Below, piece by piece: positions 1-64,000 of a stretch of DNA of 64,000 nt; the first letter of the stretch is position 1, and the number at the start of each line of letters is the position of its first letter. The translations under genes and the position numbers were made by a program. The DNA comes from Octopus vulgaris (taxonomy: Eukaryota), in NCBI GenBank assembly GCA_951406725.2, contig OX597837.1:24738001-24802000 (forward strand), in the 5' to 3' direction. The notes below the pieces were generated by a model that ran no database searches, was not told the DNA's origin, and saw nothing but the letters and a program-made list of their open reading frames with translations.

Positions 1-432
1 CTGAAAGGGAAATTATTAGAAAAAATAGTTCTATGTAGTAGCCAGCAGCTGAGGTGTTACAGAATTGACTTACTTCGCAACAAGTCACACACATCCACAC
101 AGACTGCTGTTCGTGTAGTGATTGTCCTTGCATTAATCTGACTAATATATAGAAGTCTATTCTTTCTTGATGAGGTCTACTAAGGCTGAAATATGTTCAG
201 AGTTGTCTCCCTTACTTGCCAAAATCAGATTCAAATTTATATTATACTTGGAACGCATTTTGCTTCCCATCACTAAATAATTATTATTAATTAATTGGAT
301 TTTTTTACCTCACTGTATTGAGACCTTAATTTGACTGTCATTGGCAACCAATATTTTACTTGTTATATTACATATCACATGCAATAACTACAAACTCTAA
401 AGTGGATTTCTTTATTTCCTGATTTATTCCAG

Positions 433-785
433 GTTCACTTGTTCTTATACATGGACTGGTTGTTCACAGAAGTGAGAAGAATGTCTCTTCAGAATCTAGG
501 CATGCTTACACATTCCACATGTACGACAAAGGCAAAAGTGAATACTGCTCCAAAAACTGGTTTGTATAAATTACCCTTTTTTACTCTTTTTACTTGTTTC
601 AGTCATTTGACTGTGGCCATGCTGGAGCACCGCCTTTAGTCGAGCAAATCGACCCCGGGACTTATTCTTTGTAAGCCTAGTACTTATTCTATCGGTCCCT
701 TTTGCCGAACCGCTAAGTTACGGTGACGTAAACACACCAGCATCGGTTGTCAAGCAATGCTAGGGGGACAAACACAGACACACAA

Positions 786-818
<33 letters not shown>

Positions 819-3800
819 CATATATACGACAGACTTCTTTCAGTTTCCGTCTACCAAATCCACTCACAAGGCATTGGTCGGCCCGGGGCTATAGCAGAAG
901 ACACTTGCCCAAGATGCCGCGCAGTGGGACTGAACCTGGAACCATGTGGTTGGTTAGCAAGCTACTTACCACACAGCCAATCCTGCGCCTGTTTATTATT
1001 CTTGACTGGTTTTAATTATGGTTTGTGCATTGTTGTCAATGATGACCGAGGACATCACATGGGAGAAGATGGGTCATGGTGAGTCTGGCTGTGGCTGATG
1101 TGTGCTCATCAGGTTTGGTTGCAGGCTGGCCACTGGTGGCCCACTGGGAATGAAGGCAAGGAGTTGGTCCTGAACTTGCACAGCTCACGTTTTCCTTGTG
1201 CTCCTGTAGGAGGTGACACCTTTGTTGGTGCAGCTATGCCAGCTCACTGTAAAACAGTCTTTTGGGTAGTCGTGTGTCAGGCATTCGAACAAAGGTGACC
1301 TGCCTGTCTAACTTGCACTCACCTTAGTAGTGTGTACATGCTTGGCAGATCAGCTCAAAAGAGGATCTTCGTGTCTGGGATGTTGTCCTGCCAGGTGATT
1401 TTCAACAGATTTCTCAGGCAGTTCATATGGCAGCGAGCTGGCAGAAACGTTAGCACGCTGGGCGAAATGCTTTGCGGTATTTCGTCTGCCGTTATGTTGT
1501 GAGTTCAAATTCCGCTGAGGTCAACTTTGCCTTACATCCTTTTGGGGTCGATAAATTAAGTACCAGTTACGCATTGGGGTCGATGTAATCGACTTAATAT
1601 CTATGTCTGTCCTTGTTTGTCCCCTCTATGTTTAGCCCCTTGTGGGTAATAAAGAAATAGGTATTTCGTCTGCCGCTACGTTCTGAGTTCAAATTCCACC
1701 GAGGTCGACTTTGCCTTTCATGCTTTCGGGGTCGATTAAATAAGTACCAGTTATGCACTGGGGTCGATATAATCAACTTAATCCGTTTGTCTGTCCTCTC
1801 TGTGTTTAGCCCCTTGTGGGTAGTAAAGAAATAGGTTTAGCTGTTTGGTGTGGAATTCATTAACCGTTCGAGTCTCGCAGGTAATCAGTAGTATAGGTAG
1901 TACAACTGCTTGGTACACCTTCAACTTGGTGGCCAGCTTAATGCCTCTCCTCTCACATACTGATTCATGTAGCCACCTGAATGCTGAGCTTCCCTTTGTG
2001 ATGCATGTGTTGACTTTGTCATCAATGTTCATAGATCTGGAGAGTATGCTGCTAATGGAGGTTAATTGAAGAATAAAGAATAATGTCCCACAATGGATTC
2101 TAGGTTTGCTGTTTCTAGAGACCTGGGAGGGTTCTGGCTCAATCTTGTAAGGTACTTTTATTATATACAGAGTTGAGCTCTCCTCCATTATAGCACTTGT
2201 TTATGTTGTGGTGCAGTGTTTAAATGTTATCATGACAGATCAAGTTGAGCATTGATGAAAGGTTTAAAACTGTTGATCTTTTCAACTTTCAGTTTGAGAA
2301 GTCCATTGGTTAACCCTAAATAAACAATAAGTGTGTGACCAGAGTGTATTATTAGGCTTCATCATCATCATCATCATCATCATCAACGTCTATTTTCCAT
2401 GCTGGCATGGGTTAGACAGTTTGACAGAAGATGGTAAGCTGGAGTAGCTGTACCAGGCTCCATTTGTTTGTTTGGGCTTAGTTTCTACAGCTGGATGCCC
2501 TTCCTAACATCAACCACTCGACTGAGTGTACTAGGTGCCTTTTACATGTCACCAGCACAGGTGCCTTTTATGAGTCACCAGCACAGGTGCCTTTTATGAG
2601 TCACCAGCACAGGTTCCTTTCACGTGTCACCAGCACTGGCCACAACCATGACTGGAAATACAATTGCTATTGATTGTGTAACTTAAAAGAAAAGATCAAT
2701 ACACTGAAAGGAATCTTGTGTTAAGTTTTAAAAAAATTTTTCAATATATTTTGAAACAATATTTTATACAGTTTCTGGCTTTGGTTATAGAAACATAAGC
2801 CACCTGAATGCTGAGCTTCCCTTTGTAATGCAAAAGTACCTTGTAAGGTACTTTTATTATATGCAGAGTTAAGCTCTACTCCATCATAGCACTTGTTAAT
2901 GTTGTGGTGCAGTGTTTAAATTGGTCAAATACTGCAACGCAACTACAGTTACCAACTAAGATTTTTTGCATCCATACAGATCCTTTAGTAAGATGTTATT
3001 TCACCTCAGGTCAGACTTGATTGAGTGGAGGTGCATGGCTTAGTGGTTAGGGTGTTGGACTCGTCATAATAAGATTGTGGTTTCGATTCCTGGATCAGGC
3101 GATGCATTGTGTCCTTGAACAAAGCACTACATTTCATGTTGCTCCTGTCCACTCAGCTGGCAAAAATGAGTAATCCTATGATGGATCGGCATCCCATCCA
3201 GGTAGGGAATATATAAGCCATGGAAACCAGGAAATTGGCCCTTATGAGCCAGTATGACTCAAGAAGGAAACTTAGACCTGATTGAGCAAACAGAGAGGAG
3301 ATAAACTCAACAGCAGTGTTGCTATATTTCACTATTGAGGGGGAATGAACGCCACTGTAGAGTGGCATTATACACTACAAAGAGTTAAACTATTCTAAAC
3401 ATCCAACCCATACCATACAGGTATAGGACGAACAGGTTACCATGGTTCAAATTGGCACTTTCATTTTCAGGGCATTATATCTATGGCTGGATGCCCTTCC
3501 TAAAATCAACTACTTTACAGAATGTATAGGGTACATTTTTTTCATGGCCCTTAACAAGCCTAAAGGGTCCTCTTGATGCCATGTCTTGCTTCATTCATTG
3601 ACCACTTCACAGAGTGTTCTGAGTAGATTTGCAATGTCACCAACAGTGGAACTAAACTCTCATTCAACAAATTATGTGATTCAGTTTTGATTGTTCAAGT
3701 AAAACAATTCTAAAATACATATATTGCTAAATAACTGAGCCAACAAGGGAACCGCTCCATAGTTACTTAACCTGCAACAAATAGCAGCTAAATATCTCTT

Positions 3801-4784
3801 AAATCACACACTATTGACTTTAACCCTGTCATGCCATATTCCTACTACAGTGAGAAAAGGTTAACTGTCATCTCTGCTGGATTCCTGGTAAAGTGGTCTT
3901 GAACAACACACATAGAAAAAGAAGGTGCAGCCAGTTCTGTCCATTACTTGGCCTGCAATCATTACTCTTGAGCCGTATATGCAGCTATACTACTACTATT
4001 TACTATTTTACTTGTTTCAGTCATTTGACTGTGGCCATGCTGGAGCACCGCCTTTAGTTGAGTAAATCGACCCCAGGACTTATTCTTTGTGAGCCTAGTA
4101 CTTATTCTATCGATCGCTTTTGCCAAACCGCTAAGTTACGGTGACGTAAACACACCAGCATCAGTTGTTAAGCGATGTTGGGGGGGGGGGGGGGAGACAA
4201 ACACAGATGCACAAACATACACATACACACATATATATATACATATATACGGCAGGCTTCTTTCAGTTTCTGTCTACCAAATCCACTCACAAAGCTTTAG
4301 TTGACCCGAGGCTATAGTAGAAGACACTTGCCCAAGGTGCCATGCAGTGGGACTGAACCTGGAACCATGTGGTTCGTAAACAAGCTACTTACCACACAGC
4401 CACTCCTACGCCTATTTATTTTTTGCTCATGAGCCCAGGTGGAAAGTAAAGTTAGATACAAGGGCTCTGGTCAGGGAGGGTTAAGAAAGAATGATACATT
4501 AGAACGCTCTTAATCATAGCTCTCCTGTATGAATGATGACCAGGCTAAACAACAACATACTTAAGTAAACGGTAAACTCTAATTTCCTATTTTACTACAG
4601 TTCTGAAACTTTCACCCAATAATAATCAGATATATCTGGTACTTATGTTGATTTTCTCAGTATTCTAACTCAAATCTTCTCAGCTGGCTAAAACTATTTC
4701 TTAAATTCTTTCTGTTTATACAGGTTACAGCCAACTGCTGACTATTCCTTTGAACATCTCTACAGACAAGATACCAGTCCTTAA
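433..4784 (+). CDS. PHYHD1: Phytanoyl-CoA dioxygenase domain-containing protein 1, last two coding exons (gene starts upstream of the window)
   Basis: Exon 433-559 reads (G)SLVLIHGLVVHRSEKNVSSESRHAYTFHMYDKGKSEYCSKN(W). Exon 4724-4784 reads LQPTADYSFEHLYRQDTSP*. AG/GT borders and phases fit. Matches the PHYHD1 C-terminus as recalled (LVLIHGEVVHKS...SRQAYTFH...NWLQPT). AATAAA at 4880-4885. Confidence 0.9.
1030..2090 (-). mobile_element. Degenerate RTE LINE 3' part, interrupted by a SINE dimer at 1431-1834
   Basis: IDDKVNTCITKGSSAF...TKLKVYQAVVLPILL..CET, continuing past the SINEs as HMNCLRNLLKITWQD. Confidence 0.75.
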
Positions 4785-6873
4785 TTGAAAAAAATTATTC
4801 TTGAAAAAATTACATTTTTGTAAGAAATAGTAGTACACTATATAGTTTTATTTTAAAGAATCTAAACTCATTAAAATTAAATAAATTCATTATGATGTAA
4901 AAGTTTAAATTACTACATCATTCAGTTAAATATTATGTGTAACTTATGAAATCATATAATTTTATAAAACAAATGGTGATTTGTAGAAGCTGAGATGTGT
5001 AAGAACTTGACAATAATCTTTAAATTTAATTTTTATAAGAAAGGAATCTAACACTATTGCCATACTGACATAGTCTTGAATCTTTGTCACTATAGTAAAA
5101 CAGACGAACTTAAAACACTGTACGAGGATTAATTAAAATTAATCTCTGTATCATTTGTTGATTGTTTATCCTCTGTTTAGAATTTCATTAATCATAAAAT
5201 GTGATTTCCAAAACAAACTCGTCAATTAATTGTTTGATTTCTATTTTGCCATACTAACTGAGGTTAGATGATACATTCTGCTGAAGAATTGTTTTACAGT
5301 TGAATATTTTTCCTCTTGCGAAGCCTTACCTGTTGGTTAAGGAAGGAACTGTTATACTCCACACATCTTTGAAAGCACTGAGCAAGTAGACAATCTGTTG
5401 ACAGGTTATGACAACAAACATTATCTTTTTGTAGCTCAGTGTTTTTTCATGCAAAGCACAGACTGTAATCATTCACACACACACACACACACACATGACA
5501 AGCTTCATACAGTTTCTCTCCACCAAATTCTCTCATAAGGCACTGGTTAGCCCAAGATTATAGTAGAAGATCCAAGGTGCTACAGAGTGGGACTGAACTT
5601 GGAATCATGTGGTTGAGAAGTGAACTTTTCAACTATACAGACATCCCTGTGACTGATATTTGAAGGAAAATATCAAAGATACAATAATTAAATATAATTA
5701 GATATATAAATATTTTATTGTGTAATTATTTTTCTTTGAAAATTAAATTGTTATATTTCTGATATTTGGTGTTTGTTGTTTGGTCAATAGTAACAAGTGG
5801 AAAAATAAAATCTAAAACTAAGACTACTGTTTGGTTCTAGACCCATTTAAAGCCAATTTACTTTACTTAGTCATTTTTATCTACTGTTGTTAAACATTTT
5901 GAAGGGAATAAAATATTTTCCTCTTCTATGAATTGTTAATGTAGGTTGTGAAGGTCACAGACAGTGCCATAGCACAATTGATGCAAAATAGTCAACCTAG
6001 ATGAGATGCAGTTTGATTACAAGCTTAGTAATGGTACCACAGATTCAATCTTCCAACTAAATCAACTGCAGGAGAATTATCATCATCATCATTATTAGAT
6101 GTTCACTTTCCATGTCAGCATGGTTTGTCCTGCTGTACTACCAACCAACACATTCTACCCCCCCCCCCGCCTACATAACCTTTATTGTCACCCAATACAT
6201 GTTCTCCCTTTCATTTCTCTGTCCACCCTAACATCTCTAGGGTGCTCTGCAGTCTTTCTTTATCTTACTGTTCCCACCACTTCTTTCTTGCACTGTTCTC
6301 TTCCCACAGCTTTTTTGCCTCTTCAACACCTCATTTCTCCCTCTCTGATTTTTAGGAGACTGGCACCCGGCAGATACCAGGACCCCTGGACTGGTGGTAC
6401 GTAAAAAGCACCATCCGAATCGTGGCCGAAGCCAGTGCCGCCTCGACTGGCTTCCGTGCAGGTGGCACATAAAATGCACCAATCCGACCGTGGCCGATGC
6501 CAGCCTCGCCTGGCACCAGTGCAGGTGGCACGTAAAAAGCACCCACTACACTCACGGAGTGGTTGGCGTTAGGAAGGGCATCAAGCTGTAGAAACATTGC
6601 CAGATAAGACCGGAGCCTGGTGCAGCCTTCTGGCTTCCCAGATCCCCGGTCGAACCATCCAACCCATGCTAGCATGGAAAGCGGACGTTAAACGATGATG
6701 ATGATGATGATGATTATGACACATTTCTTCTTCTAAACAATCACCAACAGCTGAATGCCTAAGATAACAAAATTCTAAACAAGATAAATATCCTTTGAAC
6801 ATTAATATTTATGATGAGTAAGGCAGCGAGCTGGCAGAATTGCTAACATGCCAAAAAAAACCCCCCCAAAAAA

Positions 6874-7365
6874 CGGGCATTTGCCATATTCTGAATGCCT
6901 TACTTCCCTGGGCATGGATACATTGAAACTCTGACATCTGGCAGCTGACTTGGCAGATACCCATAAAATTATTAACCATCTTACTAACAATAAATCCGAG
7001 CACCTTTTCCAACTCCACCTGTCTAACACCCGTGGACATGTTTACAAAGTCAGAAAACAGCACAGCTCCAATGATTTTCAGAAACATTTTTTTCACACCA
7101 AGAGTTGCTGAAGCATGGAACAAAATACCGGCATCAGTTGTTAGTTGTTGGAGCACTGCATCCTTCAAAACTTCCATGCTTCCTGAGATTCACCAACACT
7201 ACACCTGATTTTCTCCCCTCCATACACACGCAAGCATGTATCTGACTCATACATTGTTCACTTTCCAGACATTTGTACATTACTGCATATAATTTATATA
7301 CACTTTTGACAAGTTGTGGTGCACCTGAGCACTGTATACAATAATTTCATTATTATTATTATTAT
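6874..7365 (+). mobile_element. CR1-group LINE 3' end inserted into a SINE head
   Basis: Encodes ...[15 protein letters not shown]...VAEAWNK, then a 3' UTR and (ATT)n tail. The host SINE starts at 6821 and resumes at 7366. Confidence 0.8.
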
Positions 7366-8151
7366 AAAATGCTTAGCAGCATTTCATTCACCTTTACATT
7401 CTGAGTTCAAATTCTGCCAAGGTAAACTTTGCCTTTCATCCTTTCAGAGTCAATAAAATAAATACCAATTCAGCTCTGGGGTTGATGTGATTGACTTACG
7501 CCTTCCCCTGAAATTTCTGGCCTTGTGCCAAAATTTGAAGCCAATATTTGTGATGGGTGTATATATTAATATATACCCTATATTCTTTTATCATTTTAGT
7601 TGTTTCAGTAATTTGACTGCAGCCATGCTGGAGCACTGCATTGAAAAGTTTCAGTCAACAAATGAACCCCAGGATTTTATTTCTTAACCCGAGTACTTAT
7701 TCTATCAGTCTCTTCTGGTGAACTGCTAAGTTATGGCTACATAAACACACCAACACTGGCTGTCAAGCAGTTATGTGGGGTGGGACAAACACAGACACAA
7801 AGACACACACACACACACACACATATATATGACAGGCTTCTTCCAGTTTCTGCCTACCAAATCTTCTCACAAGTCTTTGGACAGCCCAAGGCTATAGTAG
7901 AAGACACTTGCCCAAGGTGCCACGCAGTGGGAATGAACCTGGTACAACGTGATTGGGAAGCAAGCTTCTTACCATATGTACAATTCACACAAACACATTA
8001 AAGATTTTCTAACTACAAGCCATCATGTTGGCATGCATTGAATCTTTATTTTCCTTTTGTCTTCAAGAACTCATACAAATATAAAAAAATTATACAAGAG
8101 AAAGGACTAAAACACAAGATTTCTTTCTTACTTTTTTTCTTTTTTAATTAA

Positions 8152-11100
8152 TTATTTCTGGTCTCCTAACAAATCTTTTTGTTTCCGTGCCATCATCTCC
8201 TCGGCTTCCGTCATCTTCCCTTGCATCTGATTTATCAACTGCATAAAATAGAATACCATTAGTAAACATTGTAACCATAGTAACAACAAAATACAACAGC
8301 AGTGATTTACTGAAAAATGATATGAAAATCAACCACTTTATCACATCAAGTGTTACAGGTCTCTCTCTCCCACTACAATTTTGTTAACACTGAGTGTCTC
8401 ATACACTGCCTGGTTGCTGTTATCTCTAACCATATACAGACACTTTTTTATGAAGATAATCCACCTTTTTTTCCTCTATTTAATAATAATGAAATCTCTC
8501 TCTATATAAACGGCAGTTTGTCTGTGTGTGTGTCTGTCACGTTGTACCCTCACCCTGACCACGGCTTTCAACCGATTCTGATGAAACTTGACACACACAT
8601 AGCCCAATGTCATAATACAAAACTAACGCAGCGAAAATTTTGAAAAGTTCCCCCAGTTCTGAAAAAAATCGATAAATTCGACATGGGGTCGAGAATCAGA
8701 AACACAAACCACAGACTGTCTAGGGGACGCAACTCGACCTTTTTAACTCTCAAAAAAATTTACCATCATTTTTTTCCCCATTTTTTGGCTATAACTCTCT
8801 AAAAATGCTTTATAGTTATTTCCCTTACAAACCTGAGCAACGCCGGGCAATACTGCTAGTTATTGTATACAGTGCTCAGGTGCACCACAACTTGTCAGAA
8901 AGTGCGTGTAGAGTATATGCAGTAATGTACAAATGTCTGGAAAGCGAACAATGTATGAGTCAGATACATGCTTGTGTGTGTATGAAGGGGAGAAAATCAG
9001 GTGTAGTGTTGGCGAATCTCAGAAAGCATGGAAGTTTTGAAGGATGCAGTGTTCCAACAACTAACAACTGATGCCGGCAGTTTGTTCCATGCTTCAGCAA
9101 CTCTCAGCGTGAAAAAATGTTTCCTAAAGTCATGGGAGCTGTGCTGTTTTCTGACTGTAAATATGTCCACGGGTGTTAGACGGGTGGAGTTTGAAAAGGT
9201 GCTCAGAGTTATTGTTTGTTAGTCTGGTAAAAAAGGGGACAACACTGATAACCTTCATAAATCCTCTTAGCTCAATGACTAATGCCATTGTTTTACTTAA
9301 ACTGTTGCAGGAAAGATACAAGGAGGGAGGGAATTCCAGACAATCAGTGCTCTGGGGGACAAAAAAGGATTGGGTCTTGGTGAGGTTAGGGTTAGGGTTT
9401 GGATGAGAGGAGAGATGTTTAAATCAAGAGTAAATGAAGGAGGCAGAAGACAAGCCAGTTCCAAGGAGTAGAGGCCATTGTAGTAGTGGAAGAAAAGGCA
9501 GAGAGAGGAGACACAACATCATCATCATCATCGTTTAGCGTCCGCTTTCCATGCTGGCATGGGTTGGACGGTTCAACTGGGGTCTGGGAAGCCAGAATGC
9601 TGCACCAGGCCCAGTCTGATCTGGCAATGTTTCTATGGCTGGATGTCCTTCGTAACACCAACCACTCCATGAGTGTAGTGGGTACTTTTTACGTGCCACC
9701 GGCACAGGTGCCAGACAAGGCTGGCAAAATCTGAATCTTCAAGACAATTTCTTCAAACAAGAGGTTTTTAACCCTTTTGTTACCAACCCAGCTGAAACCG
9801 GCTCTGGCTCTGAGTACAAATGTCTTGTTTTCATAAGTTTTGAATTAAAATCTTCAATCAAACCTTAGTAAAATTTATATTCCTAACACTAGCTTAATGA
9901 TAACTAAGTTATTTTACTAAATTCTTTGTTATATTTAAAATTAATTGAAAGAAACAAAGAGCATCTCAAAATAAATACAGTAACGAAAGGGTTAAACTTA
10001 CCGATTCTTGAATATTCATAATTAAATCTTCTGAGAAGGCGCCTTTGCTAGCTTTCAATTTCTTTGTATATCTATTGCAAATTTCACGCAGTTTCTGCTT
10101 ACTTTTATCACAAAATGTCTTAGCAGATTTGCAGAGCTTTTCACGATGTTCTTTTGAGACTCTAAACAAAACAGAAATTTAAAGGGTTAAGCTACATAAT
10201 TGTTTTCTACAAAGGCAAAAGGATAAATATGTCATATTATAAGAGGGATTTGAGAATATTGTGTGCTGTAAATAATTTTTCAAGTACATCAACAATCTCA
10301 AATGAAATGAAATGATTTTAAACAAAAAGGGTCACTAAAGATATAGAGGCAAGGTAAGCTGTAGACCCAAGAGAAATAGGCATTGAAAATATCTAGTGAT
10401 GTAGGATATACAAATACGACTTTGATTTACAAGCAGGCCATACAAAGAGGTGTTATCGTCACTGACTAGCATGGCAATATCGCTGTCTACTGCTACAAGA
10501 ACAAAGAAGATAATTAAGAAAAGACCAACTACAAAGGCATCAAATTTGTGGACCATGTTATGAAAGTGAAAGTGACAGAAAGGGAATTAGCTTAAACAAG
10601 GTGCAGTTTGGGTTTGTGTCAGGAAATGGAAAGGACTGATGTCTTCTTTTCAGTGAAACAGCTACAGGAAAAGTTCTTAACAAAGAACAAACCATTATAG
10701 CTAACATTCATTGAGCAAGAGAAGACCTGTGACAAAATACTATGCTTGCTAATCTATTAATTGGGTATAGATGAATGATTTGTGAGAGCAGTGCAAACAT
10801 GGACAGAGATGCTGCTAATAAGGTAAGTGTTAGTAACAAGTTCAGTAAAGAAATTAGGCGTCCATCAAGGCTAGTTTCTCAGCCCTCTCCTGTTTATTAT
10901 AGTTCCCCAGTTCAACACCAACTACCCAATGGAACTCCTGCTTTTGATGTCCTAACTCTCATAATTAAATCAGTAGAAGAATTAGAGGAAAAGTTTTAAA
11001 TGTGGAAGTACATTCTAGAAAGAAACTTAAAAATGACAAAATACTTTTGGTTGGAAGGGAAAAACATTGCATTCTAAGGCTTTTAGAAATTGACCAGGGT

Positions 11101-12806
11101 TAATATGCAGAAAAAGAATAGATAGACACTACACCCTTCAAAACAACAACAACAACAACAGCAGCAGCAGCCGCCGCCGCCGCCACCACCACCACCACCA
11201 CCATCACTACCTCCTCCTCCTGAAAAGTGCAGTTCGATTTTAACAGTTATTTTTTCAAAGCTATAATGGAAGTGACAAAGGAGCATATTCAGCATATTTT
11301 GCTTTATGAATTCAGTAAAGGCAACAATGCAACAGAAAGTGCGAGGATTGTTAATGCAGTATATGGGATCAGACAATAAGCACAAGCCTGTGTCAACTGT
11401 AGTTCCAGAAATTCTGAGCTAGAAACTACAGCCTAGAAGATGAGCCTCGTCCTGGAAGATCTGTAGAGCTCAACGAGGACGTCCTGCAAACTCTGGTGGA
11501 ACAAAATCCCATCGTAACTGTTGAGAAACTAGCAGAGAAGCTTAGATTTGGCCATTCAACCTGTCATTCAAGTCAGTGCTAGAAGAAAACGACCATCTTT
11601 GATTTCAGGATGAAAGGTGTTCTTCCATCAAGATAATGCTTGGCCACATACAGCGAGGATGACATTCCAAAGGCTGGAGCAGTTTGAATGGGAAACGATG
11701 CCCCACCCATCATATTCACTGGACATTGCTCCATCTGATTATCATTTATTCTGCAGTCTTCAAAATCATTTGGATGGAAAAAATATGAATTCTGTAGACG
11801 AGGTCAGAACAGTACTGGAGGAGTATTTTTCGTCATGGACATGTGAATTTTGGAAGACGGGCCTTGCAAGTTTACCACATAGATGGAAAGGCATTGTAGA
11901 AAATGAAGGAGAGTATATTTTAGATTAAAAAAGAACTTTGTTCATCTTAATTTTGAAAAATAGAAGTATAAAAAAAAACTGCATTATTTATGGGATGACC
12001 CAATATATTATAAATCTAACATATGGAGAATTTCCTCCAAAACAGTTTTATTAAGTCTTCATTGCTGTCTCTCTTATCTATACAATAAATCTAATTGTTA
12101 AGATCACTCAAACAGCCAGTGTAATTATTATTATTGAGTGAGAGAGCAGTGTATGCCATCAAAGTGATACTGGGGTAAAATATACGAAGCCCAGTATACC
12201 CATCATGACTGCCCGTCTGATAAGGGTACACCAGGCACATGCATCACAACCATATGTGCACAACATGGTGATCTCATATCAAGATAAACAGCACATGACC
12301 TTGCAGGTGAGGCCCAGTTAGAATTTTCTTTTGGTTGAGTAACCCATCCCACTCAAAAGGTCCCTGAATAAGGGTTGTTTAAGGATGTTGAACAAAACAC
12401 CCATGTTTCCAGAAGTGAATTATTCAAACCCCTAAGAATCCCTCTCAATACATGGCTATGATGCTCCCCCACTACTTCTGCTCGTGATCAGAGATGCACA
12501 TACTGTCAGCCACTAAGGGACATGCTCAACTGGTTAAGGTCAAACAACTGACAAGCAAATCTGTGGTATTGAGCAGAATATTTGCTGTAGCCCATCTTTT
12601 ATACCAAGACAAAACATTATTATGCTCGTGATCAGAGATGCACATATCATCAGCCACTAAGGGACATGCTCAAATCTGTGGTATTGAGCAGAATATTTGC
12701 TGTAGTCCATCTTTTATACCAAGACAAAGCAATGTACATGATAACACTTCCAATCAGTCAAGATCAGAAACCACGAGAGCCACTGCCTAGTACTGCATCA
12801 GGGCAC

Positions 12807-12843
<37 letters not shown>

Positions 12844-15800
12844 GGCACTGAGTGGGCAGAATCATAATCATGCTGGGCAAAATGCTTAATGGCATTTTGT
12901 CTGTCATTACATTCTGAGTTCAAATTCCACCAAGGTTGACTTTGCTTTTCATCCTTTTGGGGTCGATAAATTAAGTACCAGTTGAGTATTGTGGTCAATG
13001 TAATTGACTATCCCCTTCCCCCAAATTTCAGGCCTTGTGCCTATAATAGAAAGGATTATTATTATTATTCCTTTGTAATACAGTGTAGGTAAAAATGCAC
13101 TGGAGCCTTTAGTCATCTGTCAAGTCACAACAAGTACCTCAGGCAGATAATACTTCCCTTAAGATGTGCACTGTGCTCAAAAAAGCTGCTTTTTACAAGA
13201 CATCAATCTTGCATGGGATTTCCAGTTGACTTAAGAAGTCTTGAAGTTTCAATGGAATTGAGCCCAATGCTCCGATCACCACTGGTGTCACCTTTACATT
13301 ACCCTCCTGCATCTCATACAGTCTTGCCATTTCCATTTTCAGTTCGGAGTACTTGGTGATTTTTCAACCTCTTTACTCACAACATTCATGTCATTTGGTA
13401 TGGCTACATCAATGATCTGACAGTATTTGTCTCTCTTATTCAATATGACAATATCCAGCCGACAGTGTTCGGTTACATAATCTGTCTGAAAATCTCAATG
13501 AAATCCATCTGATCCATGCAAGTATGAAAAAGTGGACATTAAAACGATGATGCTGATGATACTGACAATTCCATGTCCAAGAATCTGGTAAAATACCTAG
13601 TCATATAAACTCTGTAGTCCATGAATGAAATGAAAGCTATTTTTCACCATACTATTTATCATTATTAATGTTAAACACTTTCAAAAGAACAAAGAAAAGG
13701 TAATTTTCAGAATGAAAGTTGAAATTAGACAAACTTATTTTGGAGAAAAAATAATGTTTCGATTTAAGCAGTGACTAAACTTAAGAAATTTTGACCAATA
13801 TCCACTGAAGAGAAGACTATGTTGACATGAACAGGTAATTAAGCAGGACAATGTACAGGCCAGAATGAAAACACTTGCGTTTGTTAATAGAAGACATTCA
13901 CAGAAGAGACAGACTAAAATGATAATGAGAAAGGTTTTGATCAAAGCTGAGAAGAGGCGAAAAGATGCTGACTCTAAATTTTAGATCCTAAAATGATAGA
14001 ATTGTGGGGAGCTGGAGTCAGCATCAACAAGAATTTTCATTAAGTGATTACAGCAGAGTTCTTACTTTGGTATTGGAATAAAAATAGTTGTTCCATCCAC
14101 TTGAGGGTTTATGGCAGCTCCTGATTTAATGATTGCATTCTTCACTATTGGCAAATACTGGAGAGAAAATATAAATCAGTTATTTCAATATTTGTCAAAT
14201 TCTGCAGGTAACTGACCCAATCCCCAATAAATTTCAGATATTTAAGGTGGCAAGCTGGCAGAATTGTTAGCATGCTGGGCAAGATGCTTAACGGCATTTT
14301 GTCAATCTCTACATTCTGAGTTCAAATTCCACTGAAGTTGACTTTGCCTTTCATCCTTTTGGGGCCCAATAAAATAAGCACCAGTTAAGCACCGGAGTTG
14401 ATTTAATTGACTTGGCCTCCCTCCCCAAACTGGTGGCCTTGTGCCAAAATTTAAAACCTCTTTTTACACTTTTACTCTTTTACTTGTTTCAGTCATGTGA
14501 CTGTGGCCATGCTGAAGCACCACCTTTAGTCGAGCAAATCGACCCCAGGACTTATTCTTTGTAAGCCTAGTACTTATTTTATCGGTCTCTTTTTTGCCGA
14601 ACCGCTAAGTTACGGGGACGTAAACACACTAGCATCGGTTGTCAAGCAATGTTGGGGGGACAAACACAGACACGCACATACATATACATATATATATATA
14701 TACATATATACGACGGGCTTCTTTCAGTTTCCGTCTGCCAAATCCACTCACAAGGCTTTGGTCAGCCCGAGGCTATAGTAGAAGACACTTACCCAAGGTG
14801 CCACGCAGTGGGACTGAACCCGAAACCATGTGGTTCGTAAGCAAGCTACTTATCACACAGCCACTCCTACGCCTATATATTTCAGATAGTGTTTTATTAT
14901 TAATAGTTATCGCCAAGCTAATATGGCAGTCCAGAAATATAGGACAAATGCTGCCATTGATTAGCTCCAAGAGGCCATCGCTTCTAGCTAGCTATGTGAT
15001 ACACGAACCTGTGTCCATTATAACCTTCGAACAGGGGAGGTCAGCTGCTTCCCCTTGCTGGTCAGGCATCTGCAGACTAGTTTCAGGGTATTTGCCCCTT
15101 ATCAATGCAGAGCAGCCGAACCCAGCAGGCGTTGTTTTATTAACTTCAACAGAAAGAACTACAAAGGCAATCTCCAGTGTTATCTGAACTTACAGCCAAA
15201 CATTGAAATACATTTAACACACAGCTACCAGCTATGTTATCTATTTGAATATTAGAAATTGTAGAGTGATGGGCAAAAGTACTTTGAAGATTTAGTTACA
15301 GATCTTCTTTCCCTAACCAATGTTAATTTCATGTCTCATTATTTTGAAGTCAGTAAGGTGGTGAGCTGGCAGAATTAAAATGCTTAGTGTCTGTCTTTAC
15401 ATTATGAGTTCAAATTCCACTTAGCCTGACTTTGCCTTTCACTCTTTGGGGATCGATGAAATAAGTATCAGCTAAGTACTAAGATCAATGTAATCAACAT
15501 GATCCCCCTACCCTAAAACCTTGCTGGCCTTGTGCCAAAATTTGAAACCATTAAAGGTGGCGAGCTGGCAGAATCATCAGCACATTGGACAAAATGTTTA
15601 ATGACATTTTGGCCATCTTCACATTACAAATTCAAATTCTGCCAAGGGGGTCAATGAAGTAAGCACCAGTTGAGAACACTGGGACTGATGTAATGAACTA
15701 GGCCCTAACCCTAGAAAATTTCAGGCCTTGTGCCTACAGTAGAAAGGATTGTTCAGGAGTCAATAAAATAAGTAACAATCAAGAATTGGAACCAATCTTA

Positions 15801-18800
15801 ATAAACTCCCTGAAATTTCAAACTCTTGTATCTATGTTAGCGATAGATATAAATCAGTAAATTAATACATCATGACGTATATTTACCATTTAAATATGGC
15901 TAACCCCTAAGGGTGGTTGCTACTGTAGTTTGTAGCCCCAGGAGGACACCTCCTCAGCCAGCTGGAGGCAGTGGCCTCCTGGGGCTACAAACTACAGTAG
16001 CATCCACCCTTAGGGGTTAGCCATATTTCAAATGGCAAATATACGTCACGATGTGTTGCAGCTACTGTTTATAACTCGCTCTGAGATTTATTAGTAAATT
16101 AATATTAAATGAAATAATAAGGTGGCAAACTGGCAGAATTGTTAGCATACCAGACAAACAGCTTAGCAGCATTTCATCCAACTTTACCTTCTGAGTTCAA
16201 ATTCCACCAAGGTCTACTTTGCCTTTCATCCTTTCAGAGTTGACAAAATAAGCACAAATTGAACACAGGGGTCAATGCAATCGACTTATTCCCTCCCTTG
16301 AAATTGCTGGTCTTGTGCCAAAATTTGAATTCAATATTAAATGAAATAATGGAAATGATTAAGGTAATATGACGATGATTAAGATATACAAGGTAAATGA
16401 GAAAATAATTCCCATGTTTGATGACATATAAGATGTACTTTTTTCTTCAAAAATTTCTCAAAAAATCGCCCCAGGTCCTACAAAGTTGGGCCTATATTAT
16501 GCGAGGGGTCTATAAAAAGTCTTGAGCCTCAAAAAAAAACAAAACAAAACATGGTACAAGACTTCTGATGAAGGTACAAGACTTCAAGGATCAAAGGCCT
16601 TGAAGGCTCAAAACTTTTCATTCACCCCTCGTACAAAAAACTTTCTTCTTTAATATGTGCAGCTGATATTGGGGAGTCTTTTGTGCCATCAAATATAATA
16701 GAATTAATTAATATTAAATGGAAAAGAATGTAATGAGATATGCATAATAAAGAAGACAATCAGAAGACAAACCTGAGTTGACTCCCTTAAATTAATCACT
16801 ATCAAAGATGGATTCTTCTGGATAATTTGAGCAATTTGGTTGAGACGAAACTCTTTATTTTCTATTTTCACAGTAATTGTATCAAAAACACCTGAAATAA
16901 GTGGATTGTGGAGTTATCAGGATTTTGCACAGAAATTAAGGTAATAAAATGAGAAATAACAAAGATATGTTAGATTAAACTTATGCAATAGAGTAATATC
17001 ATAAATATTACTATATAAAATATGTCATGTGGTCTCTTTATTTGGCAACTGGTTTCTCTTTTTTTGTATTGATATATGAATGTAGAAGGAGAAAGCAGTG
17101 GCTGTGCTGAGAGAGGTGGAAGAGAGAGAAAGAAAGTATATCAAGAGATGTGTATTATAAAGATGGATAGGTGAGAGAAGAGAGAGAGAAATAGAGAGAG
17201 ATAAGTGGTGAGACATAGTCAAGAGAGCAGACAGTGAAATATAGGGAGGGAGGGATGGAAGAAAGAGTGAGAAAGGAGGCAATAGTGTGTATGAATAAAA
17301 GAGGAGAGATAGAAAGAGGAAAAAAGATAAAACTCTACATCAGAAAGGGAGAATTAGCGAGATGATAGAGGTATAGGGAATGAGTGAACGAGAGAGAGAG
17401 AATGAGAAAGGAGAGAGAGAGAAATTCAATAATATCATGTGTTGGGGGTAGTAGTAGTAGTAGTAGTGTGTGCAGTTGGTGAATATGTTGGAAAATCTCA
17501 TCATTAAATACTGAGTGTGAAGAAGGAAATGATTGGCATAAGATGAGAAGAGAGAGAAGTCATTTTTATTTCAAGGCACTGGACACTGAAGACAGACGAC
17601 ATGTCTATAGCAGCATGAAAAACTTGGAGACATTAAAATAATGATAAAGTAATTCATGTTGATGAGAAAAATAATAATAATTATAATGGTACATAGGCGC
17701 AGAAGTGGCTGTGTGGTAAGTAGCTTGTTTACCAACCACATGGTTCCGGGTTCAGTCTCACTGCGTGGCACCTTGGGCAAGTGTCTTCTACTATAGCCTC
17801 GGGCCAACCAAAGCCTTGTGAGTGGATATGGTAGACGGAAACCGAAAGAAGCCTGTCGTATATATGTATATATATATGTGTGTGTTTGTGTGTCTGTGTT
17901 TGTCCCCCTAGCATTGCTTGACAACCGATGCTGGTGTGTTTATGTCCCCGTTACTTAGCGGTTCGGCAAAAGAGACCAATTGAATAAGTACTGGGCTTAC
18001 AAAAGAATAAGTCCCGGGGTCGAGTTGCTTGATTAAAGGCGGTGCTCCAGCATGGCCACAGTCAAATGACTGAAACAAGTAAAAGAGTAAAGAGTAATGA
18101 AAATTAGGACAACTTACGGGTGGATACTCTGAGAGAAAGTTGATTTAAGTAATCCAGTTGAAGCTGTTCCAACACACTAGACATTTCGGATTTGAAAGCT
18201 GTCAAATTTATTACCTCCTCCATTTGGTCATCACTAACAAACACTTTTGGTTTACCTGCTAGCAGAAAAGGGAATTTCTGAGAACCTTCCAAAGGAACAG
18301 TCTTCAAAAAGTAATTTGCAAATGTTTATTAGTTTTACCTTTTATTGATGAAAACTAAAGAAATTTGAAGAATTGTTGATAAAGAGAAAGAAAACCAAAT
18401 TACTGGAATCTTAAAAGATTAAATCATCAGAGGAAATATTCTATAATATTTATTCTAGTTAAGGCAGCAAGCTGGCAGAATTGTTAGCATGCAGGGCAGC
18501 ATTTTATCCCTCTTCACATAAAATTTGTTGGGGTGCTGCCTCAGAAAATTTTTAGCTGTGTTAAAAGAAACAAACATATAAAACGAAAATTTATGCATAA
18601 ACTTGGTTCACATTTTAGCCACTGCCGAGAAGTGTGTTTAATTTGTTCACTGAACATCACTGTGAATCCCCCTTTGTTTTTCAAAAATCCCCACTAAATC
18701 ACAAAACAAGGGGGGGGGGAGAAATGTGCCCTATTTTTCAAATCCTGGCAGCAACACTGAAGTTGGAAGTAGGATAATAATCTAATTCTACACTTTATCA

Positions 18801-20554
18801 CATTCAAGAATATAAACACGTTTTTAAGCACAACACATGCAGAGTCAAAAAGAAACACTATCTTTCACCCGACACTGTCATTCATGCAGTGCTCTCTCTC
18901 CCTAGTGTGAAGCTTCCTATCTTGGACATGTGAGCCAAACACCACATAACTGGAACTGTGAAGTGTCCAGTTCTATACAAGGATTTTTGTATTTTTTCAT
19001 AAACTAGGGGATGGCTGCTGACATTAAGTTTAAGGATTATATAATGCACAAGTATAAAGAAAGAATTAAAGAAAAAAGGACCCGTTATATTGAATGTTAT
19101 CAATAATATCAAGTGGAAATAGGGGGTACTGCAGTTCTTATACATGAGCCACCACTGTTTCAGGCTCAATAAAGTAAGTACTAGTTGAGTACTAGACTAG
19201 GGTTGATGTAATCAACTTACCCTTTCCCCTAAAATTGCCGACCCTGTACCAACACCTGTAACCAATATTTATTCTGGTTCCTTACATTGTGAGTTTAATT
19301 TTATTTTTCATCCTCTCTAGGTGAATGCTAGATTTTCTAGAAATGGCAATCAAATTACACCCTATCATATTGAAAAGAGAGAATTACATTGGCTTATGCA
19401 ACCAGGCTCATTGCTAGGCTTTGGTGCCTGCCTGAGGGTACTTCAGAATATTCTGGGTGGGCACTAATTTGTATTATAGGAAGATTTGTGTAAGCTGTAT
19501 TTTCTAAACCTGAGGGTGCACCATTGAACAGTGAGGGGGGAAATGCCATCCAGTTTGTAAATTGTATTTTATAAATATGAGGGTGTACCATTACCATTGA
19601 ATAGTGAAGGGGCCGTACCATCCAGTGCACCTCCTAAGTGATCAGCATAATTGGAATTCTCTCGTTTCTAGCTACATAATAATTATTTATCTGATTCATG
19701 GAAGAACATTCAACAAGAGTTCTCAATAACTGATTCATAGAACAACATTCACAGAATGGGATCTTCTCGGTTTGAACGGCAGTTTTTTCTAGCGGTGTCA
19801 TATGAAATTGTCACCCATAATTATGACCCTAGTATCGATCTCTTGCATTTCAATCTGTTTTAGGGTTAGGGTTAGTTAAGTTTAGTTAGGGTTAGGGGTG
19901 GGGGGAAGGGTATCTTTTTTTTCTTCACGAATGTAAATAAACCCAATCTGTTTCTTAAATGAGGGACATATTCATACAGCATAGAATGTTGTTTACCTCA
20001 ATGGACGTCAGTGATTGGTTGAAATTGCAGAAATTGGAGAAAAAAAACAACAAATATCTTACTAACTATAAAATTTTCTCAATAAAGCCAAGAGAAAAAG
20101 ATGTTTTATAAACACATTCTACCAGTATAAGAAGTTTAAAATTTTTTAGTTACCTAGAAATTATGTTAAAAACTGCCGCTCAAACCGAAAAGATCCACAG
20201 AATGTCCTAACCAGTTTCTGCAGTAACGTTTTGCTTATTTGGAGATCCACCCCAGACAAATAATTATAACTAGTAAATAATGAATAAGGAATGAAAACAA
20301 ATCCAATACTTACTTGTCTTCTTCTTAGATTTGGAAGCTTTGGCATATTCACGGATATGACACCAGTTGTATGATGCAGTTAGTGAGACACTGGATCTTG
20401 GATCAATATTTCCATGACATTTGGATAACATACATAGCATTTGTCTCCTGTTATTGAATGGTGTCCAACTGGAAGGATATTTCTGGATAAAAGCAGGTTG
20501 CATCTTTGAAAAGAGACCAGTCTGTAGTCGCCATAAAACCCTCCATGTATTCAT
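8152..20554 (-). CDS. MRRF: Mitochondrial ribosome recycling factor, 6 coding exons, ~278 aa
   Basis: Exons 20554-20314, 18255(or 18258)-18118, 16891-16773, 14157-14066, 10161-10002 and 8238-8152 total 837 nt with consistent phases. The N-terminus is basic and presequence-like (MNTWRVLWRLQ). RRF motifs: LNQIAQI, INPQVDGTTIFIPIPKVSKEHREKL, SEDLI, KQKDLLG. An acceptor at 20558-20559 implies an upstream non-coding exon. AATAAA on the minus strand at 8045-8050. Confidence 0.93.
8481..9222 (-). mobile_element. CR1-group LINE 3' end (same family), tail split by a Helitron
   Basis: Reverse complement of the 6874/62761 family. Confidence 0.8.
8495..8859 (+). mobile_element. Non-autonomous Helitron
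   Basis: 5' TC, subterminal hairpin (cctgagcaacgccggg) and 3' CTAG. Inserted between A8494 and T8860 with no TSD; removing it restores the CR1 tail taatgaaa/ttattgtatac. Confidence 0.85.
9772..9991. mobile_element. piggyBac-type MITE
   Basis: TTAA on both sides; TIRs CCCTTT(C/T)GTTAC. Confidence 0.9.
11143..11220. repeat. Compound triplet repeat CAA-CAG-CCG-CCA-CCT
   Basis: Read directly. Confidence 0.9.
11221..12005 (+). mobile_element. Degenerate mariner transposon with internal deletion
   Basis: HTH start MEVTKEHIQHILLYEFSKG; DD34D region FHQDNAWPH...[13 protein letters not shown]; right TIR ttatgggatgacccaata followed by TA. Confidence 0.88.
12123..12843. mobile_element. Unclassified interspersed repeat sitting between (ATT)n tracts
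   Basis: A reverse fragment recurs at ~35145-35330; internal duplication 12480-12615 / 12624-12730. Confidence 0.55.
13038..13495 (-). mobile_element. R4/Dong-clade non-LTR retrotransposon 3' end (restriction-like endonuclease)
   Basis: Minus strand reads ...DIVILNKRDKYCQIIDVAIPND...KITKYSELK...VTPVVIGALG, ending in (TAA)n. Confidence 0.75.
15868..16092. repeat. Fold-back insertion (~88 bp arms plus unique tail) flanked by a 12-bp direct repeat
   Basis: agtaaattaata at 15856-15867 and 16093-16104; arms ~15868-15955 and ~15963-16053. Confidence 0.8.
16502..16631. mobile_element. mariner-type MITE
   Basis: Imperfect ~28 bp TIRs cgaggggtctataaaaagtcttgagcct and aggctcaaaacttttcattcacccctcg; TA at the right end. 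Confidence 0.65.
19759..20196. mobile_element. MITE with 8-bp TSD and GG...CC termini (Merlin-like), containing TTAGGG repeats
   Basis: TSD acagaatg at 19751-19758 and 20197-20204; ~29 bp TIRs ggatcttctcggtttgaacggcagttttt. Confidence 0.85.
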
Positions 20555-21649
20555 AATCTGCAATATAGTATAAAAAGGAAATTTTTAAACTGGTTGATTA
20601 AAACCTGCAATGTATTATTATTCCTGAGGCCCTTACATTATTTAAAAGAGAAAGTTTATAGTTGGGTCAGTAATCAAGATGTTGGTATGTTAATTACAAG
20701 ATTGGTAGCTCAGCGATTAGAGCATCAGGCTCACAATCACGATGTAGTGAGTTCGATTCCTGGACCAGTCCATGTGTTGTATTCTTGACCAAGACACTTT
20801 ATTTTCACATTGCTCAAGTTCACTCAGCTTTAGAAATGAGTTGCAATGTCACCAGTGCCCAGCTTGACCTTTGCCTTTCCCTCGGATAACATTGGTGGTG
20901 TGGAGAGGGAAGGCTGGTATACATGGGTGACTGTTTGTCTTCTATAAACAACCTTGCCTAGACTTGTGCCTTGGAGGAGAACTAATATCTCCTCAGTTCT
21001 GGAGCCATCAGTGTTACCCAGAAGTGACACCAGATGGGCTTACCCTCTGACCCTGGGTTAGAGGTCGGTGCCTCATTTGGGATGCACAGTCTGCGACTCC
21101 TTCGTTCCCTCCCACATCCGGGAAAAATGTTTAGTGGTATTTCTTCTGACTTTACATTCTGTGTTCAAATGCCACCAGGGTCGACTTTGCCTTTTATAAT
21201 TTCGGAGTTGATAAAATAAGTACCAGTTGAGTACTAAGGTCAATGTAATTGACTTGCTCCTTCCCTTGAAATTACCGACCTTGTTCCAAAATTTGAAAGC
21301 AAAATCTCAGAGGTTTGGCAAAAGTCACGAGTGTTGTGAAGATAAACAATTATTGAGTTTCAGATTGTTTTATTGTTCAATCATAAGTATTTGATGTACA
21401 AGTGTGTCCACTGGTATTGTAAATGACCAGAACTATACTGTAACATACCAAGACAGTAACAACAATGATTTCATAGAAATGGACCCTTCCTCAAGATAAA
21501 AAAAAACATTAACAATTTTCTTTTCCTCTGAAAATGTGATCCAGTGCCTATGTTAGAAATCATTGTAATAATGTTCATTTTTTTAGGGTTTATTTTATTT
21601 TATTATATAGCTATATAATACATATATAATACAAAACCACATTAAGACC

Positions 21650-22232
21650 AAAATTCCGCTATGGTAGGCCCTTCGACCCCACAGGTCTTCATACTCTGTC
21701 CTGCCACCTAAATGTTGGCTGCTTTGCTCATTACACAGAGCTAAACCTAATCATTAAGCAGGTGCCTGGCTTGGATTAATATCCCTTCAGTTCTGGAGCC
21801 ATCAGGGTTAATCAGAAGTGAGACCAGATAGTCTTACCCTCTAACCCTGGGTTAAAGGTAGGTGCCTCATTGGAGACGCACAGTCTGCGACTCCTTCGTT
21901 CCCTCTCACATCCTGGACGCTGCAGTTAATGGCAGGGTCACTGCTTCCGCAGCCGAACGTTATGAAACCTTGAAGTATTGGGACCTGACAGTGAACTATC
22001 TCATCCAACCTGTGACATTTGAGATGTTCGGAGGGACTGGTCAACATATTGTAAAGTTCTTGTCAACGTTGGCAGTTCGCCTCACCAAGGTGTCAGGTGA
22101 TGCCAGTGAGGACGTTTAGCTTTCCCAACACCTTAGTGTCACCATCGCCCGAGGTAATACTGTGAGTGTGCTGGCTTGCTTTGGTAGGTTCCGTTAAACC
22201 TTTTGTGTGCGACCAGTTGCTGTGATAAAAAA
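21650..22232 (+). mobile_element. CRE-clade non-LTR retrotransposon 3' fragment
   Basis: Zinc-knuckle remnant DPTGLHTLSC, LEPSG, PWVKGRCL, TVCDSF, KYWDL, FEMFGGTG, LSVTIARGN. A partial copy lies at ~20985-21120. Confidence 0.75.
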
Positions 22233-22469
22233 AATCCTCACAAATGGTTTAAATACAGTTTTAACAGAAAGATTTGGAAGAATTAGATGAGGGTTCTCAG
22301 GTAATTTTCTTTCTTGTAAATAAATGTTTATGTTAATTAAAAAATTAGCCAACAAAATCTTATAAAATGACAATGTTCTAAAAGATGTACATGTTTATAT
22401 GTTATATATTAAAATAAAAAACCTTACTTAGTATTCTCTTTAAAAAGTTAAAAAGAACATTAAAATGCA

Positions 22470-22985
22470 AATCCAACATTGAAGAAAACACAAACATGAG
22501 CGAAGAAAGGAAAAAAAAACATCAATTCAACACTAAGTGCCTTAATTGACCACACACTACAAGGTTCAACAGAACCAACTGAAGCAAGCCAACACGCTCG
22601 CGGCTTTACCACGGGTGATGGCGAGGCTAAGGCGTCGGAACAGCCAAGCACCCCCACGGGCACTACCTGATTTATCGATAAGGCGAGCTGCCAGCGACAA
22701 GAACTTCGTTGTTGCTGGTCCAGTACCTCCAAACGTCTCAAACGCCACTGACTGAAAGAAATGGTCCACTGACAAGTCTCGATACTTAAGGAATTTGTTC
22801 CGTTCGGCTACGGAAGCTGTGACCTTCCAATTTACTGCAGTATCTAGAATGTGGAAAGGTGCAAAGAAGTTATAGACTATGACGTTCAAGATGAGGCACC
22901 TACCTCTTACCCAGGAACAAAGGGCAAGACTATCTGGTCTCTTCCCATCCCACGGGATCCAGAATTGAAGGGATATTAACCCGAG
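22470..22985 (-). mobile_element. CRE-clade fragment, tail-to-tail with the previous copy
   Basis: AERNKFLKYRDL...VAFETFGGTG...RRLSLAITRGKAASVL. Confidence 0.78.
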
Positions 22986-22999
22986 TTAGTGCTCGCTTG

Positions 23000-24450
23000 T
23001 TTTGGTTTTTCATTCTTGCGCAAGACAATAGATGTTTGGGGGGAATGTACGGCAAAAAATATCTCAGTTCAAGTTAGGTACTTCTTAATCTCATCGATCA
23101 AGGTGCAATATGGAGAAATGAAAGACAAATACTGTAAAATATTATTGCAACGACGCCGGTGGACGTTTCTGCCACTCAAGGACACAGTAAATAGCCTCAA
23201 GGTGGTAACTCGAGCTGCTAGAAAAAACAGCCAAATTTCCTTGAAATTACACTCTGTTGTATAAAAGAGGAAGAACGCGTTGGACAATTCAGTCCTATAT
23301 ACACTGTCTGATTAAAAAGATGGGATGGTCACGGTCGAGACGTCTTTGATTATGAGTCTACTGGGTAGGAAGCTGACCTGCGGTGAGACAACCTCATCCA
23401 CCGGTCGCAGTATTTATAATTTGAATTCTCTGTTTTTTTTTTGTGGTTTTGAGAATGGATCACCTCTTCATTGATAGCTCGGTTTACAAAGGTGAAGCAA
23501 TTACTTATATTTAATGAATACGAATAAATATTTTATTCCACGAGGAAACGAAGCCGCAATGTTGTCGCTCGGCCTAGCAGACAAACTTTCCTACAATTAC
23601 ACTTCAAAACATAGAAAAACACATTTTGATAATACAGTCCATGATTCATTATGCATGAAAATAAGATGGGATGGTCACCGCTGAAACGCCTTTGATTATA
23701 GATCTGACTTAGGACTAAGCGATAACGAAGTTATTGCAAGTAAAGAACTTATCAAAACAAGCGAAACAAGAAACCAGTCAAGGGCAAAACTTGCAAATTA
23801 TTTCTAATAATATATATGACATATATTCAAGCAATAAGTTTCTGATTCCACTATGTTTCGTCACGTTTATCAAATTAAAGAAATGTAAGAACAAATGTTT
23901 TTACATAATAAAAGCTAAAAACTTTGACAAGAGAAACCAAAATTACTGACCGAGGGGCACATGTTAAATGTTTGGCTAGCACTAGTTTTGTATTTACATG
24001 TAATTCACTCTGACGCTGCGTAGAATTGAATCGGAGGTTAAATAAGTCTTTATAAATCAAATAGTGTTTTAAAGAAATAAAACTAATTATAATAACTAAT
24101 TATTCTTATTGCTATTATTAATATTAATCCAAACAAAAAAAGATGAATTACTAAATACCAAACTAAATATAGTTGATAGCTTTACACGTTGCCAACTTGA
24201 CTACTTTAAAATATTTTCTCTTTAAATTCTTTTACTTTTCTCTTCATTTAAATATAAACCACAAAATTAAACCTTATATTAGCTGCTTTACCATCACTAA
24301 AACAAATATTTATGAGATATTTAGCTAAACCATTAAAAAAAGCCATAATAGAGAGAATTGCGACTGATTTTGATCTCCTTGTTCTTTTTTTAAAGGCTTT
24401 TGTTTGTAATTAAGAAATGTTTTTGTAAACCCTTCACAATTTATTGTGAA
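23000..24450. promoter_or_regulatory. Probable bidirectional promoter region of MRRF/RBM18
   Basis: Lies between the divergent genes, is SINE-free and has more CpG than the introns. TSSs cannot be located from sequence alone. Confidence 0.45.
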
Positions 24451-27400
24451 ATGACTTCGGACATGGTAAGTTTATCTCCTTAATTATATCATTCTTTACA
24501 CATTTTCTTATATTATAGGAACTTGAAATGATATTTGAAAATATTTCAAAGGAAGGACCAAGAGATTTCTGATAAAAAATTTCGTGTTGTCCTTGCGGTG
24601 TTTGGCAGACAGACAATAGACATTGCTCGTTTAATTTAATTTCGAACCTTTTCGTCTGAGTTCAAATCTTCCCGAAGGCCCCCGTTGTCTTTCACCTTCT
24701 CAGGGTCAGTAAAATAGAATACACTTGTGTTGAATCATTACTATTTCTCAACAACTTACAGCTTTGTGTCAATCTTTCAGACAATAGGGTTGCGAATTGA
24801 AATCCTACAGCAAGCTGTGTGAATTATTGTTTCTGGTCGACGTAAGCTAAATGAATTATAATGACTACTATTAACTGTTTATCCCAGTAATAGGCTGGGG
24901 TAGAAACTTTAAATTTTTTTAAAAATCACTCTCTACTCACTGCTTTAATTAATTAATGTTTGAAGTCCTGACTCATATTTTATTAATTATTGTTGTTATT
25001 AAGGCGACGAACTGGCAGAATCATCAGCTCCGGACCAAATATTTAGCAGCATTTTTGGTTCTTTATGTTCTGAGTTCAAATCTTGCCGAGGTCAGTTTTG
25101 CCTCTCATCCTTTCGGAGTCAATAAGATATAGTACCAGTCAAGTATTGGGGGTTGTTGTAATCGATTTACCCCCCTCCTAAATTGCTGGTCGTGTCCCAA
25201 AATTTAAGCCATTAATAATGTCATAATAGTTTCAAGTTTTGGCACAAGGCTAGCAATTTCGGGGTAGGGGCAAGTCGATTATATCAACCTCTTGCCTTTC
25301 ATCCTTTCGGGGTCGATAAATTAAGTACCCGTTACGCACTGGGGTCGATGTAATCGACTTAATACCTATGTCTGTCCTTGTTTGTTCCCTCTGTATTTTA
25401 CTCCTTGTGGGTAATAAAGAAATACGTATTTAGTTTATCGACTCCAAAAGGGTGAAAGGCAAAGTCGACCTCAGCAGAATTTGAACTCGGAACGTGAAGA
25501 CGGACGAAATGCCGCCAAGCATTCTTCCCGGCGGGCTAACGATTCTTCCAGCTCGACACCTTAATGATTTCAAATTCTGGCCCAAATAATGATGTTAGAG
25601 GGTGTAGTTAATATAATTTTCCTGATACTTGATTGATTATTATGTTAACCATTCTGGTGAAAAGATGGAAGTAGTCTTTAAACTCAGAACATAAGTAAAA
25701 TATGAAAATACGTAACATAGTCTTCAGAAATAGATGTTGCCACTCCTTTACAAATGATGAAAATATATATAATAATTTTGGAAATAAAATGGGCTAGTTT
25801 TGACAAATAAATATTTAAAATTTTATTTACATTCCTGGCATAAAAATAAGCATTTCCTAAACATCACAACGTAAATAAGTTCACCATAAAATGACTCTAG
25901 ATATCTGAAAAATTTCGTGTTTGTATAAAGGAACAAAGCTAGATTGTTATTTTGTTTAATTCAGATTTGGATCAAAGACAATAACTTCCTCGTTCACAAG
26001 TGCAGATCCTTATTCTTCTACATTTTAGTTTTAAAATGTGGCTGTGTGGTAAGTAGCTTGCTAACCAACCACATGGTTCTGGGTTCAGTCCCACTGCGTG
26101 GCATCTTGGGCAAGTGTCTTCTGCTATAGCCCCAGGCCGACCAATGCCTTGTGAGTGGATTTGGTAGATGGAAACTGAAAGAAGCCTGTCGTATATATGT
26201 ATATTATATATATGCGTGTGTGTTTGTGTGTCTGTCCCCCTAGCATGGCTTGACAACCGATGCTGGTGTGTTTACGTCCCCGTCACTTAGCAGTTCGGCA
26301 AAAGAGACTGATAGAATAAGTACTGGGCTTACAAAGAATAAGTCCCGGGGTCGATTTGCTCGACTAAAGGCAGTGCTCCAGCATGGCCGCAGTCAAACGA
26401 CTGAAACAAGTAAAAGAGTAAAGAGTAAAGAGATTGTTATTTTGTTTAATTCGGATTTGGATCAAAGACAATAACTTCCTCATTCACAAGTGCAGATCCT
26501 TATTCTTCTACATTTTAGTTTTAAAATGTTGTCTACCAAGTTGTGAACACTATATACTCTTATATTTTGCTCTTGCAGCCAACTTATCTCCCAGCACCAC
26601 CTCAAGATCCTAATGCTGCAGACCAGTGCAGACTATGGATCGGTAACCTTGACCCTCGTGTTACAGAGTAAGTATAACAGCATCTTTTGTCTTTTCCAAT
26701 TCTCAATCACTGATCCTTATAAAATGATGAAGATACGGGCGCAGGAGTGGCTGTGTGGTAAGTAGCTTGCTTACCAACCACATGGTTCCGGGTTCAGTCC
26801 CACTGCGTGGCACCTTGGGCAAGTGTCTTCTACTATAGCCTCGGGCCGACCAAAGCCTTGTGAGTGGATTTGGTAGACGGAAACTGAAAAAAGCCTGTCG
26901 TATATATGTATATATATATGTATGTGTGTGTATATGTTTGTATGTCTGTGTTTGTCCCCCTAGCATTGCTTGACAACCGATGCTGGTGTGTTTATGTCCC
27001 TCGTCACTTAGCGGTTTGGCAAAAGAGACTGATAGAATAAGTACTGGGCTTACAAAGAATAAGTCCCGGGGTTGAGTTGCTCAACTAAAAGCGGTGCTCC
27101 AGCATGGCCGCAGTCAACTGACTGAAACAAGTAAAAAAAAAAAATACTAATTATTTACTATTCATTAAGAAGATTCATTCAACCCTTAATCAAATTTAAC
27201 TCATTAGCATTTAAACCATCCCAAATATTCTACCTATTCAAACCAGTCAGATCCAGACTGTCACACCTAGCCCTACCATGTCATCCTAAAATATGCAATG
27301 ACATCATTGATATCTCAAAGCTATGAGATAATGTATGATGAATCTAAAACAATGTAAATAAAAAAGATTACATTTGACAGAGTGATCTGAATGCTAAAGG

Positions 27401-30400
27401 GATATGGTAGAAATAGCAATTTAAATATTTGGAAGTAATTCACATCTTTGGTATCTAGAATATGTTTTGAACCTCAGTACACATTTTGCAATGTAGTATT
27501 TGTGTTGTATATAAGTCCATGCAGTTTATACACAGTGAGGTCGTCCAGTTATGTTTTATCTTGATTGATGTATTGATAGTCTTTGGCCTAGTCGCTTGTA
27601 TAGTTTATCAGGTTGTACAGAAAGATATGCCCAGCAACTGGTGTAGCAACATTATAATTAACTGTTTCAAGAGTAAAGGTAAGGCTTTAGTGAGGAGTAA
27701 TTACAAAGGTATCAAATTGCTGAACCAGGTCTTGAAAGCTTCTGAAGGAGTTATGGTGTAACTTTTTAGGAAGGGGATTAGATTGGCTGAGATACAGTTC
27801 AGTTTTGTGCCAGGGAGAAGTGCCACTGACGCTCTTCTAATAAACAAAATATTTAGCCAGGAGTGGCTGTGTGGTAAGTAGCTTGCTTACCAACCACATG
27901 GTTCTGGGTTCAGTCCCACTGCGTGGCACCTTGGGCAAGTGTCTTCTACTATAGCCTCGGGCCGACCAAAGCCTTGTGAGTGGATTTGGTAGACGGAAAC
28001 TGAAAGAAGCCCGTCGTATACATGTATATATATATATATGTGTGCGTGTATGTTTGTGTTTGTCCCCCTAGCATTGCTTGACAACCGATGCTGGTGTGTT
28101 TATGTCCCTGTCACTTAGCGGTTCGGCAAAAGAGACCGATAGAATAAGTACTGGGCTTACAAAGAATAAGTCCCAGGGTTGAGTTGCTTGACTAAAGGCG
28201 GTGCTGCAGAAGCTAAGAACGGGTAATTGGCTGGTGGTGATAGTTGTCCAAGCCATGTACAAGGATTCTGTCAGCAGGGTACCAGTTAACAATGAGTATG
28301 GTGATGACTTTAGTGTGCAGGCTGGAGCTCAGCTCTTAGTCACCTTATTATTGTTCTCCAGGCTATAACAGGATTTTTGAGACTGTTACTCATAGGAACT
28401 TCTATATGCTGATAACCTTGTTCTATTAGCTGAAATGGTAGCAGAATTAGATAAAAATTTCAGGTATGAAAGTAAAACTTGGAATCAAAGGGTCTTGAAT
28501 TTAGAAAAGACCAAAATCCTAGTAAGCAGCAAAACAGTATGTTTATCCCTTCAGGAGAATGGCAGTGTTTGATTTGTAGAAAAGATGTCGGTAGTAATTC
28601 CATACAGTGTATCCAGATATGCTGATAACCTTGTTCTGTTAGCTGAAATGGTAGCAGGATTAGATAAAAATTTCAGGTGTGAAAGTAAAACTGGGAATCA
28701 AAGGGCTATGTATATGGTATTGGAGCCACTGGAAGAGTAACAGAGAAAGAAGTCTTGTCTGTGGCAGATATGCAGATACAATAAAAACTAAGAACACATC
28801 AGAAATAAATTTTCTTAAATGCCCAAGAGGATCCTTAGAGGTAGTAGACAGTTTCTGTTACCTAGGTGACCTAATTAGCATTGGAGGAGGATGTTCTAAA
28901 AATTAAGTTGCTGGAGGAAGTTCAGAGAGCTATTACTTCTGTTGATAACAAAAGGTCTCTTAGAATGAAAGGTAGAGTGTATGCTACTCCTCTTTGTAAT
29001 TCACATCTCTCTGACTATGGCATTATTTGTTCAGCTGCTGTAATTGCAGCAACTGAACTGTACATATCCCTTCCATTAGTTTGTGCTATTGGTAATCTCT
29101 CTTCTTGGAATCACTCCCCTTACCATTCATCTTTCATTCCCTTACTACTATATATTCACTGAATCCCAGTTTCCCTGAACTCCCTCTCATCTCTACCATT
29201 GATGTTCCTTTTTGTGACTCATTATATCCACCCCTATGTTCACCTAACTTCTGTCACTCTGCATCTTCTCTTTCCCCCATACTTCATCTTCTACCTACCC
29301 ACCCAGAAATCCTCGATTCTCTGCACCCTGCTTCTTCTTGTCTCTCTCTAACCATCTTATGCCTTGAGGTATACCCTGCTACTTCGTCTCCCCATCTGTC
29401 AGCTCTTTCCTGCTGAGGTTGCCATGTATCTCTACAGCATGACACCTTTACCTATCCCTCTTTCCTATTTCAGCCTCTCCACCCATAGCACAATGTTACC
29501 TGCCTCAGTACTGTCCCCCTATTCTCTGAAGGGATCTTGTCTTGCATGTTAATTGGAGACACCAATTGTGCTGGTGCCATGAAAAATGCACCTACTACAC
29601 TCTGTAAATTGGTTGGCATTAGGAGTGGCATCTAACCATAGAAACCTTGCTAAAACAGATACTGGGGACCAGATAAGCCCTTAAGCTAGTCAGAGCCTTT
29701 TAAACAGTCCAGCTCATGCCAATATATATGTTAAGTGATGATGATGAATGAACTATTATCAATTTGAAAGAATCGAATGATTCTAACCAAGTTCTTGAAG
29801 AGTTTGCATATAATATTAACTGTTTAATTTGATATGTATTCAAAATACACTGGATGTCTTTTTCAGTGAAATATTGCCTTTCTGTTGCTTTATAAGTATA
29901 ATTTACCACTATAAATATACCTTTCAGATTTGCTTTACTTAAAATCCTTCAGAAATTTGGTAATCTTTTGAAATTTGATTTGATGTACCACAAGTCAGGA
30001 CCAGACCAGGGTAAACACAGAGGATATTGTTTTGCTACTTATGAAAATAAAGAGGTGAGATAATTTACTGAGATTTCATTTAACTTAACAACAACTGCTG
30101 GGTTTCAACTTAATCTGGTTAATAATGAGTGAGGGTAACAGATTGCTGGTCTACAGATTAACTTGGTTAATATTGAGATAGATTAAGGCAGCAAGCTGGC
30201 AGAATCATTAGTGGCATTTTGCCCGTCTTTAAGTTTTCAGTTGAAATTCCACTGAGGTTGACTTTGCCTTTCATCCTTTTGGGGGCCGATAAAATAAGTA
30301 CCATCTGAGTACTGAGGTTGATGTAATTGACTTAGCCCCACCCCCGAAATTGCTGGCCCAAGTTTTAAACCAATATTGAGACAAATTGCTGGTCTACAGG

Positions 30401-33400
30401 CCAACAGTTGACATTTATGGCATTTAGGCATTTGTAGGTTCTCTTGGGAAGTGGGGTGTCAGTTGGTTTTTCATAGAATCGATGTTGGTGTAATGTGGCT
30501 TGAGGTTTTTAAGTTGTTGTGTGGGGACAACTATGGCAGGAACAGAATGGAAGAGGACTGCAAATCTTGGATGGATTGATAGAACTGATTGGTCAGTTTG
30601 AGATTTGACCGGTGAAATACTGTGGAGACGAGATGTAGAGGTAGTTATGTTGGTCAACTTAGGTGGAATGGTACTTTAATTCTGTGAACAGCTTTTTATT
30701 GTGTGTGTTTAAATAGCAACAACAGAGTCTCAGAGATATGTTTAAGAGAGCTGTCTAATTGGTGCCTGTAGTGTTAATGTCAGAAAGGTGCAAAAGCCAG
30801 AAGGTGTTTTAGAGGGAGATGAGTTGAGGTAGACGCTTTCAGTGAAGGATGAGAGCGAGAACTCTTCACTCGTTCTGAGGGGAGTGTTCATGGAGTGATA
30901 AAAATGGTAGGTTCCCTTAAAGGAATGAGGAAGGATTGACCATAACGCTTTCACATTGAGATTCTATCAAACATAACATTTATTCACATTGTTTTGAATT
31001 TATCCTGCATTATCTTGAAGCCTTGAGGTTTTGATTATGGGACAGTATATTTTTAGACTAACATTGTAGGGTATGTGTGAGAGGCTGGATCTGGTTACTT
31101 TGAACATAAAGCATGAAGAATATTTTGGCCAGATATGTCGGGTAAAGGGTTAAATTTGACTGGAAATCTGTGTTGCAAATATCAAAGTAAAATAATTAGT
31201 AGGAAGATTGAATACTAAGTGTAGGGAATTCTCAGAAATGGGCTGGAATCTAGGGGTCAACCTGGACAGCAGCAGACAGGTTTGAAATGTTTATATCTGA
31301 GGAACAATAAACATAGTTACAAATGTATTGTTTTTATTGTCTTTATTCACTTTATATAAACCACGCTGTTTAAAAAAAAAAAAGGCGTCAACATTTATTG
31401 TTTAGTTCATGTTTTCATCATCTCTAAAATGAAATCTAATTATGATTGTTATTCATTTACTTTCAGGAAGCAAGTTATGCCTGCCAATGTCTTGATGGGA
31501 AACTTCTTTTGTCAAAAAACTTATCCGTCAAATTGGCACATTCAGATAAAGATGTATGTTTTTATTACTCTGTATAATCTATGATCGTTAAAATATTGTA
31601 TCAGAATTATTTTATTATTGAACATTTAAGAAGTTTCTTTAGGCAGCAAGCTGGCAGAATCATTAGCACGCCAGACAAAATGCTCAGCAGCAGTCCATCT
31701 GTCTTTATGTTCAGAGTTCAAATTCTGCCAAAGTCGACTTTGCCTTTCATCTTCTCTGGGTTGATAAAATAAGTATCAGTTAAACACTGGGCCAACTTTG
31801 CCTTTCGTCCTTTTAGGATTGATAAAATAAGTACCAATTGAGCATGGGTTGATGTAATTAATCAACCTATCCCTCCCCCGAAATTGCTGGCCTTGTGCCA
31901 AAACTTAAAGGCAATATTTAGGAAGTTTCTTACAGCACTGTGAGAAGACTATCTGAGTTTTATGGTCATGCATCATACTTCTTACATCATCATCATCGTT
32001 TAGCGTCCGCTTTCCATGCTGGCGTGGGTTGGACGGTTCAACTGGGGTCTGTGAAGCCAGAAGGCTGCACCAGGCCCAGTCTGATCTGGCAATGTTTCTA
32101 CGGCTGGATGCCCTTCCTAACGCCAACCACTCTGTGAGTGTAGTGGGTGCTTTTTACGTGCCACCAGCACAGGTGCCAGACGAGGCTGGCAAACGGCCAC
32201 GATCAGATGGTGCTTTTTACATGCCACCAGCATGGGGACCAGGCGAACTGGCAAACGGCCACGTTCGGATGGTGCTTTTTATGTGCCACTGGCACGAGGC
32301 CAGTTGGGGTGGCGCTGGCAACGGCCACATTCGGATGGTTCTCTTATGTACCACCGGCACTGGTATCACAGCTGCAATTTCCATTGATGTTGATCGATTT
32401 TGATTTCGATTTTCACTTGCCTCAACAGGTCTTCACAAGCAACAGTTTTATACATTAATTGTGGATCTTATCCCATGGATTATAATTCATAATAAATTGG
32501 TTATGAGTTATAGTATATTAATTACAAGTCATAATACATTAGTTCAGAGTTAAAAGATTAAGAGTCACATCACAATGAATTAAGATTCCCTTTGTCTCCA
32601 CTGTCCACATTCTATTAACTGAGATTTCAGATTTGTCTTGCTTGGACAAAATAAATGATTAAGCTAATGATCTTTTCTCCTCACAAGTGTAAATTTAATT
32701 AACTAAAATCTCTTGACTGACTAAGCATATTGGCACTGACCTTGTTATGTTATATTGATACGAGTTTGGCTAAATTGCAGACTTAAAGCCTTGAGTTTGC
32801 TCCTTTTACAGAACTCTTTAATTTTCAATGTGACTTTCACTAATTTTGTAGAAATTAAGATGTTATAGTGATTTACTGAATGTTTTCATTCAGCATTTAG
32901 AACTGATCTAATCACTATAGTTTTACTTGTTTGTACATTTTTCTTTACTGATGAAACAAATACAAAACATTCTGTTAGAAATTATTTTAATCTTGGTCTT
33001 GAAATGAATTTTCTTTTTAATTACAAAGTTAAAGAACAATATTTTGTTGTGCACTTAGTTTTAGTTGTTTTAACTTCTTTGCATCAATGAGGGAAAATGT
33101 TGAAACTATAAAAACAATTGAAAAATTATAAATTTTTTAAAACATCTTCATCTTATACCATGGACTACAAAATTTTGTGGAGAATATATTATTATGCTGA
33201 AATCCAGCCCTTGTACAATAATACCTCGATATACGAGTTAATTCGTACCCAGAGAATGCTCATAAAGTGAAAACTCATAAACAGAAAATAAAGCTTGTAA
33301 ACCTAGTGTCTCTTAAAGCAGGTCCTTGTAAAGTGGGGTATTACTGTATTTTGACGATTCCTAACTAAGAATATAAAGGGAGGTAACTAAATACTACAAA

Positions 33401-34784
33401 CCATTTAGTTCTGGTGTTTGTAATTTTAATGGCTTTATTTGAAAGTCAGAAACTGGCAGCTGCGCCTGACCCTTTACAGTTTCCATGACTGTTTAGAAGA
33501 AGAGAGGAGGTTATGCTTGGGTTCGGGGTGTTGCTTGAATGCTTGCAGCAGAATAGACTCAGCTCATCCAATGCTCAGATGGTGATGTTAAATCAGGCAA
33601 ATGGATTCATTCTATCACTCTTGAACAGGAATGGTCTCTTTGATGGATTTCTGCATCGTTTCACTCACAAAACTTTAATTAATTGATGCTATGATAATAG
33701 GTTCTTGTTTGTGGTGTCATGCAGTTAAACTGAACCTGAAATCAGGTAGCTGCACCCAGCCCTGTCTGCACAAATGAATACCTTTAGTTCCTGTTTCCTT
33801 CATCATTGTCATTATCATTCTTTAACGTCCACTTTTCATGCTGGCATGGGTTGGACGGTTTGACTGGAAACTGATAATCTGAGGGGCTGCACCAGGTTCC
33901 AATCTGATTTGGCAAGGTTTCTACAGCTAGATGCCCTTCTTAACCCTTTCGTTACTGTATTGATTTTAAGATGCTCTGTGTTTCTTTCAATTAATTTAAA
34001 ATCTAACAAAGGATTTAGTAAAATAACTTAGTCATCATTAAGCTAGTGTTAGGAACATAAATTGTGACTAAGGTTTGATGGAAGATTTTAATTCAGAACC
34101 TATGAAAACTAGTCATTTGTACTACAGAGCCAGAGCTGGTTTTAGCCAGGTTGGTAATGAAAGGGTTAATGCCAAAAGCCTTAAACTTTATGGCTCCATT
34201 ATGTAATTGATGAAAAGCACTCACAAGATATTTTAATATAGCAGCTAATGGATAACAGAATTGATAGACATCCAACCAAAATCAGTTTTTGCCTTGCCTT
34301 CTTGATTTTTTTTATTTCTTTTATCTTTTTTATTGCAGCAAAACATTGGTTTACCATTAACGGTAAAAGTCTTGAAAGAGGATGCCAAATTAAGCAATAT
34401 AGACAGCAATTCAGGACTAAGGTTAGTTGAAAGTATTCCATCGATTTGACGGGATTTTTTAGTCAATTTTACATTTGAGAAGTTCTTGGTTTCATTAATG
34501 GAATAAGGTGATGATAACAGCATTTATTTAGTCTAATCTATATTTGTTAGTTTCTTAAATAACATCTCTTTTACTCTTTTACTCTTTTACTTGTTTCAGT
34601 CATTTGACTGCGGCCATGCTGGAGCACCGCCTTTAGTTGAGCAAATCGACCCCGGGACTTATTCTTTGTAAGCCCAGTACTTATTCTATCGGTCGCTTTT
34701 GCCGAACCACTAAGTGACGGGGACATAAACACACCAGCATCGGTTGTCAAGCAAAGCTAGAGGGACAAACACAGACACACAAAC

Positions 34785-34827
<43 letters not shown>

Positions 34828-35684
34828 CATACACTACAGGCTTCTTTCAGTTTCCGTCTACCAAATCCACTCACAAGGCATTGGTCGGCCCGAGGCTATA
34901 GCAGAAGACACTTGCCCAAGATGCCATGCAGTGGGACTGAACCCAGAACCATGTGGTTCGTAGGCAAGCTACTTACCACACAGCCACTCCTGCGCCTATG
35001 TATAACAAAATTATTATTTTTTATTTCTTTGGTCAGTAAGTGTTATTTCCTATTCGCTTCTATCTAGAAATCAAAGGAAATGGCTACTATTCCTTTCAAA
35101 CTTTGCTTTTGTGACCCAGAAATTTGCTTGTCAGTTGCTTGACCTTAACCACTTGAGCTTGTCTCGTAATGACTGATAATATATGCATCTTTGATGATGA
35201 GCAGGAGTAGTGGGAGAGCATCATAGCCACGTGTTGAAAGGGATTCTTTGGGGTTTGAATAAATGTAACAAAAGCAAGTGTCAGGTATTGTTTTCCAACA
35301 CATGCTTTTGTTCCAGTGATGACCAGGTCTCAAGATTGCTAGATTTAAGAGAATCAACTTGTTTTGTGGCAAAACATGAGTTGCTAATTTTCATTTCACA
35401 AAACAAAAAGCCAAGTTCTTATCAGATGAATTCCCAAATTGTTTCCTTTTTTGACGTTTCTGTTCACGCAGCATTATTTTCCTTCCCTCTTTTGTAGCCG
35501 AGAAAGTAAGATCCGAGCAATTGAAGCAAAACTTCGAGCCATGGAAGAAACTCAGAAGGATTTCACTTACTCCCTGGCCCCTGCAGCAGCACCAGGGACC
35601 AGTAAATGGTGCTCATCTCAAATGGCAACCACTCGAAAACCACAAAATACTAAACCTTACAGACGAACTTTTTCTAAAAGATGA
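24451..35684 (+). CDS. RBM18: RNA-binding protein 18 (single RRM), 6 coding exons, ~195 aa
   Basis: Exons: 24451-24465 (MTSDM, GTAAGT donor; least certain), 26579-26667 (RLWIGNLDPRVTE, RNP2), 29928-30054 (LLKILQKFG...HKSG..QGKHRGYCF, RNP1), 31467-31553, 34339-34421 and 35498-35684 (KIRAIEAKL). Total 588 nt, all phases compatible. Confidence 0.92.
26737..27140 (+). mobile_element. tRNA-derived CORE-like SINE (family A), full-length exemplar
   Basis: A box TGGCTGTGTGG, B box GGTTCAGTCC, CCTTGGGCAAGT core, central (TA)/(TG) tract, (AAGAGTA)n-type tail. Other copies: 571-990(-), 3997-4413(-), 5470-5650(-), 7590-7975(-), 14460-14874(-), 17695-18097(+), 26038-26430(+), 27858-28208(+), 34565-34998(-), 41809-42130(+), 47276-47420 plus 53144-53332(-), 54587-54957(+), 59432-59831(-). 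Confidence 0.9.
27620..28985 (+). mobile_element. Degenerate RTE-type LINE RT fragment with a nested SINE; related relic at ~10340-11060
   Basis: KGKALVRSNYKGIKLL, ELLYADNL, LEVVDSFCYLGDLIS. Confidence 0.7.
31986..32437 (-). mobile_element. Retroposon family C with (GAT)n tail and internal variable tandem unit
   Basis: Ends ...catggaaagcggacg(t/c)taaacgatgatgatg. Copies near 2360, 6380, 9517, 29560, 33810, 37168, 38171, 38772, 53960 and 61655. Confidence 0.8.
33216..33346. mobile_element. pogo/Tigger-type MITE
   Basis: TA-caataatacctcg...tggggtattactg-TA. Confidence 0.6.
33944..34165. mobile_element. piggyBac-type MITE (same family, opposite orientation), nested in a retroposon fragment
   Basis: TTAA TSDs; reverse complement of 9772-9991. 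Confidence 0.88.
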
Positions 35685-38600
35685 GGAACTTTTTTTTTTT
35701 TTGTTAAAGAAAGGAAGAAACATTAAAAAAAGACAAGCAAAAGCATCAAAGACCATTTTTCTGAAAAAAAAAAATTAATAAATAAATAAAATGATGGAAC
35801 ATTTTTCTAAAATAAAAATGGTCATTTTCTGAATGGTCCATTCAAAGAGACCAATGTCAACACTGCAATGACAATAAATTTAATTCCTGTAAAAGAACGG
35901 AAGCAAATCTTGTCCATTTCTGCAGATATTTCTGTATTATTTTTTGTCCAAGTTTCAACAATTTCAGGTAACTTCATGTAATATAGTTTTTAGTTTGTAG
36001 TTGATTAATTAGTGCAAATGAAGAATGATGAGTGTAATTTGAGGATACTGGAGACAGAAATTCTGTCATCATCATGGATCAATTGAAAAAAAAATCTTCA
36101 GAAAGAGAGTAAGTTGATAAAAGGAAAAGAAAACGACTTTCAACTGAGAGCCATTGTCCACTGGAAAAATTCTGTTGATGACATCTAAACATATTCTTCT
36201 CTAGAATACACTTTATTTAACTTTAACATAAAACAGGATTTTTATAAAACTTGTGAACAGTTTGAAAGATGATCATAGTTGGACTGAATCTTGATACAAT
36301 AATGCAAAAAAAAAATAAATCAAACTTTTCCAAAGTTGGGACAATATCTTTATTTTGTATCTTTTAAATATTTTATATTTTTATATGTATTATTCAAAAA
36401 CTATGACACCAATAAGTTCCATTTCAGTATTTATGGTATGTAAGTATATATAATATATATATGTATATATATATATATATGTTTGTAATCTTTAATTAGG
36501 AATTCTAAGAAATATCCATATATAAAAGAATATTCAACATTTGCTGTATTTCTTGTGTCAGTGTCTCATTGGTATGAACATGGATGATATTAATTCTATA
36601 TAAACACGCATGCATATAATTAGTTTTACTCTAAAATAATTTTCCCAAGACGGAACATACTGGTTTGCAAGCAAAGATCAACGGTGTTTGACTTGATTGG
36701 ATTTTGTTCACCTTTGTAATAATTAGAACCACAATACCTTCAAACATTTGGGTTTTACTGTTTGACATTTATTTTCCTGTGCTAGCAATGATGAAATGTA
36801 TTTTGTGGGAGACTATATTTTCACAGCTGGATAAATTTGCCTTTTTTACTGCTAACTACTCGACTGTAAAATAAAGATTGGAACCTGTCAGTCGGTCAAA
36901 TAGAAACAAATTGAGTTACAGTACAGTTTCTGTAGAGAGCAAGGTTTGAACACATGACCATGCAGAGTGTAGTCCAGTGCTTTAGCTTTTTAGTCATTGA
37001 TCATTATGTCTCTATCCAATATTAATCTTTCTAGATTAGGGTTGAACTTAGGTTTAACAACTTTTTATGGACATACTTTAACCCTTTAGTATAGAAACCA
37101 GCCATATCCAGCCAAAATATTCTACCTGTTTTATGTTCAAACTGGCCATGTGTGGCCCCTTCACACCAATCATCATCATCATCGTTTAACGTCTGTTCTC
37201 CATGCTAGCATGGGTTGGACGGTTCGACCGGGGATCTGGGAAGCCAGAAGGCTGCACCAGGCTCCAGTCTGCCCTTCCTAACGCCAACCACTCCGAGAGA
37301 GTAGTGGATGCTTTTTACGTGCCAGGCGAGGCTGGCAACGGCCACAACCGGATTGGTGCTTTTTACGTGCCACCAGCACGGAAGCCAGTCAAGGCAGTGC
37401 TGGCATCGGCCACGTTCAGATGGTGCTAAACATAATTCTAAAAATTAAGTTACCTCATTAAAATCTCAAAGCAACAAGATAATGCATGATTAATTCAAAA
37501 CAGTTTGAATAAGTAAGGTAGTGTTTGACAGAAAATGTGAATGCTAAATGGTTACGGTAATTAACCTTCACAAAACTAAATGTGAAACAGACTAATCAAT
37601 GATTCTAATGCATTTTGCCATTTGTTGAGTTCTCCCTTGTTGCAACTTTCACATACACAGCTGGTATTACATGATATTGGTTGGCAACAGCTTAGATAAC
37701 AAATTCTGTTACAAGTTGATGACAGACATACAGCATATATTGATGAATCATAAACCAACTACATGTACTTGTGACATAGATACATGTCTCGTATTGACAT
37801 CATAAATACAGTTCATATTTGAGATCCTTTTCATGGTCACTCTGCTGAGAATAGCATCTAAATCTCTCAAATTTGATCCAGTTGTCTTTAAAAAAAAAAA
37901 GGACATATTGGATAGTAGTCTGGAAATAAAAAGGGTGAGATGTTACAGTTGGAGTGGTTTTGATGATAGACCTGCTTACTCAAGACTGACTTGGCAAAAA
38001 AATATATACAAGGCTGACCTGGGCTAAAACATATAATCTTTGATAATCCAATAAGGAAGATCCTCTCTGTTGGATTTAATGGTGGCTGATCAGCTGAACT
38101 TGTATTTGCATCATTATCATCATTTAATGTTCATTCTCCATGGGTTGTGCTTGAGTATTCCACAGACATTTCATCATCATCATCATCGTTTAGCATCCGC
38201 TTTCCATGCTAACATGGGTTGGACTGTTCAACTGAGGTCTAGGAAGCCAGAAGGCTGCACCAGGCCCAGTCTGATCTGGCAGTGTTTCTACAGCTGGATG
38301 CCCTTCCTAACGCCAACCACAGTCAGGGCGGTACTGGCTACGGCCACGTTTGGATGGTTCTCTTACGTGCCACCGGCACTGGTATCACAGCTTCAAATTC
38401 TACTGATGTTGATAGATTACGATTTTGATTTTGATTTATACTAACAAATCCAAGCACAATCTGCATAATTTCTGTAAATCTACCTAAATTATTCACACAT
38501 TAATAAATTCTGTGCTGTTGCATTTAGTAGGTGTTTTGATGATGAGGAGCCGTACATATAATCACATTTGTTGTTTATTTCTTGGGCTGAAAACTCAAGA

Positions 38601-40180
38601 ATTCAGTCAGTGCAAATTTTAACCAATTGGCAGCTCTTTGTCACAGTATGGGGGAGAAATGACCCTATAAAAACTTACGAAGTCCAAAGGGATTTGCAAT
38701 CTTGCCAATTTTTAAGAGAAATTCTTGTTAAACATTTTCTCATCTTTCTTCTGAGCTGCTTTTTCATTTCTTAAAATCGTAATCGATCAACATCAATGGA
38801 ATTTGTAGCTGTGATACCAATGCTGGTGGCATGTAAGAGAACCATCCAAACGTGGCCGTAGCCAGTGCCGCCCTGACTGGCCTCCGTGCCAGTGGCACAT
38901 AAAAAGCACCATCCGATCGTGGCCGTTTGCCAGCCTCGTCTGGTCTCCGTGCCAGTGGCACATAAGAAGCACCCACTACACTCACGGAGTGGTTGGCGTT
39001 AGGAAGGGCATCCAGCTGTAGAAACTCTGCCAGATCAGACTGGGCCTGGTGCAGCCTTCTGGCTTCCCAGACCCCAGTCGAACCGTCCAACCCATGCTAG
39101 CATGGAAAGCGGACATTAAACGATGATGATGATGATTTTAGCATCTATTACTAATTTTAGCAACTGATCTTGATGAAACATTATTTGAACTATGTTTAAA
39201 AAAAATGAACTTTTTTTTTCACTCATTAAACATTTTTTCTCTCATTCTAATAATCATTTCAGAAAATAACCATCTCTTTTTCCTGGTTTTGATAAGTGCT
39301 GTGCAGGGAACTGTCAGCTCTTGAGTCATTTTGTTACCTTCTGATTAAAAATGAAAGAGCATTTCTTTCCCTGCTAATATTCACAATTTTTTTTTTTTTT
39401 GTTATTTTTACCAAACTCACTGTCCTTTCTGCATTAATTAGATTCAGTGTAATCTGTTGGCTTCTTTTGTATAATTAAACAAATTTAATTAATGGAAATA
39501 ATTTTTTTTTATTCTATTTTATTGAATCAGTGTCATCTACTCTTTTTCTGAACATCTCGCTTCTTTTGTTAACACACTATAAAATGGCGACCTCTCTATC
39601 GGTACATATTAATCATAAAAACTGGTGTCTCCTACTCCAAGAACCAATCGTTAATATTATTTTAACTATATAGAAAATATGTCATTATAAACCTCAGACA
39701 GAAACAATGTAATACCTATTTCTTTATTACCCACAAGGGGCTAAACACAGAGGGGACAAACAAGGACAGACATAGGTATTAAGTCGATTACATCGACCCC
39801 AGTGCGTAACTGGTACTTAATTTATTGACCCCGAAAGGATGAAAGGCATAGTCGACCTCGGCGGAATTTGAACTCACAACGTAACGCAGACGAAATACCG
39901 CTAAGCATTTCACCCGGCGTGCTAACGTTTCTGCCAGAGTGACAAAGTTGGTATTTTAAGTGACTAGTATCTATCATCCAATAGGTTTCCACATGGTTTT
40001 CCTCTACCGTTTGCAAAGTTGAGGCAACATGAAGACTCAAAAGATTTTTTTCTGGATTGTTTTATTCTGCTCAACTTTTGGGGTAATTTATTTTTATTAT
40101 TATTAAAATGAAATTCGATTGTCTAAGGGTCGTATTTGTATTAAATTATTTTTTTCTTTTTGAAAGTAAAACCTATATAT

Positions 40181-41248
40181 GTACAGTACTCGGCCCAATC
40201 CTGTTTCTCATCCTCATCTCTGACATAGATGAAGATACAACCAGCAACGTCTCATCCTTTGCTGATGACACCAGGGTCATGAGACAAATCAAAGACAAGG
40301 TGGATACAGAGGCCTTACAAAAGGACCTGACCACCATATATAAATGGCAGGAAACAAACAACATGTTGTTCAATGATAAGAAGTTTGAACTAATTCGCTA
40401 CGGAACAGATCAAGATCTGAAAAATACAACAAACTACAGAAACCCATCAGGACAACAAATAATGGAAAAACAGTATGTGAAAGATTTAGGCATCCACATG
40501 GAAACCAACCTAAAATTCAGAAAACACCTTGACTCAGTCTGTCTTACTGCAAGAAAGTACAGCGGGTGGATCTTGCGCACCTTCAAATCAAGAGATACCT
40601 CAACAATGAAAACCCTCTGGAACAGTATAATACTTCCGAGGATTTACTACTGTTCTCAGTTGTGGTCACCAACAACAAAGGGCCAACTATCTAAGATGGA
40701 ATCGCTCCAAAGAAATTTTACCTCATACTTCTCAGAAACGAGGGACCTGGACTATTGGCAAAGACTCAAAACCTTGAGGATGTACTCAATAGAAAGAAGA
40801 TTTGAGCGATACCGAATTATATACATTTGGAAAATGATAGAGCAAAAGGTGCCAAACTTTGGTATCAAAACCTACCACTCACTGCGCCATGGAAGACGCT
40901 GCCAGCTACCACCAATCAACAAAAAGGCTGGCCAGGCAGCAAAAACCCTGCGAGAATCAAGTCTGTTGGTTCGAGGAGCACAACTATTCAACTCCACTCC
41001 GGTACATGTCAGAAATCTATCAGGATGCAGCGTGGAATCATTCAAATTGCAGCTGGATAGATACCTAAGCACCATTAGAGATGAACCCCATCTCCCAGGA
41101 TATACACAACAAGCACAAACTGACTCAAACTCGCTCCTACACATGTCAAAATTAAACAGAGAATACAACCTGGCAACCACACCAGACTCTGAGGGTGGAG
41201 TCTTCGACTTGGCCTGAGCATGGACTCAAACTCAAATGAAATGAAATG
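40181..41248 (+). mobile_element. 5'-truncated CR1/L2-group LINE with an open RT C-terminal half
   Basis: Motifs TVLGPILFLILISDI, SFADD, KDLGI, YCSQLWSP and LFNS. No stops up to 41217, followed by a short (TGAAA)n tail. The ORF portion 40108-40180 is flanking DNA. Confidence 0.88.
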
Positions 41249-42214
41249 TATCCAGCTGTGAAATGTGCAACAACAAAATCCCAGTCCACACAACATTATC
41301 CATTGTATTCCTTGTTTTAAGATGGTAGGGTGTGGTTTTAGGGGAAATGGGTTAGTATTTCTAGCAGGTCGAGAAACAAAATAGAAGGCTCACGCCCGAG
41401 AGATAGTAGGTTTATTAAATGCTACTTTCAATCAAATTGTTTATTGATAGGCTTGGGAGCTGAAGAATATAAGGTTAGAGAAATGCAGTGATTTCATAAA
41501 AATAAGAAAGGAAGCAATCACAAAAGCATTTGTTTAGGGGAAGTTCATTCTCAGTATATATTTTAATTCCAGGGTAGATCTGACGCACTAAACATGACCT
41601 AAGACGTTCCAGCAGTGACAACTCGTTTTTCTTAAAGACATTGTGTATCTAGGATTGAGAAGGCAGCGTATGTTTTGAGGGAGATTTGGATGTTGTTTCT
41701 AACTGGTTCAGTGGCCATGTAAAAGTTACCATATTTACATAGGGCTATTTGAGTTTCATCTAATGTGAATCCAACTGATAATCTATTGCGACCATGAATT
41801 AAAAAGCATTGAGCAAGTGTCTTCTGCTATAGCCCCGGGCCGACCAATGCCTTGTGAGTGGATTTGGTAGACGGAAACTGAAAGAAGCCTGTCGTATATA
41901 TATATATATATATATATATATGTGGGGGGGGGTTTGTCCCCCTAGCATTGCTTGACAACCGATGCTGGTGTGTTTACGTCCCCATCACTTAGCGCTTTGG
42001 CAAAAGAGACAGATAGAATAAGTACTGAGCTTACAAAGAATAAGTCCCGGGGTCGATTTGCTCGACTAAAGGCGGTGCTCCAGCATGGCCACAGCCAAAT
42101 GACTGAAACAAGTAAAAGAGTAAAAGAGAGAGTATTTCTTTAATTTTAATACCAAGAAACAGGTAAAAAAAAAAAAATAGGTGGGGGTGTAATGTAGTAA
42201 ATGGAGGATGTAGT

Positions 42215-42630
42215 GACGATGAGCCGCGCCCTAGTTATAATAACCTCGATGGTGTTGCTCCAGAGAAATGCCAGCGAGACTCGGTGTAGCAGTCACTCCA
42301 CCTTGCGGAGCTCATTTTCCCGACAGGGCGCCGAGCTGGCAGAAACGTTAGCATGCCGGGCGAAATGCGTAGCCGTATTTCGTCTGCCGTTACGTTCTGA
42401 GTTCAAATTCCGTCGAGGTCGACTTAACCTTTCATCCTTTCGGGGTCGATTAAATAAGTACCAGTTACGCACTGGGATCGATATAATCGACTTAATCCGT
42501 TTGTTTGTCCCCTCTGTGGGTAGTAAAGAGATAGAGATAGAGGGCGCCGTTATCCCTACTTTGCGGAGGAAATCCGTAGTATAGGGTTTGGAAACAGTAC
42601 GGTGAACAGAGCCAGGTCCCAGTATTTATT
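42215..42630 (-). mobile_element. Old CRE-like fragment interrupted by a SINE
   Basis: With the SINE removed (TSD agggcgccg at 42325 and 42541), the minus strand gives KYWDL...DFLRKVG...LLHRVSLA. Confidence 0.5.
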
Positions 42631-42778
42631 GATTTTTTTTTCTTTCCTCAGAGTTAGGGGTGACGACACAAGGGTCTGTAGCCGATGAAACTGATATTAA
42701 ATACATATTCAAAACTATAAATATTAAATCCGTTGAAAGGTTGTCATAGTGAAACCGAAACAGATAAAAGCCATCCCG

Positions 42779-43055
42779 GGTACTACTAGCGAACAGTGGT
42801 TCCGGTGCGCGCACTGGCGTCCTTTCGCATCAGCGCTAAGCTAGTCATGACTAGTCGATCCTTACTTTGTGTTATTTACCTTGTTTAAAAAATTATTTAC
42901 TTTGTGTAACAAAAATTATTTACTTTGTGTAAAAAAAATTTATTATTTTGTGTTTTATTTACTTTGCTACGTAGTCGTTGTAGGATCGACTAGTCACGAC
43001 TCGCTAGCGCGGATGCGCGAGTGCGCGCACCGGACCGCTGTTCGCTAGTAGTACC
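42779..43055. mobile_element. CpG-rich MITE with long TIRs (GGTAC... termini, Merlin-like)
   Basis: ~90 bp imperfect TIRs from ggtactactagcgaacag to ctgttcgctagtagtacc, with an internal ~22-bp AT-rich tandem repeat. The flank (cc)atcccg recurs after the adjacent SINE at ~43272. Confidence 0.75.
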
Positions 43056-43311
43056 TATTTCTTTATTACCCACAAGGGGCTAAACAAGGACAGACATAGG
43101 TATTAAGTCGATTACATCGACCCCAGTGCGTAACTGATACTTAATTTATCGACCCCGAAAGGATGAAAGGCAAAGTCGACCTCAGCGGAATTTGAACTCA
43201 GAACGTTGCGACAGACGAAATACGGCTACGCATTTCGCCCGGCGTGCTAACGTTTCTGCCAGCTCGCCGTACCATCCCGATCTAGGCACTTTGTCTTAGG
43301 TTGAAGAATTA

Positions 43312-43402
43312 AACCGGAAACTGCAGTCACAAAAATACACACTTCCGGAAGCTGCGGCGACAGTAATTTGCTGACTTCCGGTAATATCATCATTCGGTAA
43401 AA
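43312..43402 (+). promoter_or_regulatory. PSMB7 proximal promoter/5' UTR with clustered ETS-type CCGGAA motifs
   Basis: ccggaaa at 43314, palindromic cttccggaag at 43342 and acttccgg at 43374, all within 90 nt of the ATG; no TATA box apparent. Confidence 0.6.
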
Positions 43403-46400
43403 ATGGCTTCGACTCTCGTGTCTTTCCCTCACAAATCTGGATTTGTCTTTGAAAATTGTCGTCGGTAAGTAATTTTTGTTTTAGCAAATACGTTATCAAT
43501 CATCTATATGTCTACTAGAATCAATGTACTTAGTATATCTTTAAACAATTGTCTTTTATATACGATGAATCCGTGTTTGATTGATGAACCCAAAGCATTC
43601 CTTTATTGACTCGCGAACCAGCGAGTCCTATTTTATTTTCCCGAGTCCCAACACCAGTAGTATTATGGATAGTATATTTTAGTTAAACAGTAGCTATCCT
43701 GCAGTAATATCTATTGTATTTAACGATTTTTGGCCGTCAAAACGAATTATGAACGTCACTGGCTGTGTTTGTTGTTTTGCTGAATCATTGTATGAAAGAA
43801 ACTCAAATCAGAAAAATCTGCCAATACTTTTAATCATTCGAGCTTTTAGGTTTTGTGGAAGAATTAAAAACTGGCGATCTTTCGTCTAACACACATACAC
43901 ATGTACATCAATGCTTTCCATGCACGGTAACTTCAAAAGAACTTCCCTCGTCATACAATCGCTTTCTCTTAGTCTCTTTCGCTCTCATTACTTCAAAAGT
44001 TCCCGCAAGCCCATATGTAAAAAAAAAAAAAAATTTTTTTTACGGAAATCGACGGAAAGGTCTACTAGAGACGAAAGAACTAAATAAAAAAACTGAATTC
44101 CGCCAAAAAAAATTTTTTTAATCGGATTTAGAAAACTAATTAATTTTATTCAACAGACAAATCTCAACTTAACGTTGGTAAGGATATTCTATTGTACTAA
44201 TTTTTCTGTAATTCTTGTTGGCTATTTGTGAGGGTTGGTGAGAAAATTGACTCGATCCGTCCCTTCGTTTTCCTCCCCCCCCCCACCACCACTCTTAGCG
44301 CCGATCTTGTTATATGAAGGAAAAAATTTCCAGTGCCGCCAAACCCCTAAGGATAATTGCACTTTTTGAAAGCCATTTATCATCTAATATACTGAAAATC
44401 CAGATGAATTGGGTTTTTTTTAAAAAATTTTTGGTGCTGGTGGTGTGTTTACCCCTAGGTCAGTCTTGCTTCAATAGATCTATAAATATTCCAGCCATGA
44501 CTCTCCCGTCTGTTTCCTGGGTAGTGTGTATACAGGACTACGTTATTTAATGTGTCCTCTAATTAATTAGTTAATTAAATAAATTGTGTCCTCTAAACCG
44601 TGGGTTGTTATTTGAGAGTGATTTTAGCTGCTATTTCGGCATTCTTTCGGTTTTACTCAACGATACAACCGAAAGAATGCTGCTATTTCTAACCTACGAA
44701 TATAGACTCATTTGTTGGCTCGTATCGGGAGTCACAAATGTTTCTTATTTATACGTTGAAGAAAATGTACTTCATTGTATGATAAAGGCTCAAAATGAAA
44801 ATTTTTATATATTCTAATGAGTCATGCCTGAATCTGTTAAAGAATTGAAAATAGTTTCTTGAGCCAATGTAACATAATATGACTAGTATTAAAGAACGCA
44901 TCATCTCAGTGCCATCTGGATAGTACATTTAACCCTTTAGCATTCAAACTGACCATATCTGGCCAAAATATTTAACCTGTTTTATATTGAAACTGACCAG
45001 ATCTCGCCTCTCACCTCAGCCCTACCATGTCATTCTAAAAGGACCAGTTTCACATCACTGAAATCTATAAACTACAAGATAATGCATGATTGATTCAAAC
45101 CATTTTAAATAAACAAACATCACATTTGACAGAATACTCTGAACACTAAAAGGTTAATAGAAATATAGGATTTTTTTTTTTTTTTTGTAGCAACTTCATA
45201 TTGTGTAGTTAGGAATGAGTTGCCATAATAAACAATGGAGTTAGTGAGGACCATAGTTGAGGAAGAAAAACAGAGAACTTATATTTCTTAACAACTGGGA
45301 GTCTCCATTTCCTTGCAATATGTTAACTGAATTCATGATAATTGTCTGTCATAGGCGCAAGGCCTTAAATTTTAGAGGAAAGGATGCTGGTCGATTAACC
45401 TAATCTTAGTGCTCGACTGGTACTTATTTTATCAACCTCAAAAGGATGAAAGGCAAAGATAACCTCGGAAGGATTAGAACTCAAAACATGAAGCTGCAAG
45501 AAATCCTACTGAGTATTTTGTGTGACATGTTAACGACTCTGCCAGCTTGCCACTTTCTAACTGTCTTGCAAACAACTTTCACATGCAAGTGCTACTGGTC
45601 AAGAACTCCGCATACCGGAAGCCAGCAAGTGTATGGGGTCATCAGGAGTGAATGCGCGCCGTTTCAGGGCCTACCTCTCGACAGCATCAATGTGCACTGA
45701 GAAAATCTGAGAAGCTGTGATTGATCTATTGGGAATCTGTAACCAGTGATGCTATTACTTACAAATTGGTGTTTCACACAAACAGCATTTATTTTCCAGA
45801 AGAATGTTGAAGTCTATCCTATGGTCACCCTAGTTTAGTACCTAAAGTATTATCAATCACAGAGCTATTACTCCAGTCATACGTCATCTATTATAGCTTT
45901 TATCTCTACTCTAATATGATATGAGGCCCCGCTTGCTAGATCAACTGGTTATTAAATAAAGCTCACTATTTCTCTAGCCATTGCTCATCGTCTCTTTTTA
46001 ACCAAAGCCAGTGGCTAGCCTTCTCCATTGTAGTTTAGATATCGCTCATGGTAGTATTGACTTTACGATAATAATAATTTAATCCTTTCTATTCTAGGCA
46101 TAAAGTTTGGGATTTTATGAAGAGGGGCTTGTCAATTACACTGACCCCAGTGCACAACTGGTACTTATTTCATTGACCCTGAAAGGTAGAGATGACCACA
46201 GTAGAATTTGAACTCAATGTAAAGTCGAAAGAAATGGCACCAAACATTTTGCCTTGCATGCTAATGATTCTGCCAATCTGCCACTTTAATAGTAATAATA
46301 ACTAGTGTGTGGCTAAGTGGTTAGGGTATTTGGCTCACAACTGTAAGGTCGTGAGTTCAATTCCTGTCAGCTCTCGAGCAAGGCACTTTATTTCACATTG

Positions 46401-47374
46401 CTCCAGTTCACACAACTGGCAAAAATGAGTAGTTCCTGTAACCAAATGAGCCAGCCATGCCACATTCGGTATCACGCTGAATCTTTCTGAGAACTGCATT
46501 AAGGGTAAAGGCGGCGAGCTGGCAGAAACGTTAGCATGCCCGGTGAAATGCTTTGTGGTATTTCGTCTGCCGCTGCATTCTGAGTTCAAATTCCGCCGAG
46601 GTCGACTTTGCCTTTCATCCTTTCGGGGTCGATAAATTAAGTACCAGTTACGCACTGGGGTCGATATAATCGACTTAATCCATCTGTCTGTCCTTGTTTG
46701 TCTCCTCTGTGTTTAGCCCCTTGTGGGTAGTAAAGAAATAGGTACATGTGTCTGTGGAGTGCTCAGCCACTTGCACATTAATTTCATGAGCAGGCTGTTC
46801 TGCTGATTAGATCAGCTGGAGCCCTCGTCATCATAATCACCCGAGTGCTGGCTCATAATAACTGATTTTTTATTCTCCAAAAAGATGAGAAATTGAGGAC
46901 ATTACCAAGGTGAGTTGCAAAAAACTGTGGGAGGAAGTCAAATCATGTAAAAATGAAACTTTTAATTACACGTGTTTTCCTTCTTTATACTTGATTGTGT
47001 TGTCACTAAACATAACGGAAAATATCCTCCCCTTTACCCTCTTCCTATCTTATCACCTACCTTTAATGATTGTTATTTTCTTACAGGAATGCTGCTTTAA
47101 CTAATAATGGAATTACTCTGCCCCATGCCTACAAAACTGGAACTACAATAGCTGGAGTTATTTTTAAGGTAAATTAATGTTTTAAAATTGTATTTAGTTC
47201 TTTACTGGAGAAATGTGTTGGTGAAGATTTGTATTAACACTTCACTATTCAGATTAATTTATCAAAATGTAATGCTTACTCTCTTTTACTCTTTTACTTG
47301 TTTCAGTCACTTGACGCGGCCATGCTGGAGCACCACCTTTAATTGTCAAGCAATGCTAGGGGGACAAACACACA

Positions 47375-47423
<49 letters not shown>

Positions 47424-50400
47424 AAGGGTGAAAAGGAACACACGAGTTGATATATATGAAAAAACAAGTAAAAAATAGAAAATGCTAAAATAATTTTATA
47501 GTGAACATTTCAGTACCGGTTTCGGTCATTTTGAGACCTTTTCAACTGTAACGATTAAATAATTAAATTTAGAAAAATTAGAAGAAAAGTTTTTTTAAAA
47601 GAATATTTCTATAGTAGTGTTCAGATTTAAGTGGCATTCTGCCTTTCTCTGACTCCCTTGTTTGCACTTGTGTGTTCGAGGTAGTTGTGAGTTCTTGGTA
47701 GGGTAGTAGAGGGAAGGCTGGTGAGGAAAGGGGGTGGGAGAATCTGGGAGTGCCCTGATGGTCGTATTTTGAATGGTCAGTGGCGGCTGGCAGTCTCAGT
47801 TCAATTCAGGATTGTTTATAGAATTAGCGTAGGTGTTATACTAAAAAACATTAGTGACAAACTTAAGGGGTAGGGGGTGAGAAGAAGAAGAAGAAGAAGA
47901 AGAAGAAGAAGAAGAAGGAGAAGGAGAAGATGATGGTGATGGTGGTGATGATTATGACGACGATGATGATGATAACGATGATGATGAAGAAGAAGAAGAA
48001 GAAGAAGAAGAAGAAGAAGAAGAAGAAGAAGAAGAAGAGAAGGAGAAGATGGTGGTGATGATGGTGGTGATGATGATGACGCCGATGATGATGATAACGA
48101 TGATGATGAAGAAGAAGAAGAAGAAAAAAACAGAGAAGGGAGAATATGAATGGGTGTAAATATAGCTATGAAGGGGCTGATTAGTAATGGATTCTATGGA
48201 GTGTAGTATTTGTGTGTGTATATATATTTTTTTCTTTTATTCTAAAGTTGAGGTATATTAATTGTTTGTCGTAGACCCGTTAAGAAGTGGCTTGTATTTT
48301 GTAATAAAGAGATTTTCTTTACTTATTCTTTGTCTCGAGGTTGTATCGTCCCTAAATTGGTAGAGGGGGAAAATTCTGAAGTTTGGTGTTTTTTTGTTGG
48401 CGCAAGTATCTATGTGTTGGCTAAAAGCTATTTTTCTGTTTTGGGGAATTTTTATCTGGGATCTGTGCAGGGCCATTCGTTTACGCAAACCATTTTTTGT
48501 TTGGCCTATGTACTGCTCTTGACACCCGGAGCAGGTTAGTGAGTATATTAGGTTCTCCGAAGCACATGTGAAGTTGCTTTTCACTGTAAACCGTTGTCCC
48601 TGTTTGAAGGAGAACTCCGAACCCTCGATTAGATAGTCGCATATCCCGCAATTGGGTCTTCCACATTTTTTTACTGTCGGCTTCTGTGTTGAAGAGTGAA
48701 TTCGGGCTTGTGTAAGGAGACTTTTCATGGATCTAGGCTGTCTTTTGCTTTTTATGATCGTGTGTGTTTGGAGGATTGTGTTCATTCTGTGGTCTTTTTT
48801 TAGGAGGGGTATGTTGTGGAGGATGGTGTCGAAGGCTTCGTTATTGAGAGGGTTGTGTGTGGAGATGTATGGTAAGGCTTTTGGTTGTAAGTTTTTCTTT
48901 GATTTGGGATGTCTCAGTTCCTTGATGTTAAGTTGAAGGGCACGTTGAATGCACTTGTCAATAAGTGAAGGTGGATAGTTCCTGGTGATTAGGGTATCTT
49001 TTAGTTCTTGTAGTCGTGTGTCTCTGGTGTTTGCGTTAGAGACTATAGTGCATATCCTTTTTGCTAGATTGAAGGGGATATTCATCCTGGTGTGTCTGGG
49101 GTGGCATGAATTGAATGGAAGATATTGCTTAGAGTCTGTAGGCTTATAGTATATGTCTGTTTCTATTATATCATTAGCTTTCTTAATGAGGATATCGAGG
49201 AAGGGGAGTTGTTGTTGGCTATATTCCATCGTGAATTGGATGTTTACGTCCAGTCCGTTTAAAATTTTCTGGAATTCTATGAGTTTTTCTATATTTTTAT
49301 GCCAAAGGATGAAACAGTCATCTAGATATCTCTTCCAGTTGTTTTCTATGTAGATGGAGAAAGGGCTGCCATATCTTTCTAGAACCTTACGATACAGACT
49401 GATCTCTAGGTATCCTATGACTAGGTTGGCAAAGGAGGGGGCCATTCGTGTACCCATCGCAGTCCCCGATTTTTGTCGGTAGAAGTTGTCATTGAAGGCG
49501 AAGAAGTTATTTTCCAGGATGAATTTAACCCCTTCTATCACAAATTCTTTTTTGATGCGGTGTGGTAGTTCGTTGGCGTGATTCTCTAGCCAGAATTGGA
49601 TTGCCTCTAGTCCTAGGTTGTGGGGGATATTGGAGTAGAGGTTGACTACATCGAAGGATACCAGTATGGTGTTCTTGTTTATAGTATTCGGTAGGTGATT
49701 GAGCATATCTAAGTCGTCCCTTATATAGCTTTTGACATGTTTGAGGAGTGGTTTTAACAGGGTGTCTAAAAAGTTACTGAGGCGGTGGGTTTCGCATGCG
49801 GGACCTGCTATTATGGGTCTCAATTTGAGGTCATTAGGATTAGGGACTTTAATTATTTTGTCTGTAGCTATCTTGCATGCTTTGCTTATTTTTTCACTTT
49901 TGTGGATCTTAGGTATACCGTAGAATTGGCTAGTTTTACTTGTGAAATTGGTCATATAATCATATTCTTTGTCGGTGAGCCCTGCTTTGTATGGGTTTAA
50001 TATGGATTTTAGTTCCCTCATTATTTTTTGTTGACTGTAGTTTTGTGCCTTTTCATAGTATGTTGTGTCTTCCAGCATAGAAAGTACCAAAGTTATGTAA
50101 AATGTCGTATCCATTAAGACAACAGCACTCCCTTTATCGGCCTCTTTGATTGTTATTGTTTTATCTAGTTTTAATTTGTTCAACTCAGCCCATTCTTTTT
50201 TGCTGAAGTTTGGTTTGTGTTTTTGTTTGTGCATATGTTGATATGGGTAATTTGATATGTGGTCACAGAAATCATCAAGTGTTTTATTCTTACCTTTCGA
50301 GGGGGTGTAGTTACTCCTATTTCTGGCTAACGATTCGTCCTCGTTGTATTTATCGTATAGCTCCTCAGTAAGTCTTAATTTTCTGCAGAATTCTGCGATG

Positions 50401-53132
50401 TCTTCTTTAACAATCAAACAATCTTTAACAATCAAAGAGGCCGATAAAGGGAGTGCTGTTGTCTTAATGGATACGACATTTTACATAACTTTGGTACTTT
50501 CTATGCTGGAAGACACAACATACTATGAAAAGGCACAAAACTACAGTCAACAAAAAATAATGAGGGAACTAAAATCCATATTAAACCCATACAAAGCAGG
50601 GCTCACCGACAAAGAATATGATTATATGACCAATTTCACAAGTAAAACTAGCCAATTCTACGGTATACCTAAGATCCACAAAAGTGAAAAAATAAGCAAA
50701 GCATGCAAGATAGCTACAGACAAAATAATTAAAGTCCCTAATCCTAATGACCTCAAATTGAGACCCATAATAGCAGGTCCCGCATGCGAAACCCACCGCC
50801 TCAGTAACTTTTTAGACACCCTGTTAAAACCACTCCTCAAACATGTCAAAAGCTATATAAGGGACGACTTAGATATGCTCAATCACCTACCGAATACTAT
50901 AAACAAGAACACCATACTGGTATCCTTCGATGTAGTCAACCTCTACTCCAATATCCCCCACAACCTAGGACTAGAGGCAATCCAATTCTGGCTAGAGAAT
51001 CACGCCAACGAACTACCACACCGCATCAAAAAAGAATTTGTGATAGAAGGGGTTAAATTCATCCTGGAAAATAACTTCTTCGCCTTCAATGACAACTTCT
51101 ACCGACAAAAATCGGGGACTGCGATGGGTACACGAATGGCCCCCTCCTTTGCCAACCTAGTCATAGGATACCTAGAGATCAGTCTGTATCGTAAGGTTCT
51201 AGAAAGATATGGCAGCCCTTTCTCCATCTACATAGAAAACAACTGGAAGAGATATCTAGATGACTGTTTCATCCTTTGGCATAAAAATATAGAAAAACTC
51301 ATAGAATTCCAGAAAATTTTAAACGGACTGGACGTAAACATCCAATTCACGATGGAATATAGCCAACAACAACTCCCCTTCCTCGATATCCTCATTAAGA
51401 AAGCTAATGATATAATAGAAACAGACATATACTATAAGCCTACAGACTCTAAGCAATATCTTCCATTCAATTCATGCCACCCCAGACACACCAGGATGAA
51501 TATCCCCTTCAATCTAGCAAAAAGGATATGCACTATAGTCTCTAACGCAAACACCAGAGACACACGACTACAAGAACTAAAAGATACCCTAATCACCAGG
51601 AACTATCCACCTTCACTTATTGACAAGTGCATTCAACGTGCCCTTCAACTTAACATCAAGGAACTGAGACATCCCAAATCAAAGAAAAACTTACAACCAA
51701 AAGCCTTACCATACATCTCCACACACAACCCTCTCAATAACGAAGCCTTCGACACCATCCTCCACAACATACCCCTCCTAAAAAAGACCACAGAATGAAC
51801 ACAATCCTCCAAACACACACGATCATAAAAAGCAAAAGACAGCCTAGATCCATGAAAAGTCTCCTTACACAAGCCCGAATTCACTCTTCAACACAGAAGC
51901 CGACAGTAAAAAAATGTGGAAGACCCAATTGCGGGATATGCGACTATCTAATCGAGGGTTCGGAGTTCTCCTTCAAACAGGGACAACGGTTTACAGTGAA
52001 AAGCAACTTCACATGTGCTTCGGAGAACCTAATATACTCACTAACCTGCTCCGGGTGTCAAGAGCAGTACATAGGCCAAACAAAAAATGGTTTGCGTAAA
52101 CGAATGGCCCTGCACAGATCCCAGATAAAAATTCCCCAAAACAGAAAAATAGCTTTTAGCCAACACATAGATACTTGCGCCAACAAAAAAACACCAAACT
52201 TCAGAATTTTCCCCCTCTACCAATTTAGGGACGATACAACCTCGAGACAAAGAATAAGTAAAGAAAATCTCTTTATTACAAAATACAAGCCACTTCTTAA
52301 CGGGTCTACGACAAACAATTAATATACCTCAACTTTAGAATAAAAGAAAAAAATATATATACACACACAAATACTACACTCCATAGAATCCATTACTAAT
52401 CAGCCCCTTCATAGCTATATTTACACCCATTCATATTCTCCCTTCTCTGTTTTTTTCTTCTTCTTCTTCTTCATCATCATCGTTATCATCATCATCGGCG
52501 TCATCATCATCACCACCATCATCACCACCATCTTCTCCTTCTCCTTCTTCTTCTTCTTCTTCTTCTTCTTCTTCTTCTTCTTCTTCTTCTTCTTCTTCTT
52601 CTTCTTCTTCATCATCATCGTTATCATCATCATCGTCGTCATAATCATCACCACCATCACCATCATCTTCTCCTTCTCCTTCTTCTTCTTCTTCTTCTTC
52701 TTCTTCTTCTTCTCCACCCCCTACCCCTTAAGTTTGTCACTAATGTTTTTTAGTATAACACCTACGCTAATTCTATAAACAATCCTGAATTGAACTGAGA
52801 CTGCCAGCCGCCACTGACCATTCAAAATACGACCATCAGGGCACTCCCAGATTCTCCCACCCCCTTTCCTCACCAGCCTTCCCTCTACTACCCTACCAAG
52901 AACTCACAACTACCTCGAACACACAAGTGCAAACAAGGGAGTCAGAGAAAGGCAGAATGCCACTTAAATCTGAACACTACTATAGAAATATTCTTTTAAA
53001 AAAACTTTTCTTCTAATTTTTCTAAATTTAATTATTTAATCGTTACAGTTGAAAAGGTCTCAAAATGACCGAAACCGGTACTGAAATGTTCACTATAAAA
53101 TTATTTTAGCATTTTCTATTTTTTACTTGTTT

Positions 53133-53169
<37 letters not shown>

Positions 53170-56100
53170 CATATATACGACAGGCTTCTTTCAGTTTCCG
53201 TCTACCAAATCCACTCACAAGGCTTTGGTTGGCTATAGTAGAAGACACTTGCCTAAGGTGCCACGCAGTGGGACTGAACCCGGAACCATATGGTTGGTAA
53301 GCAAGCTACTTACCACACAGCCACTCCTGCGCTTATTCACGTTTTTAAAAATTAATCATGTATCTTGTAGCTTTGAGATTTTTGAAGATGTGATTATTTA
53401 TTTTTAGAATAACATTGTTGGGTAGGTGTAAGAGACCGGGTCTGGTCAGTTGCAGTATAAAAGAAACAGAATATTTGGGCCGGATACAGCCATTTTAAAT
53501 CTTAATGGGTTAAGCAAATACACACTGAAGTATATTATAATACTGTATTATTAATACACACAGTATTATTATTATAACTTGCTTCATAAATGAAATCCCT
53601 TGGAATGTTTGTTCTGTATTGAGTTAAAAACACTCTTGCTATCAGAAAATCTGAGAAGCTGTGATTGATCTATTGGGAATTTGTAACCTTTGATGCTATT
53701 ACTTACAAATTGACGTTTCACACAAACAGCATTTATTTTCCAGAAGAATGTTGAAGTGTATCCTATGTTCATCCTAGTTTAGTACCTAAAGTATTCTATT
53801 GTCAATCACAGAGCTATTATTCCAGTCATACATCATCTATTATAGCTTTTATCTTTACTCTAAAACCTTTCTATAATTCTTAACATGCTGTGTTGTTGTT
53901 TAGCTCCAGCTTAGACCTGATCCAGCACACTTGGGTTCAAAGCTGTCCTAGTTGTAACATCATCATTCAGCATCTGTTTCATGCTAGCATGGGTAAGACA
54001 GTTTGACTGGAGCTCATAAGCCAGAGGGCTGCACCAGGCTCCAATCTGTTTTGGCTTGGTTTCCATGGCTTGATGCCCTTCATAATGCAAGAGTGTACTG
54101 GGTGTCTTTTACACATGACTGGCATGAGTAATCTTTGTCTTTTAGTGTATCCAAAATTACATTATTCAATATTTTCCTATTTTAAAGGGATTACAGTATG
54201 ATTTGAATACTATTAGGTTGCTATTTGTAGCAGGTCAATTAACTGCATAAAATCAACCTTGTTGGTTTGTCTAAGCATTCAATGCTATGCTGTAATAATT
54301 GTGCAGAGGTTATATAACTTTTTATTTAACCCTTTAGCATACACATTATTCTGTCAAAAAGTAATGCTTATTTATTCACATTGTTTTGAATTAATCAGGC
54401 ATTATCTCATAGCTTTGAGATTTTGAAGACAAGATTGTTTATTTTTAAAATGACATTGTGGGTTTGGTGTAAAATGCCAGATCTGGCCAGTTTGAACATA
54501 AAACGGGTAGAATATTTATACTGGATATGGCTGGTTTGAATACCAAAGGGTTATGGCTGTCTGCTGCAAGTTTTTGTTGTATTTCTCTGTAAGTAGCTTG
54601 CTAACCAACCACATGGTTCCGGGTTCAGTCCTACTGCGTGGCATCTTGAGCAAGTGTCTTCTGCTATAGCCCCGGGCCGACCAATGCCTTGTGAGTGAAT
54701 TTGGTAGACGGAAACTGAAAAAGCCTGTCGTATATATGTATATATATGTATATGTATGTGTTTGTCCCCCTAGCATTGCTTGACAACCGATGCTGGTGTG
54801 TTTATGTTCCCATCACTTAGCGGTTCGGCAAAAGAGACCGATAGAATAAGTACTAGGCTTACAAAGAATAAGTCCCGGGGTCGATTTGCTCGACTAAAGG
54901 CGGTGCTCCAGCATGGCCGCAGTCAAATTACTGAAACAAGTAAAAGAGAAAAGAGTACTCTGGAATTTAACCCTTTCGTTACCAAACCGCCCAAAGCCGC
55001 CCGAAAAAAATTTTGGTTTATGAAACCAAAGCCGCCCGAATTTACCTATTCATATTTAAATGAGAATATCAGAGCAAATCTCTTCAGTACATTCGTGAAC
55101 ACGTATTATACTTCGTAAACAGTTCAACTACAGTTTTGTACAATAATCGAAGTGTAATTTTAATTCCGTGAATTTTGGGAGATTTTTTTCCGAAATTTGT
55201 TCCTATTGTGTTTTCAAAATTTGTAATTCTGACAAAAAATGGATACGAATTTCATTATATCAAAGCAGCGAGTCAGAATTCAAAGGATTTTCTACTGAAG
55301 ACCTTCATAAATCTAACTCTATGACTGAAAAAAAAAGCACATGGTATTTGATAATGAATCTGATGTTTCATTTTCCGAAAGTGAAAACAGTGAATCTGAG
55401 ATCTCCGACAGCGATAAAGAAAACGAATTGGCACCTGAATGGAGTGAAAATTTAAAAACTGTTTCTTTCGGTGATTTTTCTGAAGAAACTGGACCAAGCC
55501 ACAGACTTTCCCAGAAGAGTAAAGCCTTAAACTATTTCTTTTTACTTTTTCGAATGAGCCCATTTGAAATCATTACGGCAGAAACGAACCGTTACGCTAA
55601 ACGTAAACAAAGCGAAAGAAAGGATAGTTTGTTATTTCCCACAACCTTAAATGAAATTAAGGCCTATTTTGCCATAAATATTATTATGGGTATCAGAAAG
55701 TTACCCAGAATAACAAATTCTATCGTAAAATTTTGTTGTATACCCAATTGAATATTAGCTAATAACCCATTTTCTATAGCGATGTTTGAACAAAATTTTA
55801 ATAATTTTATATTTTGTGGAATTTACCTGTATCTACCTGCAAATAGAGTTACTTTGGACAAAAATTATAGTATAGAATTGGTTGAGAATATTTCATTAAA
55901 TTATCTTCCAAAAATCAGATTAATATATTGATAAATAAAAAAGTTATAGTTGTTTAATGAAACCAGACTAAATTTATGATTACGTTAGAAATTAATTGAA
56001 ACACATAAGGGGTGTAATTTGGTCAGAAATATAGTAACGAAAGGGTTAAGTATCAAATAATTTTGTAAAATTACCTTCAATGGATTATTAACCAATCCAC

Positions 56101-59100
56101 GAGGGGATTTCATTCACATCTTCTTAATGCTGTATTATTGATGTCAGATGGATTCTGAAACAAATTTATATCAGGGCTGATGAGTTAATCTCTTCTCTGT
56201 TTCTTTCTTTTTAGGATGGTGTAGTTCTTGGAGCAGATACAAGAGCTACTGAAGACACTATTGTAGCTGACAAAAACTGTGCAAAGATCCATTATATGGC
56301 TGACAACATTTAGTAAGTAAAACATACTTTAATTAATTATTATTATTCTTTTCAACTCAGGTTTTGTTGGAACTGGTGTCTTGCATACATAGCAGGCTTA
56401 CTACCTACAGCCTATGGTACCATGCTATCTGTTCTTTTCACCTATCTAATATCTTCCTGGTTATTCTGGCATGGCCAAGGAGGCAGACCTTTTGTAACAG
56501 CTCTACTGACACTCTTTTCCAATTTCTTTTATATTCCTCTTGATACCTTCTGATACTGTCCCTAAGGACCTAACACTGACTAGCACTACCTTCACCTTCA
56601 TTTTCCATAGCAGGGCTATTTTGTACTTAAAAGGACTGTATATGTCTTTTTTTTTTTCTCTTTCCCTTTCTTCTTGAATATTCATGGGTTGAAGGGGCAC
56701 ACAACGCCATTTATACAGCACACATGGTTATTATTATTAAGGCAGTGAGCTGGCAAAATCAGCAAAATGCTCAGCAGCATTATTTCATCTGTCTTTACAT
56801 TCTAAGTTCAAATTACTTCGAGATCAGCTTTGCCTTTCATCCTTTAGGGGTCAATAAAATAAGTACTAGTTGAGCACCGGTGTCAATGTAATTGACTTAT
56901 CCCCTCCCCAAGAATTTCAGACTTTCTTTCTTGAGTAGAAAGGATCATTACTATTTCTACTACAATGCCTGACAAATGCCATTTAGCTTGCTCTGGTTCT
57001 TTAGATTCTAAGTTCAAATCCTGCTAAGGTTAATGTTGCCTTTCATCTTCCCAGAGTCAGTAAGGTACCAGTCAAATATTGGGGGTCAGTGTAACTAACT
57101 TACCCCCTTTCTCTTCAAATTTGTTACTTTGTGCCTATGTGGGGCAATTATTACTTCTGGCACCAACATCGTACCAGGCAATGCCAGTGTGGTTCCATAC
57201 AGTAGCTCTGCAGAAGAAAACCCCATGTCTGCCTTGACAGCAGTGTGACAACCGAGAAGAATCATGAATCTATAGAATTGTTCAAGCATGAGACAAAATA
57301 TTTTGCAATATGCAATTATAATTCTTTACAATCTGAGTTTAAATCTTGTCACAGTTAACCTTACTTTATATATCTTTTCAGGGTTAATACTGGGGTTGAT
57401 TTAATTAATGCCCCTCTCTTCTAAATTTGTGACCCTGTGATGGATTGTTGCAATCAGTTTGTAGTCTTTTGTTATGTCCCTTTATGTTATCTTCTAAGAA
57501 TATATTCCGAGGTTGACTCTGTCATCTTAAATTAATTATCAGCCATGAAATCAACCATACCCCACCCCAGAACATTAAGATGGACAAAACATCACTAAGC
57601 ACTTTGCCTGATGTGCTAGCGACTCTACCAGCTTACTGCCTTTCAAGTATATCAGATCATCCCATAAGTTCTGTCAGATTTTACCTTTTTTTAAAATTGA
57701 ATGAATTTTAATAGTATTTTAGATTGTCTAATGGAATTAAAATTATGCATGGGTTGAAGGAGCATGCAACGTTATTTATACATTAAACTAATTAAATATT
57801 ATTTTACAGAATAACAGAATTAAAATTTCTTTGGTTAAAATCCTTTCTAACATGGAAGTATCCAAAGAGCATTTGAGGCACATAGTCCTTTATGAGTACA
57901 AAAAAGGAAACTCTGCAGCTGAAGCAACTCAAAACATACACTCAGTTTATGGGAAAGAATGCTTGAATGAAAGAACTTGCAGAAGATGGTTTGCAAAATT
58001 CAGAAATGGAGATTTCAGCCTTGAAGATGAAGATTGAACAGGATGTCCAGTTGAGTTTAATGATAGGCTCCTTGAGGCATTACTTGAAGAAAATCCTGCA
58101 TTATCAGTTGAAGAATTGGTAATAAAGCTTAGTTCAAACCATTCAACTGTTCATTGTCATCTTCAACAACTTGGAAAATGGATGCCTCATGAATTATCCA
58201 AAAGCAACCATAAATTCCGAGTTGACATATGCTTTTCTCTCCATTCTCGCAAGCTTATTTCACCCTTTTTGGATAGACTTGTGACGAAAAATGGATCTTC
58301 TATCGAAATGTTAAACGTTGTAAACAGTGGCTTGGTAAAAGGGAAAAAGCTGAACCACAATCAAGAAGGGAACTTCGTGGGGAAAAGGTTCTCTCTATCT
58401 GGTGGGATTGCAAAGGAGTAATTCACCTTGAATTGTTACCAGCTAATGCCACAATCAATGTTCAAGTCTACTAGTGAATCAAAAAGGAGTAATGTTTCAT
58501 CAGGACAATGCACAATCCCACACTGCAAAGATCACATCACATAAGCTCAAAGAGGTTGGTTGGGAAAAAATTCCTCATCCACCTTATCCTCCCGACCTTG
58601 CTCCTTCAGACTACCATTTGTTTCATAGTTTACAGAATCATTTGGGGGACATAACTTTCGCAAGCTCCAGGAGGAGGTCGAAACTAACATTTCAGAGTTC
58701 TTCACTCTGAAACCAAAAGAGTTTTACACTGATGCGATTAAAAAGCTTGTAAATAGATGGAAGGAAGTCATAGATAACCAGGGAAAGTGCACTGATGATT
58801 AAATTTCAATTAAATATGACATTTGATCACTTGTTTTCTTTAGTCAAAATTCGGACAGAACTTATGGGATGACTTGATACAAAATATTGAAATTTGTTGT
58901 GTGATGGAGAAATCATGTCACATTCAAAGAGAAATGTGTGGACATGTTGGTTATATGAATTTTGTCTAATATTTTAAATTTGGTGGCAGAAACTGGACGT
59001 TTTCAAAAGATATCCTTTGTCGTATTAAACTTTTTGTTCACAGAATGACTATCTTACGTGTCTATAATACTTACATACAATCACTCGGTAACTTTAACTG

Positions 59101-62100
59101 TCATTGTGTAACTCCTTTTGGAATTAAGAACTGTGCTTGCATTTCAGTTGTTGTGGTGCTGGTACAGCTGCCGATACTGAGATGACCACCCAGTTGATAG
59201 CATCTCAGCTAGAACTACATAAACTCAACACTGGCCGTATTCCAAGAGTGTGTACAGCTAACCGTCTCTTGAAGCAGATGTTGTTCAGGTTAGTCTCATT
59301 TCTTTTTTCCTTTGTCATCATCCTTGACAAAACCACTTCAACCCACCACCACCATCTGTGTATTGTTGTTAGACAGCTGATGCAACTCTTCTAGTATCAA
59401 GTTTTCTGGATTGTGTCTTTATTTATTTAATTTATCTCTTTACTCTTTTACTTGTTTCAGTCATTTGACTGCGGCCATGCTGGGGCACCGCTTTCAGTCG
59501 AGCAAATCGACCCCGGGACTTATTCTTTGTAAGCCCAGTACTTATTCTATCGGTCTCTTTTGCCGAACCGCTAAGTGATGGGGATGTAAACACACCAGCA
59601 TCGGTTGTCAAGCAATGCTCGGGGGACAAACACAGACACACAAACATATACACACACATACATATATACGACAGGCTTCTTTCAGTTTCCGTCTACCAAA
59701 TCCACTCACAAGGCTTTGGTCGGCCCGAGGCTATAGTCGAAGACACTTGCCCAAGATGCCATGCAGTGGGACTGAACCCGGAACCATGTGGTTGGTAAGC
59801 AAGCTACTTACCACACAGCCACTCCTGCGCCTTCTGAATTTATTTAAACTTCTAAAATCACTTTGTATATTCTGCAGTTTTTTTAGCTTTGTAAGTCCTT
59901 AGATACATAGAGACTATTTCTCAACATGTGTATCAATTCAAACACTTCCAGAAACTTGCAACAAGTGTAAGATTTCATTTTTCCTTTTCTATTTTACAAT
60001 TTATTTCATAAGATTCCAGTCAATATTGAACTCGTTTACTTTGGATTTAGCCATGATTTGTCAGACAAACGTATCTAAGTACATCATTACAATATGCAGG
60101 CATTACTTACTTTTCGTAGAACGATGCCTAAAATGTAAGGGAGATTACTACTACTGTTAAAATGGAACAAGTACATCAGGACTCCAGTTGGTTTCATTTC
60201 TGAATGTCTGTGGTTGTGTTGCGTAGACTGCTGTTTTATATTTCTAAATGTAGGCCTTGCGTATGAGTTGGTACCAACTCCACATGAGAGAGAAAATAAT
60301 CTTATGGACTCTTAGAAATTGACATGCGATTAACAAAAAAGACAGTCTAAATGTCTGGAGACAAGACAACTATTGTGGATGTGTGCTTCTGCCTCTAGGC
60401 ATCATTAGCACAGCATTTGAGCAGAGAGAACAGTTAGACAAAATGAGAATATTTGTGTTGATGTATGAGCAGCCCTACTCATAGAATCTGCATGCAAAGT
60501 GGTTGAGTATCTCACATACCATAATGTAATTCTCATGTTAAATCCTAGTGTTTGACAATATGTGAGTTTTGAATTTTAAGTACAGCCCATTTAAACTGCA
60601 CATATCCAGTCCAAATATCCTACCTTTTGAAATCCAAACTGGTCAGATTTAGCATATCACACCTACCCTACAATGTCATTCTAAGAATAAAACAATCAAA
60701 TCATCAAAATCTCAAATCATTTTGGCAATGTTTATGAAATTACAGTCTTGTCCTTAATGGCCTGAAAAATATATATTTTATAATAGAAGGCGCATGGCTC
60801 AGTGGTTAGAGTGTCGAGCTTACGATCGTGAGGTTGAGCTCGAATCCCAGACTGAGCTGCGTGTTGTGTTCTTGAGCAAGACACTTTATTTCACGTTGCT
60901 CCAGTTCACTCAGCTGTAGAAATGAGTTGTGACGTCACAGGTACCAAGCTGTATCTGCTATCTGCTGTTGCCTTTCCTTTGGATAACACTGGTGGCATGG
61001 AGAGGGGAGGCTGGTATGCATGGGTGACTGCTGGTCTTCCATAAACAACCTTGCCTGCACTTGTGCCTGGGAGGGTAACTTTCTAGGTGCAATCCCATGG
61101 TCTGTGTCATGACCAAAGGGGGCCTTAGATAATAGAATAATAAGTATAACAGGTATCTCTACATAAAAATGTATATTTGGATTTTAAAAAATTATGTACA
61201 TTATATTAATATTGTAATATATGACTATCTAACAATGCATATATTACAATGTAAATACAGACACACACACAGCATTGTGTATGTCAACGTCATCATCATT
61301 TTTATATCTCGTTTTCTCTGCTGGCATGTTTTTGACCATGTTGATGTGTATAAATGCTATAATATAATATGAGAATGTCTTTCTCTCTTTCAGGTATCAT
61401 GGAATGATCAGTGCCGCTTTAGTTCTTGGTGGTGTTGATCACACTGGGCCCCATCTTTATAGTATTTGGCCACATGGTTCCACAGACAAACTACCTTTTA
61501 CTACCATGGGTAAGCTTTGAGCATTTCTTTCCTTTGTGTTTTTCTTTTTTTTCTTAATGACATGAGAAGGCTGCCCACCACAACAGAATTGGGATTTTAA
61601 AACCAAGGCACCACATAAAAAACATTGGTGTGGGTGTTGATGCCACTTTAAAAGCACTAGTGATGGTACCACATAAAAAGCAACCCAGTACACTCTGTAC
61701 AGTGGTTGGTGTTAGGAAGGACATCCAGACGTAGAAACTATGCCAAAACAGATGGAGCTTTTCATCTGCTCAGCTTCTGTCAAACAGTCCAACCTATGCC
61801 AGCATGGAAAACATGTTAAATGACGATGAGATGACTAAATATTGTGAAGTGGTCCATAGATCTAACTTCTAACACAATGTGCCTGCCTTCATCAAACATC
61901 TGTTAGAATTTGAACCATATTCATTATGTATTTTTTTGAAAAACCTGCTTTTTTAAGTTTTAGGAAAGCATATATCTATTGTGAAGGTGACAAGGATTTA
62001 TTAAAGGACATTTTAGCTTTAGCTGCTACAAGAAAGTAAGCAGAGTGACTGTGTTAAAAATGTTCCATTGTTGAATTGTTTAGAACCCTTTCTGCCAAGT

Positions 62101-63977
62101 AATACTTGTGATAAGGGAGCCTCGACATCAGTGGTTTTAAACCAGGGTCCATATGACCTTTAGGGGTCCATATGACCTTTAGGGGTCCATATAAGATTTC
62201 GTTAAAATTTCTGTGCAATAAATTGGTTTTACTTCTACAAAGCAAAATATTTTGACAATTTTTTTTTTCAATACAATTCCTGATAATATTTAATTATTAA
62301 ATTTTTAAGCGTTTAATGATTATGGGGTTCCTCCTATTGATAAAAAAAATGGTTGGGAACAAATACCCTACGTTGTTATTTGACCTTGTAGAAATAGCAA
62401 CTAAATCGCTTTCAAATCACACTCAACCATCTAAAAGACTATTGGCAGCACTAATTACTATTCTACCTACATGACGATGATGATAATGATTGTTGTAATT
62501 AATTTTAGGATCTGGAAGTCTTGCTGCGATGTCAGTGTTTGAAGAAAGATTCAAGACGAATATGACCGTAAGTATTATTAGCACTGTTTTTCATCTCTGC
62601 CTTAATAAGAAAAGGAATGACCTCTACGGAGTAATGGACAGGATGCTACTGAAGGGAGAGAAGAAAAGCAAGAGATGGTAGGGTGGGTGTGGGGAGGGGG
62701 TAGAGTCAGCTGCATGTAGTAAGGTGGTGAGTGGCTTAGAGAAACAGTTGTTCAGTCTGAGAAATGCCTACTGCTAATTCAGAAGTATCTTGCCCAGGAT
62801 ATTAATCGTCTGGAAACCGTTCAGCGATGTGCAACCAAGAGAATACCCTCCATCGGGCATTTGCCATATTCTGAACACCTTACTTCCCTGGGCATGGATA
62901 CATCGAGACTCCGACGTCTGGCAGCTGACTTGGCAGACACCCATAAAATTATTAACCACCTTACAAACAATAACTCTGAGCACCTTTTCAAACTCCACCC
63001 GTCTAACACCCATGGACATATTTACAAAGTCAGAAAACAGCACAGCTCTCATGACTTTCGGAAACATTTTTTCACGCTAAGAGTTGCTGAAGCATGGAAC
63101 AAACTGCTGGCATCAGTTGTTAGTTGTCAGAGAACTGCATCTTTCAAAACTTCCATGCTTCCTGAGATTCACCAACACTACACCTGATTTTCTCCCCTCC
63201 ATACACACGCAAGCATGTATCTGACTCATACACTGTTCACTTCCCAGACATTTGTACATTACTGCATATGCTTTACACACACTTTTGACAAGTTGTGGTG
63301 CACCTGAGCACTGTATACAATAATTTCATTATTATATTCCAGCAATACTGTAATAGTATCCATCTGATCTCTACAAACATAGAAAAGTGGACGTTAAAAC
63401 AATGCAGACAATGATGATGATGATGACATGGCCAAATTCAACAAATTGCTCCCAATCCTTGTTAGAGTATCTCCATAAATGGGACAGGCTAGTTTGTGTT
63501 TGCATCAAGTCATATAATTTCTGATAATGAAGTCAAACCAAATAAGGATATTTGGAAAGCATTTAATATGTCTGTTTCAGATTTTGTATAATATATAATA
63601 GGAATATATATATATATATATAATGACTCAGGGTCTCCTTGGTGATGTCGTTTTGTTAAAATTTGAACATATTGACTGTGGCTCTTGAGCAAAGACCACA
63701 AACACATGCATGCATACATACATTCATACACACACACTCTACTAACTCAGTTATACACAAGAAAATATTTGTATGTGTTGGCAAAGATGTATATAGATCT
63801 GTTTATTACTTTTTGTCTTTAACAGTGTGATGAAGCGAAGAGATTAGTACAAGATGCTATTACTGCAGGTATCTTCAATGATCTTGGTTCCGGTAGTAAT
63901 GTTGATCTGTGTGTCATCACTAAAGATAAAGTTGATTATCTCCGCCCGTATGACCAGTGCAACAAGAAGGGTCAAAG
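43403..63977 (+). CDS. PSMB7: Proteasome subunit beta type-7 (beta2), exons 1-7; last exon lies beyond the window
   Basis: Exons 43403-43464, 47087-47168, 56215-56312, 59148-59288, 61394-61509, 62509-62567 and 63826-63977. A 39-aa propeptide is followed by KTG/TTIAG, with the catalytic Thr at 47142-47144. Further motifs: [39 protein letters not shown]. Confidence 0.97.
44933..45153. mobile_element. Second piggyBac-type MITE family (CCCTTTAGCA ends)
   Basis: TTAA-flanked. Other copies lie near 27200-27402, 30960-31150, 37083-37553 (interrupted), 53340-53510, 54330-54550 and 60585-60720. Confidence 0.8.
46509..46743 (+). mobile_element. tRNA-derived SINE with Nin/Deu-like central domain (family B), exemplar
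   Basis: A box TGGCAGAAACG, B box GAGTTCAAATTCC, domain GCCTTTCATCCTTTCGGGGTCGATAAATTAAGTACCAG. About 20 copies, e.g. 1431, 12843, 14245, 16120, 25002, 31641, 39714(-), 42325, 43053(-), 56739. Confidence 0.85.
47506..47553 (-). ncRNA. Minimal hammerhead ribozyme, mirror copy in the left Penelope arm
   Basis: Exact reverse complement of 53041-53088. Confidence 0.85.
47881..48127. repeat. Composite (GAA)n/(GAT)n microsatellite, duplicated unit, in the Penelope 3' UTR (left arm)
   Basis: Read directly; mirrored at 52452-52712 with different repeat counts. Confidence 0.9.
48258..50410 (-). CDS. Penelope-like RT + GIY-YIG endonuclease ORF, uninterrupted but lacking the native N-terminus
   Basis: RT motifs: [39 protein letters not shown]. 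Cys linker CGRPNCGIC. Endonuclease motif [18 protein letters not shown]...R...H and a terminal PLLN. The ORF-track start at 50435 is a TTG inside junction filler. Confidence 0.92.
50426..52322 (+). pseudogene. Second Penelope copy, further 5'-truncated, with a 1-bp frameshift between RT and endonuclease
   Basis: Translation is identical to the left copy from TIKEADKG onward. The A-run at 51780-51785 has 6 A versus 7 in the left arm, splitting ORFs 50344-51798 and 51795-52322. This could be a homopolymer sequencing error. Confidence 0.85.
52452..52712. repeat. Composite (TTC)n/(ATC)n microsatellite in the Penelope 3' UTR (right arm)
   Basis: Read directly; explains the spurious poly-K/M ORF 52421-52717. 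Confidence 0.9.
53041..53088 (+). ncRNA. Minimal type I hammerhead ribozyme in the Penelope pseudo-LTR
   Basis: Layout: stem I cag, core TTGAAAA, stem II ggtc/gacc, GAAA, palindromic ACCGGT stem III, cleavage A, stem I' ctg. Stem I extends via cgtt/aatg past one mismatch. The core carries the compensated U3-A8 variant of the C3-G8 pair. Confidence 0.85.
54971..56045 (+). mobile_element. Internally deleted piggyBac transposon
   Basis: TTAA TSDs and CCCTTTCGTTAC TIRs. Frameshifted transposase N-terminus (acidic region, [32 protein letters not shown]). The catalytic domain is absent. Confidence 0.9.
57155..57265 (-). mobile_element. Small Gypsy integrase fragment
   Basis: [29 protein letters not shown] resembles the Gypsy integrase LLGLRTA..D...SPAELVYG..L.LPG segment. 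Confidence 0.55.
57650..58879 (+). mobile_element. Near full-length degenerate mariner transposon
   Basis: TIRs tatcagatcatcccataagttctgtc and gacagaacttatgggatgacttgata. Frameshifted transposase with WMPHEL, HQDNA and [13 protein letters not shown]. Confidence 0.92.
60787..61127 (+). mobile_element. tRNA-derived SINE family D
   Basis: A box TGGCTCAGTGG, B-box-like TCGAATCC, then cttgagcaagacactt...cactcagctg. Related copies near 3028, 20703 and 46305. Confidence 0.75.
62761..63335 (+). mobile_element. CR1-group LINE 3' end
   Basis: Encodes [23 protein letters not shown]...[14 protein letters not shown]; same 3' UTR and ATT tail. Confidence 0.85.
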
Positions 63978-64000
63978 GTAAGTTTCTGGCCAAATCTTCA

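Follow-up and report, generated by a model that had tools for sequence, protein, structure and literature searches.

The window analyzed here, a 64,000-nt stretch of the Octopus vulgaris genome, carries inside a proteasome gene a palindrome built from two copies of a Penelope-like element (PLE), and this palindrome is long, yet ordinary for its family. Three features of the family's inverted insertions, namely, that exactly one of the two outer ends bears a short tail, that the tail may sit on either arm, and that the two arms share a haplotype, restrict the plausible mechanisms to those in which priming at the two target strands is coupled. We think it probable that the window palindrome arose as one head-to-head insertion into (TA)n, with both nicked strands priming the same RNA at two sites and end joining following. 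The value of the locus is that it leads to a very young family whose copies preserve evidence of how inverted PLE insertions arise.

The inverted pair measures 5.7 kb in total. Its left arm (47420 to 50408, minus strand) is a 5'-truncated copy covering unit positions 1407 to 4433, with the RT-GIY-YIG frame open from the truncation to a stop at 48258; its right arm (50426 to 53144, plus strand) is likewise 5' truncated and covers unit positions 1660 to 4404. Both 3' ends face outward and each abuts (TA)n, and these arm coordinates confirm the layout given in the original prediction, that of two truncated copies joined at their 5' ends. Comparison of the arms revealed a lopsided palindrome: a tail of 29 to 30 nt (47420 to 47449, minus strand) is present on the left arm only, the right arm being tailless, and the left arm extends 253 nt further 5' than the right. 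What had been taken for a spacer between the arms is this 253-nt extension, element sequence of the left arm with no mirror counterpart (50156 to 50408, minus strand), which forms the palindrome loop. The arms are joined by a 17-nt insert (50409 to 50425, no strand assigned) that repeats neighboring junction sequence, with a 10-nt match in the flanks.

As had been reported, the arms differ by indels only. There were no substitutions over the 2,418 nonrepetitive bases compared, and the differences consisted of an A-run one base longer in the left arm (A7) than in the right (A6), the (TTC)n lengths (17/22 and 12/11), and single-base indels at repeat edges. The A7 form was found in 97 of 99 fetched PLE copies and a shorter run in only 2. 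The right-arm frame is broken at the shorter run, near 51780, while the left-arm RT-GIY-YIG frame is open; the shorter run may be a consensus error. The description of the event as very recent holds for the PLE family but not as a mark of this copy: arm pairs across the family differ by only 0.13% on average, and the copy is therefore not exceptional in age. The window palindrome has three variants in common with L087, a 4-kb palindrome.

The placement of the insertion within a proteasome gene was borne out. The exon at 47087 to 47168 (plus strand; exon 2, with the propeptide end and the catalytic Thr) matches proteasome beta type-7/-10 chains, and the insertion lies in intron 2 of this PSMB7-like gene, approximately 250 nt past the exon 2 donor. 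Downstream, on the same strand, there are three PF00227 matches and five more PSMB7-like exons colinear with exon 2 (56215 to 63977, plus strand; approximately 56215 to 56312, 59148 to 59288, 61394 to 61509, 62509 to 62567, and 63826 to 63977). A probable exon 1, with approximate limits, was placed at 43403 to 43464 (plus strand) from the translation around a short motif rather than from a profile score. The essentiality of PSMB7 is presumed by analogy with other organisms. The flanks of the insertion are two halves of one TA-containing, SINE-like dispersed repeat, an intact copy of which lies elsewhere in the window: the left half with the (TA)n target tract at 47331 to 47419, and (TA)n with the right half at 53145 to 53353 (both plus strand). 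The two flanks do not mirror each other. Candidate polyadenylation signals (AATAAA) are present at 48303 and 52339.

The window PLE matches the RT profile PF00078 (E value = 3e-8) and the GIY-YIG profile PF01541 (E value = 3e-4, slightly below the curated cutoff), and an RT with a C-terminal GIY-YIG endonuclease is the feature of EN+ Penelope-like elements. A homology search yielded 502 homologues (E value ≤ 1e-20). In an alignment, GLKF and DKG were conserved, corresponding to the N-terminal GxKF/DKG of EN+ PLEs, as were two Cys within the GIY-YIG core and two downstream His, an arrangement of the CCHH type (motif definitions as described in PMC8557442). A CX4CxxC linker occurs at residue 606 of the window open reading frame (ORF) and is conserved in 21 relatives; a CX2-5CxxC linker before the GIY-YIG domain and a preference for (TA)n are the marks of the Neptune clade. 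By linker, motifs, and TA targets, and not by a tree with named references, the family appears Neptune-like; Nematis has the same Zn-finger linker as Neptune and the window PLE. The Penelope/Poseidon clade in the strict sense is defined without the linker that the window PLE has, which places the family outside that clade. Hydra elements are described as having DKT in place of DKG and as being without GxKF and CCHH (PMC8557442), and membership in that clade is ruled out by the DKG, GxKF, and CCHH-type residues of the window PLE. Membership in Naiad/Chlamys is ruled out as well, their endonuclease being N-terminal and that of the window PLE C-terminal. The full unit is 4,433 bp long and was found in tandems and in partial tandems with an optional tail, the pseudo-LTR organization of EN+ PLEs. 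A minimal hammerhead-like motif is predicted from the sequence near the 3' end (47511 to 47548, minus strand), with a mirror copy at 53046 to 53083 (plus strand) that is sense to the host pre-mRNA. Its U3-A8 core, a variant described in PMC4209133, is visible, and its match to Rfam HH9 is weak (19.7 bits, E value = 0.56, below the gathering score, in each unit of L039).

We surveyed the family in the same assembly, using four queries that yielded, from 5' to 3', 267, 540, 871, and 1,577 candidate places, which are not copy numbers. The family statistics refer to this one assembly and to the best-scoring 40 matches of each query; the 88 stretches of 10 kb fetched around the best listed matches represent 86 distinct insertions, or 87 with the window. 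The outward-facing 3' geometry, which the original prediction had proposed to look for in other copies, was found in 51 of these 87 insertions; 34 were in a single orientation and 2 were fragments. Two-armed loci are oversampled among the fetched stretches, and the true share of head-to-head insertions is probably 40 to 55%. With 267 to 1,577 candidate places per query and about half of the insertions two-armed, the genome probably contains hundreds of such palindromes. Among the 46 tabulated head-to-head insertions, arm lengths ranged from 0.1 to about 6 kb and those of the shorter arms from 0.1 to 4 kb, the shorter arm being at least 2.7 kb in 4 of 46. The view that the mirroring of most of the ORF is unusual thus finds no support in this family. 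In 33 of the 34 single-arm insertions, the 3' end abuts TA.

Wherever both ends of a tabulated head-to-head insertion could be read (46 insertions), exactly one end was tailed and the other tailless. The 46 comprise 20, 10, and 15 insertions from three separately drawn samples, plus the window, and the rule held in each sample. Since the pairing was seen in 46 of 46 (P value = 3e-14 against a coin toss), chance use of two start sites is rejected. L104, whose second arm fell below the identity filter and was checked apart, is a 47th case, and the complex locus L067 likewise has one tail; both stand outside the 46-row count, as do L036/L037 and L065 (one end beyond the fetched stretch), L068 (one end truncated), and the fragments L051 and L118. 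The tail was on the longer arm in 26 of 46 insertions and on the shorter arm in 20, and 30 of the 34 single-arm insertions were tailless. The two start sites are 29 nt apart, and next to each lie AU repeats that could base pair with (TA)n. The downstream site sits in the loop of an 8-bp stem; the overall fold was no better than that of shuffled sequences.

We compared the arms with each other across loci (50 arm pairs, 58.8 kb). For variants seen in at least three other loci, we counted 125 instances shared by the two arms and 6 limited to one arm, and the mean difference was 0.13% from arm to arm and 0.71% from locus to locus. A further 30 variants occurred in both arms of one locus only; one seemingly private variant of the window was also present in a sister insertion. 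The 5' ends of paired arms were separated by a median of 1,743 nt, with no excess of coterminating arms (2 of 46 pairs ended within 30 nt of each other, against an expectation of 0.9; P value = 0.2), and the arm lengths of pairs showed a Spearman coefficient of -0.2. Of 45 junctions (L102 was without a junction call), 11 were blunt, 9 overlapped by 1 to 2 nt, 5 overlapped by 3 to 5 nt, and 20 contained inserts; all 11 inserts of at least 8 nt match element sequence over 8 to 25 nt. Palindromic joints were rare, and no TA remnant was found at the central junctions. The arm starts of L087 lie 10 nt apart at a small hairpin-like joint, and those of L079 lie 15 nt apart.

We infer double priming from the structure, the one-tail rule, the shared variants, and the junction types. 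The first strand would prime at the upstream AU-rich site and give the tailless arm; priming there alone would explain why most single-arm insertions are tailless. The part of the RNA lying 3' to the upstream site would remain free, and the second strand would prime at the downstream site, copying the tail. The second cDNA would displace the first while extending, and each would end at its own point. The two cDNA 3' ends would then anneal over 0 to 5 nt or via a templated insert, in the style of polymerase theta, and host end joining would link the tips centrally, each tip templating the other's second strand. The original prediction had the two strands of one break each priming a cDNA and the cDNAs joined centrally, and this is supported both by the family survey and by in vitro work on a PLE protein as described in PMC11167929. 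Several points weigh against this reading: none of the literature consulted shows a PLE RT displacing a strand over kilobases, the in vitro start sites were alike on the top and bottom strands in the work described in PMC11167929, there is no significant excess of coterminating arms, and six common variants occur in one arm but not the other. Moreover, shared variants would be just as likely with two RNAs transcribed from a single source locus, with fold-back copying, or with later gene conversion. As for PLE integration at large, the proposal that it consists of ordered double priming on one RNA, with end joining completing both strands at once, seems to us evenly poised between right and wrong.

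Alternatively, each strand could prime on an RNA of its own, with an asymmetric protein dimer holding the two RNAs, and the arms would match through a dominant source locus or later gene conversion. We consider this unlikely but worth serious attention: it makes strand displacement unnecessary and accounts for the independent arm lengths and the six discordant common variants, and a dimer is predicted for the PLE protein in PMC11167929. It gives no simple reason why one start site never serves twice in 46 cases, however, and it is at odds with the preference of single-arm insertions for the tailless site (30 to 4) and with the concordance of arms (125 to 6) in the presence of many active haplotypes. 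Self-priming on an antisense template has been proposed in PMC3846280, and a single cDNA that primes itself and is copied into a hairpin would account for identical arms, including the 30 variants confined to both arms of one locus; L087 and L079 have this appearance. A plain fold-back copy is excluded because the short arm can carry a tail that the long arm is without, as it does in 20 of 46 insertions. The version in which an endonuclease trims the tail off one end seems rather improbable to us, given loops with a median of 1.7 kb, almost no pairing at the turn, and the rarity of palindromic joints; in addition, one of the window's private variants turned out to be common to a sister insertion.

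TA tracts are evidently hot targets, as the single-arm 3' ends show, and two independent insertions could have entered the same TA tract at different times, or a second insertion could have entered the 5' junction of the first. The missing TA remnants at central junctions, the variants common to both arms, and the strict one-tail pairing make such a sequence of events highly improbable. An assembly artifact arising from a fold-back long read is the least credible reading: the flank would then be mirrored and the two ends identical, whereas here the flanks are unmirrored halves of one repeat with gene exons colinear beyond, the arm ends differ by the tail, the joint bears a templated insert, and the same lopsided architecture recurs at 50 other loci. 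Among the reads listed, none independently crossed the junction. The 16 pieces listed, of approximately 5,170 from four read runs, included none spanning the joint, which is uninformative on its presence or absence: two runs were short-read contigs, which drop rare variants, and two were raw-read runs contributing 2 and 51 reads, the latter showing odd back-jumps and other letters. A variant of both window arms was absent from the X1 and X5 contigs, an observation too weak to call the insertion polymorphic.

In L1 twin priming, the two strands of a target each prime on the same RNA and microhomology joins the cDNAs; the second primer lands internally, giving two parts without overlap. In the PLE family, by contrast, both cDNAs begin at the 3' end, and the stretches they copy overlap. 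EN+ PLE insertions have been described as often having an adjacent inverted 5'-truncated copy with a one-sided tail of 30 to 40 bp (Craig et al. 2021, PMC8557442), and the head-to-head truncated copies, the tail at one end, the partial tandems, and the (TA)n targets described there are all found here; the hammerhead near the 3' end has a putative counterpart in the weakly matching motif. The palindrome layout is thus already published, and strict one-tail pairing is what the family statistics add: where that account says "often," the pairing here is 46 of 46, quantified together with arm haplotypes. The same paper calls the way in which inverted insertions form a still undefined feature of the PLE transposition cycle. 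The protein of the Anolis Poseidon element PAc nicks and extends both strands in vitro, starts at two adjacent internal RNA sites that delimit the tail, with a start site within a stem-loop, and is predicted to dimerize (Frangieh et al. 2024, PMC11167929). The two adjacent, tail-delimiting start sites and the stem-loop have counterparts here; the PAc sites are described as having no homology to the target and no strand difference, whereas those of the octopus family both border AU repeats and are used as a fixed pair. The main text of that study gives no explanation of inverted copies. In Penelope elements of Adineta vaga, head-to-head is the commonest inverted arrangement and a 31-bp tail is optional (Arkhipova et al. 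2013, PMC3846280), much as here. Their joints bear palindromes read as self-priming, whereas ours are mostly blunt, microhomologous, or templated, with arms offset by kilobases. Among the papers listed from a mostly open-access literature, we found no published strict one-tail pairing and no account of double priming on one RNA.

If ordered double priming on one RNA is correct, it would account in one step for the tail and for both the existence and the frequency of inverted copies, and PLEs would be a programmed source of kilobase-long perfect intronic hairpins in a heavily RNA-edited lineage. The family would then offer a direct test system, with hundreds of near-identical copies, intact tandem units, and an RT probably expressed via a conserved -1 frameshift. 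Intron 2 of the PSMB7-like gene, if transcribed intact, would form a duplex of approximately 2.7 kb before its acceptor appears. Given that such palindromes make up about half of the family insertions, the locus is unlikely to have a special role, and with probably hundreds of them in the genome it is unlikely to be decisive for silencing; if these hairpins are transcribed, the family as a whole would be a large source of long perfect double-stranded RNA (dsRNA). According to PMC5625713, a lizard Penelope element is heavily edited and the dsRNA-forming fraction in octopus is exceptionally high, and by analogy editing of the hairpins is plausible.

In the full unit, a 411-codon ORF1 overlaps the RT-endonuclease ORF in the -1 frame, with a slippery heptamer (T TTT TTA) in register at the overlap and no ATG ahead of the conserved N-terminal motif of the RT-endonuclease ORF. 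The two ORFs overlapped in this way in 38 of the 39 stretches read across the overlap, and the T6 run was unchanged in 37, one base longer in 1, and one base shorter in 1. For EN+ PLEs, the abstract of PMC8557442 gives a single ORF, with the legend to its Fig. 1 allowing an optional frameshift-separated ORF1 in some. ORF1 matched no Pfam family, no stimulatory structure was found 3' of the slippery site in the PLE family (minimum free energy, -0.2 to -3.7), and a published PLE slippery site was not found among the papers listed from a mostly open-access literature. Because the overlap looks like an acceptor, splicing of ORF1 to ORF2 was also considered; inspection of the full unit by eye revealed no strong donor of suitable phase, and the heptamer register is kept in relatives. 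Programmed -1 frameshifting is the likely reading of these sequences. A search for a longer, fused ORF1 in relatives found none, which is weak evidence. Among 80 metagenome loci, 18 passed the motif filter; of these, 8 combined the -1 overlap with a slippery heptamer in register, 1 had the overlap without the heptamer, 2 were in another register, and 7 had no abutting ORF. L120, outside the motif filter, also has a -1 overlap with a slippery heptamer. The junction region of L126 is decayed, and all five relatives at 43 to 46% identity in which that region is intact have the heptamer.

In the family unit, carried on the minus strand of L039, one of the fetched stretches of the octopus genome around family copies, ORF1 and the RT-endonuclease ORF share a -1 overlap that holds a slippery heptamer in register (L039:8100-9370). 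The same arrangement was seen at loci of relatives (L119:1294-1375, L120:537-588, L121:1744-1786 and L122:586-646, and further in L129, L131, L147, L164 and L178), the heptamer being mostly T TTT TTA/G over the whole set, and both the overlap and the in-register heptamer were kept across relatives from 46% to about 28% identity. No obvious structure was found downstream of the heptamer in the window's PLE family. From sequence, programmed frameshifting between ORF1 and the RT-endonuclease ORF is likely in this EN+ PLE lineage. Several close protein homologues (e.g., P0030, P0075, P0078 and P0079) are database entries assigned to bacterial symbionts of bivalves; these are probably host DNA in the bins, a problem against which PMC8557442 cautions.

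Tandem arrays of at least three full PLE units each occur in L036/L037, L039/L040 and L065; neighboring units showed zero substitutions where compared, and the arrays are candidate source loci of the family. At the unit junction in L039 (9300-9440, minus strand), the tail pairs with the opening bases of the next tandem unit in an 8-bp stem, and the tailed start site lies in its loop. In that case, tandem copies would have to supply the templates.

A near-perfect 8.1-kb palindrome with a tiny loop (L087:610-8727) is a sister haplotype of the window insertion. Its arms have start points 10 nt apart, which makes this locus the strongest case here for a genuine fold-back product or for instability, though in candidate form for both.

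SINE-like repeats that carry a (TA)n/(CA)n tract internally are abundant window-wide in both orientations (e.g., 588-1000, 34585-35007 and 59446-59851); they supply PLE targets and form 85-93% inverted pairs inside the same gene. Two plus-strand fragments of other, LINE-like RT elements lie upstream of the host gene and within it (40087-41217, with a weak PF00078 match, and 62723-63187, judged by eye). At window positions 50333-50408, as well as at three further places, reads from sequencing run X23 jump back by 40-89 bases within element fragments; a library effect might account for this, or short tandem derivatives.
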